A DNA stretch of 64,000 bases from an uncultured Thermodesulfobacteriota bacterium (lineage in GTDB: Bacteria > Desulfobacterota > Desulfomonilia > UBA1062), in assembly GCA_942491525.1 (NCBI GenBank), contig CALOBW010000030.1, positions 157,156 through 221,155 on the forward strand. The letters run 5' to 3'. Below the pieces are notes generated by a model that had not been told where the DNA came from, did not search any database, and saw only the letters and a list, made by a program, of their open reading frames with translations. Position numbers and translations under genes: made by a program. Below are positions 1 to 64,000 of this stretch, piece by piece. Each line of letters starts with the position of its first letter. Within the stretch, counting starts at the first letter, position 1.

Positions 1-855
1 GCCATCCAGATCTTCGGCAGCGAGTGGGAGGCCATGGGTGAGAATGCCGAAATCTTCAACCAGGATGACGAGTTCATCGCCATCCGCGGCTTCGAATGGA
101 GCAGCCCCATCCACGGCCACATCTGCATCTACGGTACCGATGACTACCGCAACAACGCCCTGCTGCCGACCCTGACCGGCATCTATGACTGGATCGATGC
201 GCGCGGCGCCCTGGCCCAGTTCAACCATCCGGGCCGCGAAGCCAGGGTCTTCCGCCCCCTCCTGAGCACTCAGGAGTTTGACTACCGCGCGCACGTAGCT
301 GACAACTTCTTCGCCATGGAGACCGGCAACAAGGGTGTCGGCAACAATGACAGCGAGTACCTGGACTACTACCATGTGGCCCTGGACCAGGGCTGGAGAA
401 TCGCCCCCACCAGCAACCAGGACAACCACAGCCTATCCACCAACAGCCACCGCTCAATCGTGATCGCCGAGGAGCTGACCAGAGAGGCCATCTTTGAGGG
501 CATGACGGCCCGCCGGGTGCTCTCGGGCGACGACCCCAACCTGGAGGTAATTTTCAAGCAGGGCCAAAACTGGATGGGATCTGAGATTGAGCTCAACCAG
601 AAGAGCGTCACCTTTGAAATCTACGTCCGCGACGACGAGCCCCTTACCAAGCTGCAGCTCATCTCCAACGGCGGTGAAATTGTGGCCGAAAAGATCCTGG
701 ACGACAGGCCCGAAACATTCTACTGGAAGCCCTGCGTGAAACTGCCCAGGGGCGAGAGCTACTACTTTGTGCAGGTCTTCGAGGAGAACATCCTGGATGA
801 GGATGACGACGTCCAGATCACGGTCACGGCGCCCATCTGGATCAGCCGGAACTGA
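1..855 (+). CDS. CehA/McbA-like PHP-family metallohydrolase, 5'-truncated by window edge
   Basis: Frame 1 is open from base 1. Motifs GFEWS, HGHICIYG, QFNHPG, METGN and NQDNH, plus a beta-rich C-terminal domain. Confidence 0.7.
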   Translation, partial: AIQIFGSEWEAMGENAEIFNQDDEFIAIRGFEWSSPIHGHICIYGTDDYRNNALLPTLTGIYDWIDARGALAQFNHPGREARVFRPLLSTQEFDYRAHVADNFFAMETGNKGVGNNDSEYLDYYHVALDQGWRIAPTSNQDNHSLSTNSHRSIVIAEELTREAIFEGMTARRVLSGDDPNLEVIFKQGQNWMGSEIELNQKSVTFEIYVRDDEPLTKLQLISNGGEIVAEKILDDRPETFYWKPCVKLPRGESYYFVQVFEENILDEDDDVQITVTAPIWISRN

Positions 856-861
856 TGCCCC

Positions 862-1704
862 CTAGTGCCACATGCGCTGCAGAGCTTCGCGCATCATGAC
901 CAGGGCCGGCTCATTGAGGCGGTCCCGGCGGCAGACGAATGAGAAGGCCAGCGGCAGGGTAGTCCCGTCCCAGACCAGCATGCCCTCCACGACCTCGAAG
1001 CGCGGCAGCAGACTCAGCCCCTTGCCCGCCAGCACCATGCGCTTGAGGGTGGCCTCTTGGTCGGCCGTGACCCGGATATCGGGGGCGAGCTCGCCAAAGG
1101 CATCCTTGAGGGTTCTGGTGAAGGGGCAGTCGGGCGGGGTCATGACCCAGGGCAGCCTGGCGATCTCTTCGATCGGTCGGCCCATGACCCTCTCCGCCCA
1201 GGCCTCAGGCGCCACGATCACCAGCTCAAAGCACGCCAGCTCGAGGGCCTCAATCTCAGCATAGTCATTCTTGCCGAAGATGAAGCCGCCGTCATACTCG
1301 CCGGCCAGCAGATCCTTGAGGATGCGCGGCGTGGAGCTGGTGGTGATGCTCAGATTGAGGCAGGGCACCGCCTCGATCATCTCGTCCAGCCGGAAGACCT
1401 CCGGATGGGTGTTGACGGCCAGCTTCAGGCCGACCGAACTCCGGCCGCTGATGGCCGCCGCCGCGCACTCAAAGCCGGCCAGGGCGGCCATGATCTCGCG
1501 GGCCTTGTTAAGCAGCTGCGCCCCGGCCTCACTCAGCTGCATGCCGCGCGGGGTGCGCCTGAAGAGCTGCAAGCCATACTCCTCCTCAAGCATCTTGATG
1601 TGGGCGCTGACCGCCGGCTGGCTCAGATTGAGCTGCTCGGCGGCCCGGGTCAGGTTGCCGCTCTCGGCTACCCGGATAAATGTGCGCAACTGATAAATTT
1701 CCAT
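862..1704 (-). CDS. LysR-family transcriptional regulator
   Basis: N-terminal HTH (FIRVAESGNLTRAAEQLNLSQPAVSAHIKMLEEEYGLQLFRRTPRG) followed by a substrate-binding domain; GGAG RBS. Confidence 0.95.
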   Translation of the reverse strand: MEIYQLRTFIRVAESGNLTRAAEQLNLSQPAVSAHIKMLEEEYGLQLFRRTPRGMQLSEAGAQLLNKAREIMAALAGFECAAAAISGRSSVGLKLAVNTHPEVFRLDEMIEAVPCLNLSITTSSTPRILKDLLAGEYDGGFIFGKNDYAEIEALELACFELVIVAPEAWAERVMGRPIEEIARLPWVMTPPDCPFTRTLKDAFGELAPDIRVTADQEATLKRMVLAGKGLSLLPRFEVVEGMLVWDGTTLPLAFSFVCRRDRLNEPALVMMREALQRMWH

Positions 1705-1716
1705 AGACCTCTCCGC

Positions 1717-1733
1717 TATCAGAAATCCTGATA
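1717..1733. promoter_or_regulatory. LysR-type operator (T-N11-A palindrome)
   Basis: TATCAG-AAATC-CTGATA immediately upstream of the lysR start, in the divergent gap. Confidence 0.65.
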
Positions 1734-1754
1734 CCTGTAATCAGATAGTAAAAT

Positions 1755-1783
1755 TAGACATCTGCGGCAAGGGGAAATATGCT
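1755..1783 (+). promoter_or_regulatory. sigma70-like promoter for the leaderless small ORF
   Basis: TAGACA-17 nt-TATGCT; ATG lies 6 nt downstream of the -10 box. Confidence 0.55.
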
Positions 1784-1789
1784 GCCGGC

Positions 1790-1942
1790 ATGAAGATCAG
1801 AGACGCCGCCCGCTACATCCTGAGCCCCGAGGACTCCCAGGAGCAGCTAAACCATCTGACAAGCGCTTTCGAGCCCGCCGGCTGCCTGAAGTGCATCTTC
1901 TGGATCATCACGACCACGGCCGTGGCCGTGCTGCTATTTTAG
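1790..1942 (+). CDS. Small 50-aa putative membrane protein (not in ORF track)
   Basis: MKIRDAARYILSPEDSQEQLNHLTSAFEPAGCLKCIFWIITTTAVAVLLF*. GC3-rich codons, hydrophobic C-terminus, and it is the only ORF divergent from lysR. Confidence 0.55.
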   Translation: MKIRDAARYILSPEDSQEQLNHLTSAFEPAGCLKCIFWIITTTAVAVLLF

Positions 1943-2464
1943 TTCAAGTTCAACTTGATGCAGGGCCCGGTTCAGATCGCGCTGGATCTTTTGCATACGC
2001 GGGCCCTGCTGGCCAAACTTTTCCATGACAGGATCCCACTCGCGGCTTTTGAACTTGCTCTGACTGAGCTGTGTGATACGGGTCTGCAGCCAGACATACT
2101 CCTGGGACTGGTAGCGCAACTCCTCCTCATCCGCATCCCACCACTGGAAGTTTAACCAGGCGCTTAAGGATGGCCCGCGCGGTATGCGGCCGTTCTGAGC
2201 CAGATACTCATAGCGCCGGTCGGCCCGCTCGATGAGCGCCACCTGCAGATCGCGCTGCTCCTTGAGCAAGGGCTCGGAGTCGGGCAGTTCAGATACCAGC
2301 AATTCATAGATCTGATCCTGATAGCTGATCTTGGCCAGACTGGCCCTCTGGCGCAGGGGGTCGCTGACACGCTGCTGGATCTTGTCCGGGATGACAAGCT
2401 CGGGTTCGGCCGGCTCGGAGCAGGCCAGTAACAGGAGGGGCAGGAGTAGGATTAGTTTGCGCAT
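1934..2464 (-). CDS. Hypothetical lipoprotein
   Basis: MRK + hydrophobic stretch + LLLAC lipobox. TAAAAT lies 7 nt upstream of the ATG with no SD (leaderless-like). Confidence 0.75.
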   Translation of the reverse strand: MRKLILLLPLLLLACSEPAEPELVIPDKIQQRVSDPLRQRASLAKISYQDQIYELLVSELPDSEPLLKEQRDLQVALIERADRRYEYLAQNGRIPRGPSLSAWLNFQWWDADEEELRYQSQEYVWLQTRITQLSQSKFKSREWDPVMEKFGQQGPRMQKIQRDLNRALHQVELELK

Positions 2465-2503
2465 GGTGGGTATTTTACAGGATTTATCTGTTTGGGGATA
2501 GAT

Positions 2504-2552
2504 GTCATTCCCGCGCAGGCGGGAATCCAGCGGCTTAAAGACACTGGATTCC
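2504..2552. repeat. Truncated REP/dRS3-like palindromic element
   Basis: GTCATTCCCGCGCAGGCGGGAATCCAG (ATTCCC-N8-GGGAAT core) ... CTGGATTCC; the right arm stops abruptly. Confidence 0.6.
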
Positions 2553-2609
2553 GAGTTGGGGCTGAACTGACGGGGTGTTTAACGCTATTTAACGTAAATA
2601 ATACTAACA

Positions 2610-4019
2610 TTAACCATACAACCGCTTAAACTCATCTATTGCAAATGAATCGGTCATACCTGCGAGGTGGTCACAAATTCCTCTTAATAATGCAATTTGA
2701 AAATTCTTATCTTGCCTATAAGACACTGAATCTATGGAATTTCTCATATCACCTAACTGTTTTGATTCAACATTAAGATTACTTACCATTTCAGGATCAT
2801 ACATTTTGAATACATATGTAATTGTTGAATCATGCAACTGCCTAGGATTCGTTAAATACGCTTTGAACAATCTACGAATTACAAATTTTCCTTTCCCGTC
2901 CATTCGCTGCGCGTCAAAAGAATTCAGAATACGATTACGCAAGAATTCTTGAAAATTCTTCTCATTCTTTTCAAATTCAGTTTCATAGCTAATCAGGCTA
3001 TTAATGTCACAATAATTAATGCCTATATATTTCTGAGCAAAATCTTCTTTAGAAGAAATCGAATTGTCCTTTATAAATTTATTCAGATTAGATGACGAAT
3101 TCAAAATCAAGTTCTTATTCAAGAAGTGGACTATAAACTTAGACATTTGGGGGAGGAAGAATACCAACTCTCTCTTTGACATTAATTCTGTAAATAGTTT
3201 CTCATCTTCATAATCAAAATGATTACTAAATCGTTCGTCAATCTCGTTTAATAATTCGTCCCGGTCAATTATTTTCATATACAAAGCATCTTCAATATCA
3301 TGATGCCGCTGAGCAATCTCATCTGCAATCTTAACTACATCAGCCTCAAATGACCACGCTGGACTAACGCTGTCTGCCAACAGAGAACCTTTGTATTTAT
3401 CATAAAATCCAAGATCACGAAGTCCGACGCAATCCTGGGGATTCAATTTACTGTAGCATTGACCATCACCCTCGCCCTTGTTCTTACAATCGCCCCATGA
3501 ATCTCTGGTATGATTAACAACACCCCACAGCGTATAATTGGTTAAATTCAGCCCAAACGAATTATACCGTTGTTCTAATTCTGACAAAACTCGAATGCCC
3601 TGCCAATTATGCTTAAAACCCTTATCTTTATTCTTCATCTCTAGCTGGAATTCAGCCAACTTATCGCAGCCACACATTATTGAATTCAACGTTTGCTCGC
3701 CAACATGACCAAAAGGCGTATGTCCAACATCATGCGCCAATGCAATGGCTTCAGTTAAAATTTCATCTAGAGAAAGATTTCTTGCTGTAGTTCGTGCAAT
3801 CTGACTTACCTCTAGAGTATGAGTTAATCGTGTTCTAACATTGTCTGAAGATGAAACAAAAACCTGAGTTTTTCCGCTTAGCCGTCTAAATTCTTTTGAA
3901 TACAAAACTCTATCACGATCTCTTTCAAACTCAGTGCGATATGGTTTCGCTGCAACCATCTCTCTGGCATCACGTTTAGCAAATTTATCTGGAGCTCCTA
4001 AGTGATATTGAACATGCAT
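2610..4019 (-). CDS. dgt: Deoxyguanosinetriphosphate triphosphohydrolase (dGTPase), HD family, AT-rich
   Basis: FERDRDRVLYSKEFRRLSGKTQVF, RTRLTHTLEV, ALAHDVGHTPFGHVGE, ADEIAQRHHDIEDA and DHLAGMTDSFA. Confidence 0.92.
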   Translation of the reverse strand: MHVQYHLGAPDKFAKRDAREMVAAKPYRTEFERDRDRVLYSKEFRRLSGKTQVFVSSSDNVRTRLTHTLEVSQIARTTARNLSLDEILTEAIALAHDVGHTPFGHVGEQTLNSIMCGCDKLAEFQLEMKNKDKGFKHNWQGIRVLSELEQRYNSFGLNLTNYTLWGVVNHTRDSWGDCKNKGEGDGQCYSKLNPQDCVGLRDLGFYDKYKGSLLADSVSPAWSFEADVVKIADEIAQRHHDIEDALYMKIIDRDELLNEIDERFSNHFDYEDEKLFTELMSKRELVFFLPQMSKFIVHFLNKNLILNSSSNLNKFIKDNSISSKEDFAQKYIGINYCDINSLISYETEFEKNEKNFQEFLRNRILNSFDAQRMDGKGKFVIRRLFKAYLTNPRQLHDSTITYVFKMYDPEMVSNLNVESKQLGDMRNSIDSVSYRQDKNFQIALLRGICDHLAGMTDSFAIDEFKRLYG

Positions 4020-4032
4020 TTCAAATCCCTCC

Positions 4033-4302
4033 TTATTCAGAAATATTTACAACAACATTTGAAACTCCAACAAAGTTAATGTTTCCATCCGGCGGACAAC
4101 AAACCCGACACCCCCGATACCCAGCCGCCCGCGCCTCGGCCGGACTAGCAAAAACAAGCCGATTCTCAGGATAGATCTTCTGCGCCCAGCGGCAGGATGG
4201 ATAGTGATAGACATCAGATTTGCGGGAGCCCCAGAACTCAGCCGCCAGGGCGCCGCTTACCAGCAGCAGGATCAACAGGAACGTCAGACAGGCCTTGCGC
4301 AT
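4033..4302 (-). CDS. Secreted Ada metal-binding (Zn) domain protein
   Basis: Signal peptide, then FWGSRKSDVYHYPSC...EARAAGYRGCRVC; ends in an AT-rich 18-aa tail. Confidence 0.8.
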   Translation of the reverse strand: MRKACLTFLLILLLVSGALAAEFWGSRKSDVYHYPSCRWAQKIYPENRLVFASPAEARAAGYRGCRVCCPPDGNINFVGVSNVVVNISE

Positions 4303-4337
4303 ACAACTCCCCCTTAAGGACGAGTCTCAATATGCAC

Positions 4338-4384
4338 AACCTAGCATAGATTTCACCGGCGTGTAAGTATCCGAAAGGATACCT
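4338..4384 (-). promoter_or_regulatory. Promoter of the Ada-domain/dgt unit with upstream palindrome GTATCC-GAAA-GGATAC
   Basis: Minus-strand TTACAC-17-TAGGTT with TG extension; the palindrome at 4367-4382 abuts the -35 box. Confidence 0.5.
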
Positions 4385-4470
4385 GCACCCCGGCCGCGGA
4401 CCGGCAAAAGCACAGCACGATTGACCAAACCTCACGCTTGAAGTATTTCTGCTAATCAGGAGTCAAGCAA

Positions 4471-5199
4471 ATGCATGAGAGCGAACCACAGAAGATTGCC
4501 CGCGAACTTGAGCTGGCGATCTTCAAGGGCGAATTAAAACCCCACAGCCGTTTCCCCTCCGAGCGCACTCTGGCTGAGCGTTACCGCGTCAGCCGGCCGG
4601 TGGTGCGTGAGGCCATCACGCACCTGACCCAGCTGGGGCTGGTCAAATCGGTCCCCAAGAGCGGCACATTTGTAACCGATTACCAGTCGGCCGCCTCACT
4701 GGAACTGCTGGTCCACATCATGCAGACCACCGAAGAGATTGATTCCACCATTATCCTGTCACTCTTGCGCACACGCCGCATGATCGCGCCCTTTGTGGCT
4801 TTTGAGGTTGCCAAGGTCATCAGCGCCGAGGATCTGCGCGCCATGCAGCAGGCCGGCCAGAAGCTGATTGCCAGCCTCAATAATCCGGAGGCCGTCTCCG
4901 AGGCTGACTTCAATTTTCACTTTAGCCTTTTTGAGATAATGAACGATCTGATCACCAAGTTGATCTACAATGCGGTCAAACCAATTTACCGCCACTACAC
5001 CGATTATTACTATCAGCTGGACGGCACCAAGGCCGCCACCACCACCTTCGTCAACGAGCTATTGGACGCCCTGGCCAAACATGATGCACCAACGGCCCGG
5101 CAGGTTATGGATGATGCCGTCCTCTACGCCGAAAACCGTTTAATCACCAGCCTCAAGCTTACCGAGCAAGAGCGTTCCATCAACCTCAGGACCGGCTGA
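4471..5199 (+). CDS. GntR-family (FadR subfamily) regulator
   Basis: PSERTLAERYRVSRPVVREA wHTH plus FCD-like C-terminal domain. Confidence 0.93.
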   Translation: MHESEPQKIARELELAIFKGELKPHSRFPSERTLAERYRVSRPVVREAITHLTQLGLVKSVPKSGTFVTDYQSAASLELLVHIMQTTEEIDSTIILSLLRTRRMIAPFVAFEVAKVISAEDLRAMQQAGQKLIASLNNPEAVSEADFNFHFSLFEIMNDLITKLIYNAVKPIYRHYTDYYYQLDGTKAATTTFVNELLDALAKHDAPTARQVMDDAVLYAENRLITSLKLTEQERSINLRTG

Positions 5200-5266
5200 C
5201 CTCCGCCTGTCTCCAAAGTACAACTCATTCCTTAAAACAGCCGCCGCAGATTCCTCTGGTCCGGAA

Positions 5267-5326
5267 TCTGGCCTTACCAGATTGCACTTGACAACCCCGT
5301 GCGAGCCGGCGTACTGGTAAGACCAG
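5267..5326 (+). promoter_or_regulatory. Methyltransferase-operon promoter with two FadR-type operators
   Basis: TCTGGCCTTACCAGA (5267-5281) and CTGGTAAGACCAG (5314-5326) flank TTGACA (5288-5293); both resemble the PdhR/LldR-type TGGT-N3-ACCA box. Confidence 0.7.
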
Positions 5327-5366
5327 ATACATTGATTATTCTATATTTGACTTATTGGAGGAAGAT

Positions 5367-6536
5367 ATGAACCCAACCGAACGAATTCTCAGAACCATGG
5401 AGGGTAAACCGGTTGACCGGATACCCACATTCTGCGCCGGCCTTGAGGAGCGCACCGTTTTCGAGGTTCTGGGGCAGCCCCTGATCCAGACCAAGACCAC
5501 CCTCGCCAACCCCGTCACCCAGGCGCTCCTGAACAAATGGGGGCCCCAGATGACGAAACCCTTCGTGCAGCCGGCCATCACCAGCGGCATGGACAAGCGC
5601 ATCAAGGCCGCCGCCCAGCTGGGATTTGACGCGACCTGGGCCCTCTACGATGAAACCTTTATCGTCCTGGACGCCAAGAACATGGCCCGCTACACCGGCG
5701 CCCTCTTTGAGATGCAGGATGACGGCTACGGCAACATGACCTACATGTACAAGGGCCCGGGCATCACCAGCCGCGCAGAGTTTGAAGCCTGGCCCTACTG
5801 GCCCGACGCCGACGCGGTCGCCCAGCGCGCCTACAAATTTTTCAAGAAAATGCTGGCGCGTTATGGCGATCAAATCTGCTTTTGCGGCCAGGCCTCAGCC
5901 TACGGCATCCAGGAGTCGCTGCTCTGGACCATCGGCTTCGAAAAGGTGCCCTTCTGGATCCGCAAGGAGAAAGATCTGGTGGAACGCTTCATCGCCATGG
6001 CCGAGGAGCTCTGCCTGAAAACATCGCTGGCCATGCTGGATGCGGGCGTCGAGATCATCCTGCAGTCGGATGATTTCGCATTCAAGACCGGCCCCATGAT
6101 GAACCCCAAAATGATCGATCAGCTCTTCGGACCCTCCTACCGGCGCATCATCAAGGCCGTCCATGATCGCGGCGGCAAATATATCCTGCACTCCTGCGGT
6201 GACAACACGGTGCTCTTCGACACCCTGATCGACTGGGGCGTCGACGGCCTGCATGCCTATGAGAACACCTCCACGGTCGACATCTTCAAGCAAAAGGAGG
6301 TGCACGGCGATCGCGTCACCATGATCGGCGGCGTCGGCATCGACTACCTGCTGACGGAGCGCTCCCGCGATGAAGAGGTTGTGGAGATGGTGCAGCAGCT
6401 GATCAAAAAGATGGGCCCGGGCGGCCGTTACCTGCTGGGACCAATCCACGGCATGAGCAACATGCCGGCCGCCAAGCTGAAAGTGATGATCGAGGCCTGC
6501 CACAAATATGGCAGCTACCCTATCAATTTAAACTAA
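5367..6536 (+). CDS. UroD-fold (MtaA/CmuA-like) corrinoid methyltransferase 1
   Basis: GGAGG RBS places the start at 5367. IILQSDDFAFKTGPMM, YILHSCGD, MIGGVG and YLLGPIH are typical of the URO-D family. Confidence 0.85.
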   Translation: MNPTERILRTMEGKPVDRIPTFCAGLEERTVFEVLGQPLIQTKTTLANPVTQALLNKWGPQMTKPFVQPAITSGMDKRIKAAAQLGFDATWALYDETFIVLDAKNMARYTGALFEMQDDGYGNMTYMYKGPGITSRAEFEAWPYWPDADAVAQRAYKFFKKMLARYGDQICFCGQASAYGIQESLLWTIGFEKVPFWIRKEKDLVERFIAMAEELCLKTSLAMLDAGVEIILQSDDFAFKTGPMMNPKMIDQLFGPSYRRIIKAVHDRGGKYILHSCGDNTVLFDTLIDWGVDGLHAYENTSTVDIFKQKEVHGDRVTMIGGVGIDYLLTERSRDEEVVEMVQQLIKKMGPGGRYLLGPIHGMSNMPAAKLKVMIEACHKYGSYPINLN

Positions 6537-6547
6537 CGGAGGATAGC

Positions 6548-7192
6548 ATGATCAATTCAATTGACGCCGTCATCAAGGCTATTGATGAACTGGACTTTGA
6601 CAATATCGAGCAGGTTGTGCAGCTATGCCTGGATGAGGGCCTCTCGCCCCTGAGCATTATTCAGGACGGAGTCTGCAAAGGTCTGGATGTGGTCGGCGAA
6701 AAATTTAACAGCGGCGAATATTTCCTGGCCGACCTGGTCATGGCGGGTGAGATCGTGAATGAGATCATGCCCACCCTCAAAGCCCGCATCAACCCGGCCG
6801 AAGTTGTCAATAAGGGCAAGGTGGTCATGGCCACGGTCCAGGGCGACATCCATGAGATCGGCAAAAACATTGTCTGCATGCTGTTGGATGCCAACGGCTT
6901 CGACGTGATCGACCTGGGCGTCGACGTGCCCACCGCGCGCATTGTCAGCGCCGTCAAAGAGAGCGGCGCACGCCTGGTGGGACTATCCTGCCTGCTGAGC
7001 ACCATGGTGGACAGCATTGGCGATGTGGTCAGAACCCTGCAGAGCGAAGGCCTCAGGGAGCGCGTCAGCGTCTTCATCGGCGGCGCCTGCACCTCGGAGC
7101 AGCTTAAAGATGAGATGGGTGCCGATGTCTATACCGCCACGGCGGTGGATGCCGTCAAGATGTTCGCCCAGCTGAGCGAGAGCATGGCATGA
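6548..7192 (+). CDS. Methyltransferase cognate corrinoid (B12-binding) protein
   Basis: N-terminal cap (GEYFLADLVMAG), DxHxxG motif (VQGDIHEIGKNIV), VGLSCLL and IGG. Confidence 0.95.
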   Translation: MINSIDAVIKAIDELDFDNIEQVVQLCLDEGLSPLSIIQDGVCKGLDVVGEKFNSGEYFLADLVMAGEIVNEIMPTLKARINPAEVVNKGKVVMATVQGDIHEIGKNIVCMLLDANGFDVIDLGVDVPTARIVSAVKESGARLVGLSCLLSTMVDSIGDVVRTLQSEGLRERVSVFIGGACTSEQLKDEMGADVYTATAVDAVKMFAQLSESMA

Positions 7193-8118
7193 ACCTGATT
7201 GCGCCGTTAGGAACGGCCATGGGCATCAACCTGATCGGGGCTGCGCCGCAGGACGCCATCTTCAAGCCGACAGTGCAGGCCGAAGCCGTCGCCGCCTTCA
7301 GCCAGCGCTTCCCGGCCATCGAGCTGGTCTATAGCCTGATGGACACCTCCATCGAGGCGCGCGCCCTGGGCTGCGCCTATGAATTCAAGGGCCGGGTGCC
7401 GGCCATCAGCAATCATCCGGGCGCGTTCGGCCCTCTGCCGGACCCCTGGCAGAGCGAGCCCATGCGCGTCAACCTTGAGGCCGTGACGCTGATCCGCGCC
7501 CAGACAGACAAACCGCTGGTCTCCTACGTGGTGGGGCCGGTGACGCTGGCGGCCCACATCTATGGCATCACCCCCCTGATCATGCTCTCGCGGCGCAACA
7601 AGGCCGAGTTTGAAAATGTGCTGCAGCAGGCCTGCGCCGTCATCAAGCCCTATGCCCGGGCCCTCTGCGCGGCGGGTGCCGACTATATCGTCATTCTGGA
7701 GCCCCAGGCCCTGATCTTTGCGCCGCAGGCCTACAGCAGCCAGATCGCCGGGACCATCGCCGAGCTGACAGCCCAGATCCCCCAGGCGGTGCTGCATGTC
7801 TGCGGCGACACAACCCCCCACGCCCAGGCGCTGGCGGCGACGGCCAACATTAAAGCGCTCAGCCTGGACTGGCAGGTTGATTTCAGCAGCATAACGCCCC
7901 CGGCAGGGGTGTCCCTGATGGGCAACATCGATCCGGTGGCGCTGCTGCAGAACGGCTCACCCCAGGAGATCCACAACGCCGTGACCAGCCTCCTGGAGAG
8001 CATGCAGGGCCGCGACTTCATCCTGGCCACCGGCTGCGACATGGTGCCGGACACCCCACCCGAGAACCTGGACAGCTTTATCGACGCCGCCCTGGAGTGG
8101 CGCACCCGGCGCGGATGA
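7189..8118 (+). CDS. UroD-fold methyltransferase 2 (MtaA/MtbA-like Zn-thiol motif)
   Basis: VLHVCGD ... LMGNIDP ... ILATGCD gives H-X-C-X77-C; ATGA overlap with the upstream gene. Confidence 0.85.
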   Translation: MNLIAPLGTAMGINLIGAAPQDAIFKPTVQAEAVAAFSQRFPAIELVYSLMDTSIEARALGCAYEFKGRVPAISNHPGAFGPLPDPWQSEPMRVNLEAVTLIRAQTDKPLVSYVVGPVTLAAHIYGITPLIMLSRRNKAEFENVLQQACAVIKPYARALCAAGADYIVILEPQALIFAPQAYSSQIAGTIAELTAQIPQAVLHVCGDTTPHAQALAATANIKALSLDWQVDFSSITPPAGVSLMGNIDPVALLQNGSPQEIHNAVTSLLESMQGRDFILATGCDMVPDTPPENLDSFIDAALEWRTRRG

Positions 8119-9482
8119 AAACTTGCCGGCTCAGCCTCTCTGACGGCAGCAGCGCCAATTTTGCCGCCGGCACACGGCTGGCCGATGCCTTGCTGGAGAT
8201 GGGCATCGGGCTCGAGACGGCCTGCGGTGGCCGCGGCAGCTGCGGCAAATGCCGCGTTGAGGTCAGGGCTGAGACCACCACAAGCGTACCCAGACTGGCC
8301 TGCCAGACATATCTGGATGGTGACCTGACGGTAGCGCTGCACGCCCGGCGCCAGCAGGCGCAAGATCCCCCCCCTGCCGCCAGCCGCGCGGCCATCGATA
8401 TCGGCACCACCACCATCAAACTGAGCTTTGACGACGGGACCGAAAAAACATATCTCAATCCCCAGCGCCGCTACGGACATGATGTCATCTCGCGCATCCG
8501 GGCGGCCCGCGCGCCCGAAGCAGCCCGCCACATGCAGAGCCTGATCAACCAGACCCTCGCCAGCGCCATGCGCGGCGCTGAGATTGAGCAGATCGCCATC
8601 AGCGCCAACACCACCATGCTCTACCTGCTGCTGGGGCTCGACACCGCCCCCCTGGGCCGGGCACCGTTTAAGCCTCCGCTGACAGATTTCGGCAGCCTGA
8701 ATATCGACAGGACGACAATCTTGCCAGTCGTCGACGCATTTATCGGCGCCGATCTGGTGGGCGGGCTAGCCCTGCTGCACGAGAGCGGCCCCGGCACGCT
8801 GTTTGTCGATCTGGGCACCAATGGCGAAATGTTTGTGATCGATAAGGCGGGCCGCATCTTGGCCACCTCCTGCGCCATGGGCCCCGCCCTGGAGGGCATG
8901 AACATCAGCTGCGGCATGACAGCCACCCCGGGGGCCATCAGCCATATCAGCCATGATTGGCAATATGAAACCATCGGCGGCGGCGCGCCGGCCGGCCTCA
9001 GCGGCACCGGCCTGATTGATCTGCTGGCCAATCTGCTGCGGCACGATATCATTGATACGACCGGGCGCATCCGCCCAGACGGCCAGCTGCCTGACCAGGT
9101 CAGACGGATGGACCATGGCCTGCGCCTCTTTGACCAGATCAGTCTGAGCCAGGCCGATATCCGCAATTTCCAGTTGGCCAAGGCGGCCAGCCTGTGCGCC
9201 GCCGAACTGCTCGGACTGGATCAGATCGATAATGTCTACATTGCGGGAGCCTTCGGACAAAATCTCAACCTTGAAAATTTCAGACGGCTCAGATTCTTAC
9301 CAGCCCTGAGCGGCGCTAACTGGCACTATGCCGGCAACACCAGTCTTGCTGCCGCCCGATCCACCCTGAGCGAGCCTGGTTTCTATGGCCATGCCTGCGA
9401 ACTGCGCGACCGCATCGATACCGTCAACCTCTCGGCCTGCCCGTCGTTCCAGCAACACTTCATGCAGGCCTTGGCTTTTTAA
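8115..9482 (+). CDS. ASKHA-domain reductive activator of corrinoid proteins (RACo/RamA-like, DUF4445)
   Basis: N-terminal 2Fe-2S motif (CGGRGSCGKC...RLACQ), AIDIGTTT, VDLGTNGEM, GPALEG and YIAGAFG; ATG at 8115 overlaps the upstream TGA. Confidence 0.92.
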   Translation: MKTCRLSLSDGSSANFAAGTRLADALLEMGIGLETACGGRGSCGKCRVEVRAETTTSVPRLACQTYLDGDLTVALHARRQQAQDPPPAASRAAIDIGTTTIKLSFDDGTEKTYLNPQRRYGHDVISRIRAARAPEAARHMQSLINQTLASAMRGAEIEQIAISANTTMLYLLLGLDTAPLGRAPFKPPLTDFGSLNIDRTTILPVVDAFIGADLVGGLALLHESGPGTLFVDLGTNGEMFVIDKAGRILATSCAMGPALEGMNISCGMTATPGAISHISHDWQYETIGGGAPAGLSGTGLIDLLANLLRHDIIDTTGRIRPDGQLPDQVRRMDHGLRLFDQISLSQADIRNFQLAKAASLCAAELLGLDQIDNVYIAGAFGQNLNLENFRRLRFLPALSGANWHYAGNTSLAAARSTLSEPGFYGHACELRDRIDTVNLSACPSFQQHFMQALAF

Positions 9483-9491
9483 GGGGGAGTC

Positions 9492-10142
9492 ATGCCGATC
9501 TTTACCAACATTCCATTTAACCCGCAGACTGAGCAGCTCCAGACCCAATTGCGCATTCAACCGGGATCACGCCAGGAGGTTGATTTTAGGATGCTGCTGA
9601 GCGAAGCGCTGGCCGCAGCCAGACCCAAAGCGGTCTATCAGGCAGAGACCGTTGTCCGCGCAGACGGGCCCACCCTCGCTATCGGCGGCATCAAATTCAG
9701 CAGCGCCCTGCTGCATGAACAGCTGAGCCCGACGGTCTATCCGTTTGCCGCCACCTGCGGCCGTGAACTGGCCGAATTTTCCAAAACCCTGACCAGGCCG
9801 CTGCATAAGTTCTGGCTCGAATATATTCAGATCAGCGCCCTGAACAGCGCGACCCAATATCTGCAGGCGCAGCTTGCCGTGCCGGATCTGGCCTGCCTTA
9901 CGCCGGGATCACTGCCCCAGTGGAATCTTGAGCAGCTGCCGCTGATTTTTGAGCTGCTGGGCGACGCTCCGGCCGCGATTGGCATCCAGCTGATGCCCAA
10001 CTGTCTGATGAAACCGCTCAAATCTGTCAGCGGGATCTATTTCCGCTCAGCAGACAATTTCAGCAACTGCCGCAACTGTTCGCGTCTGGACTGCCCCACA
10101 CGTCAGGCACCCTACCAGGCGGCTGGATTTCCAGAAATTTGA
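9492..10142 (+). CDS. Stand-alone B12-dependent methionine synthase activation-like domain protein
   Basis: YPFAATCG, PGSLPQWNLEQ, MKPLKSVSGIYF and a terminal CRNCSRLDCPTR motif. Confidence 0.8.
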   Translation: MPIFTNIPFNPQTEQLQTQLRIQPGSRQEVDFRMLLSEALAAARPKAVYQAETVVRADGPTLAIGGIKFSSALLHEQLSPTVYPFAATCGRELAEFSKTLTRPLHKFWLEYIQISALNSATQYLQAQLAVPDLACLTPGSLPQWNLEQLPLIFELLGDAPAAIGIQLMPNCLMKPLKSVSGIYFRSADNFSNCRNCSRLDCPTRQAPYQAAGFPEI

Positions 10143-10169
10143 GAGGCTCCCGGCTACAGCGGAATCAGG

Positions 10170-10565
10170 CTACCCCCAGCGGCGCTGCCGCCTTTTGCTC
10201 TCCAGCCAGCTATCAGCCTCGTCACGGCTGCGGAAGATCATATGTTCCCAGAGCATCTCGCCCAGGTGGGCCTGCCACATGCGGCCGAGGCCGTACTGCA
10301 GGTCGCTGGGCGCAATCACGGCCACCATCACGCCGGCCGCATGCTTGGACATCTGCTGATACTGTTCGGCCAAGAGCTGAATATTAAGGTCCGGAACCCG
10401 CATCTCAGCCACATCCGTATAGTCGGCCACGATGGTCGAAAAATTCATCAGCTGCTCCGGATGATTGAGTCGGCACTGGAATGAGTCATAGATCTCGGCG
10501 CTGGTCAGCACCCCGTAGTAGCGGATGGAAAGTCCGCCATCCGCATACACCACCTCGCACGGCAT
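10170..10565 (-). CDS. Hypothetical protein (STAS/SpoIIAA-like small alpha/beta fold)
   Basis: AVIAPSDLQYGLGRMWQ...IFRSRDEADSWL; upstream AGGAGG. Confidence 0.65.
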   Translation of the reverse strand: MPCEVVYADGGLSIRYYGVLTSAEIYDSFQCRLNHPEQLMNFSTIVADYTDVAEMRVPDLNIQLLAEQYQQMSKHAAGVMVAVIAPSDLQYGLGRMWQAHLGEMLWEHMIFRSRDEADSWLESKRRQRRWG

Positions 10566-10690
10566 AGGTATACCTCCTGATTATCAACTGCAGATCAATT
10601 CAGCGTGAGCAAAAATCAAAGGAGCGGCTTTCAGCATATCAGATCATAGACATCATCAGAAGTGCCAAAACAAAAATTTTCAAAATTTTG

Positions 10691-11035
10691 TCAAACCGCC
10701 GGCTCTTTCAGCTGATAGCGGTTGGGATCATTGAAGAAGGAGACATCGGCATAGCCGGCGTAGATCTTGCCGGAATGTCTGACGCCCAGCGGAATGTGGT
10801 ACTGGTCACCCTTGCGGTAGGTCTGCGACCGGCCGTCAATCACCAGATCGATACGCCCCTGCAACACAATACCGATCTGGGCGCAATGGGCATGGGCCGG
10901 CAGAGTTATATCCTTGGCAAACTGCATGAAGATGATCTGATGGTTCTCCGACTGGGAAACATAGGCCGTGATCCCGTCCAGCGGGATGTCGGCCTGGGGC
11001 AACTTGGTGATGGATTCAGGGAAGCAGCTGTTCAT
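10691..11035 (-). CDS. Cupin domain protein
   Basis: HAHCAQIGIVLQG...GDQYHIPLGVRHS two-motif cupin. Confidence 0.9.
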   Translation of the reverse strand: MNSCFPESITKLPQADIPLDGITAYVSQSENHQIIFMQFAKDITLPAHAHCAQIGIVLQGRIDLVIDGRSQTYRKGDQYHIPLGVRHSGKIYAGYADVSFFNDPNRYQLKEPAV

Positions 11036-11859
11036 AGTTCCCCATTAAAATCATGAATCCGGCGCGATGTCACGCCCACGATGTAGATCATCCAGAATAT
11101 CAACGTGATGTGCAGCACATCATTGGCCGAGAACCAGATGCCGCGCGCCCAGAGCTTCTCGGTGCAGCCGGCCAGAAAATAGCCGTAGTAGCAGACAATC
11201 ACCAGCCCCAGCCCCACCCAGGTGCCGATCTGGGCCGCATCCATGGAGAGCTTGTGGCGCGCATAACGCACCGCGTTCAGAACCACGAAGGCAATCACGC
11301 TGGGAGCCAGAAAGAGCAGCATCAGCTCAAAAGATATCATCAAGCGCTGGGGCAGATAGCAGCCCAGCAGCAGAACAAAAGTGTAGGTCAGCATGTTGGC
11401 CGCCGCATAGCCCAGCAGGCCGCGGCGCAGGCGGCCGCCGCTGCAGCAGTAGGCCTGACCGGCCATCATGGCGTTCAGGCTGCCGACCGACAGCAGCAGA
11501 TAGGCAATTTCCCAGTAGCTGGTCCAGACACAGTACTCACGGCCGGCGCACTTGAGCTCATAGCTGAAGATCTGATAGCTGGTGCCGGCCGAGAGCGCTC
11601 CCAGACCCCAGAGAATCAACGAGATGCCCCACCAGCGACGCGATTTCTGGCCCGCGGCAATCCGCAGAAAATGAATGCCGCAAATGATGGTTATGATGCC
11701 GAGAAAGTAGACGAAGAAGGTTGAGCTGGGCTCCATCAGCAGCCAGCTGCGGCCGAAGGCCTCGACCTCGACCCAGGGCATGCTGGTCAGCCACTCGTCA
11801 GGGGTGATCAACGGACGGTAGAGCAGAACTTCAAGATCAAACATTTCAGTCAATTGCAT
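11032..11859 (-). CDS. Uncharacterised multi-pass membrane protein (DUF6962-like)
   Basis: GGAGGAG RBS before ATG at 11859; about 7 hydrophobic segments; MEPSST and ANDVLH motifs. Confidence 0.65.
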   Translation of the reverse strand: MQLTEMFDLEVLLYRPLITPDEWLTSMPWVEVEAFGRSWLLMEPSSTFFVYFLGIITIICGIHFLRIAAGQKSRRWWGISLILWGLGALSAGTSYQIFSYELKCAGREYCVWTSYWEIAYLLLSVGSLNAMMAGQAYCCSGGRLRRGLLGYAAANMLTYTFVLLLGCYLPQRLMISFELMLLFLAPSVIAFVVLNAVRYARHKLSMDAAQIGTWVGLGLVIVCYYGYFLAGCTEKLWARGIWFSANDVLHITLIFWMIYIVGVTSRRIHDFNGEL

Positions 11860-11917
11860 AACTCCTCCTGTTGACGCAATTTTCACACGATTATCCGAAG
11901 GCGTCAACAGAGGTGAT

Positions 11918-13060
11918 TCAATCGGCGACGCGGTTGCGGCCGGCGCTCTTGGCTCGGTAGAGGGCGGCGTCGGCCGCTTCAATCAGAGCCTGGGGGTCGG
12001 CCCCTGCATCGGCCTGCAGGCTGGCCGCCCCGATACTGACCGTCACATGCCCCCAGGCCGACAACTGATGCCTGATCTGCAGGCGGCGCACGGCGCTGCA
12101 AAGATTCTCGGCCATGGTCAGCGCACCCCTCAGCTCAGTTTCAGGCAGGATCACGCAGAACTCCTCGCCACCGTAGCGCGCCAGCAGATCCGCCGGCCGT
12201 CTGATCTCCTGCTGCAGGGCCCCGGCCACCTTTCTGAGGCAGTCGTCACCGGCCAGGTGGCCATAGGCATCGTTATACTTCTTAAAGAGGTCCACATCGA
12301 TCATCAGCAGGCTCAGCACAACGCCGGAACGCCTGGCGCGCTGCCACTCCTGGCCGAGGTGTTCGTCAAAGCTGCGGCGGTTGGCCAGTGATGTCAGACC
12401 ATCCAGGGCCGAGAGCCTGGCCAGTTCCCGGTTGGCCCTCTCCAGGTCCCGGTTCTGGGTCTCAATGACCTGTTCGCGCATGAAGCGGTTCAGGCGCTGG
12501 ACCCGCATGACATGCGAGATCAGCAGCGCCACAATACTCAGGATGCAGATATCGGCCACCGCCAGGATCGCATCGCCCCCCCACCCGCCACTCAGCAGAA
12601 CCACGCTGACCATCAGGAGTGTCGCCAGCAGCATGAGTATGACCAGCTCTACCTTGCTGAGGCTGATCAGAACCGAGAGCAGCAGAATTGTAAAATAGAT
12701 GTATATCAGATCATCCGCCACCAGGGAGAGGACCACCCCGTAGGCGATGGTAATCATCAGTATCAGCCACTGCACATGACGACTGCCGGGATGACCCTGG
12801 GCCAGGAGCACGATCAGGGCGGGCGTGCCGAAGAGCACCGCCAGCACCATTTTAAGGCTGCCGACAACCGCGACCAGGGTCTGATTGACCTCGGCCGCCC
12901 CGTAGACCATGTAGGCGATCAGCAGATAGAGCAGCGACTGCAGCATCAGCAGCAGCGAGATCAGCCGGGCACGGTTGAGATTGTTGCAAACCGACTGTTT
13001 GACGAACAGCACCTGATCAGCCGGGTCCAGTCGGGGCGTCCTCAGGCTCAGATCATCCAT
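11918..13060 (-). CDS. Membrane-anchored diguanylate cyclase (GGDEF)
   Basis: Multi-TM N-terminus, LDGLTSLANRR, IDVDLFKKYNDAYGH and RPADLLARYGGEEF (intact active site with an RxxD I-site). Confidence 0.93.
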   Translation of the reverse strand: MDDLSLRTPRLDPADQVLFVKQSVCNNLNRARLISLLLMLQSLLYLLIAYMVYGAAEVNQTLVAVVGSLKMVLAVLFGTPALIVLLAQGHPGSRHVQWLILMITIAYGVVLSLVADDLIYIYFTILLLSVLISLSKVELVILMLLATLLMVSVVLLSGGWGGDAILAVADICILSIVALLISHVMRVQRLNRFMREQVIETQNRDLERANRELARLSALDGLTSLANRRSFDEHLGQEWQRARRSGVVLSLLMIDVDLFKKYNDAYGHLAGDDCLRKVAGALQQEIRRPADLLARYGGEEFCVILPETELRGALTMAENLCSAVRRLQIRHQLSAWGHVTVSIGAASLQADAGADPQALIEAADAALYRAKSAGRNRVAD

Positions 13061-13069
13061 AACCAGCGA

Positions 13070-13852
13070 CTATATCAAACCCTTGCGTTTCAGGGCGTGC
13101 ACGATCAGAAAGGTGTTCCACTCCGGGTGCGTGCGGCCCCAGCTGCCGTCGCGATTCTGATGCTCCGTCAGATAGACGGCGGCCTGCTGCAGCTGTTTTT
13201 CGGCCGAGGAACCGCTGATATGCCCCAGAACATTAAAGGTCTGATAAAAATTGAGCTCAGGCCAGCGGCCGTCATCCTGCTGAATCGCGGCCAGGCCGTG
13301 CACCGCCTCCTTAACCTCGGGCCCGCTGACGAAATCGGGATGGACCACAAAGCAGCGCAGAATGTTGCTGAAATTGGCCGGCGGAATCCAGGCCGCCACG
13401 CCCTCGGCAGCCAGCCCATTATAGGCCGCCATGACCCTTGTATCTCCGCCCAGGCCGAAGATGGTGGCCAGAAATAGACTCGCCGTCAGATAGAGAGTCC
13501 GATTGTCGGACTTGACAAAGGGCAGGCCCGCCAGTTCATCGGCCCCGACCTTGCCGGCCCTATGCTCGCTCTCCAGATGGTGGCTGATCAGCCAGTTTAG
13601 CCCGCGCTCGCTCTGCTCATCCAGTTCACGCACACAGAGGTGCAGGCCGAAAAGACGGCTGATGGTCCAGATCGAGGAGTTCTCCCAGGAGCCGTCGGCC
13701 CACTGGTTTGAATAGAGATGGCGGGCGGCAATGTCATGATCGCGCTGCCAGTGCTGATCATGCTCATGCAGCCAGTAGTGTCGGGCATAGATGCCGACCG
13801 GCGTCTGGGAATCTTTGAATATCTGCAGCGGGTCGTGTTTTAACTCCAACAT
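13070..13852 (-). CDS. Prenyltransferase/squalene-cyclase QW-repeat-like protein
   Basis: Three QW-like repeats (NQWADGSW, QQDDGRW, HQNRDGSW); no DxDD motif seen. Confidence 0.6.
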   Translation of the reverse strand: MLELKHDPLQIFKDSQTPVGIYARHYWLHEHDQHWQRDHDIAARHLYSNQWADGSWENSSIWTISRLFGLHLCVRELDEQSERGLNWLISHHLESEHRAGKVGADELAGLPFVKSDNRTLYLTASLFLATIFGLGGDTRVMAAYNGLAAEGVAAWIPPANFSNILRCFVVHPDFVSGPEVKEAVHGLAAIQQDDGRWPELNFYQTFNVLGHISGSSAEKQLQQAAVYLTEHQNRDGSWGRTHPEWNTFLIVHALKRKGLI

Positions 13853-13923
13853 GCGCTACCTCCTACAGATTTTAATAGAGCCCGGCCCGCTGAAGGCAAG
13901 CCCGATCTGTTGAAGGCAGAGAA

Positions 13924-13948
13924 GTCGGGGGCAGATGCCCCCGGCTTT
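13924..13948 (-). terminator. Intrinsic terminator after the DUF3892 gene
   Basis: GTCGGGGGCA-GA-TGCCCCCGGC hairpin just past the stop codon. Confidence 0.6.
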
Positions 13949-13950
13949 GT

Positions 13951-14229
13951 CTAGCCCAGATTTAGCAAATTCTCGGGATGCTCGTCATCAAGGATGGTCT
14001 TGAGATACTTCTCACCGGATTCGGTTACCGCCACAACCACGTCGGTCTTGTTGCCATTGGCGTCAACATAGAATCCCCACTCTCCAAGCTCAATACCGGC
14101 GATTGCCTGGCACGGAGAGATCTCCCACTCGGAACCGTCGGAATTCTTGCCACCGAGCAGTCTGATACATTCATGTGCACTTTCACGATCACTCTTCTGA
14201 ATATAAAGAACCTGATGTTTTGATGCCAT
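13951..14229 (-). CDS. DUF3892 domain protein
   Basis: IQKSDR...HECIRLLGG...W...AIAGIELG...FYV...YLKT..D....NLLNL pattern. Confidence 0.8.
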   Translation of the reverse strand: MASKHQVLYIQKSDRESAHECIRLLGGKNSDGSEWEISPCQAIAGIELGEWGFYVDANGNKTDVVVAVTESGEKYLKTILDDEHPENLLNLG

Positions 14230-14302
14230 AATCCCTTCTCCCTCAAATTTTTTCTAAGATGGTAAGTACTCGTAAATACAACAACAACCATTCTTAAATG
14301 CT

Positions 14303-14349
14303 AATCTAGCACAACTTGATCAGGCTCCGTAAGTATCCCAAAGGATACC
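14303..14349 (-). promoter_or_regulatory. DUF3892 promoter with upstream palindrome GTATCC-CAAA-GGATAC
   Basis: Minus-strand TTACGG-18-TAGATT with TG extension; same palindrome and geometry as at 4338-4384. Confidence 0.5.
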
Positions 14350-14357
14350 TTTTTGAT

Positions 14358-14397
14358 GATCACGAGGTATACCTTTGGGATACCTCGTGATCTTTTT
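14358..14397 (+). terminator. Perfect 13-bp hairpin plus U-tract in a divergent intergenic region
   Basis: GATCACGAGGTAT-ACCTTTGGG-ATACCTCGTGATC-TTTTT. Confidence 0.6.
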
Positions 14398-14519
14398 GTC
14401 AATATTTACAATATATTATGCGAATCAAAACATAAGAAATAAGAATAAAAAAAATCGGTTTTTTGGAAACTTAACGCATGATAGGGTGGAAAACCCGTGA
14501 AAAACAAATAGTGAGGTAG

Positions 14520-15080
14520 ATGATGTCCAAGATTATGGCCAGAATTAAATATACAATCGGGGCCGGCTTTTTTAAAATTACAGGCTGGCGCTGCGACCGA
14601 CTGCCCAAGGAGCTGGGCAACCGTTTCGTGCTGATCGGCTTTCCGCACACATCCAATATTGATGCGCCCATCGGCGTGGCATTCTCATTCATCAACCAGA
14701 TGCAGGCCAGCCCCATGCTCAAGAAGGAGTGGATGTTCTGGCCCATGAGCGTCATCTTCAAGGCCATGCACGTGATCCCCATCGACCGCGGAGCCAAGAC
14801 CGATGTGGTGGGTCAACTGGTTGGCGAGTTCAAAGCGCGCGACAACTTCATCCCCTTCATCTTTCCGGAGGGCACGCGCAAAAACGTCAACCAGATCAAG
14901 ACCGGCTTCTGGCACATCGCCGATCAGGCCGGCGTGCCCATCGCCATGCTCTTCAAAGATTTTGAAGAGCGCCGCATCCGCTACATGGGCCACATCCATA
15001 CCAGCGGCGACAAACGGGCCGACCTGCTGAAGATCAGAGAGATCTTCCAAACCGTCGACCATGAGGTGCCGGTAAGCTAG
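14520..15080 (+). CDS. PlsC-like phospholipid/glycerol acyltransferase
   Basis: GFPHTSNID (HX4D), VIPIDR, FPEGTR and GFWHIA. Confidence 0.9.
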   Translation: MMSKIMARIKYTIGAGFFKITGWRCDRLPKELGNRFVLIGFPHTSNIDAPIGVAFSFINQMQASPMLKKEWMFWPMSVIFKAMHVIPIDRGAKTDVVGQLVGEFKARDNFIPFIFPEGTRKNVNQIKTGFWHIADQAGVPIAMLFKDFEERRIRYMGHIHTSGDKRADLLKIREIFQTVDHEVPVS

Positions 15081-16216
15081 AAGGCTTCGCCGATGGCAAA
15101 GTATAGGGCGTAGTCATCCTTGCCCCAGGCCAAGTCAATGCTCATATTGACCCGATTTTCGGTCTCCGCCATGTAGCGCAGGCCGAAACCGAGGCTGGGC
15201 AACAGCTTATCAAATTTGAAATCACTGACCTTATGGGCCACGCGCCCCACGCCAAGGAAGCTGACCAGGCCGACGCGCTCATGAAACTGCCAGCGGTACT
15301 CCAGCTGGGTGGCCAGCATCATCTTGTCGCGGTACTGCCCGCCGACGTAGCCGCGCAGGTCATTCATACTGCCGAACATGCTCAGGTCATAGAAGGGCAC
15401 ATCCCCGTAACCGAGGCGGCCATAGAGCCGGTAGGCCAGCACATGAGTCGGCGCCACCTCCTCATAGAGGTTAAAGGCGCCCTCATATATCTGATAGGTA
15501 TTGTCCGAACCGAGCGACTTGGCGGCCCAGTTGGTTGAGAGATCGATAAAGATGCCGTCGCTGGCATTCATCTTGTTGTCACGCGTGTCATAGCTCACCA
15601 GCAGCCCCAGGCCCGAGGTGACCGAATTGAGCTCGATACGCGGGAGGTAGTGCAGATAGGGATACTGGGGGGCCAGCACATAGCCCAGGTTTTTAAGATC
15701 GAAATCGGTGTTGACCTGCAGGTAGCGCAGGCGCGCCCCCAGATAGATGTCGTGGCCCACATGGGCCTGGAAACCGGGAATGAAGGCCGCAAACTTCTGA
15801 TTGATGGGCAGATAGATCCCCAAGCTACCGGCCTTATAGCCGATGCCGTAGAACTTCAGATTCATGTCGCCATAGCCCAGGGCAGCATTGACCCGGTACT
15901 CATCATCCTTCAGATAGGTATCCTGGGCCAGGCCCACCAACCAGCTGTCGCTGTTGGTATAGAGACCGCCCAGGATGGTGCTGGAGTCGGGCGAGCCCTC
16001 ATCGACGTTGTAGATAGTCATGACCGCCAGCCCCAGCCCGGTGCCGATGGTGGGATTGGACAAGGGGATGGGCATGGCCACAGCCTTGACCGGCTTCTCA
16101 AGCTCATAGCCGGCCTCGCTGTTCGGGGTGGCGCGTTCCAGCGTGCGCTCATAGTCGCCGGCCAGCAGCGGCGATGAAAGGAACAGAATTAAGACTACAG
16201 GTGCGAATCTGCGCAT
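15077..16216 (-). CDS. Omp85 (BamA/TamA superfamily) barrel without POTRA domains
   Basis: Signal peptide, loop-6-like DLRGY motif, terminal YFAIGEAF beta-signal; only 379 aa. Confidence 0.85.
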   Translation of the reverse strand: MRRFAPVVLILFLSSPLLAGDYERTLERATPNSEAGYELEKPVKAVAMPIPLSNPTIGTGLGLAVMTIYNVDEGSPDSSTILGGLYTNSDSWLVGLAQDTYLKDDEYRVNAALGYGDMNLKFYGIGYKAGSLGIYLPINQKFAAFIPGFQAHVGHDIYLGARLRYLQVNTDFDLKNLGYVLAPQYPYLHYLPRIELNSVTSGLGLLVSYDTRDNKMNASDGIFIDLSTNWAAKSLGSDNTYQIYEGAFNLYEEVAPTHVLAYRLYGRLGYGDVPFYDLSMFGSMNDLRGYVGGQYRDKMMLATQLEYRWQFHERVGLVSFLGVGRVAHKVSDFKFDKLLPSLGFGLRYMAETENRVNMSIDLAWGKDDYALYFAIGEAF

Positions 16217-16268
16217 AACAGCCTCCTCAAATAAATGAGCGGGCCGGAGCCCGCTGTGATAATAAAAG

Positions 16269-17957
16269 TTATGGTGCCTGGGTGGTGGTTACAACCGAGG
16301 TATTGACCGGTGTCAGACTCAAGGCCGCCGGTACCGCTCCCGTGGCAGTTGGTGTTGCATTGGTGGTTGCAGCCAACAACGTCTGATCATAAACCGACGC
16401 AACTACATTGATGGGAACCTCAAAACCATTACATGCACCACTGGCGGCCACCCGCAGAGTCCAAAGGTCCTGAGTACCGGTCACTCCGGGGGCAAAATTA
16501 CTGGTAGAGCTACCAACCATGACAATATCACTGTAGGTTGTGGCAATCAGACCCCTTACATCGTCAGCACCATCACCAGCCATGGTGAGCTGTTGACTTA
16601 TAACTGCATTATTTGCCACATTGCTCAATTTAAAGAACCAGATGGCCCGCGAACCAGCTCCAACAGGAGTATCAGTGGCCACCATAAAACTGCCATCAGA
16701 ATTCTGCCGCAATCCACCGCCGATGACCATCTCGGCTCTGGCGGTATCTCCAAGAATGGCGGCCTGACCCTGGTTCCAAGTCAAATCAACAGAACCGTCT
16801 GACTTCAAGACGAACACAACTGCATCTTTGGTTCTCTGATCAGAATTACCCAAGACAACATAGCCGCCATTAGCCATCGGCTGGGCATCAAAACCAACCT
16901 CAGCGCTAGCGGCCCAGTCAAAGGCCTGCTGCCAGACCACACCACCGGCAGAGCTCAGCCTGACGACCCAGATGTCATTATTTCTGGTAGAGATAGTACC
17001 ACAGGCAATATAGCCCAGATCAGAGGTCTGACGGATGGAGTTAAACTCGGAATCAGAACCATAACTGTACTGCCAGCCGACCGCACCGCTGCTGGTAAGC
17101 TTCAGCAACCAGGCATCATTGCCGCTGTTCTTGCCGGCCGCAACCATATACTCACCGGTAGTATCGCTGAAGTAGCGGATAGAGCTAAAATAGCCGGCCG
17201 TATCATAGGTTTTGAACCAGCTGACTGCACCGGCTGAACTCAGCCTGAAGATGGCCGGTTTGGAATCATATACACCGGCAACCACGCAGCCGCCGTCGGG
17301 AGTCGCCGCTACAGCCCGGGCCTCGCCGACAGCAGCACTAAACTTCTTATCCCAGAGCGCGGTGCCGTCAGATCCCAGCTTGGCAACCCAGAGCCGACTA
17401 AAACCATCATTATTCTCACCGGCCACAAAATAAGTTCCGTCCAGAGATTCACTCACGGCACGTCCGACGATTGACTGCAAAGCCACGCCATAGGCCTTAG
17501 CCCAGTAGCGCTCACTCCCGGTATTGTCCAGATTGAAGGCTGACGAAGTAACAGCCGCGCCGTTAACCAGTCCGGACGGGCTCAGACGCAGGGAGTAGCT
17601 GGCACTGGCGGCGCCGGCCTGATAGGTCGACGAGTTCCAGACAATGCTCTTGCCGGTGCCGGTGGTCAAAGCAGTGCTCTCGCCCTTGGCGGCCACGCTG
17701 GTCCAGGTCTCACCCACGCTGCCACCCTTATACTCCAGCAGCACATCCGAAGGGCTGATGCCATCCACGGTGATATCAAAGGTCACCTTGACATCGCCGG
17801 TCACGGGGTCGGCGCCGGCGCTGCTCAGATCATCAACAACCACATTGCTGATGGTAACGTTGCTGACCGCGGCCCACCAGGGCACATCATCATCGCTGCT
17901 GCCGCAGCCGCCCAATATCAGAAGCGATATAATAAGAAACGGAACAATCTTTTTCAT
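16269..17957 (-). CDS. Large surface lipoprotein with Ig-like domain and beta-propeller-type repeats
   Basis: LGGC lipobox; repeats LWVAKLGSDGTALW, AWLLKLTSSGAVGW and IWVVRLSSAGGVVW; Thr/Ala-rich tail; visibly lower GC. Confidence 0.75.
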   Translation of the reverse strand: MKKIVPFLIISLLILGGCGSSDDDVPWWAAVSNVTISNVVVDDLSSAGADPVTGDVKVTFDITVDGISPSDVLLEYKGGSVGETWTSVAAKGESTALTTGTGKSIVWNSSTYQAGAASASYSLRLSPSGLVNGAAVTSSAFNLDNTGSERYWAKAYGVALQSIVGRAVSESLDGTYFVAGENNDGFSRLWVAKLGSDGTALWDKKFSAAVGEARAVAATPDGGCVVAGVYDSKPAIFRLSSAGAVSWFKTYDTAGYFSSIRYFSDTTGEYMVAAGKNSGNDAWLLKLTSSGAVGWQYSYGSDSEFNSIRQTSDLGYIACGTISTRNNDIWVVRLSSAGGVVWQQAFDWAASAEVGFDAQPMANGGYVVLGNSDQRTKDAVVFVLKSDGSVDLTWNQGQAAILGDTARAEMVIGGGLRQNSDGSFMVATDTPVGAGSRAIWFFKLSNVANNAVISQQLTMAGDGADDVRGLIATTYSDIVMVGSSTSNFAPGVTGTQDLWTLRVAASGACNGFEVPINVVASVYDQTLLAATTNATPTATGAVPAALSLTPVNTSVVTTTQAP

Positions 17958-18046
17958 GGGAAAACCTCCAAAAAGTTACGGGAAGATTGGTTAAGTATAG
18001 TTCTTAAACTTCAAAAAGTCCAAGACTTATGAGGACGGGGGTATCG

Positions 18047-18622
18047 TCAGCCAGCAGAGCTGACGACACCCCCTGGGGAGGACGTTATACGGCCGCCGGA
18101 GTAGTTCAGACTGAAGGGCTGGCGCCGGGCGCGGCCCATGGTCTGAATGAAGTCGGCCACCATCTGACCCGGATCGGACTCATCGATCATGAAGGCACTG
18201 TTTTCCCGGGCCGCCTTAAGAAAACGGCTGTCACTGCTCAGGCGGCGCATGCGCTCCACAACGTCGGCGCTCTCATTCAAGACAACCTGCAGCTGTTCGC
18301 GCTTGGGATGGTTGCCGCCCACCAGCACCTCGCCCTGGGAACCGATGCCCAGCGAGACATTTATGCCGCCGGCGAGCATGCGCAGCTTCTTCTCCAGCGC
18401 GTTTAAATCCTGGCTGATAATCTTTTCCAGCTCGGGCAGCGAAACCTCGATGGAGTCCGGGTCCAGGCCCATCATGGTCCGCTGGGAGCTGATCACGGCC
18501 CGGGATGAAAAACTGATCCGATCCTCGCCGGGTTTGCCGCCCCGGCTTTCGGCAATGGTCCGGGTGCCAAAGATTGCGTCAGCCCCCATGCTCTGGTAGC
18601 GACCAATACCGCGAATATCCAT
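18047..18622 (-). CDS. Hypothetical protein
   Basis: GGAGG RBS and plausible codon usage; EDRISFS motif near the N-terminus; no family recognised. Confidence 0.6.
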   Translation of the reverse strand: MDIRGIGRYQSMGADAIFGTRTIAESRGGKPGEDRISFSSRAVISSQRTMMGLDPDSIEVSLPELEKIISQDLNALEKKLRMLAGGINVSLGIGSQGEVLVGGNHPKREQLQVVLNESADVVERMRRLSSDSRFLKAARENSAFMIDESDPGQMVADFIQTMGRARRQPFSLNYSGGRITSSPGGVVSSAG

Positions 18623-18819
18623 ATCTGCTGCCTCCGTGCTGCTTAAGTATCAGCACCTCACAGAGCAACATTCATGCCCCGCCGCCAAAATGGCTGTGCT
18701 GCATGATCGGACTGATCCCGCCGGGTGGAGGCGGCAGATTTTTCCGGCAAAATCTTCACGGTTCAAATCAGAGACCGGCTCTGCTATAGTCTTCCAACTG
18801 TTTTGAATTAGGAGGATTT

Positions 18820-19518
18820 ATGGCTGATGCTATGGCGATTCTGGCCCTGCTGATCGGACTCGAACTGGTCCTGGGGGTCGACAACATTCTGGTTATCTCA
18901 ATCTTTGTGGGGCGCCTGCCCGAAGCCCAGCGCAACAAGGCGCGCATCTTCGGCCTGGCCCTGGCCCTGGTGGCCCGCATTCTGATGCTGCTGGCAATCC
19001 TGGCCCTGGCCAGCCTGACCAAGCCGGTGCTCTCGCACTTCTCGGTGCGCGACCTGATTCTGATCGCCGGCGGCATGTTCCTGCTCTACAAGGCGGTCCA
19101 CGAGATCCACAACACCATCAGCCTGGAGGATGAACAGCCGCAGGCCGAGGACGGGTCCAAGAGTTTCGCCGCGGTCATCGGCCAGATCGTGCTGCTGGAC
19201 ATCGTCTTTTCAGTGGACTCGGTCATCACGGCCGTGGGCCTGACCAATCAGGTCTGGATCATCATCTCGGCGGTCATGGTCTCATTTGCGGCGATCCTGA
19301 TCTTTGCCAGACCCATCGGCGACTTCATCCTGGCCCATCCGGCCCTCAAGATCCTGGCGCTCTCATTTCTGATAACCATCGGCATCACGATCTTCATGGA
19401 GGGCATGCACAAGCATGTGCCCAAGGCCTACATCTACCTGCCCATGGGCTTTGCGCTCTTTGTGGAGATGCTGCAGATGCGCTACGAGAAGAACAAGCGC
19501 CTACAGACCGGCGCCTAG
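18820..19518 (+). CDS. TerC-family integral membrane protein
   Basis: LELVLGVDNILVI, LLDIVFSVDSVITAVG and KAYIYLPMGF. Confidence 0.93.
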   Translation: MADAMAILALLIGLELVLGVDNILVISIFVGRLPEAQRNKARIFGLALALVARILMLLAILALASLTKPVLSHFSVRDLILIAGGMFLLYKAVHEIHNTISLEDEQPQAEDGSKSFAAVIGQIVLLDIVFSVDSVITAVGLTNQVWIIISAVMVSFAAILIFARPIGDFILAHPALKILALSFLITIGITIFMEGMHKHVPKAYIYLPMGFALFVEMLQMRYEKNKRLQTGA

Positions 19519-19520
19519 CA

Positions 19521-20603
19521 TCAGAATGAGATCCCCAGCAGGCTGCGGCGCTTCTTCTCGACCGGCACAACCCGGTTGACCACCGTCTCGTCAAAGCCAT
19601 GCCGCTCCAGCAGCTGCCTGACCTGGGCGGCCGGCAGGCTCTGATTCTCGGCATAGAGGCTGTGAGCCGCCTGCAGCTGGCTGGTGAAATACTCCTGCAT
19701 CATATCGCTGTAGAGATCACGGGTATCATCCAGCAGTTTGCGCATGCGGCGCGCGTTGGCCTGCATCTGGTTGAGCTCTTTCTCCCTGGGATGGCCGCTG
19801 ACACTGCCCACCTCGCGCGCCAGATCCTTGATCTGCATGTCGTAGCGCAGCTTGCGGTCCTGGCAGTTGGCCAGCACATTGTTGGCCTCCTCCAGCTCGC
19901 CCAGCGTCAGATGCAGGCGCACCATGAGGGTCAGCAGGTTGATCTCGGCGCAAGCCTCCTGCACAACCTTGGAGACGTTGTGGGCGATGCCGTAGTGTTT
20001 GAGAGCCAGGCGGATGGCGGACGGTTCGTCTGCCGGCACATCGGCCCAGTAGGGTCTGAGGGTCTCAAAGAGCTCGGCAAATTTATGATTGTAGGTTTTC
20101 TGCAGCGCCTCGTCGCGCGCAATGTCGCGAAAGAGCCAGGCCACCCGCAGGTAGTAGCGCCCCAGATTGACCGATTCACGCTGAGCCTCCTTTTCGAAGC
20201 GCTGCAGCTGAAAGATGGCCAGCAGGTGCAGTTTGAGCGCATCCAAGTAGCCGGGCCGCTGCTCATCGCAGGCCAGCAGTTCAATCAGCTTATTGACATC
20301 CTCCTCGCCCTTGTAGCGTTTCTTGACAAACTTGGGCCGGAAGAGCTCCAGCGAGACCCCCGAATCTTTGAAGGGTTCGGTAAAGAAGCTGTGATCAGCC
20401 GTAAAGTGGCAGACCCGACAGTGCTGCATGTAGAAGAGCCGCGGATTCTCCTCGGTATCAACCTGGGCCAGCCAGTGCACCTTACGCGGATAGTAGTCGA
20501 TATCCAGGTTCTGCTCAACGTAGAGCCTGGACTTGATGAATGTATATCTGGTCTCTGTGCCGCAGATCGGACAGGGATTGCTCGTTTCAGCCAAAACTTT
20601 CAA
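19521..20603 (-). CDS. DUF2225 domain protein (Zn-finger + TPR-like helices)
   Basis: CPICG ... CRVCHF, YLRVAWLFR and a helical C-terminus; TTG start after GAGG. Confidence 0.75.
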   Translation of the reverse strand: MKVLAETSNPCPICGTETRYTFIKSRLYVEQNLDIDYYPRKVHWLAQVDTEENPRLFYMQHCRVCHFTADHSFFTEPFKDSGVSLELFRPKFVKKRYKGEEDVNKLIELLACDEQRPGYLDALKLHLLAIFQLQRFEKEAQRESVNLGRYYLRVAWLFRDIARDEALQKTYNHKFAELFETLRPYWADVPADEPSAIRLALKHYGIAHNVSKVVQEACAEINLLTLMVRLHLTLGELEEANNVLANCQDRKLRYDMQIKDLAREVGSVSGHPREKELNQMQANARRMRKLLDDTRDLYSDMMQEYFTSQLQAAHSLYAENQSLPAAQVRQLLERHGFDETVVNRVVPVEKKRRSLLGISF

Positions 20604-20715
20604 AAATAACCTCGCATCAAATAAACCTCTCCCTTAAGAATCGGCGGATTGCGCATTAGCTTGAGAGGTATTTAACAGCCCCAACCACAAAGTTTTCTAA
20701 TCAAAGATCTTTAAG

Positions 20716-21615
20716 TTAACTATTTCTCAGAAGTGAAATAAGGGCCTCCTCCAGACGACCATGCTCAAACTTGAAGCCGGCCGCCTGCAACCGAACCGGC
20801 AGGGCCCGTTTGGTATCCAGAAGCAGATCGGCCATCTCTCCCAGAGCCAGCCGCAGCAGGCAGGCCGGCGCCGGCATAAGGGCGGGCCGGTGCATAACGC
20901 GCCCCAGCATCCGCATGAAGTCGCGGTTCATGCACGGTTCGGGGGCGCAGAGGTTGAATGCACCGCTATAATCGCCCTCCAGCAGATAGCGGATGGCGCG
21001 CACCTCATCATTGATATGGATCCAGGGCATCCACTGACGCCCGCTGCCCAGAGGGCCGCCCACAAAGAGCCGCATGGGCAGCAGCATCTTCTGCATGGCG
21101 GGCGCCTCCAGACTCAGCACCATAGCGCTGCGGATGATGACGCGCCTGACCCCGTAGCTCTCCACCTCCGCCGTCGACTCCTCCCAGGCCCGGGCCGTGC
21201 GCGCCAGAAAACGGTTGCCGACCGGCGCATCCTCAGCCACAATCTGATCAGCGGCAAAACCGTAATAATCGATGCCCGAGGCCTGCACAACCACCTGCGG
21301 CCGTCTGGCGGCCAGTTTGACGGCCTCGACCACGGCCCGGCCGGCCTTGAGGCGGCTGCTCAGAATCAGCTCCTTCTGCTGCACGCTCCAGCGGCGCTCC
21401 CCGATCCCGGCGCCGGCCAGGTTGACGATGGCATCGCTCTCCTCCAGCACCTCCAGCCAGCCCTCGCTGCTGTGACCGTCCCAGCGCACCACCCTGATAT
21501 CGCCGGCCGGCCGAAGAGTGCGGCTCAGCCAGACCACCTTATGGCCATTGTCAATCAGTTCACGACTCAAGGCCCGCCCGATCAGACCGCTGCCGCCGGT
21601 TATGATTATCTGCAT
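20716..21615 (-). CDS. TIGR01777-family NAD-dependent epimerase (YfcH-like)
   Basis: ITGGSGLIG, VNLAGAGI..RRW, GPLGSGRQWMPWIHIND; AGGAGG before ATG at 21615. Confidence 0.92.
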   Translation of the reverse strand: MQIIITGGSGLIGRALSRELIDNGHKVVWLSRTLRPAGDIRVVRWDGHSSEGWLEVLEESDAIVNLAGAGIGERRWSVQQKELILSSRLKAGRAVVEAVKLAARRPQVVVQASGIDYYGFAADQIVAEDAPVGNRFLARTARAWEESTAEVESYGVRRVIIRSAMVLSLEAPAMQKMLLPMRLFVGGPLGSGRQWMPWIHINDEVRAIRYLLEGDYSGAFNLCAPEPCMNRDFMRMLGRVMHRPALMPAPACLLRLALGEMADLLLDTKRALPVRLQAAGFKFEHGRLEEALISLLRNS

Positions 21616-21693
21616 AGATCCTCCTGAGCATAGAATAGAGCGCAAAACTATTCTTTCAACCGGAGCGGATTATTAATGTAAGCGGAGGCCAAC

Positions 21694-22398
21694 ATGGAGA
21701 GGATCTACATTCACTACTATTTCAGGCTGCCGGCCGGCGCGCCCAAAGATTTCAAGCTGGTGCTGGACAGCCGCAATCTGGAGCTGATCCCCGAGATCAA
21801 CGACCACTACCCGCAGTGGGCCCGGCTGGAGTATCACCAGTGTCCCAACTGCCAGCTCACGGGCCTGGAGTTCTGCCCGCTGATGGCCAATGTCAGCAGC
21901 ATTGTCGGCAAGTTTGACGACCTGGCCTCCTATGACGAGGTCGAACTTGAGGTGCACACGCCTGAGCGCTGCATCTCGCAGCACACGGCCGCCCAGCGCG
22001 GCATCAGCTCGCTGCTGGGACTGGTAATGGCCACCAGCCCCTGCCCGCACACCCTCTTCCTGCGGCCCATGGCCCGTTTCCACCTGCCGCTGGCCACCGA
22101 GGAGGAGACCATCTACCGGGCCGTTTCAACCTACCTGATGGCGCAGTATTTTCTGGGCACGCAAAACCAGCCCCACGAGCATTCACTCAGGGGCCTCAAC
22201 GAGATCTACAGCAATCTGCACACCATCAATGTCGCCATCGCCGAGCGGCTGCGGGAGGCCTCCCGGACCGACTCCTCGGTCAACGCCCTGATCATGCTGG
22301 ATCTCTACACCAAGGCCATGCCCTACGTCATCGATGAATCACTCGAAGAGCTGCGCTATCTGTTCGAGCCCTACCTGGACTCTAGCTCTGCCACTTGA
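21694..22398 (+). CDS. DUF6901-like conserved protein
   Basis: CPNC...CPL, AQRGISSLLGLVMATSPCP and PMARFHLPLA. Confidence 0.7.
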   Translation: MERIYIHYYFRLPAGAPKDFKLVLDSRNLELIPEINDHYPQWARLEYHQCPNCQLTGLEFCPLMANVSSIVGKFDDLASYDEVELEVHTPERCISQHTAAQRGISSLLGLVMATSPCPHTLFLRPMARFHLPLATEEETIYRAVSTYLMAQYFLGTQNQPHEHSLRGLNEIYSNLHTINVAIAERLREASRTDSSVNALIMLDLYTKAMPYVIDESLEELRYLFEPYLDSSSAT

Positions 22399-22603
22399 AC
22401 TGAAACTCAACTTCCTCGTAGCCGTCCTCGCGCTCATGTTCGATGTTGAAAGTTGCCCGCACCGGCACATAGATGCGCTCGCCGGCAATCATAATCTCAA
22501 AGGGCTTGCCGCTCTCAAGGCAGTCGGCCAGGCGTCTGAGCTTGGCCACAGTCTCGCCTACCGAATACTCTTTCTCAATATCCCGATCATGCTTGTCACT
22601 CAT
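22382..22603 (-). CDS. Amphi-Trp domain protein
   Basis: AAGGAGG before ATG at 22603; KLRRLADCLE...IEHERE...EVEFQFKW. Confidence 0.85.
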   Translation of the reverse strand: MSDKHDRDIEKEYSVGETVAKLRRLADCLESGKPFEIMIAGERIYVPVRATFNIEHEREDGYEEVEFQFKWQS

Positions 22604-22613
22604 CACAACCTCC

Positions 22614-22976
22614 TTAAAACTGACCGGTCCTGAGCAGGACCAGGGTACAGGCAAACTCATGGGGAATACCGGCAGCTTTAAGCTTTTCGGCCAGAACATC
22701 CGACTCGGTGCCGGGGTTCATGATCACGCGCCCCGGTTTAAGGCGGATTATCTCATCGGCCATGGCTGCGCTCAATTCAGGCCGCAGGTAGACCGAAATA
22801 GTGTCCACCGGCTGATCGACGGCCGCCAGCTCCGGCACCACCGTCAGGCCCTCCACCGCGCGCAACCTGGGATGTACCGGAATCACCTGATGGCCGTTCT
22901 CCAGCAACATGCGCACAGCTCTGTTGGAGTAGCGTTCCGGATCATCGCTGGCACCTAAGACAACAACTCTCTGCAT
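22614..22976 (-). CDS. CoA-binding protein (YccU-like)
   Basis: VVVLGASDDPERYSNRAV, VIPVHP, VIMNPGTE, CTLV; GGAGG before ATG at 22976. Confidence 0.9.
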   Translation of the reverse strand: MQRVVVLGASDDPERYSNRAVRMLLENGHQVIPVHPRLRAVEGLTVVPELAAVDQPVDTISVYLRPELSAAMADEIIRLKPGRVIMNPGTESDVLAEKLKAAGIPHEFACTLVLLRTGQF

Positions 22977-22989
22977 ATCAGCCTCCCTG

Positions 22990-24510
22990 TCAATCAAGTT
23001 TAAAGGCCCCGATGCTCTGTCCCAAAGCCTTGGCCTCCAGATTGAGATTGCCGGCCGTGCTCGAGAGCTCCTCGGTGGCCGCCGCATTCTGCTGGGCCGC
23101 GGTGTCGATGACGGCAATGGCGCTGTTGAGCTCCTGGATGCCGGTGGCCTGCTCGTTCGAACCGGCACTGATCTCCTCAATGACCTCATTCATCTCATGA
23201 ACCTGCTCGATGATTTCGGCCAGGGAGGCCTCGGCCCGCTGCATCAGGCTGTTGCCCCGCTCAACCTTGCTGACCGTGTCGCTGATCAGCGCGGTTATCC
23301 TGCCGGCCGCATCGGCGCTACGCCCGGCCAGCGAGCGCACCTCCTCGGCCACGACCGCAAAGCCCTTGCCGTGCTCGCCGGCCCTGGCGGCCTCAACCGA
23401 GGCGTTCAGAGCCAGCAGATTGGTCTGAAAGGCCACCGAATTGACCGTCTCGGTGATATCTTCAATCATACGGGAGGCCTCCGATATCTCAACCATGGCC
23501 CCCACGATCTCTTTGATCAACGCCGCATTCTCGTTGACGGCCGCGCTCACACTGCGGCTCTTCTGACTGCCGCTCTCGGCCTGGCCGGCATTGTTCCTGA
23601 CCGAAGCCGTCATCTGCTCAATGGTGGCCGCCAGCTCCTCAACCGTGGAGGCCGTCTGCTGGGCCGTCTGGGTGACGCTCTGGGAGGCCGAATCGATCTC
23701 ACCGCTGCCGGTGGCAACATTGGCGGCGGCCTCGCCCACCTTGCGCATGGTCTGACGCAGATCAGCCGCCATCTGGCTCAGAGAGTCGGTCAGCTGCCCC
23801 AGCTCGTCGCCGCGCTTCTCATCAAGGCTGATGCTCAGATTGCCGCCGGCCACCTCACGGGCAAACACGACGCTGCGCAGAATCGGCCGCAAAAGGCCTC
23901 TGATCAGCAGCAGGGCGATCGCAATACCGGCAACAATCGCCACAACACCGCCCAGCAAAATTTTAAAGCGCAGGCCGGCGGCCCGCTCCAGCAGACCATC
24001 ATTGGTCAGCACATTGGCATTTACCGTTGTCACAACCTCGCCCAGCAGCTGCTGAACATCGCTGAGAGCCGGGGCGGTCTCACGGGTATAGATCTGGCGG
24101 CCACTCTGCTTATCGGTGGCGGCAATGGCCGCCGCTGACGCATGCAGGCGCTTGTGCGGCGCCTCCAGCTGAGGCAACAGATCTTCAAGTTCCGGCACCA
24201 TCTGGCGGGCACGCTCACGCCCCTCGCCGTAGTACCACTTGCCGAAACCGCACTGATGGGGATCCAGCTGCACTTCCAGCCGGTGCACATTCTCATCAAT
24301 CAGATAGTGCGCCACGGTCTCGGACCAGTTCAGATGATCCACCACCCGCTGCTGCATTTCAGACTTCAAGGCGTTGCCGCCGATGACCTCGGCGGCATCC
24401 CCGACCAGCCGGCCGACACCGCTGCCGCTGACAATTGCAATCAAAGCTGCCAGAACGATCATAATCCCAAAACCGCCGGCCAGCTTAAACTTCAAACTCA
24501 GATCCTTCAT
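22990..24510 (-). CDS. Methyl-accepting chemotaxis protein with CZB sensor domain
   Basis: TM1 - DHLNW...[12 protein letters not shown]...HKRLH - TM2 - HAMP - IAFQ-like [30 protein letters not shown] signalling tip. Confidence 0.93.
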
Positions 24511-24553
24511 TACATGTTCTCCTAAATTTACAACCAATTGATTTACCAAGATC

Positions 24554-24581
24554 AATTCGACAAATCAGCAGCAGACCTTTA
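24554..24581 (-). promoter_or_regulatory. Putative sigma28 (FliA) promoter of the MCP
   Basis: Minus-strand TAAA-16-GTCGAATT resembles TAAA-N15-GCCGATAA. Confidence 0.45.
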
Positions 24582-24646
24582 AATTATCAGTTTTTACGGG
24601 CCGTGGACGTCGAAAGCGCCGCCGCCCCGGTTCTGAGACTCAGCCT

Positions 24647-25705
24647 CTAACGGCCACCGATACTGGCGACCAGCTTGTCGAAGGCCGCTTCAAAGGCCGC
24701 CAGACCTTCAGCCAGCAGCTGCTCCGTGATGGCCTGCAAGTCGACACCCAGGGCAGGCAGCTTGCCCACCCGCGCGGCCGACTCAGCCACGCCGCCCAGC
24801 GCAAAATCTTCGCTTCCGTGATCAAGCCAGGCCTTCAGCGTGGCCGGCGGCACAGTGTTGACCGTATGCGGGCCCACCAGCGAATCGATGTAGAGGGTGT
24901 CGGCATAGGCCGCACTCTTGGTGCCGGTGCTGGCCCAGAGCAGACGCTGCAGCTGGGCGCCGTCCGCTTCCAGCTCCTGCCAGCGTGCACCGCTGAAGAT
25001 CTCTTCAAAACGGGCATAGGCCAGTTTGCAGTTGTCGATGGCAATTTTAGCCTGCAACTCATGACCGTCCGGCAAGACCCTGTCCAGGGCCGCATCAACC
25101 CGGCTGACAAAGAAGGAGGCCACCGAGGCCACCCGTTCAATGCTCTGACCGGCCGCCTTGCGTTTCTCGAGACCGCTGATAAAGGCCTCGGCCACCCCTG
25201 CATACTGCTCAACACTGAAGAGCAGCGTCACATTGATGTTGATGCCCTCGCTGATCAGGGTCTCGATGGCCGGCAGGCCGGCAGCGGTGGCCGGCACCTT
25301 GATCATAATGTTGGGCCGATTCAGGACTTTGAAGAGCCGGCGGGCCTCGTCAATGGTCCCGGCAGTGTCATGAGCCAGATGCGGATTAACCTCCATACTG
25401 ACGTAACCGTCAAGGGCGCCGCTCTGCTCATAGACCGGCAGCATCAAATCAGCCGCCAGCCCGATATCCCTGAGGGCCAGAGCCTCATAAATTTCGAGCG
25501 GTTCACGGCCGCGAAGCACGGCCAGCTCCTCGTCATAGTCATGACCGACCAAGATGGCCTTTTCAAAGATTGAAGGATTAGAGGTGATGCCGCACAGGCC
25601 CTGATCAATCAGGCCCTGCAGCTCACCCGAAGTGATCAGGCTCCGCTGAATATAGTCAAACCAGATTGACTGCCCCTTCTGACTTAAACTCTGCATGTCC
25701 GCCAT
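24647..25705 (-). CDS. tal: Transaldolase (long, actinobacterial/cyanobacterial-type)
   Basis: SIWFDYIQR, GITSNPSIF, NIMIKVPAT (catalytic Lys), INVTLLFS and RLLWASTGTK. Confidence 0.95.
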   Translation of the reverse strand: MADMQSLSQKGQSIWFDYIQRSLITSGELQGLIDQGLCGITSNPSIFEKAILVGHDYDEELAVLRGREPLEIYEALALRDIGLAADLMLPVYEQSGALDGYVSMEVNPHLAHDTAGTIDEARRLFKVLNRPNIMIKVPATAAGLPAIETLISEGININVTLLFSVEQYAGVAEAFISGLEKRKAAGQSIERVASVASFFVSRVDAALDRVLPDGHELQAKIAIDNCKLAYARFEEIFSGARWQELEADGAQLQRLLWASTGTKSAAYADTLYIDSLVGPHTVNTVPPATLKAWLDHGSEDFALGGVAESAARVGKLPALGVDLQAITEQLLAEGLAAFEAAFDKLVASIGGR

Positions 25706-25815
25706 TTGCTACCTCCCATTATAGAGTAAGAGCTCAATCGACCGCCCCACCTGATATCTTGATGCAAAGTTGACCGCATCTTCCCTTGACGGCGCGGCCG
25801 ACTATTTTAGACCTC

Positions 25816-26754
25816 ATGAAGATCGGAATTATCGGAAGCGGATTTGTGGGCGCCACCACGGCCTACGCCATTGTCATGAAGGGCGTGGCCGGCGAGGTGG
25901 TGCTGGTGGACATCAACCATGAACGGTCCCAGGCCGAAGCCGCCGACATCATGCATGCCGTACCCTACGCCCACCCGGCGGTTGTGCGCGCCGGCACCTA
26001 CGACGATCTGGCTGACGCAACCGTCATCATCATCACGGCCGGGGTGGGCCAGAAGGAGAACGAGACCCGCCTGGAGCTGCTCGAGCGCAACGCCGGCATC
26101 CTCTGGGAGATGGTTGACGCCTCGCTCAGGGCCGCCCCCGAAGCCGTGCTGGTAATCGCCACCAATCCGGTCGACATCCTGACCCATCTGGCCACCCGCT
26201 ACGCCGCCAAGTACAACGCCCTGCCCGGCCAGGTCTTCGGCTCCGGCACCACCCTGGATACCGCCCGCTTCAGGTCACTGCTGGGCAACCAGCTCAAGAT
26301 CGACTCCCAGCACGTGCACGGCTACGTCATCGGCGAGCATGGCGACAGCGAGGTATTGGCCTGGTCCACGGTCGAGGTGGGAGGCTTAAGCCTGAACGAG
26401 TTCACCCGCCTGCGTAAGATGCCGCTCAGGAGCGCCGAACGCAAAGAGATCGAAAACAGTGTGCGGTACGCCGCCTACCAGATCATCGCCGCCAAGAAGG
26501 CCACCTACTACGGCATCGGCGCGGCGCTGGCCAACATCGTCAGCGTGATCGTCTCCAGCCGCCGCTCCATCATGACCGTCTGCTGCCCCACCAAGCAGAT
26601 CTGCGGCGTACACGACATCAGCCTCTCGCTGCCGCGCCTGGTGGGCCGCCGCGGCATCATCGAAACCCTGCCCCTCAAACTGAGCGACAAGGAGAGCGCC
26701 CAGCTCAAGGAGAGCGCCAAGCTGATCCGCCAGACCCTGGATGAACTGCATTGA
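25816..26754 (+). CDS. ldh: L-lactate dehydrogenase
   Basis: KIGIIGSGFVG, ETRLELLERN, TNPVD, GTTLDTARFR, IGEHGDS and KATYYGIG. Confidence 0.92.
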   Translation: MKIGIIGSGFVGATTAYAIVMKGVAGEVVLVDINHERSQAEAADIMHAVPYAHPAVVRAGTYDDLADATVIIITAGVGQKENETRLELLERNAGILWEMVDASLRAAPEAVLVIATNPVDILTHLATRYAAKYNALPGQVFGSGTTLDTARFRSLLGNQLKIDSQHVHGYVIGEHGDSEVLAWSTVEVGGLSLNEFTRLRKMPLRSAERKEIENSVRYAAYQIIAAKKATYYGIGAALANIVSVIVSSRRSIMTVCCPTKQICGVHDISLSLPRLVGRRGIIETLPLKLSDKESAQLKESAKLIRQTLDELH

Positions 26755-26828
26755 GCAATGTCGCTGTTGACACATTAAAATCAACAACATACCCTTGAAC
26801 CATGATTCACTCTTAAAGGAGAGATGTA

Positions 26829-27839
26829 ATGCGAGGTTCTAGCTTTATTGCCATTTTCATGGTCATGTTTTGCGCTGTTCCGGCCATGGCCCAGGAGAAA
26901 CTGATCTGCCAGCCGGCCATGAAGCAGGTCACCCTGACCGGCTACACCCGCGCCCAGAGCACGGTCACCATCACGCCGGAAGTTGCGGGCAAGCTGCAGC
27001 AGGTCAACTATGAGGTCGGCCAGGCCATCGGCAAGAAGCCCCTCTTCAAAATTGAGACCACCTTCATCGATCTGCAGCTGCAGACGCTGGAGCAGTCCAT
27101 CAAGCAGCTGGAGATCGGCCAAAAGCGGCTGGAGTCCAAAATCGTCCTGCTGCAGAAGGATTACATGCGCATGGACAAGCTCTTCAAGGGCGGCAGCATC
27201 ACCGACGTGCAGTATGACGCCTCGGCCGAGGAGCTCAAGCAGAGCCGGCTCGAGCTGGAGAGCGTCATCAGTCAGCGGCGCGCCGCCGGGATTCAGCTGC
27301 TGGAAGTTAAAGAGTTGTTGAGCCGCCACACCATCAGCGCGCCAGAGGGCTGGGTCATGACCCAGCAGTTCGCCGAAAAGGGCGAGCTGGTCGGGCCCCA
27401 GATGCCCATCGGTAAAATTGCCGACTTCCGCTCCCTGATCGTGCCCTTTGCAATTTCACCCGAAGAGCTCAGTGCCATCCAAAATTTGGGCGAAAACTTA
27501 AGCGGCAGCCTGGAGGGCCAGCCGGTTAAACTGACGATCAACTGGACCAACCCCGAGTTCAACGAGCAGACCCGCAAACTGGGCTGCGAAATCGGCATCG
27601 TCGACTACAGCGGCGATAAGCGCGGCGGGCTCAGGCTGGAGCTGGAGATCATGATCCCGAGCCGCGGCCTGCAGGTGCCCAAGGCGGCCGTCACCGCCCG
27701 CTACGCCAACCCGCGCGTGACCCTGGCCGCTGACGGCAGTGCGGTGCCGATCATGGTGCTGGGCGAAAGCGGCGCCAACCTCCTGATCGCCGACAACCCC
27801 AGACTCAAAGTCGGCACCGAGCTCAAACCGGCAGGATAG
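26829..27839 (+). CDS. RND efflux periplasmic adaptor (HlyD/MFP)
   Basis: Signal peptide, biotinyl-like lobes, coiled-coil hairpin (TISAPEG...KGELV); directly upstream of the RND permease. Confidence 0.88.
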   Translation: MRGSSFIAIFMVMFCAVPAMAQEKLICQPAMKQVTLTGYTRAQSTVTITPEVAGKLQQVNYEVGQAIGKKPLFKIETTFIDLQLQTLEQSIKQLEIGQKRLESKIVLLQKDYMRMDKLFKGGSITDVQYDASAEELKQSRLELESVISQRRAAGIQLLEVKELLSRHTISAPEGWVMTQQFAEKGELVGPQMPIGKIADFRSLIVPFAISPEELSAIQNLGENLSGSLEGQPVKLTINWTNPEFNEQTRKLGCEIGIVDYSGDKRGGLRLELEIMIPSRGLQVPKAAVTARYANPRVTLAADGSAVPIMVLGESGANLLIADNPRLKVGTELKPAG

Positions 27840-27843
27840 GCAT

Positions 27844-30800
27844 ATGAAATCAGTTGTCAGATTCAGCCTGAAACAGACAGTCTTTTTGAACGTGGTCTTC
27901 ATCATCCTGGTGGTCAGCGGCGCCTTCTCGATCCTGGCCATCCCCAAGGAGAACACCCACACCGTTGATGTGGGCATGGTCTTTGTCTACACCACCTACT
28001 ACGGCGCCTCGGCCGATGACGTGGAGCAGCTGGTGACCACCAAGATCGAGAGCGCCCTGGACGACCTGGAGGATGTCGAGTACATCCAGTCCCACTCGCT
28101 GCGCAACTTCTCCTTTGTGACGGTCAAATTCATCGATGACTCCGACTATAAGGACACCTATGACGAGCTGCGCTTCCGCTCGCTCAACATCAAGGATGAG
28201 CTGCCGCAGGGCGCCAGCGAACCTTTCTTCTTCTACATCGACACCCACCTCTGGATGCCGGTGATCAACGTCAACGTCACCGGCGACATCCCCTATGAGA
28301 GCCTCAAGCTGCTGACCGAGGAGCTCAAGGCCGAGCTGGTCAATGTGCCAGGGGTGCGCAACGTGGCCCTGGAGGGCGAATTTGAGCGCCAGTTCCACGT
28401 CTCCCTGGCCCCGGACAAACTGCGCCGCTACGGCGTCACCTTCGCCGAGGTCATCGCCGCCATCGAGTCAGCCAGCACCAAGGTGCCCACCGGCAACTTT
28501 GTCAGCCAGGGCCAGGAGTACATGCTGGATACCGGCCGTCAGCTGGCCTCCCAGCAGGAGGTGCTGGGCGTAATTGTCAAGCGCAGCGGCGACGGCTCCT
28601 TCGTGCGCATCCACGACCTGGTGACCAATGCGCGCATGAGCCACCGCGACCCGCTCGAGATCCCCTCGGTCAACGGCCTGGACACCCTCAGGCTGCGCGT
28701 GGTCAAAGAGGAGAAGGCCGACGCCATCTCGATTGCCGACGGAATCAAGGCCGCAGCGGCCGCCTTTGAGGAGCGCCACACCGCCGACGGGGTCCGCGTG
28801 ATCTTCACCAACGACTCAACCATCGAGATCAACGACTCCATCCGCATCCTGATGAGCAACCTGCTGATCGGCCTGGTGATGGTCATGCTGATCCTCTGGT
28901 GGACACTGGGCTGGCGCAACGCCATGATCACGGCCATCGGCATCCCCTTCTCCTTCCTCTGCGCCATCACCATCATGTACGTCACCGGCATCTCGCTCAA
29001 CACCATCAGTCTAGCCTCCTTCGTGCTGGTGACCGGCATCATGGTTGATGATGCGGTCATCATCATGGAGAACATCTTCCGCCACATCCAGATGGGCAAG
29101 GAAAAGAAGGAGGCCATCATCGACGGCACCTCCGAAGTCATGTTGCCAGTTATCAACGCGGCCCTGACCACGGCGCTGGCCTTCCTGCCCATGCTGCTGA
29201 TGACCGGCAGCACCGGCGACTTCTTCGGCATGATCCCCAAGACCGTCACCTTTGCGCTCTGCGCCTCCCTGCTGGAAGCGCTTCTGATCGTGCCACTGCA
29301 TTTTCATGACTGGGGCCCCGAGCCCAAAGTGTCAGCGAAGGTCAGCGACGACCCCTTCCAGCATCTGGAGAGCGGCATCTTCGCCCCCATCTGGCGCGTC
29401 TACCGCAAGGTCCTGACCACCCTGCTCAATCACAAGGTCAAGACATTGAGCGGCGTCTTCGGACTGTTCCTGGTGGCCCTGATGATCTTCATCCTCTCGG
29501 CCAGCGGCGCACTGAGCCTGATCAAGGTTGAGTTCTTCCAGGGCAACTTCTACCGTTACCACGTCACGATCGGCATGCCGCAGGGCACCAGCATCGACCA
29601 GACCGATGAGGTGGTGCGCGACCTCTCCCGGATGATCGTTGATTTCGGTCCCCAGGAGGCCCAGTCGGTCTCGGGCTTCACCGGTTTCTATGAGGAGAAG
29701 GACTACACCCGCTTCTCGGGCAGCAACTACGGCCAGCTGGTCATCACCCTGCCCGAGCGCAAAAGCTTAAACTTCCCGGACAACCCGGACAACGACCCCT
29801 TCCAGTACCTGGAGCTGGTCAAAGAGCGCCTCAACGAACATATCGCGGCCAGCTATCCTGAAAACCGGCGCCCCTTCATCAGCGTCTTTGTGGAGAGCGA
29901 CGGCCCGCCCACCGGCAAGAAGGTCAATATCCGGGTCACCGGCCTGACCCTGGATGACGCCCTGCGCGGATCGACAGCGCTGCGCAACTATCTGGAGAGT
30001 GACGAGCAGTTCGCCGACCTGCGCGAGCTGGATGATGACAGCCCCACCATGCACCGCACGGTGCGCTTCATCCCGCGCCAGGAGACCATCTACGAATACG
30101 GCCTGCAGCCCGGCATGGTCAGCGCCATGGTGGCCGGGGCCCTCAACGGCTATGAGGCCGGCCGCTTCCGCGCCTTTGACGAGGAGGTCGACCTGGTGGT
30201 GCGGCTGGCGCGCAGTGACGACCAGGGCAACCTGGAGGGCGCCGGGCTGAATGAACCCCTGGACGTGCTCGACATCCCGCTGATCGAACACAGCGCCTCG
30301 CCCCTGCTGCTGCGCGACCTGGTGGAGGTGGAGTATGCAATGGAGCCCAACGTGCGCACGCGCTACAAGGGCCAGCCATCCATCACCATCCGCTCGGACA
30401 TCGCGGCCGGCTCCAAGCTGGCGCCCACCAACATCCAGTACAAGGTGCGCGAGTTCGCCAGGAACAACCCCGAGATCTTCACCAACACGACCCTCTCCTT
30501 CGGCGGCGAGTTCGAGTCCACCAGCAAGTCCTACAAATCGCTGGGCTTCGCCTTCCTGATCGCCATCATGCTGATCTACATGGTGCTGGCCAGCCAGTTC
30601 AACCACTACCTGCAGCCGGTCATGATCCTCTCGGCCGTGCCCTTTGCCCTGATGGGCGTCATCTTCGGCCTCTTCTTCACCCGCACCACCTTCACCATCG
30701 GCAGCTTCATGGCCGTGGTGGGCCTGGCCGGCGTGGCCGTCAACAACTCTCTGCTTTTAATCGAGTTCATGAACAACCGGCGCGAAGCTGGTCTGAGCCC

Positions 30801-31044
30801 CAGAGATGCAGTTATTGAAGCCTGCGCCGCGCGCATGCGGCCGGTGGTCATCACCACCGTCACCACCATGCTGGGCCTGCTGCCCATGGCGATCGGCATT
30901 CCGCAGAAGTCCATCTCATGGTCGCCGCTGGCCATGGCCTTTGTCTCGGGCATCGTCAGTTCAACCATCCTGACCTTATTGATCGTGCCGGTGCAGTATG
31001 AGCTGGTGGAAAAGGTGCAGGAGAGGTTCCGCAGAAAGACCTAG
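27844..31044 (+). CDS. RND efflux permease (AcrB/AcrD/AcrF family)
   Basis: 1066 aa with 12-TM layout; GIMVDDAVIIMEN, VAVNNSLLL and RMRPVVITT. Confidence 0.95.
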   Translation: MKSVVRFSLKQTVFLNVVFIILVVSGAFSILAIPKENTHTVDVGMVFVYTTYYGASADDVEQLVTTKIESALDDLEDVEYIQSHSLRNFSFVTVKFIDDSDYKDTYDELRFRSLNIKDELPQGASEPFFFYIDTHLWMPVINVNVTGDIPYESLKLLTEELKAELVNVPGVRNVALEGEFERQFHVSLAPDKLRRYGVTFAEVIAAIESASTKVPTGNFVSQGQEYMLDTGRQLASQQEVLGVIVKRSGDGSFVRIHDLVTNARMSHRDPLEIPSVNGLDTLRLRVVKEEKADAISIADGIKAAAAAFEERHTADGVRVIFTNDSTIEINDSIRILMSNLLIGLVMVMLILWWTLGWRNAMITAIGIPFSFLCAITIMYVTGISLNTISLASFVLVTGIMVDDAVIIMENIFRHIQMGKEKKEAIIDGTSEVMLPVINAALTTALAFLPMLLMTGSTGDFFGMIPKTVTFALCASLLEALLIVPLHFHDWGPEPKVSAKVSDDPFQHLESGIFAPIWRVYRKVLTTLLNHKVKTLSGVFGLFLVALMIFILSASGALSLIKVEFFQGNFYRYHVTIGMPQGTSIDQTDEVVRDLSRMIVDFGPQEAQSVSGFTGFYEEKDYTRFSGSNYGQLVITLPERKSLNFPDNPDNDPFQYLELVKERLNEHIAASYPENRRPFISVFVESDGPPTGKKVNIRVTGLTLDDALRGSTALRNYLESDEQFADLRELDDDSPTMHRTVRFIPRQETIYEYGLQPGMVSAMVAGALNGYEAGRFRAFDEEVDLVVRLARSDDQGNLEGAGLNEPLDVLDIPLIEHSASPLLLRDLVEVEYAMEPNVRTRYKGQPSITIRSDIAAGSKLAPTNIQYKVREFARNNPEIFTNTTLSFGGEFESTSKSYKSLGFAFLIAIMLIYMVLASQFNHYLQPVMILSAVPFALMGVIFGLFFTRTTFTIGSFMAVVGLAGVAVNNSLLLIEFMNNRREAGLSPRDAVIEACAARMRPVVITTVTTMLGLLPMAIGIPQKSISWSPLAMAFVSGIVSSTILTLLIVPVQYELVEKVQERFRRKT

Positions 31045-32924
31045 GGCCGCGGCACCAGCCAAAGCACATCATAGGGGGCGAGCTCCAGTTTGAGTTCGCC
31101 CTCCACAATTTCATATTCCTGGCCGCTGATCATATCCAGCCAGCGGGCTTCAGTGCTGCCCAACTGCGCCTGGCCGACCGCCAGCTGCACCGCGGCGTTG
31201 CTGACATTGGTCAGGGTGACGATCATCTGATCCAGCTCCGGCGAGCGGCGCAGCAGGCTGAAGACCTGCGGCGCCAGCCGCAACACCTGCTGAGAGCCGC
31301 GCGGATGGAAGGCCCGCATGCTCTTGCGGACATCGGTCAGCTTGGGCAGTTCGCGGGCCAGACGCGAGATGCGAGAGTCCGGGTTGCGCAGTCGCTCCAG
31401 CAACTCATCCACCCCCACGTCGGCGCGGTTGATGTCACGGTTATGCTTGGTTGCCTTAACGCCCTCGGTATGGTTGCGGCTGGCCAGCAGGCCGTGCAGA
31501 TAGATGCCGGGCACGCCGCGCAGGGCCAGGGCGATGCTGCGCGAGGCGATGTAGCGCTTGATCTGCAGCTCTCGCTCCTCCTGGCTGGTGCTAAGCGAAC
31601 TGAACCAGGTGGTGTTGATCTCATAGGGTTCATGCTGGCCATTGGGGCCGCTCTTGTATGAGATCAGCGCCCCGCGCCTGAGGGCCTCCTCGACGATGAA
31701 GCTGATCTCTGCGTCCGGCAGGATGCCGCGCACCCCCATCAGGCCGATGCCGTCATGGGTGTCGAGCACATTGAAGAAGGTTGCCCCCTGCTCCGGATAC
31801 TCCAGCTCGGCGGCCCACTCGGCCAGGGCGCTGGCGTCACCGCGGTAGAAGGCGTGCAGCACCAGCGGCGGCAGGGCAAAATTGTAGACCATCTGCGCCT
31901 CGTCATGGCCGTTGCCGAAGTAGCTGATGTTGTCGCGATGGGGCACATTGGTCTCGGTCACCAGCGCCACCCCCGGGGCCACCGCATCCAGGATACGGCG
32001 CAAAAGCTTGACGATGGCATGACCCTGGGCCAGATTGGCCGAGCTGGTGCCCGGCTCATTCCAGATGTAGGTCACGGCGTCCAGTCTGATCATATTGGCC
32101 CCGTAACGCACATAGAGCAGCAGGGTTTCAATGATCCAGAGCAGCACCCTGGGGCTGCGGAAATTAAGATCCACCTGATCGGGCGAAAAAGTTGTCCAGA
32201 CCCAGCGGGGACCGTTGAGGGTCTCGAAACGGGTCAGCACGTCGCTGGTGCGCGGCCGCATCAGCATGGCGCGCTGCTCGGCACTCAGCCCCTGCGCCGA
32301 ATCATAGGCCACGAAGACATCCTGATAGGCCGGATCACCATCCAGGAAGCGCTCGAAGGCCGGCGACTGGCTGGAGGCGTGGTTGATCACGGCGTCAAAC
32401 ATCAGCTGGTAGCTGCTGCCGATCTGCTCGATATCATCCCAGCTGCCCAGCTGCGGGTCCACCAGCCGGAAATTGGTCACGGCAAAGCCCCTGTCCGATG
32501 AGTAGGGAAAGAAGGGCAGAATGTGCAGGGTGTTGAAGATGCGCCGCAGAATGCCGTCATGCTCCAGCACCTGGCGCAGGGTGTGCAGGGGGCGCGAGGC
32601 ACCGCTGCCCTTGAAGAGGTCACCATAGGTTATGAGCACGATGTCCTGCTGGGTGAAGCGCTCGCGGCGTTCATAGTTGGCCTCCAGCTCCAGCATGCGC
32701 TCGCTCTTATGCGCATAGTAGACCTGCAGGATGCGCATCAGCTCGCCCATGGACGCCGCGGCCCGTTCCTCGCCGTAGAGGAAGCTGAGACCGGCCAGAA
32801 TATCTTCGCGATCCGCCGCGGCCAGTTCAAAACGGGCGTTACCGTATTCCGGCCGCCGTTTGTGAAGGGTAAAATTGAGCTGCCCTGCATCGGCAGCATT
32901 TAGCTTCAAAGCTGTCTCATTCAT
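31041..32924 (-). CDS. GH13_18 sugar phosphorylase (glucosylglycerate/sucrose phosphorylase-like)
   Basis: HILPFFPYSSDRGF, WTTFSPDQVDLN, RLDAV, TETNVPH, THDGIG and PYEINTT; start reassigned to 32924. Confidence 0.88.
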   Translation of the reverse strand: MNETALKLNAADAGQLNFTLHKRRPEYGNARFELAAADREDILAGLSFLYGEERAAASMGELMRILQVYYAHKSERMLELEANYERRERFTQQDIVLITYGDLFKGSGASRPLHTLRQVLEHDGILRRIFNTLHILPFFPYSSDRGFAVTNFRLVDPQLGSWDDIEQIGSSYQLMFDAVINHASSQSPAFERFLDGDPAYQDVFVAYDSAQGLSAEQRAMLMRPRTSDVLTRFETLNGPRWVWTTFSPDQVDLNFRSPRVLLWIIETLLLYVRYGANMIRLDAVTYIWNEPGTSSANLAQGHAIVKLLRRILDAVAPGVALVTETNVPHRDNISYFGNGHDEAQMVYNFALPPLVLHAFYRGDASALAEWAAELEYPEQGATFFNVLDTHDGIGLMGVRGILPDAEISFIVEEALRRGALISYKSGPNGQHEPYEINTTWFSSLSTSQEERELQIKRYIASRSIALALRGVPGIYLHGLLASRNHTEGVKATKHNRDINRADVGVDELLERLRNPDSRISRLARELPKLTDVRKSMRAFHPRGSQQVLRLAPQVFSLLRRSPELDQMIVTLTNVSNAAVQLAVGQAQLGSTEARWLDMISGQEYEIVEGELKLELAPYDVLWLVPRP

Positions 32925-33110
32925 GCATTGACCCTGCCTGTACTTTTTATAGCATTCCCGCTCATGCGCCTTGTCGGCACTAAAGTCAAGAACAAAACAG
33001 CCAAGTTCAATCGACCCACAACAGCTTAAATTCACGCTTGATTTAAGAGCGCATAAGACCTAGACTCATCCCAATGTGCAGCTTGCACACCTTGCGATAA
33101 CGGAGCAGAG

Positions 33111-33893
33111 ATGGAGAGCGTCAGAAAACACGGAGCCCCGCCCTATGCCGTGGCCCTGGTCCACGGCGGCCCCGGTGCGGCCGGCGAACTGGAGCTGCTG
33201 GCCGCACAGCTTGAAATCAGCTCGCTGGAGCCCATGCAGAGCGCCTGCTCCATCGAGGGTCAAATTCAGGAGCTGCACAGCCAGCTTAAGGGGCATACGC
33301 CGATTATTTTGCTGGGCTACTCCTGGGGCGCCTGGCTGAGCATGCTCTTTGCCGCCCGTTACCCGGACCTGGTTAGAAAGCTGATTTTAATCAGCTGCGC
33401 GCCGCTTGAGGACCGCTACGCCCACAAGATTCACCAGACCCGCATGCAGCGCCTCGACTCCGAGGAGCAGCACGAGGTCAAGGAGCTGCTGCACGACTTC
33501 AGGGCCCACAACAACCAGGCCGACTTCACCCGCCTGGGCACCCTGCTGCGCAGAGCCGACGCCTTCTGTCCCCTGCCCCACCACGACCAGATCGAATGCC
33601 GGATCGACATCTACCGCAAGATCTGGCCCGAAGCCGCCGACCTGCGCTGGAACGGCCAGCTGATCGAAACCCTCAAAAAAATCACCTGCCCCGTCGCCGC
33701 CATCCACGGGGCCTACGATCCCCACCCCTACATGGGCGTCAAGGAGCCGCTGGCCAGGATCAAACCGCAGGCCAAGTTCCACCTGCTCAACCAGTGCGGC
33801 CATAAGCCCTGGATTGAGAAACATGCCCCAACTTCTTTTAAGACAGCATCGCCCGCCTCATGCCCAAATCTATCATTGATAGATTTAAAATGA
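33111..33893 (+). CDS. Alpha/beta hydrolase with replaced C-terminus
   Basis: VHGGPG, GYSWG nucleophile, GAYD and CGH; the last ~20 aa are read from AT-rich foreign DNA. Confidence 0.8.
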   Translation: MESVRKHGAPPYAVALVHGGPGAAGELELLAAQLEISSLEPMQSACSIEGQIQELHSQLKGHTPIILLGYSWGAWLSMLFAARYPDLVRKLILISCAPLEDRYAHKIHQTRMQRLDSEEQHEVKELLHDFRAHNNQADFTRLGTLLRRADAFCPLPHHDQIECRIDIYRKIWPEAADLRWNGQLIETLKKITCPVAAIHGAYDPHPYMGVKEPLARIKPQAKFHLLNQCGHKPWIEKHAPTSFKTASPASCPNLSLIDLK

Positions 33894-34846
33894 TCGAGAT
33901 CGATATAGAGTATAGCAACTTTGCGGCCTTCGCGATTGACCATGGCCAATGCTTGAGTCAGACGGTCCTGAAAAAGGTTGCGATTAACTAACCCGGTCAG
34001 ACTATCAAAATGCGCCAGTTGCAGAATCTGTTTTTCTGCTTGAATACGAGCAGCTTCACTACGCGCCAATTTCACATAACCAAACCCTAGTCCCAGCAAT
34101 GCAACAAACCAGATTACTGAATGAGCAATGAAAATTGCACCATGCACTTCATTGTAATCTCTGTGGAAAAGTCTCACAGGCAAAGTTACACTAATTCCAC
34201 CACGCAGATCACCCTCGCTATATCCTTGAGATGCGTGACATTTCAGACAAGATTTATCCACCTTTAATGGCATCATCATCCTGAAATAATATTTACCGTC
34301 CTGTTTAATACGTTCACTATAGTCAAAGGCGCCCTGCTCAAGTATTAGCAATGCTTTTTTTTCCCAGTTATCCGCAATGTTTTCGGGATTAATCGGATTT
34401 AAGCTAGTTATATGCCCGCTGACTACATTGCGTTGCTGAGCAAGGTCATAAACCTGTCGCGTCATATATGCCGGATTAATCATTGTCAGTTCCAACTCCG
34501 GTGAAACCTGAATATCACGCAGAGAGACCATTTCTGGAGTCAAATAACTATTAGGTTGATTTTGAACAGTCACCGGAACATATACTCCGCCATGCAGGCT
34601 ATTCCAGAGACGGTAAAGTTTATCCCGTTCAATTGAAGTTCTGCCGATCTCCTCAATTATGTTGTTAATCTCACTTTCATGCTGAATATTGCTCAACGCC
34701 ATTGAGATTAACAGAAACACTGACCAACAGATTGCCATAACAAGTGTTATTTGTTTTATTTTCAGTCCTGCAACATTATGAGCCATACTGTTAATATAAA
34801 CTGCTCTATTATAAATAGAAGAGGCATCATTTGCTTGGCATTTCAA
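33728..34846 (-). pseudogene. DUF3365 (heme-c) sensor - GGDEF protein, 3'-truncated
   Basis: TM - LHGGVYV...MINPAYMTRQ...CLKCH - TM - HFDSLTGLVNR...IDLDHFKSINDRFGHEAGDAVLKEV, then antisense hydrolase sequence; the GGDEF motif is absent. Confidence 0.85.
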
Positions 34847-34900
34847 GAATCCATCCTTATAATGTAAACTTATAGAACTTAAAACTTAAGGAGATATCGG

Positions 34901-35305
34901 ATGCCTTTAATAAACTGGAGCGATGAGCTTAGTGTAGGTATTTCAGAAATTGATCAGCAGCATCAGAAACTAATCAAGATGATAAACGACCTGGCTGATG
35001 CCATGCGCCAAAGACAAGGGAAAGAGGCCGTCGATCCGATCCTGAAGGGCTTGCTGGACTACACTGTGACCCATTTCAAGAATGAAGAAAACTATTTCGC
35101 GAAATTTAACTATTCTGAGACTGATAGCCATAAAAAAGAACATGCTGTGTTTATAAGTAAAATTGCAGAATTTAAAAAAGATTTTGAGAATAACAAAATC
35201 GGACTGACAACCAACATCCTGAATTACCTAAGCGATTGGCTTAAGAATCATATTATGGGTACAGATAAAAAATATACCCAACTCTTTCATGATAACGGCT
35301 TATAA
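34901..35305 (+). CDS. Bacteriohemerythrin
   Basis: WSDELSVGISEIDQQH, HFKNEE, HKKEH and WLKNHIMGTD iron ligands. Confidence 0.95.
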   Translation: MPLINWSDELSVGISEIDQQHQKLIKMINDLADAMRQRQGKEAVDPILKGLLDYTVTHFKNEENYFAKFNYSETDSHKKEHAVFISKIAEFKKDFENNKIGLTTNILNYLSDWLKNHIMGTDKKYTQLFHDNGL

Positions 35306-35495
35306 TAAATTTCAGCCCCGCCAACATTAAGCTGTCGGGGTAATTTGTCATCTCTCCGGCCGTCAGGCCGTATAGCTATATCCCTCTTTAAAGCCAAAGC
35401 TAAATTCACCATATCTAGCCATTATCTACACTATCCAATCCTTCATATATCTAAGCCACTGGATACCCGCCTACGCGCACTACTGTCCGGAATAA

Positions 35496-35639
35496 TCAAA
35501 ATGGTAGCCTCGGTTGTAATTTTTCCAGTTGTCGCCTTGTTCGTCGGCGTTTATCGGCCAGGTAGGCTTCGGTGCGCATGCGCTGGAACAAGGTGCTCCT
35601 CAGGATTTCCAATCCTGTTCAGGCCGGTTGATGCCCATG

Positions 35640-35650
<11 letters not shown>
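35496..35650 (-). pseudogene. Frameshifted C-terminal fragment of an unidentified gene
   Basis: ...HMGINRPEQDW/EILRSTLFQRMRTEAYLADKRRRTRRQLEKLQPRLPF*, with a 1-nt frameshift and GC-rich coding-like sequence. Confidence 0.4.
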
Positions 35651-38004
<2,354 letters not shown>

Positions 38005-38019
38005 AGAGAAGCAGAGACT

Positions 38020-38050
38020 AAAGGCCGGGCTGCAAACCCGGCCTTTTCTT
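38020..38050 (+). terminator. katG intrinsic terminator
   Basis: AAAGGCCGGG-CTGCAAA-CCCGGCCTTT-TCTT. Confidence 0.75.
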
Positions 38051-38078
38051 AGACACTCTTCAGGCCTATAATAGCGCC

Positions 38079-38546
38079 ATGACTCCGGCAATCAGCGTTG
38101 TAGAGAAAAATAAGATTACACATAAGATCCATGAGTATACCCATGACCCGGCCAGCCAGTCATACGGTCTGGAAGCGGCCGAAAAACTGGGCCTGCCGCC
38201 CGCGCGGGTCTTCAAAACCCTGGTGGTCGAACTGGACGGACGTGAGCTGGCGGTGGCGGTGATCCCGGTTTCTGCCCAGCTGAGCATGAAACTGATGGCC
38301 AAAGCGCTGGGCGCCAAGAAGGCCGCCATGGCCGCCCCGGCTGCAGTGCAGCGCGCCACCGGCTATGTGCTGGGCGGGGTCAGCCCCCTGGGGCAGAAGA
38401 AACGCCTCAGAACCGTCATCGACACCGCGGCCGACAGCCAACCGACCATCTTTGTCAGCGCCGGGCGCCGGGGACTTGAGATTGAACTCAATCCAGCCGA
38501 CCTGCTAAAGCTGGTCAACGGAGAGTTCCGGCAGATCAGTCAGTAG
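38079..38546 (+). CDS. ybaK: Cys-tRNA(Pro) deacylase
   Basis: MTPAI, VFKTLV, TGYVLGGVSPLGQKK and VSAGRRGLEIEL; TATAAT lies 6 nt before the ATG. Confidence 0.95.
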   Translation: MTPAISVVEKNKITHKIHEYTHDPASQSYGLEAAEKLGLPPARVFKTLVVELDGRELAVAVIPVSAQLSMKLMAKALGAKKAAMAAPAAVQRATGYVLGGVSPLGQKKRLRTVIDTAADSQPTIFVSAGRRGLEIELNPADLLKLVNGEFRQISQ

Positions 38547-39226
38547 CCCAGATCGTCCTTGACCGCGCGCAGGGCCGCAGCCAGCGGCATAATCAGGGCG
38601 CTGTGTTTTTTATGCAGATAGATATAGAAAGGTGCCTCAATCAACGGCGGTCCATGCAGCATAAACTCCTCTTGCGCGACGTCTGATTTCTGAATCGCCA
38701 CATCGGCATGCACCTTCATGGTGATCACCAGATCCCCATGCCCGGCCAGCAGCATCAGCATGGCAGCATCGGTGTTATTGGCCAAAACTATCTGGGCCGG
38801 GTCAAGCGCCGCCATGACCGCCAGTTCAACTATTTTAAAGCCCCGCGGAATAATTATGCGCTGGGTGGTGATATCATCAAACGAGCGGATAGGCGGTGAA
38901 TTTTTCAGGCTGTAGGCAACAAAAGCACTGCGGCCAAGCTCCTCCGGCACCATGACAAGATTCGGATATGATTTCTCAAGGCCGGCCACCCGGGCCGCGT
39001 CACCATCGATACGGCCCTCATTGGCCAGCACCAGCGAACGCTCAGCCGGCAGCTGCTCAATGCTTACCGTGTAGCCGACCTGGGCAAAACTCCTCGTCAG
39101 CAGCTCCAGCAGCATTGGACTGTTGGACGATTCCGGCGCTATGGTGGAACCCAGGACGATTGCCTGTTCTGCCGCCGCCAACGGCAGGCTGACCAGCATT
39201 ATCAAAACCAAGAGAAACTGTCGCAT
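38540..39226 (-). CDS. Stand-alone family-3 periplasmic substrate-binding protein
   Basis: Signal peptide, LPAERSLVLANEGRIDGDAAR and MLLAGHGD; start reassigned to 39226. Confidence 0.8.
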   Translation of the reverse strand: MRQFLLVLIMLVSLPLAAAEQAIVLGSTIAPESSNSPMLLELLTRSFAQVGYTVSIEQLPAERSLVLANEGRIDGDAARVAGLEKSYPNLVMVPEELGRSAFVAYSLKNSPPIRSFDDITTQRIIIPRGFKIVELAVMAALDPAQIVLANNTDAAMLMLLAGHGDLVITMKVHADVAIQKSDVAQEEFMLHGPPLIEAPFYIYLHKKHSALIMPLAAALRAVKDDLGY

Positions 39227-39324
39227 AACTAAATAATAAGCGTCTGCAGCCCCATGCCAATCGCCAAAGCAAATGTAGCCACAACCAGAATCTCCCCAAA
39301 ACTCCCGACTTGACTTCATCACCG

Positions 39325-39346
39325 TATTTGGCAAATATGCCAAATA
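39325..39346. promoter_or_regulatory. ArsR/SmtB-like operator upstream of acr3
   Basis: TATTTGGCA-AATA-TGCCAAATA perfect 9-bp arms, overlapping the promoter that follows TTGACT (39310). Confidence 0.65.
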
Positions 39347-39374
39347 TACAAACCGCTGCGACAAGGAGATCTCC

Positions 39375-40544
39375 ATGGAACATCTCAAGACACAGGAGAG
39401 CATGAACATCTTTGAGCGCTACCTGAGCGTCTGGGTGGGACTCTGCATCATAGTCGGAATTGCCCTGGGCCGCCTGGCGCCGAATCTGGCCAAGAGTCTG
39501 GATTCCATGGCCATCACGGTTGGCGGCGCACCGGTGGTCTCGATCCCGATTGCCATCTGTCTCTTCTTCATGATGTACCCCATCATGGTCAAGATTGACT
39601 TTGCCGAGGTCATCAAGGCCGGCAGGAGCATCAGGCCGGTCAGCCTGACCCTGATTATCAACTGGGCCATCAAGCCCTTCACCATGTACTTGATCGCCTA
39701 TCTCTTCCTGGGCGTTCTATTCAAAGGCCTGATCGGACCCGAGGCCGTCGACCTGGTCAAGCTGCCCTTCGGCCTGGATCTGCCGCTGGGCGCCAAGTAT
39801 GGCGCCGGCACGGTGGTGCTGGCTGACGGAATCCGCATGCTGGAGGTGCCGCTCTGGCGCAGCTATCTGGCCGGCTGCATTCTGCTGGGCATCGCGCCCT
39901 GCACGGCCATGGTGCTGATCTGGGGCTATCTGGCCAAGGGCAATGACGGCCACACCCTGGTGATGGTGGCCATCAACTCGCTGGCCATGCTGCTGCTCTA
40001 CGGCCTGCTGGGCGGCTTTCTGCTGGGTATCGGCAAACTGCCGGTGCCCTGGGAGGCCCTGCTGCTCTCCATCACCGTCTATGTAGCCCTGCCGCTGGTG
40101 GCCGGCTTCATCTCCAGGCGCTGGATCATCCGCCTCAAGGGCGAGGCCTGGTTCAAGGAGAAGTTCCTGCACCTGCTGACCCCCATCACCATCATCGCCC
40201 TGCTGATCACCCTGGTGCTGCTCTTCTCATTCAAGGGCGAGGTCATCATAAACAATCCGCTGACCATCCTCTGGATCGCCATTCCGCTCTTGATCCAGAC
40301 CGTGCTGATCTTCAGCCTGGGCTACCTGCTGGCGCGCCTGCTGAAACTTGACTATCAGGATGCAGCCCCCACGGCCATGATCGGCGCCTCCAACCACTTT
40401 GAAGTGGCCATCGCCACGGCGGTCATGCTCTTCGGGCTCTCATCGGGCGCGGCCCTGGCCACCGTGGTCGGCGTGCTGATTGAGGTGCCGGTGATGCTGA
40501 TGCTGGTCAAGTTCTGCCTCAAAACCCGCGAATGGTTCGCCTGA
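39375..40544 (+). CDS. acr3: ACR3-family arsenite efflux transporter
   Basis: [25 protein letters not shown] and [12 protein letters not shown]. Confidence 0.95.
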
Positions 40545-40591
40545 TTTGCGCATGCTGATCCTATCATTATAATTTCAAGCTGGAGGTTAAA

Positions 40592-41101
40592 ATGGAGACC
40601 AACCAACTACCGCCCTATGACCTGAACAACTGCCCCAGCGGCTGCTGCCCCATCATCAACCCCGAGGACTGGGACGGCCAGGAGCTGCACTTCATGGAGA
40701 AACTCTTCATCAAGGCCGAGACCCGCAGCATCTTTCATATCCCGCTCAACATGGGCCGCGTCTTTCCCAAGGTCTGCGATGCCATGCAGACCGTCGGCGC
40801 CTTTCAGAACGACAACATCGCCGTGCTCTCATACGACCCCTCGCCCTGGCGCAGCGAGCACCTCTTCTCCTCAACGGCCGAGGTGCCGGGCTATGAGACG
40901 CTGCGCTTGAGCGGCGACTTCCTGACCAAGGTCTTTGAGGGACCCTACAAAAATGCTCCCAGGTGGGCGGAGGAGATGCAGCAGCTGGTCGAGCAGCGGG
41001 GCAGGCAAGTCAAGAAGACCTACTTCTTCTACACCACCTGCCCCAAATGCGCCAAAGCCTACGGCAAGAACTATGTGGTGGCCATCAGCCAGTTTGCATA
41101 G
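40592..41101 (+). CDS. Conserved GyrI-like 'hydrolase' protein
   Basis: CCPIINPEDWD, FHIPLNMG, VFEGPYK and YTTCPKCAKAYGKNYVV. Confidence 0.7.
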   Translation: METNQLPPYDLNNCPSGCCPIINPEDWDGQELHFMEKLFIKAETRSIFHIPLNMGRVFPKVCDAMQTVGAFQNDNIAVLSYDPSPWRSEHLFSSTAEVPGYETLRLSGDFLTKVFEGPYKNAPRWAEEMQQLVEQRGRQVKKTYFFYTTCPKCAKAYGKNYVVAISQFA

Positions 41102-41159
41102 CTGGCGCTTGCCAAAAAGCATAAAACCCCATAACAAGTATGTCTACATGGAGGTCTTT

Positions 41160-42494
41160 ATGCAAAAAATAGTCAGAATTATTATCCTGTTCGCCCTGCT
41201 GCTGGCTCCAGTTGTGCCGGCCAGTGCCCAGACTGAAACCCTGGTGGTCAACGCCACCACCACCGGCATCGCCTCATCAGTCACGGCGGTCAAAGCTTCT
41301 GCCGAGATGAGCAGCGATATCGACCGCATCACCGACCAGGCCTCCCAGAAGCTGGGATCCTGGGTCAAGGCCGACCTTTTCTTCGGCATCAGCTACATCA
41401 AGCTGTTCATCTGTTTTGCGCTCTTTCTGCTGGTGATCATATTTGAACGCATCCTGAACACGCTCTTCAGCAAGAAGATCCATAAAATACTCAAGGAGAC
41501 CGGCAGGTTTGAAATTCTGAGCGCCTCAATCGAGAGCCTCACCAAACCGACGGCCCTCTTCATCATCACCTACGGCGGTTTCTGGGCCTTCTCACCCCTC
41601 TACCCTCACTTTGTGACCGCAGCCGGCACCAACCCGACCCAGCTGATCATCAGCAAGGTGGTCGATCTGCTGGCCTACATCGCCCTTTTCTGGCTGATCT
41701 ATAACCTGGTCACCATCTTCGACCGATATATGATGCGCAAAACCAAGCAGACCGCCACCGATCTGGATGACATGCTAGTGCCGCTGATCTCCAAGGCCCT
41801 GCGCATCTTCATCGTGCTGATGGGCGCGGCGGTTATCCTGCACAGCATGACCGGCCTGGACTTGGGCCCCATGCTGGCATCCCTGGGAATCGGTGGTGTG
41901 GCCATCGCCTTTGCCGCCAAGGACTCGCTGGCCAACCTGCTGGGATCCCTGACGATCCTCTTTGACAAGCCCTTCTCGGTGGGCGAGCGCATCTCTATCG
42001 AGGGTTATGACGGCACAGTCGAAGAGGTCGGCTTCCGCAGCACGCGCCTCAGAACTCTGACCGGCCATCAGGTCTCAATTCCCAACGAGAAGGTGGTCAA
42101 CACCTCGCTGGAAAATATCGGCCGCCGGCCCCACCTGCGCTGGTCAACCACCTTGAGCCTGACCTATGACACCCCGGTCGCCAAGGTTGAAAAAGCCGTC
42201 GAGATCGTACGCGAAATACTGGAAAACCATGAGGGCATGCATGAAGATTTTCCGCCACGGGTCTACTTCAGCGGTTTCGGCGACTGGAGCCTCAACATCA
42301 TGGTACTGGCCTGGTACCATCCGGCCCAGTACTGGGACTATATGAACTGGCTGCAGCACACCTGCCTTAAGATCATGCAGGCCTTCGAGGCCGAAGGCAT
42401 CGAGTTCGCCTTCCCGACCAGCACAACCTACCTGGCCAATGATGACAGGCGCCAGCTCAAGCTTGGGATACCTGAAGGATTGACTGACAGATAA
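41160..42494 (+). CDS. mscS: Small-conductance mechanosensitive channel with N-terminal extension
   Basis: ASLGIGGVAIAFAAKD, DKPFSVGE, GTVEEVGFRST, IPN and GIEFAFPT. Confidence 0.92.
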   Translation: MQKIVRIIILFALLLAPVVPASAQTETLVVNATTTGIASSVTAVKASAEMSSDIDRITDQASQKLGSWVKADLFFGISYIKLFICFALFLLVIIFERILNTLFSKKIHKILKETGRFEILSASIESLTKPTALFIITYGGFWAFSPLYPHFVTAAGTNPTQLIISKVVDLLAYIALFWLIYNLVTIFDRYMMRKTKQTATDLDDMLVPLISKALRIFIVLMGAAVILHSMTGLDLGPMLASLGIGGVAIAFAAKDSLANLLGSLTILFDKPFSVGERISIEGYDGTVEEVGFRSTRLRTLTGHQVSIPNEKVVNTSLENIGRRPHLRWSTTLSLTYDTPVAKVEKAVEIVREILENHEGMHEDFPPRVYFSGFGDWSLNIMVLAWYHPAQYWDYMNWLQHTCLKIMQAFEAEGIEFAFPTSTTYLANDDRRQLKLGIPEGLTDR

Positions 42495-42529
42495 GATCTA
42501 AGCCGGCAGAGACCCTGCCGGCCCGACTC

Positions 42530-42862
42530 CTAACACTGACAGTACTTGCGCCAAACCTCATCATTGGTGGTCGAGCTGATGCGAACGCCCAGCATCATGT
42601 TCTTGCGCTCAACCCTGGTGACTGTGCCATGCGCTTCCAGATCCAACCCCTCAAAGGTGATGGTGATCGGCTGGTGCAGCATCTTGCGGGCCTCCATCAG
42701 ACCCATCTCGCCCAGCTCATCAACCTCTCTGAGCTTCATGCCTGACCAGCTGACATTGTCAATGCTGGAGTTGTGGGTATCCCCCTGAAACACCTTATAA
42801 TTGACTTTGCCGCCCATCAGGTGACGGGGATAATGCCTGCGATCTTCATGACTTAATCTCAT
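42530..42862 (-). CDS. PilZ-domain c-di-GMP receptor
   Basis: RRHYPR (RxxxR) and NVSWSG (D/NxSxxG); GGAGG before ATG at 42862. Confidence 0.8.
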   Translation of the reverse strand: MRLSHEDRRHYPRHLMGGKVNYKVFQGDTHNSSIDNVSWSGMKLREVDELGEMGLMEARKMLHQPITITFEGLDLEAHGTVTRVERKNMMLGVRISSTTNDEVWRKYCQC

Positions 42863-43035
42863 GACAGCACCTCCACTCTTTTCTGACAGATGCAATTTCC
42901 GGCGCCCATAAATTTAAGATTCCAATGCGCCCTTATTGTATAATGCTGCCACTTATTGAGATGAGATAATTGCGGCGGTGGGTTCAATGATTATTCATTT
43001 GCATTTGAGAGTTTTTGCGCTAGATTCGCCCCAGC

Positions 43036-44004
43036 ATGAAGAAAATTACACCCTACATTCCGGGCCTGGCCGTCTGCGGACTGATCGGCCTAAGCGCCAT
43101 CCTGCTGGCGGGCTACATCCCCTACCTGGGCAGCGTCACAATTGCCCTGATTATCGGCATGTTACTGGGCGGCCCGGTCCGCAAGCATAATTTTTTCAAA
43201 CCCGGTATCAACTTCAGCGACAAACGGCTGCTGCCCTTCACCATTGCGCTGCTGGGTGTCGAGCTGCAGCCCAAAGTTCTGTTCGACCTGGGCCTGCCGG
43301 CCATCGGCCTGATTGTCGGCCTGATGGGCATAACGATTCTCAGCGGCCTGCTGCTGGGACAGCTCCTGGGTTTGAACCGCAAACTGAGCCTGCTGCTGGG
43401 CTGCGGCAACGCGGTCTGCGGCTCCAGCGCCATCGCCAGCGTCAGCAAAACCATTGATGCCTCTGAACAGGACGCGGGCCTCTCCATTGCCGCGGTCAAC
43501 TTCATGGGAACCCTGGGAATCTTCATCCTGCCCCTGCTGGCATTGAGCCTGGGCCTGGACGATACGCGCAGCGGCGGCCTGATCGGCGGCATCCTGCAGG
43601 CCGTCGGCCAGGTCGTTGCAGCCGGCTACTCTATCAATCCCGAAGTTGGCCAGCTGGCCGTCCTGATAAAGATGGGACGAGTACTGATGCTGGGGCCCAT
43701 CATCATTATCCTGAGCCTGTTTTACCGCCGCAGCGATCAGCAGGGCCAGAGTACCTTACCGGTGCCGCTCTTCATCGTGGGCTTTTTCGCCCTTGCCCTG
43801 CTGGTCGGACTCTTTCCCGCCCAGCTAACTGCCAGCATCAAGGCCTGCGCCAAGGTCCTGCTCACAATTGCCATGGCCGGCATCGGCCTCAAGATCGACC
43901 TCTTGGCCCTCCGAGAACAGGGACCCAAGATCATGATTGCAGAAAGTTCAATTATGCTGATCCAGATCGGCAGCGGTATCGCCCTGGTGATGCTGCTCTT
44001 CTAG
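43036..44004 (+). CDS. YeiH-family putative sulfate exporter
   Basis: LLGCGNAVCGSSAI, QVVAAG, IKMGRVLML and MAGIGL. Confidence 0.9.
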   Translation: MKKITPYIPGLAVCGLIGLSAILLAGYIPYLGSVTIALIIGMLLGGPVRKHNFFKPGINFSDKRLLPFTIALLGVELQPKVLFDLGLPAIGLIVGLMGITILSGLLLGQLLGLNRKLSLLLGCGNAVCGSSAIASVSKTIDASEQDAGLSIAAVNFMGTLGIFILPLLALSLGLDDTRSGGLIGGILQAVGQVVAAGYSINPEVGQLAVLIKMGRVLMLGPIIIILSLFYRRSDQQGQSTLPVPLFIVGFFALALLVGLFPAQLTASIKACAKVLLTIAMAGIGLKIDLLALREQGPKIMIAESSIMLIQIGSGIALVMLLF

Positions 44005-44060
44005 GACTTTCAGATTAACAAAGCTGCATAAGCTAAAACATTGAATATGGAGGAATCTTT

Positions 44061-44462
44061 ATGCTCAGAATTAAATACACCCTCTGGGGTGCCGGCATCT
44101 TCAACCTGGCAGGCGTGCTTATCTTTTCGCTCTGCTTCACCAACCCCCACCTGAACGATTACTATCCGCTGGTATTTTCCAACTTCGGCCTGATCGCAAT
44201 CATGCTCTGGGGCCTGGCCTATATCTCAGTTGCCGGGAGCTACATGCACGTCAGAGAGCTTATGTTTGTCTTTGCCGTCGAAAAATTGGTCTATGTCATA
44301 TCCTGGGTCGGCTTCCTGATGACCTCCGGCCACCTGCTGCCTGAAATATTCGAAAAATCAATAATGAGCGGCCTCTTCCTGAGCGCCTACGGCCTGGGAG
44401 ACTTCATTTTCGGCTGCTTCTTCAGCTGGGTCGGCATCAGGGGCTACCGGATCACCAGCTAA
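44061..44462 (+). CDS. Hypothetical 4-TM membrane protein
   Basis: GGAGG RBS and four hydrophobic segments (IMLWGLAY, FAVEKLVY). Confidence 0.75.
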   Translation: MLRIKYTLWGAGIFNLAGVLIFSLCFTNPHLNDYYPLVFSNFGLIAIMLWGLAYISVAGSYMHVRELMFVFAVEKLVYVISWVGFLMTSGHLLPEIFEKSIMSGLFLSAYGLGDFIFGCFFSWVGIRGYRITS

Positions 44463-44463
44463 C

Positions 44464-45330
44464 CTAACTACTGACATCGATGTGACGTTTGAACAACTCC
44501 TGAAACTCCTCCAGGTCCTTCAAATTTGTCAGATTGTGGTCTTCATAGGCCTCATTGACATAAAATTCGGACAGCGAGAAGGCCCGTTCAAGATCGCTGA
44601 GCGCATTTTCCAGATAGCCCAGTTTGGCACAGGCACAGGCCCGCTGATAAAAGGCATTGGCATTTTCCTGATCAATGGCAAGCGCCCGGTTGCAAAGACG
44701 CATGGCCCATTCCGGTTCATTCAGCTCCAGGACCGAGTCGGCCTTATAACTTAAGGCCTCAACATCATCCGGGCGGATGCTCAAGATCTGATCGAAAGCT
44801 TCAATCTTGCCCTGGGGAGTCGACTCGATGCCGGCTTTCATCCAGAGAGACTGAATTGTATTTGTCAACACGATTTCCTGCTGGTTATCCATAATCGCCT
44901 GTGATTTATTGCGAATTTCCTCTTCCATCACCGACAGACGTTTTTCATAGGTTTCGATGACATCCGCAACCTCACTCTCAACCGTCTCTCTGATCTTATC
45001 TTTGATTTCACGCAGCGAATTCCAGCCCAGCAGCACCAAAATCGAGGCTGCCGCCGCAATAATATAGAAAATATTATTCACCGTACTGGTGGCATAATTA
45101 ATGGCCTTGTCGGCTACCAGCAGCTCCTTGTCGGCGATCTTCTCCGTCATCTCCGCCCTGAGATTCAGCATCTCACTGCGCAACTGCTTAACCTCATCAA
45201 GAATATATCGCTCGACAAACGGATTATAGAGTGGCTTTTCCAGGCCTTCAATGGGGTCGGCTGATTCAGCGGCCAGCGGTAATGCCGTCGCGCAACAGAA
45301 CCAAAACATCAAAAAAAATTTTTTTACCAT
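44464..45330 (-). CDS. Exported/TM tetratricopeptide-repeat protein
   Basis: Signal peptide, coiled coil, TM segment, then TPRs (ALSYKAD...AFYQRACACAKLG). Confidence 0.85.
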   Translation of the reverse strand: MVKKFFLMFWFCCATALPLAAESADPIEGLEKPLYNPFVERYILDEVKQLRSEMLNLRAEMTEKIADKELLVADKAINYATSTVNNIFYIIAAAASILVLLGWNSLREIKDKIRETVESEVADVIETYEKRLSVMEEEIRNKSQAIMDNQQEIVLTNTIQSLWMKAGIESTPQGKIEAFDQILSIRPDDVEALSYKADSVLELNEPEWAMRLCNRALAIDQENANAFYQRACACAKLGYLENALSDLERAFSLSEFYVNEAYEDHNLTNLKDLEEFQELFKRHIDVSS

Positions 45331-45606
45331 CGTTAACTCCCTTTATACGAGTCACCAAAAACGACTCTGCCCTCTTTATAATTTTCAATTTCAATCATAA
45401 AAATGGCAGCAGCAATCAAGCTTACGCGTTAAGATAAGATTATCGGGATCATATCCGCTAATCTATGTATTGATAACTAAACAAGATTAATTTGACTTGA
45501 TGAGTTTTTTTAACTATACCCTCTTACAAATTTTAAATCCAGGGGAGACTCAATCTTTTTTTTACCTGGTGGGGTGGGCTGCTCGCAAATCACAAGCCCA
45601 TCATCA

Positions 45607-46098
45607 TCACTCACCTCCGGAATTCATAAAACCAAATGAGCCGGGTCCTGCACCCAATGCTTTTTCCAAAATCTCCTGCAGCACGCTACGCCGCTCGGAG
45701 ATTTCCTGCTCGTTAAAATTGAAGAGACCGCCGTCCAGCAGAAAATGGGCACCGGTCAAGAGTAGCTGCATGGTTTCCAACGGTCGTTTGGCATTGAAAA
45801 CTTTCTCCCGATTACCCTGCTCGACAATGCTGGCCAATATCGGTGAAAGCTTTTGGATGGTCTGAATGTTGGTAATCTCATGCAGCTCCCGGTTAGCCGG
45901 CAGATGCAGGTGCTCCACGACATCCTGGGTATCATCCAGGCCCATATGACTGTCTGAGAGCAGCGCCTCCATCTTTGCCATGGCACTCAGGCAGGGGTCA
46001 GCCGCAATATCCTGTACCATCTGCACCATCCGATCTAGATGGTGATCAACCACCGCCCGCAGAACCTCATCTTTGGATCTGTAGTGATAGTAGAAGGT
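45607..46098 (-). pseudogene. TetR-family regulator lacking the first half of its HTH
   Basis: In frame TFYYHYRSKDEVLRAVVDH.., but an in-frame stop lies ~7 codons upstream and helices 1-2 are missing. Confidence 0.75.
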
Positions 46099-46217
46099 TA
46101 AGACAAGCAGTCGGCAGCTCTATCCGTAGTTTTATCAGCCGCGTGGTTGATCTTACGGTTATTATTCTTGGGATGTGGCCGGGGGGGAAAAAAATTTGAA
46201 GGTGGTTAAGCTAATTT

Positions 46218-47072
46218 CTACTGCAGCCAGGCGTTAACCTTGGCTTCATTCTCTTTGATCCAGCGCCGCGCGGTCTCGGCAGGCTTGGCGCCGTCTTCCT
46301 GATTCCAGACCATGACGGTCTGCATGTCGGCCGGGCTCCACTCAAACTTATCGAGGAGGTTGTAGGCTTCAGGCATATCCTCCTTGAGGCCCTTGCGCAC
46401 GATGGTGTTGACGAACTCGGCTTCGCCGTAGATCAGTTTGGAATCCTCAAGATATTTGAGATCCCAGCGGGCAAACATCCAGTGGGGGGTCCAGCCGGTA
46501 ATTACGATCCACTCCTTGTTCTTAACGGCGTCCGCCAGGGCGGCGGTCATGGTGGCACCGGAGCCCTCCATGAGTTCCAGCTTGTCCAGGCCGTATTCGG
46601 CCAGAACCTTCTCGGTCTTGCTCATCAGGCCGGCGCCGGGGTCGATGCCGATGATCTTGCCCTTGAACTTGTCGGCGGATGCATTGAGCTCCTCGATGGA
46701 GTTGATCTCAACATAGGCCGGCACAACCAGGCCGATCTTGGTGCCGGTCAGGTTCGGCCCCAGATCCACAACCTTATCCTTGACACTGTCCAGGTAGTGG
46801 CCGTGGGTGGTCGGCAGCCAGGCGGCCACCAGTCCGTCAACATCACCGGTACCGACCGCCTGCCACATGGCGGCGGCGCTGACCGGCGTCAGTTCAACCT
46901 CATAGCCCAGCTTATCTTCAAGCACGGCAGCCACAACATTGGTGCTGGCAATTTCAGAGGCCCACTCCACATAGGTCAGCTCTATTTTCTTGACCTGGGC
47001 CGCATCCTTCTCGGCGCAACCCGCAATACCAAGCAGCATAACTGCCATGATGATTCCAAAAATTCTTTTCAT
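46218..47072 (-). CDS. proX: Glycine betaine/proline ABC substrate-binding lipoprotein
   Basis: IAGC lipobox, YVEWASE, AWLPTTH, IGIDPGAG and GWTPHWMF; start at 47072 after GAGGAG. Confidence 0.92.
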   Translation of the reverse strand: MKRIFGIIMAVMLLGIAGCAEKDAAQVKKIELTYVEWASEIASTNVVAAVLEDKLGYEVELTPVSAAAMWQAVGTGDVDGLVAAWLPTTHGHYLDSVKDKVVDLGPNLTGTKIGLVVPAYVEINSIEELNASADKFKGKIIGIDPGAGLMSKTEKVLAEYGLDKLELMEGSGATMTAALADAVKNKEWIVITGWTPHWMFARWDLKYLEDSKLIYGEAEFVNTIVRKGLKEDMPEAYNLLDKFEWSPADMQTVMVWNQEDGAKPAETARRWIKENEAKVNAWLQ

Positions 47073-47080
47073 AACTCCTC

Positions 47081-47911
47081 CTATTTTCTTTGTATTCTGA
47101 TGTTCTGTGTAATTCTGTCCAGAATGATGGCCACAATGACCACGGCGGTGCCGGCCTCGAAGCCGTTGCCGGGCTGGAAGCGCTGGATGGCTTTCCAAAC
47201 CTCACCACCTAAGCCCTTGGCGCCGATCATGGCTGCGATGACAACCATGGAGAGCGAGAGCATAATGGTCTGATTGATACCGGCCATGATGGTGGGACTG
47301 GCCATGGGCAGCTGCACCTTGATCAACTTCTGCCAGCGGGTGGCGCCAAACGAGTCGGCGGCCTCGATCATCTCTTCGGGCACCTGTTCAATGCCCAGAC
47401 AGGTCAGCCGGATGGCCGGCGGCATGGCAAATATGACGGTGGAAAAAATGGCCGCCACCGGGCCCAAGCCAAAGAATGGGATGGCCGGAATGAGATAGAC
47501 AAAGGCCGGCATGGTCTGCATGAAATCGAGGATCGGCATGATTATGCGCTTGGCATTCGGGCGCAGGGCGGCCCAGATGCCCAGGGGCATGCCGATCACA
47601 ACAGCCACGAGGGTGGCCAGGATGACCATGGCCAGGGTGCTGACCGTTGCGGGCCAGAGCTCAATATTCCAGATGAAGAGCAGGCCAAGCAGGGTGAAGA
47701 TGCCGATCTTGCGGCCGCTGTGCCACCAGGCCAGCGCTGCAAGCAGCACGATCATGATCAGGGGCGGCACAAAGAGGAAGGCATCCACGGTGGCATCGAT
47801 GCCGACCTCGGTCACGGCCGAGATGGCCTTGGTGGCCCCGGAAAGGTTCGTCGTCAGATAATCCAGGCCGGCCTCGATCCAATCGCCAAAGGGTATTCTA
47901 GGAATCTGCAT
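47081..47911 (-). CDS. proW: Glycine betaine/proline ABC permease
   Basis: LDFMQTMPAFVYLIP, EAADSFGATRWQ and MIGAKGLG. Confidence 0.95.
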   Translation of the reverse strand: MQIPRIPFGDWIEAGLDYLTTNLSGATKAISAVTEVGIDATVDAFLFVPPLIMIVLLAALAWWHSGRKIGIFTLLGLLFIWNIELWPATVSTLAMVILATLVAVVIGMPLGIWAALRPNAKRIIMPILDFMQTMPAFVYLIPAIPFFGLGPVAAIFSTVIFAMPPAIRLTCLGIEQVPEEMIEAADSFGATRWQKLIKVQLPMASPTIMAGINQTIMLSLSMVVIAAMIGAKGLGGEVWKAIQRFQPGNGFEAGTAVVIVAIILDRITQNIRIQRK

Positions 47912-47912
47912 C

Positions 47913-49100
47913 TTAATCTCCAATATTGGCGAGCCCGGCGATCAGACTGGTTCTGTCGATCACGCCAAGCAGTTTGTTGCTGTCGTTGACCACGGCCACC
48001 GGATAGTGCTGCTCCAGGGAGGTGGTGAAAATATCCTGGATGGGGGTATCGGGACTAACCTTCTCCACATCGCGGATAATAATGTCCGGCATGGTGCCGA
48101 CGCCCTGCTGCAGGGCCTCATAGGCATCATCAGCCAGGAAGACGCCGCGCAGTTTATGCTCCTTGTCGATCACATAGATATGCCCGAGGCCGGCGCCCTC
48201 CATCTTGCGCAGGATGGTGCGCGGCCCATCGCTCATGCGGGCCGTGGCCCACGGTTTCTTCATGACGCTCTCGGCGGTCAGAACCTTGGTCATATCCACA
48301 TCTTCAACAAACTTTTCAACATAGCGGGTGGCCGGATTGGTCAAAACCTCTTCCGGCGTGCCCTGCTGCACGATGCGGCCATCCTTCATCAGGATGATGC
48401 GGTCGCCCAGCTTGATAGCCTCATCCAGGTCGTGACTGATGAAGATGATGGTCTTGTTGACCCGCTCCTGCAACTCCATCAGCTCATCCTGCATCTCGCG
48501 GCGGATGAGCGGGTCCAGGGCGCTGAAGGCCTCATCCATCAGCAGAATCTCGGGATCGACGGCCAGAGCACGGGCCAGGCCGACGCGCTGCTGCATGCCG
48601 CCGGAGAGCTGATCAGGGTAGGAGTCTTCCCAGCCCTTAAGGCCGACCAGTTCGAGCGACTCCAGGGCCTTCGCCCGCCGCTCCTCCGGCTCAATGCCCT
48701 GGATTTCAAGACCGAACTCAGTGTTCTCCACCACGGTACGGTGCGGAAAGAGGGCAAAGTGCTGAAAAACCATGGCAAACTTTTCGCGCCTGAAGTCGCG
48801 CAGTTCATCACTGTCGAGCCTGGTGACATCGATCCCGTCGATGGTGATCTCACCGGACGTGGGCTCAATCAACCGATTGAGGCAGCGGATCAGAGTGGAC
48901 TTGCCGCTCCCGGAGAGACCCATGACCACGAGCAGCTCGCCCTCTTCAACTTCGAAGGTGACGCCACCGACGCCGACCGAGTGCCTGGTCTTTTTGAGAA
49001 TTGTTTCATTGGCGGCGCCGCCCTCAAGCATCTGCAATGCTTTCTGCGGGTGATCACCGAAAATTTTAACTAGATTATTAACTGCGATTTTGGTTGTCAT
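47913..49100 (-). CDS. proV: Glycine betaine/proline ABC ATPase with CBS pair
   Basis: GLSGSGKST, LSGGMQQRVGLARAL, MDEAFSALDPLIR and a C-terminal CBS pair. Confidence 0.96.
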   Translation of the reverse strand: MTTKIAVNNLVKIFGDHPQKALQMLEGGAANETILKKTRHSVGVGGVTFEVEEGELLVVMGLSGSGKSTLIRCLNRLIEPTSGEITIDGIDVTRLDSDELRDFRREKFAMVFQHFALFPHRTVVENTEFGLEIQGIEPEERRAKALESLELVGLKGWEDSYPDQLSGGMQQRVGLARALAVDPEILLMDEAFSALDPLIRREMQDELMELQERVNKTIIFISHDLDEAIKLGDRIILMKDGRIVQQGTPEEVLTNPATRYVEKFVEDVDMTKVLTAESVMKKPWATARMSDGPRTILRKMEGAGLGHIYVIDKEHKLRGVFLADDAYEALQQGVGTMPDIIIRDVEKVSPDTPIQDIFTTSLEQHYPVAVVNDSNKLLGVIDRTSLIAGLANIGD

Positions 49101-49146
49101 TTTTTAATTACCTGTTTTTTGCGTGTTAAGAGACTATTCATTTGAT

Positions 49147-49197
49147 GTGAATTTCTTGAATTTCACCCAACGTAACAAACCTCAATGACATTGTCAA
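49147..49197 (-). promoter_or_regulatory. proVWX sigma70 promoter with palindrome over +1
   Basis: TTGACA-17-TACGTT with TG extension; GTGAATTTC-TT-GAATTTCAC at 49147-49166. Confidence 0.65.
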
Positions 49198-49480
49198 ATC
49201 AGCCACCAATTCGCCACAATATGCTGTTTATAAACATGATACGATGAAAATCAGGAAGATTTACTCAACCCTCAACTGGGCATATCTATCTAAATTTAAT
49301 TATATAAACATCCGATTTAATGGATCAATAGGCCGTATTTTTTTTATTTAAAATTAAAATAGTGACACCAGTAAAATAAAATTCTAATTTCAATTAGTTA
49401 GATCAAAAACAAAAACAACTGATATTACATATAGTTACCTGCTACATTGTTTGCAAACACCAACTATAGATTTCTCAAAT

Positions 49481-49509
49481 TTGACAATTACTTCAAATTG
49501 CCGTACCAT
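49481..49509 (+). promoter_or_regulatory. ectABC sigma70 promoter
   Basis: TTGACA-17-TACCAT; implies a 5' leader of about 175 nt. Confidence 0.7.
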
Positions 49510-49541
49510 GAATCACCATTATGGAAGTTTTCAACTACTAC

Positions 49542-49673
49542 TAAATTTCAAGCAACCCATCATTAGAACCGCAATGCGCCTTTTGTTTAGATCTCATATT
49601 GATTGTTTTCTGGCACCAATGGACGCAGCAAAATTACAATATCCATATAAGGCTAATGTTGCCTTGAAATTTA
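49542..49673 (+). ncRNA. Candidate structured 5' leader of ectABC
   Basis: Nested complementary segments TAAATTTCAAG/CTTGAAATTTA, CATTAG/CTAATG and ATATTG/CAATAT; the structure ends just before the AAGGAG SD. Confidence 0.45.
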
Positions 49674-49689
49674 CACCAAAGGAGATGTT

Positions 49690-50238
49690 ATGACACAAGA
49701 CAGTAACAATGACGAAGACCCACTCAGTTATCGCAAAACCCGCGCAACGGACGGCCACGAGATCTACCGCCTGGTCCAGCGCTGCAAGCCCCTCGACCTA
49801 AACTCCTGCTATCACTACCTGCTGCTGGCCCACCAGTTTGACGAGACCTGCATCGTTGCCTGCAACGGGTCCCAGATTGTGGGCTACATCTCAGCCTTCA
49901 TCCACCCCAAGCAGCCCGACACCCTATTTGTCTGGCAGGTTGCCGTGGATGCCGACCTGCGCGGACGCGGCGTCGCCACACAGATGCTCAACAAACTGTT
50001 AAGCCGCGACACCCTGGACGGGGTCCGCTATCTTGAGACAACCATCGGACCAGCCAACACCGCCTCACGCACCCTTTTTCATTCCCTGGCCTTCAACATG
50101 GGCGCAACCTGTTCCGAATCGGCCTACTTCAGCGCCGACCACTTCGGCGGCCCCGAGCACGAGGATGAGATCCTTTTCAGAATTGGCCCCTTCAATGCAG
50201 ATCAGATCAAAAGAGGAGTAAATAATGCGAATATTTGA
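49690..50238 (+). CDS. ectA: L-2,4-diaminobutyrate acetyltransferase
   Basis: CKPLDLNSCYHYLL, FVWQVAVD, LETTI and HEDEILFRIGP. Confidence 0.95.
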   Translation: MTQDSNNDEDPLSYRKTRATDGHEIYRLVQRCKPLDLNSCYHYLLLAHQFDETCIVACNGSQIVGYISAFIHPKQPDTLFVWQVAVDADLRGRGVATQMLNKLLSRDTLDGVRYLETTIGPANTASRTLFHSLAFNMGATCSESAYFSADHFGGPEHEDEILFRIGPFNADQIKRGVNNANI

Positions 50239-51505
50239 CAAACTTGAATCAGAAGTACGAGGTTACGTCAGAAGCTTCCCCGTAATCTTCGACCGCGCCA
50301 AAGCTGACAAACTTTACGATGAACAGGGTACTGAATATATCGACTTCTTCGCCGGCGCCGGCACCCTGAACTACGGCCACAACAACGACATGGTGCAGGA
50401 GGCGTTGATCAGCTACCTGCAGCATGAGGGCGTGGTTCACGGCCTGGACATGGCAACCACGGCCAAGAAGAACTTTCTGGAGAAATTTGACTCAACCATC
50501 CTGGAGCCGCGCCACATGGACTACAAGGTCCAGTTCTCCGGCCCCACCGGCACCAACGCCGTGGAAACCGCCCTCAAGCTGGCGCGCATGGTCAAAGGCC
50601 GCTCCAATGTGATCTCGTTCACCAACGGCTATCACGGCCTGACCATGGGTTCCATGGCCATAACCGGCAACGCCTTCTACCGCGATGAAGCTTTCATCAA
50701 CCGTTCCAATGTCGCCTTCATGCCCTTTGACGGCTACTTCGGCGAAGAGGTCAACACCGCCGACTACCTGCGCAAATTTCTAAATGACCAGAGCAGCGGC
50801 GTCGACCTGCCCTCGGCCATCATTCTGGAGACCGTCCAGGCCGAAGGCGGCGTCAATGTAGCCAGCAACCAGTGGCTGCAGGAGATCGAACAGATCTGCC
50901 GCGACTACGACATTTTGCTGATCATCGATGACATCCAGGTGGGCAACGGCCGCACCGGCAAGTTCTTCAGCTTTGAGGACGCCGGCATAAATCCGGACAT
51001 CGTCTGCCTCTCCAAATCGATCGGCGGCGGCCTGCCGCTCTCGCTGGTGCTGATCCGCTCCGAGCTGGACCAGTGGAAACCCGGCGAACATACCGGCACC
51101 TTCCGCGGCAACAACCTGGCCTTTGTGGCCTCAACCCAGCTCTTGAGCTACTGGGACAACGACCAGCTGACTCAGACCGTCGAGTACAAGGAGAAGATCC
51201 TGACCGAGGAGCTCGAGAAGATCATGGCAAAGTATCCCGAACTGAACGCCTCATTAAGGGGCCGCGGCCTGATCTACGGCCTGCACATCCCCGAACGCGG
51301 TTTCTGCAGCGATCTCTCCAGCGCGGCCTTTGAACGCGGCCTGATAATCGAACTGGCCGGCGCCGAGGATGATGTGCTCAAGTTCCTGCCGCCCCTGATC
51401 ATTGAGGAGGAGAACCTGCGGGCCGGCATCCGGATCATAGACGAGGCCATTGACCATCTGCTGACCCAGCGCCACGAGATGCGCGCGGGAGACCCGGCCA
51501 AATGA
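50225..51505 (+). CDS. ectB: Diaminobutyrate-2-oxoglutarate transaminase
   Basis: [40 protein letters not shown] and [11 protein letters not shown]. Confidence 0.97.
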
Positions 51506-51894
51506 TTGTCCGACAGATTGACGAGATCAAGGGCAGCCAGTCTGAGGTTAAGGCCCCCAACGGCAACTGGACCAGCCGCCGCATGCTGACCAAGTCCGAC
51601 GGGATGGGCTTCTCCTTTCATGAAACCATCATCCACGCCGGCACCGAAACCCACATTCACTACACCCACCATCTTGAGGCAGTCTACTGCATCGAGGGTT
51701 CCGGCGAGATCCAGACCCTGGCCGACGGCAAGGTCTACCCCATCACTCCCGGCACCATGTATGCGCTCAATGAAAATGACGAGCACCTGCTGCGCGGTCA
51801 TGAGGAGATGCGCCTGATCTGCGTCTTCAACCCGCCCCTGACCGGCGACGAGGTGCACCGGGCTGACGGCTCCTACGCCCCCGCGACCACCTAA
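51502..51894 (+). CDS. ectC: Ectoine synthase
   Basis: [24 protein letters not shown] and [13 protein letters not shown]. Confidence 0.97.
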
Positions 51895-51901
51895 ACCCTG
51901 C

Positions 51902-51955
51902 AGGGCTGGCCGCTGGTCAGCCCTACTACCCTCCATTATCCGGCCTGGATAATGG
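51902..51955 (+). terminator. Tandem hairpins after ectC
   Basis: AGGGCTGGCC-GCT-GGTCAGCCCT and CCATTATCC-GGCCT-GGATAATGG; no U-tract. Confidence 0.5.
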
Positions 51956-51986
51956 CCTCCCCCACAACAGCCCGCAGCCGACCTGC

Positions 51987-54419
51987 TTGAAAATTGACGA
52001 TAAATCATTATTTTTAAGCATGATGCGATTATCACGACCTCACAAAACGCTGGCGCTGCAATATTTAACCATCATCGCACTGCTGCTCAGCCCAGACGGC
52101 GCAAGGGCCGCCGAGACCGTGATTGCCGCCGTTCCCAGAAATTTCCCGCCATACTATGTCGTAGAGAAGAGCGGCCGCGTTGACGGCTTTGCCATTGAGA
52201 TCATGGACCAGCTCGCCATGCGCTCCGGCATCAACATCAAATACCGCACCTACGACAACTGGGCAGAGGTCAAACGCGCCGTCCAGAGGGGAGAAGCGCT
52301 AATCATCCCCAACATCGGCATCCTGCCGGAGCGCTCCAGCTGGCTGGACTTCTCGCTGCCCATTGACACATTCACCGTCAGCATCTGGGTCAGATCCAAC
52401 ACGCATGACATCAACAGCGCCGCCGACCTCACCGGACGCTCCCTGGCCGTCGTCAAAACCAATATCGGCGAAAGTCTGGCGGCAAAGATGGACGATACCG
52501 AAATATTGCAACTGAATGATCCGCAGGATGCGCTCCTGATGCTGCTGGCCGGGCAGATTGATGCCCTGATCTACCCGGATCCGGTAATCGCCTGGATTAT
52601 CAGCAGCGCCAAGATAGAGGACCGTTTCAAACCGCTCGCACAACCGCTGACTGAGATCAAAAGGGCTGTCGCCATCCGCAAAGGAAATCCCGAACTACTG
52701 CAGCGCATCAATACTGCCGCCGCCGAGCTAGTCGGCAGCCAAGAATATGAAAAGATCCACCAGAAATGGTTCCGCACACCAGCCCCATTCTGGTCAGTAC
52801 GCCGCGTCACCATGGCCCTGGGCAGCATCCTGCTGCTTTCAATCACAGTGCTGCTGCTCTGGCGGCATCTCAGCATCCTGAAGATCAATCAGCATCTGCG
52901 CTACAATATCAAAGAGAAAGAAGATGCCCAGAAGGAGCGCAACCATCTGATCGCAGCCATTGAGCAGGCCGCCGAAATCATCCTGATAACCAAGATTGAT
53001 GGCAAAATCATCTATGTAAATCCGGCATTCACCACAATCACCGGTTACGAGCCGCATGAGGTGTTCGGTAAGAATCCCCGCATCCTAAAGAGCGGCTGCC
53101 AGGATGAACAGTTCTACACTGAGATGTGGCGCACCCTAACCAACGGTCACGTCTGGCAGGGACATATGATCAACCGCCGCAAGGATGGCCAGCTCTACGA
53201 AGAGGACTCCTCAATCTCTCCGATCAAAGACCGCAACGGCCAGATCATCAGCTTTGTCGCCGTCAAACGGGATGTCACCAATGAGATCAGGCTTGAAAAA
53301 CAGCTGCGCCAATCCCAGAAGCTGGAGGCCATCGGCACGCTGGCCGGCGGCATTGCCCATGATTTCAACAATATTCTCAGCATCATCATGGCCTCCACGG
53401 ACATCGCCAGAGAGAGCACCTCCCAAGATAGCATCAACAAATATCTGGATGACATAATGGGGGCCAGCGTGAGAGCCAAGGATCTGGTGCAGCAGATCCT
53501 GTCAATCAGCCGCACCACAGAACCGAAGCTGACGCCGATCATGTTCAACCTGGTGGTCAAGGAGACCCTGAAACTGCTGCGGGCCTCAATCCCGGCAACC
53601 ATAACCATTAAATCTCAGGTCGATACGGATTGCAAGATCATGGCCGACCCGACCATGATTCATCAGATTGTGGTAAATCTGGCCACCAATGCCTATCATG
53701 CATTGAAGGAGAGCGGGGGAACCTTAACGGTTAACCTTCAACAGATTCTTGTCAAAAAAGAACGTATCCTGAACCTGCCGACCGGAACATATGCGAAGCT
53801 GATTGTCAGTGACGATGGCCCCGGCATCGAACACAGCCTGCTGGAACGTATTTTTGACCCCTACTTCACCACCAAAGCGCAGGGAGAGGGAACCGGCCTC
53901 GGGCTCTCAATCGTGCAGCGGATTGTCAACCAGCTGCACGGCCTGATCACCGTCTACAGCGAGCTGGGAGAAGGCACAACCTTCAATGTCTACCTGCCCA
54001 CCCTCAACAGCGAGACGCAAGCAGTTGATGCGGCCTGCGACAACATCCCGACCGGCAGTGAACAGATCCTGCTGGTGGAGGATGAAGATATCCTGCGCAA
54101 CATCATGCAGGAGCTGCTGCAAAGTCTGGGCTACCGCGTGACAAGTTATTCTGATCCACAGGATGCACTCAATGACGTACGGACCTACGATCTGCTGATT
54201 ACCGACCTGACCATGCCGCATATGACCGGCCTTGAGCTGACCCGCCGGCTGCACCAACTCAATCCGCAGCTGCCAGTGATTCTATACTCCGGCTTTTTCG
54301 ATGAGGAGATGCTGCAGAAGGCCCGGGATGCCGGCATCGACCGCTACCTCCAGAAACCCGTCCTCAAGGAGACACTGGCCTCAACCATCCGTCAAATACT
54401 GGATGGAGAGCCGTCATGA
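51987..54419 (+). CDS. Hybrid sensor kinase (PBP3-TM-PAS-HisKA-HATPase-REC); start uncertain
   Basis: PBP domain, YVNPAF PAS, LAGGIAHDFNN, GTGLGL and LVEDE...ITDLTMP. Confidence 0.93.
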   Translation: MKIDDKSLFLSMMRLSRPHKTLALQYLTIIALLLSPDGARAAETVIAAVPRNFPPYYVVEKSGRVDGFAIEIMDQLAMRSGINIKYRTYDNWAEVKRAVQRGEALIIPNIGILPERSSWLDFSLPIDTFTVSIWVRSNTHDINSAADLTGRSLAVVKTNIGESLAAKMDDTEILQLNDPQDALLMLLAGQIDALIYPDPVIAWIISSAKIEDRFKPLAQPLTEIKRAVAIRKGNPELLQRINTAAAELVGSQEYEKIHQKWFRTPAPFWSVRRVTMALGSILLLSITVLLLWRHLSILKINQHLRYNIKEKEDAQKERNHLIAAIEQAAEIILITKIDGKIIYVNPAFTTITGYEPHEVFGKNPRILKSGCQDEQFYTEMWRTLTNGHVWQGHMINRRKDGQLYEEDSSISPIKDRNGQIISFVAVKRDVTNEIRLEKQLRQSQKLEAIGTLAGGIAHDFNNILSIIMASTDIARESTSQDSINKYLDDIMGASVRAKDLVQQILSISRTTEPKLTPIMFNLVVKETLKLLRASIPATITIKSQVDTDCKIMADPTMIHQIVVNLATNAYHALKESGGTLTVNLQQILVKKERILNLPTGTYAKLIVSDDGPGIEHSLLERIFDPYFTTKAQGEGTGLGLSIVQRIVNQLHGLITVYSELGEGTTFNVYLPTLNSETQAVDAACDNIPTGSEQILLVEDEDILRNIMQELLQSLGYRVTSYSDPQDALNDVRTYDLLITDLTMPHMTGLELTRRLHQLNPQLPVILYSGFFDEEMLQKARDAGIDRYLQKPVLKETLASTIRQILDGEPS

Positions 54420-56179
54420 GACCTGCGGGAGCTGTGCCACACCAGAACGGAACCAGTTTCAGCGTCTGGGCGCCCCATGCCGCCGCCGTCTATGTCACGG
54501 GCAGCTTCAACAGTTGGGATATGACCAAGCACCCCATGCAGAGTGCAGCCGACGGCTGGTGGTCACTCGATATCGCCGACGCAAGGCCGGGTGACGAATA
54601 TCTTTACAGAATCATCAACAACGACAGGGAGTACACCAGGATTGACCCCTATGCCCGCCAGGTCACAGACTCCTTGGGCCACGCAATCATCAGAGATCCC
54701 TGCCGGCCCCAGGCCGGATTCAATCCCCCGCCCTTGGAGAAGATGGTCATCTACGAGCTCCACATCGGCACCTTCGGCAAGCAGGGCACCGACCCGGGCC
54801 CCGGCGATCTGAGGGGCGCCATCGAACGCCTGGCATACCTTAAGGATCTGGGTATAAATGCCGTGGAGATCATGCCGCTGGCTGAATTCGCCGGCGGCTT
54901 CTCCTGGGGCTACAACCCGTCCCAGATCTTTGCCATCGAAAGCGAATACGGCGCGCCGCATACATTCAGCAAATTTGTCACCGAGGCCCACCGGCTCGGC
55001 ATCGCCGTGATCGTGGATGTGGTCTACAACCACCTGGGGCCCACCGACCTCAATCTGTGGCAGTTCGACGGCTGGAGCGAAAACGACAAAGGCGGCATCT
55101 ACTTCTACAATGACTGGCGCTCCAGCACGCCCTGGGGGGAGACGCGCCCCGATTACGGGCGCCAGGAGGTGCGGGAGTATATCCGCGACAACGCCCTGAC
55201 CTGGTTTAAGGAGTATGGCGTTGACGGTCTGCGCTGGGACATGACCGCCTATATCCGCAACGTGGAGGGCCACAACAACCCGGCCAGCGATCTGCCGGAA
55301 GGCTGGAGCCTGATGCAGTGGATCAACGGCGAAATCAGGCAGCAGTGGCCCGGCGCCATCACCATCGCCGAGGACCTGCAGAACAACGCCTACCTGACCA
55401 AGCCGGTGCAGGATGGCGGGGCCGGCTTCAGCGCCCAGTGGGCCGCCCCCTTTGTGCATGCCGTCAGAAACGCGTTGCTAGAGGCCGACGATGCACAGCG
55501 CGACATGCAGGCCGTGCGCAATGCCATCCTGCACCGCTACTATCTGAATGCCTTTGAACGCGTAATCTACACCGAGTCGCACGATGAGGTCTCAAACGGC
55601 AAGGCCCGCGTGCCGGAGGAGGTCGACCCCGGCCGGGCCTCCTCATGGGCCGCCAAGAAAAAGTCAACCCTGGGGGCTGCGCTGGTCCTGACCGCGCCCG
55701 GCATTCCCATGCTGTTCCAGGGGCAGGAGTTTCTCGAAGATGACTGGTTCCATGATCAGGACCCCATCGACTGGACCAAAAAAACGCGCTTTGGCGGCAT
55801 CCTGAAGCTCTACCAGGATCTGATCCGCCTGCGCCTCAATCGAGACGGCCGGACCGCGGGACTCAGCGGCCAGAATGTGGACGTCTATCATCTGGACAAT
55901 GACAGCAAAGTCATTGCCTATCACAGATGGCAGACAGGCGGCCCCGGTGACAGCGTCGTTGTGCTGGCAAACTTCTCGACCCGGACATTGAATGACTATC
56001 TACTAGCAATGCCCGCCGCCGCAGAGTGGCGCGTGGTCCTGAACAGCGACAGCCGCCACTACGACCCCGAGTTTGGCGATCTGGGCAATATCACCGTCCA
56101 GACCGGGGCCAACAACAGCGTCCGTCTAAACATAGCGCCCTACAGCGTGCTCATACTGTCCCAGACAAACGCTCAATAG
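54416..56179 (+). CDS. GH13 CBM48 glycosidase (trehalohydrolase/branching-enzyme-like)
   Basis: FSVWAPHA, IYELHIG, SWGYNP, DVVYNH, GLRWD, IAED and ESHDE; ATGA overlap with the kinase. Confidence 0.9.
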   Translation: MRPAGAVPHQNGTSFSVWAPHAAAVYVTGSFNSWDMTKHPMQSAADGWWSLDIADARPGDEYLYRIINNDREYTRIDPYARQVTDSLGHAIIRDPCRPQAGFNPPPLEKMVIYELHIGTFGKQGTDPGPGDLRGAIERLAYLKDLGINAVEIMPLAEFAGGFSWGYNPSQIFAIESEYGAPHTFSKFVTEAHRLGIAVIVDVVYNHLGPTDLNLWQFDGWSENDKGGIYFYNDWRSSTPWGETRPDYGRQEVREYIRDNALTWFKEYGVDGLRWDMTAYIRNVEGHNNPASDLPEGWSLMQWINGEIRQQWPGAITIAEDLQNNAYLTKPVQDGGAGFSAQWAAPFVHAVRNALLEADDAQRDMQAVRNAILHRYYLNAFERVIYTESHDEVSNGKARVPEEVDPGRASSWAAKKKSTLGAALVLTAPGIPMLFQGQEFLEDDWFHDQDPIDWTKKTRFGGILKLYQDLIRLRLNRDGRTAGLSGQNVDVYHLDNDSKVIAYHRWQTGGPGDSVVVLANFSTRTLNDYLLAMPAAAEWRVVLNSDSRHYDPEFGDLGNITVQTGANNSVRLNIAPYSVLILSQTNAQ

Positions 56180-57282
56180 ATCCCATCCTCATGGTAGAAG
56201 AGCTCAACGCCGCGGCGCATCAGCTCATTCAGGAAGGGGTCCGGGTTCTCCAGCAGACGTTCGGCCGAGTAGATTCCGCCCGGTTGCTTTTTGAACTTGC
56301 CCTGCAGCTCCCAGAGCGCGGCCACCGTACAGGGCACCGAGGTGATGATGCCGATGTGGCCGATGTAGCTGTAGGTGCGGTGGGCGGTCTGCCCCTCATG
56401 GGTTCCATAGACATCCACCCGGCCGACCGACTTATCCAGGCCACCCGAGCCGAAGATGCTCTCGATGCGGTAGAAGAACTCACCGGCCCGCTTGCGCCGC
56501 GCATGGTTCTTGAAGAGGCCGGTGGCGGCCAGCGCCTTGATCAGCTGCGGAATATAGGCCGGCTGCACACCACCGTGCAGGGTGACCTCGCTCAAGCCCT
56601 TCAGGTTGCGCGGAATGGAGACCGACTCGGCGTGGCCGGTATAGTAGACCGGCAGATCGCCCATGGGAAATGGGAAGCGCACCAGTTTGCGCCCGTCGCC
56701 GGTCTTGACGGCCTGTTCGCGCCCGCGGATGGTCTGCAGGGTGGTGCCGTTGAAGATGTTGAAGAGATGGGCCAGATTGGCCGGTCCGGCCGCCTCATTG
56801 GAGCCGGCCGCCCAGTGGATGTTGATGCGCCGGGGATTATCCATGGAGTTATAGCCCTTGCGCGCCAGGACCTGGGTGATGCCGGGCGAGTTGCCGAAAC
56901 CGGTCAGAATGCGCACGCCCTTCTTTCTGGCCTCGCGCTCAAAATCGAGCAGCTCCAGATAGGCTTCATAGTCGTCGCAGATTGAGACATAGGGCCGCTT
57001 GGCATCCAGGGCGGCGCGCACCATGGGCTTCTCAAAATGGTAGAACGGCCCCACAAAACCCATTGTGATGTCATGATCCTGCATGGCCTTGACCAGCGCG
57101 GAATGTTCACTTACATCAAGGGCAAGAGCATTGAAACGCTCATCGCGCCGCTGGATGGCCAGCATGGCCCGACCCAGATCCAGATCAGCCACCGTTACCT
57201 GACTGATGCCCTTTTCCCCGGCCAGCTCATCAAGAGCGTCCCTGGCCATGTCACCGGCACCGCCCAGAACCAGAACTTTCAT
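56173..57282 (-). CDS. Saccharopine dehydrogenase-family oxidoreductase
   Basis: VLVLGGAGDM, FVGPFY, YVSICDD and GFGNSPGIT; GGAGG before ATG at 57282. Confidence 0.9.
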   Translation of the reverse strand: MKVLVLGGAGDMARDALDELAGEKGISQVTVADLDLGRAMLAIQRRDERFNALALDVSEHSALVKAMQDHDITMGFVGPFYHFEKPMVRAALDAKRPYVSICDDYEAYLELLDFEREARKKGVRILTGFGNSPGITQVLARKGYNSMDNPRRINIHWAAGSNEAAGPANLAHLFNIFNGTTLQTIRGREQAVKTGDGRKLVRFPFPMGDLPVYYTGHAESVSIPRNLKGLSEVTLHGGVQPAYIPQLIKALAATGLFKNHARRKRAGEFFYRIESIFGSGGLDKSVGRVDVYGTHEGQTAHRTYSYIGHIGIITSVPCTVAALWELQGKFKKQPGGIYSAERLLENPDPFLNELMRRGVELFYHEDGIY

Positions 57283-57319
57283 AGTAACCTCCTTCAATCA
57301 GAAATAATCATTCAATAAA

Positions 57320-57340
57320 TGTGCTGTAATTTATAGCACA
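57320..57340. promoter_or_regulatory. Palindromic operator candidate
   Basis: TGTGCTGTAA-T-TTATAGCACA, 38 nt upstream of the dehydrogenase start. Confidence 0.5.
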
Positions 57341-57539
57341 GAGCCAGGGCAGGATTACAGATGCAAGTTTAAACCCCGACCGGATCCCAAGTGAAGTTAA
57401 CGGTGGATAATTAAATCAGCCGGACTGCAATCCATTGTTTTGCGCAAAAAGAAGCCATTTTTTATGCTTTTAACTTGATTAAGACCAGCAAAAGTTATAG
57501 ATAGCCTATTGTCTATATTTCATTTTGAGGAAGGATATT

Positions 57540-58160
57540 ATGAGAAAAACATTTCTAGGACTAATTATACTTATACTCTGCTGCCAGCCGGCCTTTGCCG
57601 ACACACCTGACTTCGGGCCGGACGGACTGAAGGGCCTCAGCGAATCTCAGATAGCAGAGCTCAACCAGGGCAAGCTGATCTTCTCAACCAGCGATGACGG
57701 CAACGAGGAGAGCTCCCTAATTGAATCGGTGGCCATCTTCAACAAGACGCCGCAGCAGACCTGGGACCTGCTGGTCCAGACCCACCGCCAGGTCGAGTAC
57801 CTCAAAGAGCTGGCCGAGACCAAGATTATCAAGAAGGAGGATGATGAAGACATCATCTACTTCAAGCTCAAGTCAGTAATCACCATCAACTACCAGGTGG
57901 AGCATGAATTTGACTATGACAAGCTCTACATCCACTGGGAGCTGGACGATGACTATGCCAACGAACTGGATGACCTGCGCGGGTTCTGGAGACTCTACCC
58001 CTATGATGGCGGCCAGAAGACCCTGGTGCGTTACGGCAGCAGCGTCACCCTCAGGGGCGTGCCGGATTTCGTGCAGAACATGTTCAAGAAGGGCGGCGTC
58101 GGAAAATCACTCAAGACCGTCCGCAAATGGGTCGAGTCCGACGGCACATACCACAAATAG
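57540..58160 (+). CDS. Exported START/SRPBCC-like lipid-binding protein
   Basis: Signal peptide; WELD..YANELDDLRGFWRLYP...TLVRY helix-grip pattern. Confidence 0.7.
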   Translation: MRKTFLGLIILILCCQPAFADTPDFGPDGLKGLSESQIAELNQGKLIFSTSDDGNEESSLIESVAIFNKTPQQTWDLLVQTHRQVEYLKELAETKIIKKEDDEDIIYFKLKSVITINYQVEHEFDYDKLYIHWELDDDYANELDDLRGFWRLYPYDGGQKTLVRYGSSVTLRGVPDFVQNMFKKGGVGKSLKTVRKWVESDGTYHK

Positions 58161-58172
58161 AGGAGATTATTT

Positions 58173-59390
58173 ATGAAATCATTCAATGTACTTAAAGAGA
58201 ACATCAGCAACACGCTCAACTTCACCGCTGAGATCGTCAACAACTATCCCAACCGCCTGGTGGGCACCAAATCCTGCGACGATGCGGCCAAGAGAATCGC
58301 CGAGGAGTTTGAGAAGAGCTGCGACGAGGGCACGGTCAAGATCGAATCCTTCACCTGCCACCCCAAATCTTTCCTCAAATATATCCGTCCGGCAGTCGGC
58401 ATCTATGGCATATCCACCCTGGCAACCATCTTCAACAAGCCATTCACGGCCCTGGCCGGCTACAGCATCCCCATGGCCATGTTCACCTCCCAGTTTGTGT
58501 TCTACAAAGAGTACTTCGACAAGCTCTTCCCCAAAGAGACCGGCTACAATGTCTGGGGCAGCCTGGAGCCCGAGGGCGAGGTCAAGCAGCAGGTCATCAT
58601 CTGCGGCCACCACGACGCGCCCTACGTCTTCCATCTGATGCACAAGTCACCCAAATACTATCCGCTCTTCATCGTGGCCGGCGTGGTGCCCTTAGTGCTG
58701 GGCGTCATCTTCTCCGTCTACTCCCTGATCAGCGGCAAGAACCCCAAGTGGATCAAGGGCCTGCTGGCCGCCGGCACCGCCGGTGTGCTGCCGCTCTGGA
58801 ACTTCACCACCGACGAGATCGCCCCCGGCGCCGGCGACAACATGATCGCCTCATCCATGGCCAACGAGACCCTCAAGATGTTTGCCGAGCAGAAGAAGAA
58901 GGGCAACGCCCTCAAGAACACCCGCGTCATCTGCCTCTCGGTTGATGCCGAAGAGTCCGGCCTGCGCGGCTCGCGCGCCTTTGCCAAGAAACATCTCAAA
59001 GAACTCGAAGAGGTCAAAACCTACGCCCTGTGCATCGACACGGTCTACAACGCCGACAAGCTGATCTTCTTCGACAACGACCTCAACATGACCGTCGACC
59101 TCTCCCATGAGATGGCCCAAGAGCTGACCGACATCGCCACCGGCCACGGCTACGGCGCCAAGGTTGATCACATGCCCTGGGGCGGCGGCAGCACCGATGC
59201 AGCCGCCTTCGGCGAAGTCGGCATCGACGCCTCGGCCCTGCTGGCCTTTGAGCTGGACGTCAAGAACCTGCAGGACGACCTGGTCTACCACACCCCCAAC
59301 GACACCGTTGACGCCATCGAGCCCCGGGTGGTTGAGCAGTGCCTGACCGTAATCAAGGATTACATCATCAAAAAAGACAAGAACGTATAA
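58173..59390 (+). CDS. M28-family Zn peptidase with membrane segments
   Basis: ICGHHDA, GAGDNM, DAEESGLRGS, GSTDA and YHTPNDT. Confidence 0.9.
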   Translation: MKSFNVLKENISNTLNFTAEIVNNYPNRLVGTKSCDDAAKRIAEEFEKSCDEGTVKIESFTCHPKSFLKYIRPAVGIYGISTLATIFNKPFTALAGYSIPMAMFTSQFVFYKEYFDKLFPKETGYNVWGSLEPEGEVKQQVIICGHHDAPYVFHLMHKSPKYYPLFIVAGVVPLVLGVIFSVYSLISGKNPKWIKGLLAAGTAGVLPLWNFTTDEIAPGAGDNMIASSMANETLKMFAEQKKKGNALKNTRVICLSVDAEESGLRGSRAFAKKHLKELEEVKTYALCIDTVYNADKLIFFDNDLNMTVDLSHEMAQELTDIATGHGYGAKVDHMPWGGGSTDAAAFGEVGIDASALLAFELDVKNLQDDLVYHTPNDTVDAIEPRVVEQCLTVIKDYIIKKDKNV

Positions 59391-59397
59391 GAATTAA

Positions 59398-59422
59398 AGC
59401 CAGCGGAGAGCTTCCGCTGGCT
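59398..59422 (+). terminator. Hairpin after the M28 gene
   Basis: AGCCAGCGGA-GAGCT-TCCGCTGGCT. Confidence 0.55.
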
Positions 59423-59448
59423 CATCTTTCACCACGATAGGAGACTAT

Positions 59449-60003
59449 GTGCGCTATTTACTTTTATTACTGATACTTTTACCCTGCATTGCCCTGCCTG
59501 CATTCGCGGACGATAAAATGCCCCCCACCATTCAGGCCGACAACCATGAACTTCTCCTCAACGGCAGCGGCCTGCGCAAAAAAGCTATTCTGAAAGTCTA
59601 TAACGCGAGTCTCTACCTCAAAGAGCACTCCGCAGATCACAAGAGGATCATCGAGGCCGATGAGGCCATGGCTATCCGCCTGCATATCCGCACCAACCTG
59701 ATCAAGTCGCAGGACTTTATCGAGGCTACCCAGGCCGGCTTTGAAAGAGCAACCAATGGCCAGCTGGACGCCCTGCAGCCGCGCATCAACCTCATGTACA
59801 AAGTCTTCGAGGCCAAGATCAAAGATGATGACACCTATGACATGATCTATCAGCCCGGCAAGGGTATCCACTTTTTCAAGAACGGCATCCACGAAACAAC
59901 AATAGAGGGGCTGGACATGAAGCAGGCACTCTTCGGCGTCTGGCTGGTTGAGAACCCCGCCCACGGCTGCCCCGAACTGCGTAACGGCATGCTGGGACTC
60001 TAA
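59449..60003 (+). CDS. Chalcone-isomerase-like family exported protein
   Basis: Signal peptide, LLLNGSGLRKK..KVYNASLYL and ALFGVWL. Confidence 0.88.
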   Translation: MRYLLLLLILLPCIALPAFADDKMPPTIQADNHELLLNGSGLRKKAILKVYNASLYLKEHSADHKRIIEADEAMAIRLHIRTNLIKSQDFIEATQAGFERATNGQLDALQPRINLMYKVFEAKIKDDDTYDMIYQPGKGIHFFKNGIHETTIEGLDMKQALFGVWLVENPAHGCPELRNGMLGL

Positions 60004-60024
60004 CAATTAGATTTGACAGATACC

Positions 60025-60054
60025 GGCCCGCTCGCAATGAGTGGGCCAATTTTC
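60025..60054 (+). terminator. Intrinsic terminator between convergent genes
   Basis: GGCCCGCTC-GCAAT-GAGTGGGCC-AATTTTC. Confidence 0.6.
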
Positions 60055-60109
60055 TCCCCTCAGCGATATTCGCAACTATTAGGCAAGATCGCCTGCGCCC
60101 TGAATCCGG

Positions 60110-60766
60110 CTAGATGAGGCCGACCAGCTCTTCGACATCATAGTTGCCCGCGGGCATCGCAGGAACCGCCTTCAGGATCTGTCGGAGCCCGGCCACATAG
60201 GAGTCGGCGCCCTCGATCCTGGTCTCGATCCTGATCTGCGAGCCTTCACTGCCGATCAGGATCTCATGATAGGCGTGCTGTTCCAGGTTCGTGAACCCCA
60301 TGGCGCTCTGGACGGCCCGATCGCGGATGCTCTCAACGGCGGCATGCTCGACGCCCAGGATGTCGCAGATCTTATGGGCCGTGCCCGGAGCCGAGGTCTT
60401 GCTGGCCTGGTGACTCTCCCTGATGCAGATCTCCTCGGGGCTGAAGAGCCTGGAGCCCAGCTTGAGCCAGTGAAAGAGCTTGATCAGATGCAGATCCAGG
60501 TTGGACGCATCGATGTAGACGATCCGCCCGGGCTCCGGCGGCTCCATGGAAAAACCTTTGGCGGTGGCGGCCTGGATGAAGGCGTACCCCCGCTCAAGCG
60601 CCAGATCCAGCGCCTCCCGGTACTGCCGGCCGGAGCCCACATGCACCAGGATGGAGTCGGCCGACACCTGATCACCAAATCGCTGAACGCTGCCGGAGAG
60701 GCCGCAGACAATGGCGTCGGCCAGCTTGCCGTTTCCCACAACAACTATGTTAGTTTTACTCTTCAT
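60110..60766 (-). CDS. DapB-like (dihydrodipicolinate reductase C-terminal domain) protein
   Basis: VVGNGKLA, IRESHQASKTSAPGTA and HAYH; shortened relative to DapB. Confidence 0.8.
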   Translation of the reverse strand: MKSKTNIVVVGNGKLADAIVCGLSGSVQRFGDQVSADSILVHVGSGRQYREALDLALERGYAFIQAATAKGFSMEPPEPGRIVYIDASNLDLHLIKLFHWLKLGSRLFSPEEICIRESHQASKTSAPGTAHKICDILGVEHAAVESIRDRAVQSAMGFTNLEQHAYHEILIGSEGSQIRIETRIEGADSYVAGLRQILKAVPAMPAGNYDVEELVGLI

Positions 60767-60778
60767 TGCAGCCCTCTA

Positions 60779-61369
60779 TTAATCTCTTTTGCCAATTATT
60801 GACACAGCCAATTGGCGGCCGAACTCGCGGGCCCGGAGCGCCTCATCCTGCCCAAGCCGGACCATACCCATATTGGGGAAGAGGCAGGCGCTGAAACGGC
60901 ATGCGAACATCTCGGCCACGTTGCGGCACTGCTGCTCCAGCAGATCCAGGTTGTTTGCGAGCCCCGCATTGCCGGTGGTCAGCAGGGCCAGGCTCTTGCC
61001 GGCCAAGGGCGTTATGATCTCGCCGTTCTCGCCGAAGCGCATCAATGAACCCAGGCGGTCGATCAGCATCTTTATCTGGGCCGAGTAGCTCATCCAGTAG
61101 GTCGGCGTGGCCAACACGATCACATCATATTCAACCAGCCCGGCCACGGTTAGGGCCAGCTCATCGCCGAGCACACAGGCAAACTCGTCACTCTGCTGGC
61201 ACTGCATGCAGCCGGCGCAACCGGCCACCTTGAACTCCAGCCTGGTTGCATCAATCTCAAAAACTTCGGCATCTTCATCCCGGGCGGCCTGGGCTGCCAT
61301 TGCGGCGATCTGACGCGTATTGCCGTTTGGGTGCGGACTTCCATGGATAAACATAATTTTCTTGGACAT
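60779..61369 (-). CDS. Flavodoxin-family / iron-sulfur flavoprotein (Isf-like)
   Basis: GSPHPNGNT, CAGCMQC...C and LATPTYW. Confidence 0.88.
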   Translation of the reverse strand: MSKKIMFIHGSPHPNGNTRQIAAMAAQAARDEDAEVFEIDATRLEFKVAGCAGCMQCQQSDEFACVLGDELALTVAGLVEYDVIVLATPTYWMSYSAQIKMLIDRLGSLMRFGENGEIITPLAGKSLALLTTGNAGLANNLDLLEQQCRNVAEMFACRFSACLFPNMGMVRLGQDEALRAREFGRQLAVSIIGKRD

Positions 61370-61447
61370 GTTTTTTACCTTATCTTCGCGCAGACAGACC
61401 GAGTCTGCTGGTTTATGAAATGAAAAGCGGAACCTCTGAACAGAGAG

Positions 61448-61795
61448 CTACTCGATTTCCTTACGGTAACCAAAGACATCCTCGGCCCAGGTCAATGACC
61501 ACTTGCCGATGGGAACCAGGGTCGCTCTGAGCTCATGGCCCCTTGCGGTAAGCTGGTAACCGTCCAGCGAGCGTTCCATGATCCCCGCTTCACGCAGGTC
61601 CTTGATGCGGCTATTCAGGATTGAAGGCGATATGCTGCCGCAGAGAGTCTGCAACTCTCTGAATGTCATCGGCCCCTCCTCGAGATTCCAGATGATACCC
61701 ATGGCCCAGCGCCGACCCAGCAGGTCGAAGATGGCGTTTATGGGTGAGCCGGACTCTGACCCGCGGACTTTCTTACCCGGTTGAGGTATACTCAT
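61448..61795 (-). CDS. HxlR-family wHTH regulator
   Basis: PINAIFDLLGRRW, FRELQ...ISPSILNSRIKDL and YQLTARG. Confidence 0.92.
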   Translation of the reverse strand: MSIPQPGKKVRGSESGSPINAIFDLLGRRWAMGIIWNLEEGPMTFRELQTLCGSISPSILNSRIKDLREAGIMERSLDGYQLTARGHELRATLVPIGKWSLTWAEDVFGYRKEIE

Positions 61796-61848
61796 ATCAA
61801 CTCCTTGGATGACAGTTGTACATCCTCTCCCGGGTAATGAAAACCATT

Positions 61849-62043
61849 TTATCGGGCAGCTTTGACTTCGGCCAGGGTCCTGCCGGCCAGGCCGATGTTG
61901 TAGTCGTCCAGCTCGTTGATCAGGATCGTAAATGACTGCTCGGGAATACCCGTCACCCCCACGGCTGTCGCGGTCAGCTTCTCAATCAGCTCGGCCTTCT
62001 TTTCCTTTTCAATCTTTCCCATAGTCACTGAAATTATCGGCAT
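61849..62043 (-). CDS. 4-oxalocrotonate tautomerase family protein (DmpI-like)
   Basis: Catalytic Pro1 (MPIISV), 64 aa, IGLAG; AGGAGG RBS. Confidence 0.92.
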   Translation of the reverse strand: MPIISVTMGKIEKEKKAELIEKLTATAVGVTGIPEQSFTILINELDDYNIGLAGRTLAEVKAAR

Positions 62044-62059
62044 CTTTGCCTCCTTTGTT

Positions 62060-62114
62060 GCTACAACTTTGGTAGCGTGATGTCAATTCTGTAGCATGCT
62101 ACCAAATTCATAGC
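62060..62114 (-). promoter_or_regulatory. Two GCTAC-N7-(G/A)TAGC operators around the tautomerase-hxlR promoter
   Basis: GCTAC-AACTTTG-GTAGC (62060-62076) and GCTAC-CAAATTC-ATAGC (62098-62114); minus-strand TTGACA at 62081-62086. Confidence 0.6.
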
Positions 62115-62203
62115 AAGTTATTTTTACAGATAGCCCATCAATTGCAGACCGTTTAACCCAAGCTACTGTAAAGATTGAACCTTTTCAAATAATAGACCGC
62201 AAT

Positions 62204-62231
62204 TCAAGAAAAAAACCTCTGTCCCCGATTT
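62204..62231 (+). promoter_or_regulatory. Putative sigma28 promoter of the MCP
   Basis: TCAAG-N15-CCCGATTT resembles the FliA consensus. Confidence 0.4.
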
Positions 62232-62264
62232 ATATCCATAACGACACCAGGAAGAGAGGCGAAT

Positions 62265-63848
62265 ATGAAAGTAGATGATCTCAGTTTCAAGGTAAAAATC
62301 GGCGGCAGCCTTCTGTTAATCATGGCAATGTCAACTCTGGTGGTGCTCTTCGGATTAATGATTATCAACAAGGGCATCATGGCCATCGACGCCACCGAAA
62401 AGGTCAACGAGGTCGTGCAGGGGTTCATCAGCGCTGACAACTCCTTCAAATCCTACCAGCTCACCGGCGACCAGACTCACCTGAATGAGCTCGAACGCAT
62501 CAACCAGCAGACGGTCAAGGATCTGGACTACCTGATCGGCGCCCTCACCGTTGAGAAGAACCGCCAGACCGCCATCCAGCTGCAGAAAGATATGACGACC
62601 TATGTCAGAGACATCAATGAATATAAAAAACTGGCCCACAATGATCCGCACTCGGCCGAACTACAGCAGGCTATCACCACAAACGCCGAGGGCATGATCA
62701 GCCTGATTGTCGAGGTGCGCAACTGGGGCGTCAATATGATCCAGGAGCGGATCGCATCGGCCCGCAACATTTTCGTCATCATCATGTCCATTGTGCTGAT
62801 TCTGATCCTGATCTTCGCCTACCTGATCACCGGCAAACTGACCCGCGACGTCAGGCGCGGCATAGATTTCGCCAGCCGGGTGGCCGACGGCGACCTGACC
62901 GTCAAGGCTGAACTCAACCAGAAGGATGAGATGGGCCAGCTCTCCGACTCCATGAACCGCATGGTCGAAAACCTGCGCAGCGTCATCACCAAGGCCGGCG
63001 ACGCCTCGGTGCAGGTGGCCCAGGCCAGCGAGGAGATCAACGCCTCGTCCGGCCAGGTCTCCCAGGTGGCCACCGAGCAGGCCTCCTCTGTGGAGGAGAT
63101 TGCCGCCACCATTGAGGAGATGACCTCCACCATCAAGCAGAACGCCTCCAACGCCAGTGAAGGGCTGAAGCTGGCCCAGACAACCGCCGATGCGGTCAAG
63201 GCCAACTTGGAGCACTCCGCCAAGGTTGAGAACGCCATGGCCGCCATCTCAGACGCCTCCAGCAAAATCAGCGAGATCACCACCACGGTCAATGACGTGG
63301 CCTTCCAGACCAATCTGCTGGCCCTCAACGCCGCGGTCGAGGCGGCCCGCGCCGGTGAGCACGGCAAGGGGTTTGCGGTGGTGGCCGAAGAGGTCCGGGC
63401 TTTGGCCCAGCGCTCAGCCGACGCTTCCAGCCAGATCCGCAGCCTGATCGAGGACACCATGCAGAAGATCAGGACCGGCGACGAGCTGGTCAAAGTTTCC
63501 ACCGAGGCCATGGGCGGCATCATCACCAAGACCGACACCCTCTGCGACTCCATGGAGGAGATCGCCAGCGCCTCATCCGAACAGGCCGAGGGCATCGACG
63601 AGCTCAACCGCGCCGTGGCCCAGGTCGACAATTCGACCCAGGTCAATGCCGCCGCCGTCGAGCAGCTGGCCGCCAGCGCCGAGACCATGATGACCCAGGC
63701 CGATGTCCTGCGCGACCTGGTCTCCAGCTTCAAGACCGGGGCTGCACGGAAACCGGCAGCAGCCAAACCTGTCAAGGCTGCTGCGACTGCGGTTCAGGCG
63801 CCCAGCATCGATACCCATGAGAACATGGATGACTTTGAGGAGTTCTAA
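62265..63848 (+). CDS. Methyl-accepting chemotaxis protein (4HB sensor)
   Basis: TM - four-helix sensor - TM - HAMP - [30 protein letters not shown]. Confidence 0.95.
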
Positions 63849-64000
63849 GCGATCTCCTGCTTCCGGCCAGAGGCCACAAAGGCGTAGGCCTGGGACTGGG
63901 GCACCGTCCCCACCTTGAAGATGAAGGGAAACATCTCAATGGGATAGTGCTGCTCGCGGTAGTCAGCACTGAGCCGCTGCAGCGGTTCCCATGTGCGGCG
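63845..64000 (-). CDS. C-terminal end of an unidentified protein (runs off window)
   Basis: Open frame [51 protein letters not shown]; the stop overlaps the MCP stop. Confidence 0.7.

What the first reader, a model, noticed from the sequence alone, without database searches (positions are those of the whole stretch)
2560..4090. Solitary AT-rich dGTPase: candidate anti-phage nucleotide-depletion gene
Seen: a 469-aa HD dGTPase with intact motifs, far more AT-rich than its flanks, inserted alone between GC-rich genes. Established: some dGTPases defend against phage by depleting dGTP, separately from housekeeping Dgt. Inference: this is a horizontally acquired defence gene in a single-gene hotspot.
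Basis: partly seen in the sequence, partly recalled or inferred. Interest (0 to 1): 0.65.

Follow-up and report, generated by a model that had tools for sequence, protein, structure and literature searches.

The report
Foreign AT-rich dNTPase gene, probable phage defence
A single, clearly imported gene for a nucleotide-destroying enzyme sits alone in a GC-rich Desulfobacterota-like chromosome; it belongs to a mobile enzyme lineage that in other bacteria usually sits next to restriction-modification or mobile-element genes, so it is probably an antiviral gene, but of a subfamily nobody has tested.

Summary
Window 2610-4019 (minus strand) encodes an intact 469-aa HD-domain dNTP triphosphohydrolase inside a sharply bounded 1.5-kb AT-rich block (2578-4084; GC 0.36 against 0.57 in the flanks; GC3 0.32 against 0.68-0.87). 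No defence, mobility or tRNA gene lies nearby. Horizontal acquisition is strongly supported. The defence reading is supported only indirectly. The protein is NOT a member of the validated anti-phage dGTPase group: 22% identity to Sp-dGTPase, about 27% to the E. coli plasmid anti-phage enzyme, and 193 bits against a 400-bit NCBIfam cutoff. The PADLOC dGTPase model hits it but scores known housekeeping enzymes as high or higher, so that hit carries no information. What supports defence is the lineage. The protein falls in a monophyletic clade (86/100 bootstrap) with four clade-specific conserved cysteines. Clade genes stay AT-rich whatever the host GC. Of 11 other loci, 6 lie beside restriction or other defence genes, 2 lie in mobile elements and 3 are solitary inserts like this one. 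Host-native short-type dGTPase genes used as controls match host GC, keep aroK-aroB synteny and showed no adjacent R-M (4/11 against 0/29, p=0.004). "Hotspot" and "second dgt" could not be tested. Verdict: a new variant of a known kind, of moderate interest.

The parts
2610..4019 (-). 469-aa HD-domain dNTP/dGTP triphosphohydrolase gene (TIGR01353 family). It belongs to an AT-rich, Cys-bearing clade associated with restriction-modification genes.
   Evidence: ORF; Pfam, NCBIfam and PADLOC hits; catalytic residues conserved; AlphaFold2 pLDDT 92.2 and Foldseek best match Thermus dNTPase 2dqb; clade monophyly 86/100.
2578..4084 (.). Compositionally foreign block of 1507 bp: the gene plus 65 nt of leader and 32 nt of trailer.
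   Evidence: Maximum-likelihood change points, GC 0.357 against 0.565. A re-run on the reverse-complemented sequence gave a 1513-bp block.
4026..4032 (-). Shine-Dalgarno GGAGGGA, 6 nt upstream of the ATG and inside the foreign leader. No sigma-70-like promoter was called between the small ORF and the gene.
   Evidence: Sequence read directly; promoter scan.
4033..4302 (-). Small native ORF of 89 aa (N-terminal hydrophobic stretch that looks like a signal peptide, then an Ada_Zn_binding-like domain) with a chimeric C-terminus. Codons 1-71 are host-like (GC3 0.68). Codons 72-89 and the stop (4033-4089) lie in the foreign block (GC3 0.11). Its stop codon is 13 nt upstream of the dGTPase ATG on the same strand, so co-transcription is likely.
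   Evidence: Pfam PF02805 match ends at residue 70; codon statistics and Shine-Dalgarno site; sequence.
2507..2552 (.). Two overlapping GC-rich palindromes (ATTCCCGCGCAGGCGGGAAT, then GGAATCCAG...CTGGATTCC) 25 nt outside the left junction. They look REP-like and occur once in the window. Any role in the insertion is unknown.
2577..2593 (-). Tandem GTTAAAT/GTTAAAC motifs at the 3' edge of the block. They match the GTTRRRY core, but there is no partner RYYYAAC and no attC-like hairpin.

Best explanation
The gene is a recently imported, stand-alone dNTP triphosphohydrolase from a mobile lineage that probably arose in low-GC Bacillota. It landed as a promoter-less single-gene block immediately behind a small native gene. 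It displaced that gene's original stop codon and is probably transcribed by read-through, using its own ribosome-binding site. The enzyme uses a metal centre (H67, H96, D97, D241) and a His/Glu dyad (H105, E108) to split dGTP, or dNTPs more broadly, into deoxynucleoside and triphosphate. Its most likely biological role is antiviral: lowering the dNTP pool so that phage DNA cannot be replicated, as shown for Sp-dGTPase, Vdg, Ogmios and CloA. In many other genomes this works alongside an adjacent restriction-modification system. Shown here: the ORF, its motifs and fold, its foreign composition, the chimeric junction, clade monophyly, and the clade's association with R-M and mobile-element genes. 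Inferred: enzyme activity and substrate, co-transcription, Bacillota origin, and the antiviral role itself.
For: Family and chemistry. Foreign origin: block GC 0.357 against 0.565 and GC3 0.32. Gene-minus-flank GC is -0.21, whereas 68 host-native family members give mean +0.001, sd 0.024, minimum -0.061 and slope 0.98. The upstream ORF is chimeric. Mobile clade: among the 10 non-window loci scored (L103 is not in the regression), 8 sit 8-29 GC points below flanks whose GC ranges from 0.41 to 0.70. The regression of gene GC on flank GC, which includes the window, has slope 0.29. Clade members are scattered across Chloroflexota, Desulfobacterota and Bacillota. Members in Clostridia hosts are compositionally at home, and the sister branches are Bacillota. 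Defence association, with identities to the window protein in brackets: P0003 lies next to a type III methylase and ResIII (57%); P0040 lies 10 bp after a SNF2-DUF4391-methylase-ResIII operon on an element carrying SSB and PrimPol (51%); L017 lies inside a type III R-M operon (51%); L019 lies between GmrSD and type I HsdR (45%); P0011 lies with IS21, a reverse transcriptase and BglII/MT-A70 (57%); P0056 lies with a TIR-pentapeptide protein, BglII and a transposase (50%); P0010 and P0116 lie in integrase or prophage regions. In the PADLOC neighbour test, 42 clade neighbours hit 143 families led by REase_III and MTase_III (E down to 0), while 116 control neighbours hit 21 generic families and no restriction enzyme. 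R-M within two ORFs: 4/11 against 0/29, Fisher p=0.0036. The ORF is far too long to be intact by chance. Precedent for antiviral dGTPase subfamilies missed by current models and moving as single genes: Ogmios (10.1101/2024.07.02.601686).
Against: No member of this clade has been tested. Identity to validated defensive enzymes is low: 22% to Sp-dGTPase 9p8w, 20% to CloA and 26.5-27.7% to the PGAP 'anti-phage' E. coli plasmid enzyme. NF041026 scores 192.7 bits against a cutoff of 400. Tal et al. found that homologues below 45% identity to Sp-dGTPase are next to defence genes in only 10% of cases and may be housekeeping. In this genome there is no defence or mobility neighbour. Three of the eleven other clade loci are likewise solitary among housekeeping genes (L007, L018, L102), which also fits a metabolic role. 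The nearest solved structure is a broad-specificity Thermus dNTPase that was not presented as a defence enzyme. No insertion mechanism was identified.
Confidence: 0.55

Rival explanations
1. It is an imported housekeeping enzyme. The gene was acquired horizontally but serves dNTP-pool homeostasis or mutation avoidance, like E. coli Dgt or Thermus dNTPase. It either replaces a lost native dgt or adds to one, and has no dedicated antiviral role.
For: It is solitary among ordinary metabolic and regulatory genes with no defence neighbour. Three other clade members are solitary among core genes such as recJ/lipA and dsrE/der. The best structural and sequence match is Thermus dNTPase. By alignment it is slightly closer to the S. 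meliloti housekeeping type (33%) than to the anti-phage type (28%). Tal et al. regard distant homologues as possibly housekeeping.
Against: Housekeeping-type family members match host composition and keep aroK-aroB-dgt synteny in 18 of 29 loci. This clade does neither. Its distribution is patchy across phyla, and in 8 of 11 other loci it sits with R-M, other defence or mobile-element genes. It fails every NCBIfam housekeeping equivalog cutoff, for example 230 against 390 and 89 against 405.
Confidence: 0.25
2. It is an orphaned accessory of a restriction-modification operon. The clade's real function is tied to type III or type I R-M systems, for example throttling replication while the R-M system acts or establishes itself. 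This copy, separated from any R-M partner, is a stranded module with little or no function of its own.
For: The tightest associations are operonic with type III R-M: a 10-bp gap in L009, the gene embedded between res and mod in L017, and directly upstream of mod-res in L004. No R-M genes lie near the window copy.
Against: The ORF and all catalytic residues are intact despite a stop-rich composition. Four independent solitary copies exist in GC-rich genomes (window, L007, L018, L102), which suggests the gene is retained on its own. Validated dGTPases work as single genes.
Confidence: 0.12
3. It is neutral or decaying passenger DNA: a recent chance insertion that is not expressed or not useful and simply has not yet accumulated disabling mutations.
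For: No recognisable promoter of its own. No identifiable mobility machinery or partner genes. The exact protein is a singleton in 5.8 billion clustered proteins.
Against: The 469-codon ORF is intact where shuffles never exceed 135 stop-free codons. All conserved catalytic and clade-signature residues are present. It has a strong Shine-Dalgarno site and is placed 13 nt after a co-oriented native ORF. The same exact gene was assembled from an independent sequencing run.
Confidence: 0.06

Closest known systems
Sp-dGTPase / Ec-dGTPase stand-alone anti-phage dGTPases (Tal et al.; NCBIfam NF041026; PDB 9p8w)
   Same: It is a single-gene HD-domain dNTP triphosphohydrolase with the same fold, the same metal ligands and the same His/Glu dyad. 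Its clade, like theirs, is often found next to restriction-modification systems. The presumed mechanism is also the same: dNTP depletion during infection.
   Different: Identity is only 22% to Sp-dGTPase and 26.5-27.7% to the E. coli plasmid enzyme. NF041026 scores 193 bits against a cutoff of 400. It forms a separate monophyletic clade with extra insertions carrying four invariant cysteines. The recurrent partner is type III R-M rather than type I. No experimental evidence exists.
Thermus thermophilus TT1383 dNTPase (PDB 2dqb) and the short PRK01286-type 'dGTPase-like' genes
   Same: These are the best sequence and structure matches (143 bits; TM 0.77-0.83 normalised by target length) and share the catalytic core.
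   Different: They are about 100 residues shorter and lack the Cys-bearing insertion. In the genomes sampled they are compositionally native and syntenic (aroK-aroB-dgt), which is housekeeping-like. The window gene is none of these things.
Ogmios (dGTPase integron cassette of Vibrio cholerae; 10.1101/2024.07.02.601686)
   Same: It is a single-gene dGTPase-family unit that moves on its own, is reported as missed by the DefenseFinder dGTPase model, and is experimentally antiviral. This is the closest precedent for an extra antiviral dGTPase subfamily travelling as a one-gene cassette.
   Different: The window block has no attC site and no integron context.
Clover CloA/CloB and Vibrio Vdg octameric dGTPase (PMC12265719, PMC13519002)
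   Same: Same enzyme superfamily and fold. Both are antiviral dNTP depletion systems.
   Different: No CloB-like nucleotidyltransferase gene is adjacent. Identity to CloA is 20%. The oligomeric state was not examined.
E. coli housekeeping Dgt (PDB 4x9e; NF003429)
   Same: HD-domain dGTPase fold and catalytic residues.
   Different: About 20-26% identity. NF003429 scores 89 bits against a cutoff of 405. E. coli Dgt is a native chromosomal gene.

Membership tests
dGTP/dNTP triphosphohydrolase family (TIGR01353; HD + HD_assoc) | HD domain plus the phosphohydrolase-associated C-terminal domain, scoring above the family cutoff | tested here: met
   PF01966 46 bits, PF13286 48.6 bits, TIGR01353 256.1 bits against a cutoff of 152.35.
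dGTP/dNTP triphosphohydrolase family (TIGR01353; HD + HD_assoc) | Metal ligands H...HD...D and the catalytic His/Glu dyad | tested here: met
   H67, H96, D97, H105, E108 and D241 are conserved in at least 98% of 122 aligned sequences, including 4 references.
dGTP/dNTP triphosphohydrolase family (TIGR01353; HD + HD_assoc) | Family fold | tested here: met
   AlphaFold2 pLDDT 92.2. Foldseek probability 1.00 to 2dqb, 7lwz, 9p8w, CloA, 7tu0 and 4xds.
dGTP/dNTP triphosphohydrolase family (TIGR01353; HD + HD_assoc) | dNTP to deoxynucleoside plus PPPi activity, and which dNTP is the substrate | not testable with these tools
   Needs an enzyme assay.
Validated anti-phage dGTPase (Sp-dGTPase type; NF041026) | NCBIfam NF041026 score above the curated cutoff | tested here: not met
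   192.7 bits against 400. NF003701 scores 164.9 against 383.
Validated anti-phage dGTPase (Sp-dGTPase type; NF041026) | At least 45% identity to Sp-dGTPase (Tal et al.'s defence-associated subset) | tested here: not met
   22% identity in the structural alignment to 9p8w. 26.5-27.7% to the PGAP-annotated anti-phage enzyme of E. coli plasmids. Criterion taken.
Validated anti-phage dGTPase (Sp-dGTPase type; NF041026) | PADLOC dGTPase model hit | tested here: inconclusive
   It is hit at 259.7 bits. The same model gives 237 bits to E. coli K-12 Dgt, 346 to S. meliloti dgt, 341 to Geobacter dgt and 493 to the true anti-phage type, so the model does not discriminate.
Validated anti-phage dGTPase (Sp-dGTPase type; NF041026) | Located in a defence island in this genome | tested here: not met
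   No PADLOC hit in the 10 neighbours scanned. Pfam names the neighbours it matches as ordinary genes.
Validated anti-phage dGTPase (Sp-dGTPase type; NF041026) | Protects against phage, and protection is abolished by an HD mutation | not testable with these tools
   Needs an experiment.
Housekeeping dGTPase (E. coli Dgt NF003429; short PRK01286-type equivalogs) | Equivalog model score above the cutoff | tested here: not met
   NF003429 89.4 bits against 405, NF002326 230.6 against 390, NF002327 222.8 against 393, and the others lower.
Housekeeping dGTPase (E. coli Dgt NF003429; short PRK01286-type equivalogs) | Native composition and conserved synteny across relatives | tested here: not met
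   Gene-minus-flank GC is -0.21 against a control distribution of +0.001 with sd 0.024. Controls share aroK-aroB upstream in 18 of 29 loci. The window's neighbours are unrelated to these, and the nearest host relatives lack the gene.
Housekeeping dGTPase (E. coli Dgt NF003429; short PRK01286-type equivalogs) | Sole dgt of the genome | not testable with these tools
   Only 64 kb of the genome is available, and it has no second copy. The genome is not in the searchable collections.
Clover (CloA dNTPase + CloB nucleotidyltransferase) | Adjacent CloB-like NTase partner gene | tested here: not met
   The flanking genes are the small Ada_Zn ORF, a 176-aa ORF with a lipoprotein-like N-terminus, LysR and GntR. 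Identity to CloA is 20%.
Integron gene cassette (as for Ogmios) | attC recombination site (RYYYAAC ... GTTRRRY imperfect hairpin) at the 3' end | tested here: not met
   No RYYYAAC core on the sense strand and no candidate pair 50-150 nt apart. The flanking and nearby ORFs scanned with Pfam include no integrase. Not every ORF in the window was scanned.

The most novel reading that the evidence does not exclude
The window gene represents an unrecognised antiviral dNTPase subfamily. It is monophyletic, probably of low-GC Bacillota origin, and is marked by an invariant four-cysteine insertion that could be a metal site or a redox sensor. It acts either as an integral third gene of type III restriction-modification operons or as a stand-alone effector. 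It spreads across phyla as a promoter-less one-gene unit that inserts just behind host genes, by a mechanism that leaves no integrase, repeat, tRNA or attC signature.
Probability: 0.35. Interest if true: 0.55.

Novelty: new variant of a known kind. Interest (0 to 1): 0.4.

Why it matters
Nucleotide depletion by dGTPases is an established antiviral strategy, but the dGTPase family mixes housekeeping and defensive members, and current detection models cannot separate them. A compositional and contextual signature may offer a practical way to sort the family: the gene stays AT-rich whatever the host, lacks conserved synteny, and keeps company with R-M genes. That signature picks out a clade with no experimental record. 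If the clade is antiviral, it widens the known range of defensive dNTPases and links them functionally to type III restriction systems. It also raises the question of how a single gene without any recognisable mobility element is repeatedly installed in unrelated chromosomes. If the clade is not antiviral, it is a clean example of why homology-only defence annotation over-calls this family.

Tried and rejected
- **Empty-site and synteny test.** This failed. The 176-aa flank gene has no relative in GTDB genomes or JGI metagenomes. The small Ada_Zn ORF has no homologue at all and is itself not on record. The closest host relatives found through the neighbouring URO-D gene (75-84% identity) share only the GntR and corrinoid-methyltransferase module and have different genes upstream.
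- **Mobility signatures.** I looked for flanking direct or inverted repeats, tRNA, integrase or transposase, an attC site and Rfam elements. All were negative for the window. A 29-nt inverted repeat brackets the gene in L007 only, so it is not a shared feature.
- **Plasmid or phage carriage.** No hit of at least 60% identity in PLSDB or INPHARED. The best IMG/VR hits are 37-38% and BFVD gave nothing. I rejected a phage-borne or plasmid-borne origin as unsupported.
- **PADLOC hit as evidence of defence.** Rejected after the control.
- **Source names.** Cluster look-ups returned no names for the closest homologues.
- **Two-gene system with the small upstream ORF.** Considered and rejected. The body of that ORF has native composition, and no clade relative has a similar upstream partner.
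Full report
**The observation**

The window has an ATG-initiated 469-aa ORF at 2610..4019 on the minus strand. A GGAGGGA ribosome-binding site lies 6 nt upstream of the ATG. The ORF matches the HD domain and the phosphohydrolase-associated domain, and it passes the TIGR01353 dGTP-triphosphohydrolase cutoff (256 bits against 152). The metal ligands H67, H96-D97 and D241 and the catalytic dyad H105/E108 are conserved in an alignment of 118 relatives and four reference enzymes.

An AlphaFold2 model built on a 60-sequence alignment is confident (pLDDT 92.2, pTM 0.93). It matches solved dNTP triphosphohydrolases with probability 1.00. The best match is Thermus TT1383 (TM up to 0.83 normalised by target length).

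Maximum-likelihood change points fall at 2578 and 4084, with GC 0.357 inside and 0.565 outside. The gene's GC3 is 0.317. Nine of the ten neighbouring ORFs scored have GC3 of 0.68-0.87; the tenth is the chimeric small ORF at 0.56. This is the lowest-GC 1.4-kb stretch in the 64 kb. An open frame of this length cannot be chance in such stop-rich DNA (P about 3.5e-17; no shuffle exceeded 135 codons).

**Surroundings**

Pfam names eight of the ten adjacent ORFs as ordinary genes. It gives no hit for two of them: the ORF at 34-855 and a 176-aa ORF whose N-terminus looks lipoprotein-like.

- On the low-coordinate side, downstream of the gene in its own orientation, lie that 176-aa ORF and a LysR regulator.
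- On the high-coordinate side lie an 89-aa ORF with an N-terminal hydrophobic stretch and an Ada_Zn_binding-like domain, then a divergent GntR/FCD regulator and a corrinoid methyltransferase operon (URO-D-like, B12-binding, URO-D-like, RACo activase).
- Further genes are GGDEF, Omp85, TerC and similar.

None of the ten neighbours scanned hits a PADLOC family. The window has no tRNA. The block has no flanking direct or inverted repeats. The first 12 kb give no Rfam match. There is no attC-like site, because the sense strand lacks any RYYYAAC core. The window holds no second dGTPase-family gene. 'Solitary' is therefore correct.

**The junction**

The high-coordinate GC/AT boundary lies inside the 3' end of the small ORF. 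Codons 1-71 have host-like GC3 (0.68), a good Shine-Dalgarno site, and contain the whole Pfam domain, which ends at residue 70. Codons 72-89 and the stop have GC3 0.11. This chimeric tail is what one expects if the incoming DNA displaced the native end of the ORF.

The dGTPase ATG follows that stop by 13 nt on the same strand. No sigma-70-like promoter was called in between. I infer expression by read-through. This was not tested.

**Host and the synteny test**

The neighbouring URO-D-like protein finds named relatives only among Desulfobacterales, 'Deltaproteobacteria' and Desulfobacterota MAGs (62-65% identity). Three unnamed contigs are closer, at 75-84%. Those contigs share only the GntR and methyltransferase module. 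None carries the LysR gene, the 176-aa ORF, the small ORF or the dGTPase.

The 176-aa flank gene has no relative in GTDB genomes or JGI metagenomes. The small ORF has no homologue on record. Three tests were therefore impossible: the empty-site test, the 'hotspot' claim, and the search for a second dgt elsewhere in the genome.

**Is it one of the known defensive dGTPases? No.**

- NCBIfam's anti-phage model NF041026 gives 192.7 bits against a cutoff of 400.
- The PGAP-annotated 'anti-phage deoxyguanosine triphosphatase' on E. coli P1-like plasmids is 26.5-27.7% identical.
- The solved Shewanella Sp-dGTPase (9p8w) aligns at 22% identity and CloA at 20%.
- Tal et al. found defence-island enrichment (53%) only for homologues at least 45% identical to Sp-dGTPase. 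For more distant homologues the figure was 10%, and they considered these possibly housekeeping.

The PADLOC dGTPase model does hit the protein (259.7 bits), but a control shows the model does not discriminate. It gives 237 bits to E. coli K-12 Dgt, 346 to the S. meliloti chromosomal dgt, 341 to a Geobacter dgt and 493 to the true anti-phage type.

The protein is not a housekeeping equivalog either. All PRK01286-type models and the E. coli Dgt model fall far below their cutoffs.

**What it is: a member of a distinct clade**

The 120 best database hits are 43-59% identical, and most carry no source name. The few named ones are Desulfovibrio, Clostridium and Desulfosporosinus.

It returned only three loci at 45% identity or above: an Anaerolinea MAG, a Desulfovibrio MAG and a Clostridiaceae genome. 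Identity then dropped to 39% or less, into the abundant 340-390-aa short type.

A neighbour-joining tree of 63 sequences recovers the group as monophyletic (86/100 bootstrap). It is separate from the short-type cluster, which contains the S. meliloti and Geobacter genes, and from both E. coli references. Its sister branches are Ruminococcus, Clostridia and Lachnospiraceae sequences.

The clade carries insertions within the HD domain with four cysteines. C178, C188 and C197 are conserved in 118 of 118 members and C118 in 117 of 118. They are essentially absent from the references. The model predicts short beta-hairpins in that region. A structural metal site or a redox switch is possible, but this is inference only.

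**Composition as a clade trait, with a control**

I compared gene GC with flank GC for the window and ten clade loci. In eight of the ten non-window loci the gene is AT-rich (GC 0.31-0.41) and sits 8-29 points below flanks whose GC ranges from 0.41 to 0.70. The regression of gene GC on flank GC, which includes the window, has slope 0.29. The regression does not include L103.

Several loci besides the window show the AT-rich block essentially confined to the gene (block 1.3-1.65 kb): L007, L012, L017 and L018. The D. caledoniensis locus L102 shows a similar gene-sized GC dip.

As a control I used 68 family members at 35% identity or less from GTDB genomes. Their gene-minus-flank GC has mean +0.001, sd 0.024 and minimum -0.061, with slope 0.98. 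The window's -0.21 is about nine standard deviations outside that distribution.

Only in low-GC Bacillota hosts is the clade gene compositionally at home (L019 -0.018, L103 -0.048). Together with the Bacillota sister branches, this suggests a low-GC Bacillota origin. That is inference.

**Context of the clade**

Eleven other loci could be examined.

| Category | Loci | Neighbours |
|---|---|---|
| Beside R-M or other defence genes (6) | P0003/L004 | Directly upstream of a type III methylase and ResIII |
| | P0040/L009 | 10 bp after a SNF2-DUF4391-methylase-ResIII/RE_endonuc operon, on an element with SSB and PrimPol-DnaB |
| | L017 | Between ResIII/RE_endonuc plus DUF3800 and the methylase |
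| | L019 | Between GmrSD and a type I HsdR |
| | P0011/L012 | IS21, a reverse transcriptase, BglII plus MT-A70 |
| | P0056/L011 | TIR-pentapeptide protein, BglII, transposase |
| Mobile-element regions (2) | P0010/L002 | Integrase |
| | P0116/L103 | IS91, integrase, holin, P4 cII, Dam |
| Solitary inserts among core genes (3) | L007, L018 (recJ, lipA), L102 (D. caledoniensis: dsrE, der) | Core genes only |

Sources.

I then ran a controlled neighbour test, taking the two nearest ORFs of at least 120 aa on each side.

- The 42 clade neighbours matched 143 PADLOC families, led by REase_III (best E = 0) and MTase_III (best E = 1e-212), with three members each.
- The 116 neighbours of 29 short-type genes matched 21 families, all generic (MotB-like ZorB, TPR, RtcR, mad3/8). 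There was one marginal MTase_II hit at 1e-6 and no restriction enzyme.
- R-M within two ORFs: 4/11 against 0/29, Fisher p=0.0036.
- The controls show housekeeping synteny instead. An aroK-aroB pair lies upstream in 18 of 29 loci, with hemE or gltB downstream in some.

**Not evidently plasmid-borne or phage-borne**

No plasmid or phage record holds a relative of 60% identity or more. IMG/VR's best hits are 37-38%. The viral structure library gave no significant match.

**Interpretation**

Horizontal acquisition is well supported. My confidence in that claim alone is about 0.9. The antiviral role is the best reading, at about 0.55 for the combined statement. The enzyme is intact, and its lineage behaves like mobile defence cargo that often travels with restriction systems.

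There is also precedent that antiviral dGTPases extend beyond the Sp-dGTPase group and can move as one-gene units: Ogmios, Vdg and Clover CloA.

Against the antiviral reading:
- No member of this clade has been tested.
- This copy has no defence neighbours.
- Four copies, counting this one, sit alone among core genes, which also fits an imported metabolic dNTPase.
- The mechanism of insertion is unknown.
- Substrate specificity (dGTP or all dNTPs) is unknown. The nearest solved relative is a broad-range dNTPase.

**Novelty and score**

The kind of system, antiviral dNTP depletion by an HD-domain triphosphohydrolase, is known. This gene falls in a separate, uncharacterised subfamily with its own sequence signature and its own genomic habits. 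I therefore rate it a new variant of a known kind, with interest 0.4.

The most useful by-products are methodological. Current HMM-based defence callers cannot separate housekeeping from defensive members of this family. A composition-plus-synteny contrast did separate them in this sample.

Noticed in passing
window 33800-35400: A second AT-rich islet (GC 0.35-0.45) lies just upstream of katG. It holds ORF 33728-34846(-), which has a Tll0287-like domain and a GGDEF domain matched only to model position 64 of 161, and whose end overlaps the 3' end of the alpha/beta-hydrolase gene 33111-33893. It also holds a 134-aa ORF at 34901-35305(+) that looks hemerythrin-like by eye. It may be another foreign or decaying insert.
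   Followed up: partly
window 2507-2552: Two overlapping GC-rich palindromes (ATTCCCGCGCAGGCGGGAAT, then GGAATCCAGCGGCTT/AAGACACTGGATTCC) lie 25 nt outside the left junction of the foreign block. There is one copy in the window (0.04 expected by chance). They look REP-like, and their relation to the insertion is unknown.
   Followed up: partly
L007 9914-9942 and 11440-11468: In one relative's locus (P0023, 54% identity, also a solitary AT-rich insert in a GC 0.58 genome) the dGTPase gene is bracketed by a 29-nt inverted repeat that is 93% complementary. No other clade locus shows this.
   Followed up: partly
window 2610-4019 (protein residues 118, 178, 188, 197): Four cysteines are conserved in 117-118 of 118 clade members and essentially absent from E. 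coli Dgt, the anti-phage E. coli enzyme and S. meliloti dgt. They lie in clade-specific insertions where the model predicts short beta-hairpins. A metal site or a redox switch is possible.
   Followed up: partly
PADLOC model PDLC02374 (not a window feature): The PADLOC dGTPase HMM scores housekeeping enzymes (E. coli K-12 Dgt 237 bits, S. meliloti dgt 346, Geobacter dgt 341) as high as or higher than this candidate (260). Hits to it alone do not indicate defence.
   Followed up: yes
window 4033-4302: The small ORF with a signal-peptide-like N-terminus and an Ada_Zn_binding-like domain has no homologue, and is itself not on record, among 5.8 billion clustered proteins. This is despite host-like codon bias in its first 71 codons and a strong Shine-Dalgarno site. 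It was probably never called as a gene.
   Followed up: partly
window 4471-10142; L097, L098, L100: The GntR/FCD regulator plus the corrinoid methyltransferase operon (URO-D-like, B12-binding, URO-D-like, RACo, 216-aa ORF) is conserved as a block in Desulfobacterota-like contigs whose GC ranges from 0.40 to 0.56 and whose flanks differ. The module itself may move between genomes.
   Followed up: partly
L097 3841-5283 and 8197-9066: In the closest relative's contig a SEFIR/TIR_2-domain protein sits next to katG. What looks by eye like a tmRNA gene lies between smpB and the GntR operon, at the point where synteny with the window breaks.
   Followed up: no
L104, L105 (IMG/VR); L020, L121-L128: An intermediate group of full-length relatives at 36-41% identity occurs in gut and other metagenomes and on two IMG/VR viral contigs. 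It is probably the sister lineage of the clade. I did not examine their contexts or whether they carry the cysteine signature.
   Followed up: no
window 14000-15000, 44000-46000, 49000-50000: Further patches of reduced GC (0.41-0.49 in 1-kb windows). The last lies just upstream of the ectA/ectB-like genes. I did not examine them.
   Followed up: no

Follow-up and report, generated by a model that had tools for sequence, protein, structure and literature searches.

The window, as we call the whole 64-kb stretch of DNA analysed here, contains two divergent gaps about 10 kb apart. The first (site 1) lies between a minus-strand gene at 4033-4302 and a plus-strand gene for a GntR/FCD regulator at 4471-5199. 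The minus-strand gene, the first behind the site-1 promoter, encodes an 89-aa protein with a signal peptide and an Ada_Zn_binding domain (hereafter Ada-Zn); we call it sunset-like, its match to 'sunset' being weak. An AT-rich HD/HD_assoc dGTPase gene (2610-4019, minus strand) sits directly behind it, and is therefore probably expressed from the same promoter. The dGTPase matched the PADLOC dGTPase model (1e-77) and also the TIGR01353 dGTP triphosphohydrolase model; against the NCBIfam anti-phage model it scored below the cut-off. The second gap (site 2) separates a minus-strand gene for a 92-aa DUF3892 protein (13951-14229), driven by the site-2 promoter, from a plus-strand acyltransferase gene (14520-15080). 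The initial annotation had named an Ada-domain gene with a dGTPase gene, and a DUF3892 gene, as the downstream genes, and Pfam searches found these domains as claimed. DUF3892 has been tied to antiviral systems in the literature, and DUF3892 operons are listed among those under CapH/CapP-like pairs (bioRxiv 10.1101/2022.04.27.489752).

The Ada-Zn and DUF3892 genes are compositionally atypical, with GC3 values of 0.56 and 0.55 (approximately 0.55 for both) versus 0.75-0.87 in their neighbours, and the dGTPase gene (GC3 0.32) forms a compositional island of its own. Among the Logan contigs of ERR9670067, an independently made assembly of the same strain, the dGTPase gene was found as a separate 1.6-kb contig (L210, 1616 nt, corresponding to approximately 2504-4119 of the window), and the neighbouring contig (L139) breaks at approximately 4285. 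These breaks lie near GC transitions, and could reflect either heterogeneity of the population for the dGTPase insertion or uneven coverage.

Both gaps hold the same sequence element, which we refer to as the box (consensus GTAAGTATCC-N-AAAGGATACCT). Copy 1 occupies 4363-4384 (plus strand GTAAGTATCCGAAAGGATACCT, minus strand AGGTATCCTTTCGGATACTTAC) and copy 2 occupies 14329-14350 (plus strand GTAAGTATCCCAAAGGATACCT, minus strand AGGTATCCTTTGGGATACTTAC). The two agree at 21 of 22 bases, and the minus strand of either copy follows AGGTATCCTTT(C/G)GGATACTTAC. Both lie where they had originally been reported, at two promoters approximately 10 kb apart, and both are intergenic between a minus- and a plus-strand gene, as that report also held. 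At the core of the box is a perfect 6+6 palindrome, GTATCC-N4-GGATAC (4367-4382 in copy 1 and 14333-14348 in copy 2), so that the GTATCC and GGATAC half-sites are one helical turn (10 bp) apart within a dyad of 16 bp. The two boxes are on the same strand, in direct orientation, 9,966 bp apart, and are oriented alike relative to their downstream genes. Besides these two, the window holds no further full box at up to 3 mismatches, and 100 dinucleotide-preserving shuffles gave no box match at all. The half-site words are not over-represented outside the boxes in the 64 kb. Further low-GC3 patches, at 33728-35653 and 49451-49693, carry a GGDEF/Tll0287-like gene, a hemerythrin gene and two small unannotated ORFs, none of them with a box.

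Downstream of each box on the minus strand lies a good extended −10 element of the TGnTAnnnT type with the word TGCTAG(G/A)TT (TGCTAGRTT): TGCTAGGTT at 4346-4338, 16 nt downstream of copy 1, and TGCTAGATT at 14311-14303, 17 nt downstream of copy 2. A search of both strands of the window (128 kb) returned TGCTAGRTT at these two sites only. The spacing, first described as matching, does so to within 1 bp, but not exactly (16 versus 17 nt). As for the −35 region, the candidates are CTTACA at site 1 (4/6, 18-nt spacer) and CTTACG at site 2 (3/6, 19-nt spacer), and both overlap the non-palindromic 3' end of the box, whose CTTAC flank sits in the −35 position. The first reading had placed the box directly upstream of a −35 element; this hexamer is weak and overlaps the box end. 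Because there is no good −35 hexamer, neither box was assigned a canonical sigma-70 promoter in a consensus promoter scan. Taking the −10 hexamer as −12 to −7, the centre of the dyad falls at −43.5 at site 1 and −44.5 at site 2. The site-2 −10 belongs to a symmetric word, TGCTAATCTAGCA (14299-14311), with an extended −10 on both strands. It offers TAATCT on the plus and TAGATT on the minus strand, the plus-strand version being kept neither at site 1 nor in the related contig L010 (see below). A symmetric extended −10 is a textbook bidirectional arrangement, and could fire both ways.

A degenerate third box (B2), overlooked in the first reading of the sequence, lies at 14358-14392, centred 35 bp upstream of copy 2. 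Its core, GGTATACC-TTTG-GGATACC at 14366-14384, can be read as a box in which the spacer is 5 nt long and one of the arms has a mismatch. A perfect extra stem of 8 bp flanks this core, T5 follows on the plus strand, and the whole is a strong hairpin. The box is known to us from only two full copies, plus a degenerate and an orthologous one, which counts against the operator reading proposed below. The three copies in the 64 kb are every one promoter-linked; REP/BIME-like repeats would be expected in tens to hundreds of extragenic copies per genome, wherever the promoters lie.

A search among 5.8 billion proteins yielded one usable close homologue of the DUF3892 protein, and no close homologue of the Ada-Zn protein. 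The former is encoded on an 838-nt ENA metagenome contig (L010, from sample ERZ23487456), our single relative for the footprint; its protein is 93% identical at the amino-acid level and the gene with its upstream region is 82% identical at the DNA level. Against this background, a 26-nt block, AAGGTATCCTTTGGGATACTTACGGA, comprising the box and four further bases, is perfectly kept. The −10, TGCTAGATT, is also perfect, with its 17-nt spacing to the box preserved, and the ribosome-binding region is conserved too. The spacer, by contrast, has diverged, and so has most of the leader. This comparison with a single relative is a classical phylogenetic footprint of a promoter with an upstream predicted protein-binding site. 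The unpaired flanks of the box (A... and ...TTAC) are conserved, asymmetric and outside the stem, and would fit read-out of the DNA sequence with an overlapping −35 better than a bare hairpin. In L010, B2 reads GGTATACC-TAAA-GGATACC and lies 34 bp from the box (35 bp in the window). Its half-sites are unchanged, the odd base falls in the opposite arm, and the extra stem is another one, 4 bp long. L010 and the window appear to remain homologous on the upstream side of B2. The 3' context of the DUF3892 module differs between the two: when L010 496-837 is set against window 13070-13852, a convergent hydrolase-like gene is seen downstream of DUF3892 in L010 and is absent from the window.

We asked how much of this resemblance could be due to chance. 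Exact repeats of 16-21 nt also occur by chance in the GC-rich coding DNA of the window, and therefore the length of the box alone is not decisive. The evidence comes instead from its AT-rich palindromic sequence, its intergenic position, its orientation, the rare −10 at a set spacing and the conservation in the relative. By our own estimate, the joint occurrence is expected approximately 5e-6 times per window, which is the product of 0.016 for a pair of 22-mers with at most 1 mismatch and 3e-4 for a 9-mer matching at 8/9 positions within 1 bp. Outside the box and the −10, we observed no similarity between the two promoters above that of shuffled sequences (spacer p=0.78; downstream/leader p=0.48; upstream p=0.66). 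A recent duplication of the promoter was rejected on these grounds, spacer and flanks aligning no better than shuffled sequence. Because the rest of the promoters shows no significant similarity, the box and the −10 are kept by function and not by recent duplication. Two promoters subject to one and the same regulatory constraint would be expected to have only such elements in common. Likewise, as for operators of a regulon in general, the same motif takes a consistent position at two promoters (of two examined) and leaves a footprint in one relative.

To learn how far the box extends beyond the window, we took a 19-base version of it, AGGTATCCTTTNGGATACTT, and scanned 185,579 GTDB species genomes and, separately, the JGI metagenomes. 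Each scan returned 9 loci, when a rough estimate gives approximately 4 chance matches for the genome scan, and most of the matches were hairpins or terminators in unrelated phyla. Two matches in Desulfospira, upstream of a PEP-CTERM protein gene, were discarded as coincidental: their distance from box to −10 is approximately 15 nt longer and they have no TGCTAG word. Scans of viral sequences with GGTATCC-N4-GGATACTT and with a composite pattern of box plus −10 gave matches at chance level. The DUF3892 module had no blastn match in phage and plasmid collections, no DUF3892 relative was found in viral contigs, and a search of the literature for the motif string found nothing. Since the public genome, metagenome and virus scans stayed at chance level, the box is thus lineage-specific. 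The lineage is poorly sampled.

Two viral contigs, L051 (IMGVR_UViG_3300008450_006674, 1520-8654) and L035 (IMGVR_UViG_3300044972_000531, 9402-12826), carry 14 and 9 copies of GTATCC-N4-GGATAC, respectively. They are related to one another, have a GC content of 0.45-0.46 and a WhiB-like gene, and probably belong to an actinophage. Their palindromes have variable spacers and mostly a G...T flank asymmetry, and are found both between and inside small early genes; they give the impression of a densely packed regulatory or protein-binding array belonging to that phage, with no relation to the window. We rejected a link to the box as a coincidence of half-sites, given the WhiB-like gene and the lack of any protein in common with the window.

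A regulator for the box was sought among all genes of the window through Pfam scans. There are only four DNA-binding regulators: a LysR (862-1704), the GntR (4471-5199), a C-terminal fragment of a TetR (45607-46053) and an HxlR (61448-61795), none with a visible link to the box. No candidate regulator gene adjoins either site, apart from the GntR next to site 1, which we ruled out as the box-binding protein: it has a different operator of its own, conserved in relatives whose loci have no box. This operator is a pair of (C)TGG-N6-CCA(G) sequences, CTGGCCTTACCAG and CTGGTAAGACCAG (5268-5282 and 5313-5327), placed between the GntR gene and a corrinoid methyl-transfer operon. The pair is kept in four orthologous loci (L211-L214) whose regulators are 55-63% identical, for example at 3370/3413 in L211 and 10784/10831 in L213, and none of the four contains a box-like palindrome. 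The same scans found no regulator of the HTH-plus-peptidase (CapH/CapP) type, none of the WYL (BrxR/CapW) type and, with a LexA box in mind, no SOS gene such as lexA or recA in the window. Because the regulators of the window show no link to the box, the factor binding it is presumably encoded elsewhere in the genome.

Taken together, and with moderate confidence on the strength of the sequence evidence, we propose that the box is the binding site of a dimeric transcription factor, probably of the helix-turn-helix type, centred near −43.5/−44.5 and abutting a poor −35. What we observed directly is the anatomy of the sequence, the fact that it is unique in the window and its retention in one relative; from there on we infer that a protein binds it, where transcription starts and in which direction control acts. 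In this model, one dimeric regulator would bind the 16-bp dyad and co-regulate at least two sigma-70-type promoters, each composed of an extended −10 and a poor −35, with the 3' flank of the box doubling as a weak −35. The DUF3892 promoter would have a weaker second site 34-35 bp further upstream. The two promoters would drive two compositionally atypical small genes, those for the secreted Ada-Zn/sunset-like protein and for the DUF3892 protein, and a foreign dGTPase gene inserted behind the Ada-Zn gene would now depend on the box-controlled promoter.

The site was initially thought to be that of a shared activator. A shared cis-regulatory site is what the data suggest, with box and −10 as the sole common elements and the footprint in L010; the activator part fits the geometry, and a repressor is only slightly less probable. 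We have a slight preference for activation of the class II type over repression, because the −35 is degenerate, because two promoters without homology keep the distance from box to −10 the same to within 1 bp, and because a protein sitting at −36 to −56 would poorly block an extended −10 promoter. Repression, by analogy with defence operons under CapH-like repressors, is a serious option. A strict class II or cooperative geometry could tolerate the 1-bp difference in spacing and the offset of 34-35 bp between the site-2 boxes, which corresponds to a non-integral number of turns, but neither is ideal for it. From the nature of the target genes, a regulon responsive to stress or infection is a reasonable guess. 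A broader scenario, to which we give a low probability, is that of a dispersed regulon controlled in trans: one host regulator would switch on or de-repress 'orphan' conflict genes, namely the sensor-like DUF3892 gene and the secreted Ada-Zn gene, perhaps in response to stress or infection, and an imported dGTPase of the anti-phage type would have gained conditional expression.

The box could act instead as a single-stranded nucleic acid, either as an RNA stem-loop (a terminator or insulator of divergent transcripts, a small RNA or a 5' stabiliser) or as a REP-like DNA hairpin repeat. We consider this unlikely, but it is the structure of the box that keeps it in play. All box instances fold far better than shuffled sequences (z between −4.0 and −6.2), and three out of five are embedded in palindromes that reach beyond the core with flanks of differing, non-homologous sequence, which looks like conservation of structure. 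Copy 1 is at the centre of an imperfect palindrome of 38 nt (4356-4393; CCGGcGTGTAaGTATCC GAAA GGATACcTGCACcCCGG; fold z −5.4/−5.6 on the two strands), in which 8 of the 11 flank positions beyond the core form Watson-Crick pairs and one a wobble; the extension is not common to copy 2. B2 (14358-14392) adds 8 out of 8 pairs, and B2 of L010 adds 4 out of 5. These extended palindromes are not needed by a simple operator model, and hint at selection for hairpin structure or at a mutational bias towards it. Selection may have shaped all three stems; quasi-palindromes also tend to be 'corrected' by template switching, which is an alternative source of extended stems. It is because a plain operator leaves them unexplained that we retain the structured element as a rival. 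A run of T5 follows both site-2 hairpins on the plus strand, one of which was called as a terminator, and the extended −10 within TGCTAATCTAGCA could launch a plus-strand RNA through them; a short RNA ending at these hairpins is conceivable. That the site-2 hairpins allow three competing pairings is a trivial consequence of having one palindrome there twice. At site 1, however, both the T-runs and the plus-strand −10 are absent, and neither is conserved in L010; the only intrinsic terminator called is on the plus strand of site 2, with none at site 1, and no plus-strand gene ends upstream of either box copy. Copy 1 is moreover upstream of both predicted start points of its gap. The conserved stem shows no covariation, and conservation extends to the loop and the unpaired flanks, for which a bare hairpin has no need. 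The lack of any excess of half-site words outside the boxes and the chance-level public scans also speak against this reading. The whole window had no match to Rfam families at gathering thresholds, and permissive E-value scans turned up nothing in either gap beyond spurious microRNA-hairpin matches (16-22 bits, against gathering thresholds of 60-73). The small conserved RNA hairpin offered as a second option by the initial annotation finds no support in view of the Rfam result, the place of copy 1 upstream of the predicted starts and the T-runs being confined to site 2 of this strain.

It is also conceivable, albeit rather improbable, that no separate factor exists, and that box and TGCTAGRTT together form a specialised promoter, read directly by RNA polymerase carrying a stress sigma factor or an alternative one, with the box as a −35 or UP-like element, or a portable cassette of hairpin and promoter that travels with small accessory genes, much as T4-type phages have promoter-early stem-loop cassettes. 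Both sites and L010 have nearly the same −10 word, with a C at −13, which is a feature of sigma-S-type promoters, and its distance to the box is fixed within 1 bp. Yet an element for a sigma factor would not be expected to be a perfect 6+6 palindrome whose half-sites are spaced by 10 bp, and given the TGnTAnnnT frame, we estimate the extra identity of the −10 at only p=0.05 or thereabouts. A cassette would agree with the atypical composition of both driven genes and with the different downstream gene that the DUF3892 module adjoins in L010, but the spacers are non-homologous, so a single cassette was not copied to both promoters, and the homology that appears to run on upstream of B2 argues against a sharply bounded mobile unit. 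Far less probable is that the boxes are direct recombination sites (att- or res-like) bracketing the 9.97-kb segment at 4385-14328, with its corrinoid methyl-transfer operon. Two like-oriented 22-bp sites at a distance of 9,966 bp would suit such a role, and the asymmetric central AA could give them polarity, in the way that serine-recombinase crossover sites derive polarity from an asymmetric centre. No integrase or recombinase gene is found in or beside the segment, however, its GC content is host-like, and relatives have their GntR-corrinoid loci without a box at the border. Recombination would also leave unexplained a −10 co-conserved at a fixed distance, and the box of L010 is kept within a DUF3892 promoter.

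Returning to the operator reading, a shared operator at two promoters is an ordinary and familiar kind of finding, but the motif is new. If the box is an operator, it would provide a new DNA motif, and with it a small regulon, from a sediment-type, Desulfobacterota-like lineage that is uncultured and poorly sampled, and would tie DUF3892 and the secreted Ada-Zn/sunset-like protein, both uncharacterised, to a common signal. It would also illustrate that inserting behind a regulated promoter is enough to subject a horizontally acquired dGTPase gene to host control. The value of the finding rests on the possible link to defence or stress, and the motif provides a concrete handle for finding the regulator and the inducing condition.

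Several known systems resemble the box in part. REP/BIME elements are short extragenic imperfect palindromes, some of them paired in inverted orientation, in which a GTA(A/G)-type head precedes the stem on its 5' side, and the box resembles them in these respects. It differs from them in having two (plus one) copies in 64 kb, in the conservation of the core only, in its fixed position relative to the −10 and in lacking related copies in public genome scans. The operators of FadR-subfamily GntR regulators (TGGT-Nx-ACCA; here at 5268 and 5314) are, like the box, palindromes in a divergent gap beside a GntR gene, but their sequence and spacing are different. Class II activator sites of the CRP/FNR type are centred near −41.5 at promoters with a poor −35. 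Like the box, they are palindromes with half-sites approximately one turn apart that abut or overlap a degenerate −35; the distance from box to −10 kept within 1 bp, and the second upstream site at one promoter, add to the likeness. They differ in their half-site (TGTGA or TTGAT versus GTATCC) and in their centre (−41.5 versus about −43.5/−44.5), and activation through the box is a prediction. Finally, the operators of the CapH/CapP and BrxR/CapW systems (bioRxiv 10.1101/2022.04.27.489752) are also palindromes in the promoters of defence-associated genes, and one of the targets of the box comes with a dGTPase matching anti-phage models. The regulators of those systems adjoin their own operon and are divergent from it, whereas the gaps of the box border a GntR and an acyltransferase gene. 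As the box serves two separate loci, control through it would be in trans, unlike CapH/CapP and BrxR/CapW; a trans-acting regulon, if true, would mean coordinate control of separate immune genes, as opposed to the cis-encoded regulators described so far.

Follow-up and report, generated by a model that had tools for sequence, protein, structure and literature searches.

Lignin methoxyls, osmolytes, methyl sulfides and halomethanes supply methyl groups to the anaerobic carbon and sulfur cycles, an entry controlled by corrinoid methyltransferase systems. The locus described here, part of a 64-kb stretch of DNA from an uncultured Thermodesulfobacteriota bacterium that is referred to as the window, raises the question from which donor and onto which acceptor a corrinoid protein encoded between two UroD-fold methyltransferases could pass a methyl group. 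Five genes on the plus strand (positions 5367-10142) encode, in this order, the methyltransferase MT1, the corrinoid protein, a second methyltransferase (MT2), the activase RACo and ORF5 (Table 1), all of them exactly where the preliminary description of this DNA had placed a five-gene corrinoid methyl-transfer operon. The genes are separated by 11 nt, by two successive 4-nt ATGA overlaps and by 9 nt, a spacing that fits a single translationally coupled operon. The survey of operon conservation proposed in that description recovered the identical gene order in at least eight further contigs, and the arrangement is therefore not a matter of chance. Terminator-like sites were not enriched over shuffled sequence, so that the hairpin downstream of ORF5 constitutes weak evidence for a terminator. 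The window also encodes Omp85, AcrB, LysR, GntR and MCP proteins, in agreement with the earlier claim that the host is not a methanogen; judged from sequence, it is a Gram-negative bacterium of the sediment type.

Table 1. Features of the methyl-transfer locus, with positions counted from the first nucleotide of the window
Feature	Position	Strand	Remarks
GntR/FadR-type regulator, probable repressor of the operon	4471..5199	+	Pfam GntR E 2.4e-17, FCD E 4.6e-13
Two operator-like palindromes, ATCTGGCCTTACCAG (5266-5280) and CTGGTAAGACCAGAT (5314-5328)	5266..5328	none	inverted repeat
MT1, divergent UroD-fold corrinoid methyltransferase, proposed substrate:Co(I) methyltransferase	5367..6536	+	389 aa
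Corrinoid protein, methyl carrier, cap plus Rossmann B12 domain	6548..7192	+	Pfam B12-binding_2 E 2e-16, B12-binding E 5e-24
MT2, MtaA-like UroD methyltransferase, proposed methyl-Co(III):thiol methyltransferase	7189..8118	+	URO-D E 2.3e-44
RACo/RamA-type ATP-dependent reductive activase, [2Fe-2S] ferredoxin, middle and ASKHA domains	8115..9482	+	Pfam
ORF5, stand-alone relative of the MetH activation domain, proposed to assist corrinoid reactivation	9492..10142	+	
Terminator-like GC hairpin with T-rich tail	10179..10201	+	37 nt past the ORF5 stop codon; consensus scan and sequence

MT1 matches the URO-D family (PF01208) with an E value of 1.5e-25, covering residues 194-385 only, and its matches to Pfam and NCBIfam models are partial and remain under the curated cut-offs (scores of 66.6, 46.0, 68.4 and 90.6 for NF040654, NF041608, TIGR01463 and PRK06252, respectively). 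The AF2 model reaches a pLDDT of 90 and finds its best fold match in the PDB in MtaA (4AY7; Foldseek E 1e-17, TM 0.69/0.79). A metal site consisting of His275, Cys277 and His361, together with Glu299, is predicted by alignment to the zinc triad (hhalign), and His275-Cys277-His361 are invariant in 23 sequences. The MT1 profile (A1) matched MtaA with E 9.5e-10 versus E 0.093 (15 bits) for CdmB (9RUI), the sole member of the O-demethylase/CdmB clade compared. As far as sequence comparison goes, MT1 is nearer to MtaA than to CdmB, a relative of the O-demethylase enzymes, and appears to belong to neither group. A UroD-fold MT1 had previously been regarded as unusual, a view that does not hold since MtvB, OdmB, VdmB, MtoB and CdmB all belong to the UroD superfamily (PMC13222342).

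The MT1 family makes up one cluster at 50% identity that scores 677 bits, the next full-length relatives reaching 284 bits at most. Its members stem from Desulfobacterota, Spirochaetota and Asgard MAGs, and MT1 is the most conserved component of the system (55-84% identity across phyla); it is thus a tight, widespread family that is unnamed and uncharacterised. In related loci the gene for the corrinoid protein always adjoins that for MT1, two to three tandem MT1 paralogues share one corrinoid protein at L027, L051, L055, L044 and L045, and several MT1 loci are possible within one MAG. The invariable pairing with the corrinoid protein and the expansion of paralogues suggest a role for MT1 on the donor side, although its conservation across phyla could instead indicate that a universal cofactor serves as substrate.

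MT2, on the other hand, has MtaA as its closest structure (4AY7; E 5.4e-19, zinc ligands aligned), and its identity to two proteins carrying an MtaA annotation is 28-29%. Its zinc triad, His203-Cys205-Cys283, is invariant in 23 sequences and aligns with two conserved motifs of MtaA, H-x-C in 'VLHICGN' and C in 'APGC'. Like MT1, it stays below the cut-offs of all four curated models for the MtaA, MtbA and CmuA families (116.3 versus 400 for NF040654, 81.3 versus 600 for NF041608, 111.6 versus 235.4 for TIGR01463 and 124.4 versus 244 for PRK06252). A His-Cys-Cys site is the S-methyltransferase signature within the UroD superfamily (PMC10418091). In about 35 loci of the crown clade the core of MT1, corrinoid protein, RACo and ORF5 is constant, and the remaining slot is occupied by MT2 in nine loci and by a stand-alone PF02574 (SMT) protein in 17, never by both, an exclusivity that is modestly significant (about four co-occurrences expected, none seen). 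The PF02574 protein matches the homocysteine domain of Thermotoga MetH with E 4.9e-57, the aligned Cys-containing motifs being kept. On the MT1 tree (neighbour joining, without support values), MT2-type loci are interspersed with SMT-type loci, as expected if the two modules are interchangeable. The thiol acceptor proposed in the preliminary description is therefore supported by the triad of MT2, by MtaA as its best relative and by the MetH homocysteine-binding domain that replaces it in sister loci. The window itself encodes MT2 and no PF02574 homocysteine module, so that its thiol may be a different one, such as sulfide, mercaptopropionate or a CoM-like thiol.

Enzymes with a His-Cys-Cys site, MtsA for example, run in both directions, and this bidirectionality speaks for the possibility that the roles are reversed. 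MT2, or the PF02574 protein of the sister loci, would then demethylate a methyl-thioether, methyl-selenoether or sulfonium compound, and MT1 would be the conserved acceptor-side enzyme. A generic acceptor enzyme would indeed be expected to be highly conserved next to varying partners, as MT1 is, but the tandem duplicates and triplicates of MT1 and its multiple copies per genome are unlike such an enzyme. Furthermore, the PF02574 protein is a close homologue of the MetH homocysteine domain, and MetH chemistry run backwards, from methionine to Co(I), is thermodynamically unfavourable; selenium genes were not seen in the window. Reversed roles have been proposed for type 1 mlp clusters, and an Mlp2 enzyme was assayed with selenide (PMC10418091). 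For the operon studied here we consider them decidedly unlikely.

Folate would be the alternative acceptor. None of the approximately 60 ORFs of the window matched the pterin-type methyltransferase family PF00809 (Pfam), tblastn with the Fol domain of E. coli MetH gave no match in the 64-kb window or in 85 related loci, and no pterin-type methyltransferase recurred among 87 flanking ORFs. The window holds only 5.3 kb upstream of the operon. The earlier claim that a pterin-binding methyltransferase is missing thus stands for the operon and the window and, as regards recurrence, for the 85 related loci.

Many Desulfobacterota possess the Wood-Ljungdahl pathway, and relatives were found in this phylum, which would suit a conventional catabolic demethylase. 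In such a system, MT1 would load the corrinoid protein, perhaps joined by MT2 as another substrate-specific enzyme, and a pterin methyltransferase encoded elsewhere would pass the methyl group to tetrahydrofolate for oxidation via Wood-Ljungdahl, as in O-demethylase, Cdm and Mtg systems. Since 64 kb of the genome are in view, its gene could lie outside, and some loci (L013, L027, L055) have neither MT2 nor SMT, and hence no acceptor gene, nearby. Known bacterial systems deliver the methyl group to H4folate (PMC10418091, PMC13222342). In characterised systems, however, the H4folate methylase usually resides in the same cluster (PMC10418091), whereas here it is absent from the window and not recurrent beside the 29 crown loci or the 85 loci overall, and thiol-methylating modules fill the slot beside the core. 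A conventional demethylase therefore appears unlikely. In the three- and four-component systems MtvABC, OdmABCD, VdmABCD, MtoABCD and CdmBCA, one operon likewise supplies an MT1 of the UroD superfamily along with the corrinoid protein and a RACo-type activase, and O-demethylase and chloromethane systems likewise have paralogous MT1s for different donors; O-demethylase and Cdm systems use a pterin-binding MTII (MtvA/OdmD/CdmA type) that yields methyl-THF or methyl-H4MPT, whereas the window operon lacks one.

The preliminary description had overlooked the GntR/FCD regulator and its operator. A homologue of this regulator is encoded directly upstream of MT1 in about ten related loci. The operator-like palindromes lie 40-100 nt upstream of MT1 on either side of a TTGACA hexamer, and the inverted repeat has 15-nt arms that are 93% complementary; CTGGTAAGACCAGAT contains TGGT-N3-ACCA. 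Ahead of MT1, this motif is present in the window and in eight distinct related GntR loci; two GntR loci (L003, L053) lack it, as do all of about 50 loci without GntR. A search for SAM and B12 riboswitches found none. Confinement of the operator to GntR-carrying loci, together with the lack of such riboswitches, points to substrate-type regulation.

The remaining proteins resemble parts of MetH or its reactivation machinery. The corrinoid protein carries a DxHxxG...SxL...GG motif (DxHxxG His-on), read directly in the sequence, scores 172 bits with TIGR02370 and is 32% identical to the cap/Cob region of E. coli MetH (E 1.9e-29). RACo contains the Pfam domains Fer2, Raco_middle and RACo_C_ter (E down to 2.7e-55); its start codon (ATG at 8115) and the stop codon of MT2 share an ATGA, and the same start is called in L081. 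ORF5, located after RACo in most related loci, reaches 20.4 bits with Met_synt_B12 (PF02965; cut-off 25), a model that is matched by 18 of 26 ORF5 homologues (best E 4.4e-7), no other family being matched. The ORF5 family profile (A2) matched the stand-alone activation-domain protein TM0269 (1J6R) with E 5e-6 and MetH activation domains weakly. Four cysteines are invariant (C89 and C193-x2-C196-x4-C201); the structure model, with a pLDDT of 48, is too poor for fold comparison.

Shared with MetH and the split methionine synthases (Phaeobacter/Ruegeria MtgCDE with MtgB; PMC5764234, PMC12478193) are the cap/Cob module, a RamA-like reactivase and, probably, a relative of the activation domain. MetH is reactivated by RamA-like proteins (PMC5764234), and a corrinoid protein can join a substrate methyltransferase to a PF02574 homocysteine module (PMC12478193); in Mtg, as proposed here, a corrinoid hub connects substrate demethylation with methionine synthesis. 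The homocysteine module has its match in the stand-alone PF02574 protein of the sister loci, with the MtaA-like enzyme instead in the window. Unlike MetH and Mtg, the window operon has no pterin-binding module, and its donor module is of the UroD fold rather than MttB-type, so that the system would in effect be a disassembled MetH with a UroD-fold donor module in place of the folate-binding module. MT1 might even be a non-homologous, UroD/MetE-fold methyl-THF:corrinoid methyltransferase replacing the MetH folate domain in a split methionine synthase: the cluster and its sister loci hold counterparts of all MetH modules bar this domain, methyl-folate-binding MetE has the fold of MT1 and is among the Foldseek matches to its model, and MT1 is very highly conserved. 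Tandem MT1 paralogues and control by GntR and operator instead of a SAM or B12 riboswitch argue against this, and a folate methyltransferase of the UroD type is not known (PMC10418091). We regard a folate-fed split synthase as highly improbable.

With evenly balanced confidence, we propose that the operon is an inducible, self-contained shuttle that moves methyl groups from X-CH3 via the corrinoid protein to a thiol and does not end on tetrahydrofolate. In the absence of inducer, the GntR/FCD regulator would bind the TGGT-N3-ACCA operators and repress the operon. MT1 would move the methyl group from a small donor X-CH3, for which the preliminary description had named methyl sulfides, halomethanes or methoxy compounds as candidates, onto the Co(I) corrinoid protein, and MT2, as a zinc-containing His-Cys-Cys enzyme of the MtaA type, would hand it from CH3-Co(III) to a low-molecular-weight thiol, most likely homocysteine, yielding methionine, or a similar thiol. 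Adventitiously formed Co(II) would be re-reduced by RACo with ATP, a repair in which ORF5 may help, given its homology to the MetH activation domain.

UroD-only corrinoid clusters without a tetrahydrofolate methylase have been described as mlp gene clusters and linked to methyl-S/methyl-Se metabolism (Kountz and Balskus, 2023, preprint, PMC10418091, here and below in its available part). Like the window operon, they are found in anaerobes that are not methanogens, and a thiol or methionine has been proposed as the end point of transfer there. Measured by their definition, four genes of the operon provide the components (Pfam and NCBIfam assignments); all are co-directional on the plus strand, less than 2 kb apart and without a divergent gene in between, and no tetrahydrofolate methylase homologue was found within 20 kb, of which 5.3 kb are visible upstream. 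Type 1 clusters are mostly from Firmicutes, and their Mlps, each about 30% identical to CoM methyltransferases, almost all have a His-Cys-Cys zinc sphere. MT2 alone matches them, whereas MT1 represents a separate lineage, set apart by its predicted His-Cys-His site and by additional beta-insertions; its identity to MtaA of only about 24% over 186 aa, half its length, argues against membership in the Mlp2 and Mlp3 clades. In comparison with mlp clusters as described, the family of the window operon has an added MetH-activation-like gene, a GntR regulator and the alternation with the MetH homocysteine domain. Measured against the preprint, the operon is a variant of clusters known since 2023 and not a new class; the earlier suggestion of an undescribed system holds only in part. 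With methanogen MtaA, MtbA and MtsA and their MtaBC-type partners, the operon shares the logic of MT1, corrinoid protein and thiol-methylating MT2 as well as the fold and zinc triad of MT2, whose best match is MtaA 4AY7, but its host is a bacterium without sign of CoM metabolism and its donor enzyme is UroD-fold and not MtaB- or MttB-type.

More tentatively, and with considerable doubt, the core plus MT2 or the homocysteine domain might form methionine or methylate thiols independently of folate, using methyl groups that a previously unrecognised His-Cys-His UroD-fold lineage takes straight from a donor, be it environmental or endogenous; such a system would be widespread in Desulfobacterota, Spirochaetota and Asgard archaea of anoxic sediments. 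Known bacterial systems transfer methyl groups to tetrahydrofolate; in the MT1 family, present in several phyla of anoxic sediments, a new lineage of presumably donor-side enzymes is paired with modules that methylate thiols, a bare MetH homocysteine domain among them. If our reading is correct, there would be a direct route from environmental methyl donors to methionine or methylated thiols, the mlp-cluster idea of 2023 would reach beyond Firmicutes, and the corrinoid hub common to catabolism and methionine synthesis described in 2025 would reach beyond aerobes. The operon with its likely ligand-responsive repressor would then also offer a concrete handle for finding the donor. Should the acceptor of the MT2 variant be sulfide or a simple thiol, the system could be the missing genetic basis for the anaerobic conversion of methylated compounds into methanethiol and DMS.

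Six co-directional genes, a GntR/FCD regulator and the five members of the operon, occupy positions 4471-10142 of the window, with 11, -4, -4 and 9 nt between the operon genes in order. Annotation recovered these five genes just as the preliminary description had them, whereas the GntR regulator and an operator upstream of MT1 are additions to that account. The TTG codon at position 5355 is only the mechanical start of the MT1 reading frame. Conserved synteny rules out chance clustering of the genes and an origin from a methanogen was likewise rejected. The operon represents an uncharacterised system that is both real and conserved.

Features of the window and their coordinates
Feature	Position	Remark
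dGTP triphosphohydrolase-like HD protein	2610-4019	TIGR01353, 256 bits
Small Ada_Zn_binding protein	4033-4302	low-GC stretch
GntR/FCD regulator	4471-5199	co-directional with operon
Operator-like palindrome	5266-5280	FadR/GntR-type core TGGT-N3-ACCA
Operator-like palindrome	5314-5328	FadR/GntR-type core TGGT-N3-ACCA
MT1	5367-6536	likely start ATG, preceded by GGAGGA ribosome-binding site
CP	6548-7192	motifs DxHxxG, SxL, GG
MT2	7189-8118	3' of CP, -4 nt gap
RACo-type activase	8115-9482	ATGA overlap with MT2
ORF5	9492-10142	last operon gene
Hemerythrin	34901-35305	second low-GC stretch
Catalase-peroxidase, KatG-like	35887-38004	after hemerythrin
OpuAC binding protein	46218-47198	OpuA-type transporter
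Permease	47081-47923	OpuA-type transporter
CBS-domain ATPase	47913-49100	OpuA-type transporter
EctA, GNAT	49690-50238	ectABC
EctB, class-III aminotransferase	50225-51505	ectABC
EctC, ectoine synthase	51502-51894	ectABC

The conservation survey suggested in the preliminary description was carried out by searching 80 fetched loci with the window proteins (tblastn), complemented by Pfam-annotated contigs. MT1 and CP are adjacent in every surveyed locus, RACo and ORF5 usually come next, and one slot is variable. MT2 lies between CP and RACo in nine loci (the window, L003, L006, L007, L011, L017, L023, L053 and L084), while 17 loci carry a PF02574 gene directly 5' of MT1 or 3' of ORF5 (L001, L004, L005, L009, L014, L015, L019, L020, L022, L025, L026, L028, L031, L034, L037, L056 and L062); the two genes occur together in none of the surveyed loci. 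Some Spirochaetota and Smithella loci have a more distant MtaA-like gene instead (26-31% identity). By its match to Thermotoga MetH (1Q7M, E 4.9e-57, residues 6-284), the PF02574 protein is a MetH homocysteine-binding domain encoded on its own; it retains the MetH-aligned cysteine motifs 'NC' and 'GGCCGT'. In a neighbour-joining tree of MT1, computed without support values, loci with MT2 and loci with the homocysteine-domain gene are interleaved.

Individual loci show further variation. A Desulfomonilia peat MAG (L005, 3551-12125) encodes, in this order, TetR, a second CP, a second UroD methyltransferase, an Fe-S protein, the homocysteine-domain protein, MT1, CP, RACo and ORF5, and here one homocysteine module seems to be common to two donor modules. 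In one Desulfobacterales subgroup (L001, 7661-11092; also L004, L009 and L062), ORF5 is separated from the homocysteine-domain gene by a gene for a hydantoinase-A-like (ASKHA) protein of 663 aa; in L001 a RidA gene follows. Cluster versions from Spirochaetota and Smithella contain, between CP and RACo, a gene for a MutS domain V ATPase protein of 560-600 aa (L041, 9870-11549; L044, 8058-9854; L045, 11085-12773). In L026 (9883-13543) the RACo frame runs on into a UbiA prenyltransferase domain, giving an 809-aa ORF, perhaps by genuine gene fusion, perhaps through a frameshift or faulty ORF calling; a radical SAM/SPASM gene is next. The activase of L082 (3867-4817), from a second public assembly with an identical operon, is called at 316 aa without a ferredoxin domain and may represent an assembly or frameshift variant. 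The window RACo has 455 aa, some 55 aa fewer than its homologues (502-522 aa). Flanking genes vary, with enoyl-CoA hydratase, acyl-CoA ligases, TetR and Fe-S proteins in only a few loci each, and the gene neighbourhood gave no identity for the donor. No conserved transporter occurs in the neighbourhoods of MT1 loci, which might hint at a permeant or endogenous donor.

All 254 close relatives of MT1 (54-84% identity) are metagenome- or MAG-derived and are labelled only 'uroporphyrinogen decarboxylase family' or 'hypothetical'. Among 185,579 species genomes, the family is present in Desulfobacterota (Desulfobacterales, Desulfomonilia, Smithella), Spirochaetota, a few other bacterial phyla and Promethearchaeota, and no survey locus stems from a cultured isolate. 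When 1.84 billion representatives were scanned exhaustively with HMMER, the family formed a single 50%-identity cluster (677 bits); the next full-length relatives reached at most 284 bits, and ten representative clusters of these bear only the names 'uroporphyrinogen decarboxylase' or 'hypothetical'. The sister family P0173 showed no corrinoid context. The AlphaFold model of MT1 (pLDDT 90) has MtaA as its top PDB match (4AY7, E 1e-17, TM 0.69/0.79), followed by UroDs and, distantly, MetE. The family profile matches MtaA with E 9.5e-10 compared to 0.093 for the O-demethylase-related CdmB (9RUI), and MT1 scores below each curated NCBIfam cut-off; these cut-offs and PDB profile scores are partial substitutes for a phylogeny with MtsA, CmuA, MtvB, OdmB, VdmB, MtoB and Mlp1-3. 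Invariant residues of the family include H275-x-C277, E299 and H361. Because H275, C277 and H361 align exactly, profile to profile, with the H-x-C and C ligands of the MtaA-like family, a His-Cys-His metal site is predicted. S-methyltransferases have a His-Cys-Cys site instead (PMC10418091), and for O-demethylases and CdmB carboxylate-substituted or metal-free sites are reported (PMC10418091, PMC13222342).

With 44 relatives, the MT2 family is small. Among those with a name, the closest is a protein annotated as Methanolobus MtaA (28% identity), and MT2 stays under the curated cut-offs for MtaA, MtbA and CmuA; His203, Cys205 and Cys283 are invariant and aligned with the H-x-C and C motifs of MtaA. 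ORF5 alone reaches a sub-threshold 20.4 bits with Met_synt_B12 (cut-off 25), and the profile of its 26-member family matches the stand-alone activation-domain protein TM0269 (1J6R, E 5e-6) as well as MetH activation domains. PF02965 was found in 18 of the 26 members and no other Pfam family was matched; a model from five sequences was unusable (pLDDT 48). Four cysteines are invariant in the ORF5 family (alignment A2), C89 in an ATCG motif and the C-terminal C193-x2-C196-x4-C201, and suggest a metal or Fe-S site that canonical MetH activation domains are not known to have. The MetH SAM-binding motif RxxxGY presumably corresponds to an N-P-G-S stretch in ORF5.

A pterin-binding methyltransferase had been reported as missing from the operon, and Pfam detected none among the approximately 60 window ORFs. 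In tblastn searches of the window and of 85 loci, the cap/Cob and homocysteine domains of E. coli MetH gave matches but its Fol domain gave none, and PF00809 was not a recurrent family among 87 flanking ORFs of 29 crown loci, though it may occur singly. The O-demethylase and Cdm MT1s also belong to the UroD superfamily and work with pterin-type MTIIs (PMC13222342). The UroD-fold MT1 is thus not out of the ordinary, but the lack of a pterin MTII is. That a pterin methyltransferase is encoded elsewhere in the genome is unlikely, yet deserves some weight.

The window operon encodes a RamA-like reactivase, and such proteins also serve MetH in Desulfovibrio and split MetH (PMC5764234). The operon further falls within the formal definition of the mlp gene clusters in the preprint of Kountz and Balskus, who proposed for them a methyl-S or methyl-Se metabolism ending in a thiol or methionine (PMC10418091). 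A selenium link was dismissed, as no sel genes were seen in the window. Type 1 mlp clusters are described there mostly from Firmicutes and have SCMT-like Mlps with His-Cys-Cys, unlike MT1; a MetH-activation-like gene, GntR control and alternation with a homocysteine domain characterize the window family and are absent from the accessible parts of that preprint (PMC10418091). Reversed roles of the kind proposed for type 1 mlp clusters are quite improbable in our estimate. MT1 presumably acts on the donor side, judging from its constant pairing with CP, which resembles MtaB-MtaC and MttB-MttC, and from its paralogue expansion. A single MAG can hold several MT1 loci. L027 (8001-11508), L051 (791-4304) and L055 (about 8001-11509) each have three MT1 paralogues in tandem that share a single CP and show 49-62% identity to MT1 of the window. 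In L044 and L045 two tandem paralogues share a CP; two tandem copies also occur in L050 and L060. Such copies suggest diversified donor specificity.

Both palindromes lie 40-100 nt 5' of MT1. The same core precedes MT1 in eight distinct other loci encoding a GntR homologue; it is missing from two GntR-encoding loci and from all of about 50 GntR-less loci. Riboswitch control was rejected, as neither SAM, cobalamin nor any other Rfam family matched in the window and nine sister loci with the homocysteine-domain gene, and scans for sigma-70 promoters and terminators gave results not above shuffled sequence. Such regulation would suit an accessory pathway that responds to a ligand better than a methionine synthase with a housekeeping role, and the FCD-type regulator might hint at an inducer with a carboxylate group.

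A stretch of low GC (2001-4302, 0.43 against about 0.59 in the window as a whole) lies directly 5' of the GntR gene and may have been gained by horizontal transfer as an island; its HD protein reaches 193 bits with an anti-phage dGTPase model, under that model's cut-off. GC is again 0.43 at 34-36 kb, in the second such stretch, where within 33728-38004 a GGDEF/Tll0287-like protein and the hemerythrin are encoded. With the KatG-like gene they form a set of oxygen-stress genes in a lineage that has anaerobic relatives. The genes for an OpuA-type glycine betaine ABC transporter adjoin ectABC (46218-51894), a combination indicative of a host that is adapted to salt and probably marine.

Judged from their sequences, the operon and its sister loci contain a putative counterpart for each MetH module except the folate domain. 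CP would correspond to cap/Cob, ORF5 to the activation domain, and either the separate homocysteine domain or MT2 to the homocysteine module, while a UroD-fold enzyme would take the place of the folate domain. MT1 as a novel methyl-THF:corrinoid methyltransferase appears very improbable. Mausz et al. showed that in aerobes a single corrinoid hub serves the demethylation of glycine betaine as well as the synthesis of methionine; a pterin module and a donor enzyme of the MttB type belong to that system (PMC12478193). In the window operon no pterin module was detected, and the putative donor enzyme is UroD-fold. The most economical model is that MT1 would transfer the methyl group of a donor X-CH3 to CP, and that MT2 or the homocysteine domain would pass it from CH3-Co(III)-CP to a thiol. 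Of the substrate-to-thiol shuttle put forward in the preliminary description, the thiol-acceptor part is strengthened. The product would be methionine in loci with the homocysteine domain and methionine or another methyl thioether in the window variant.
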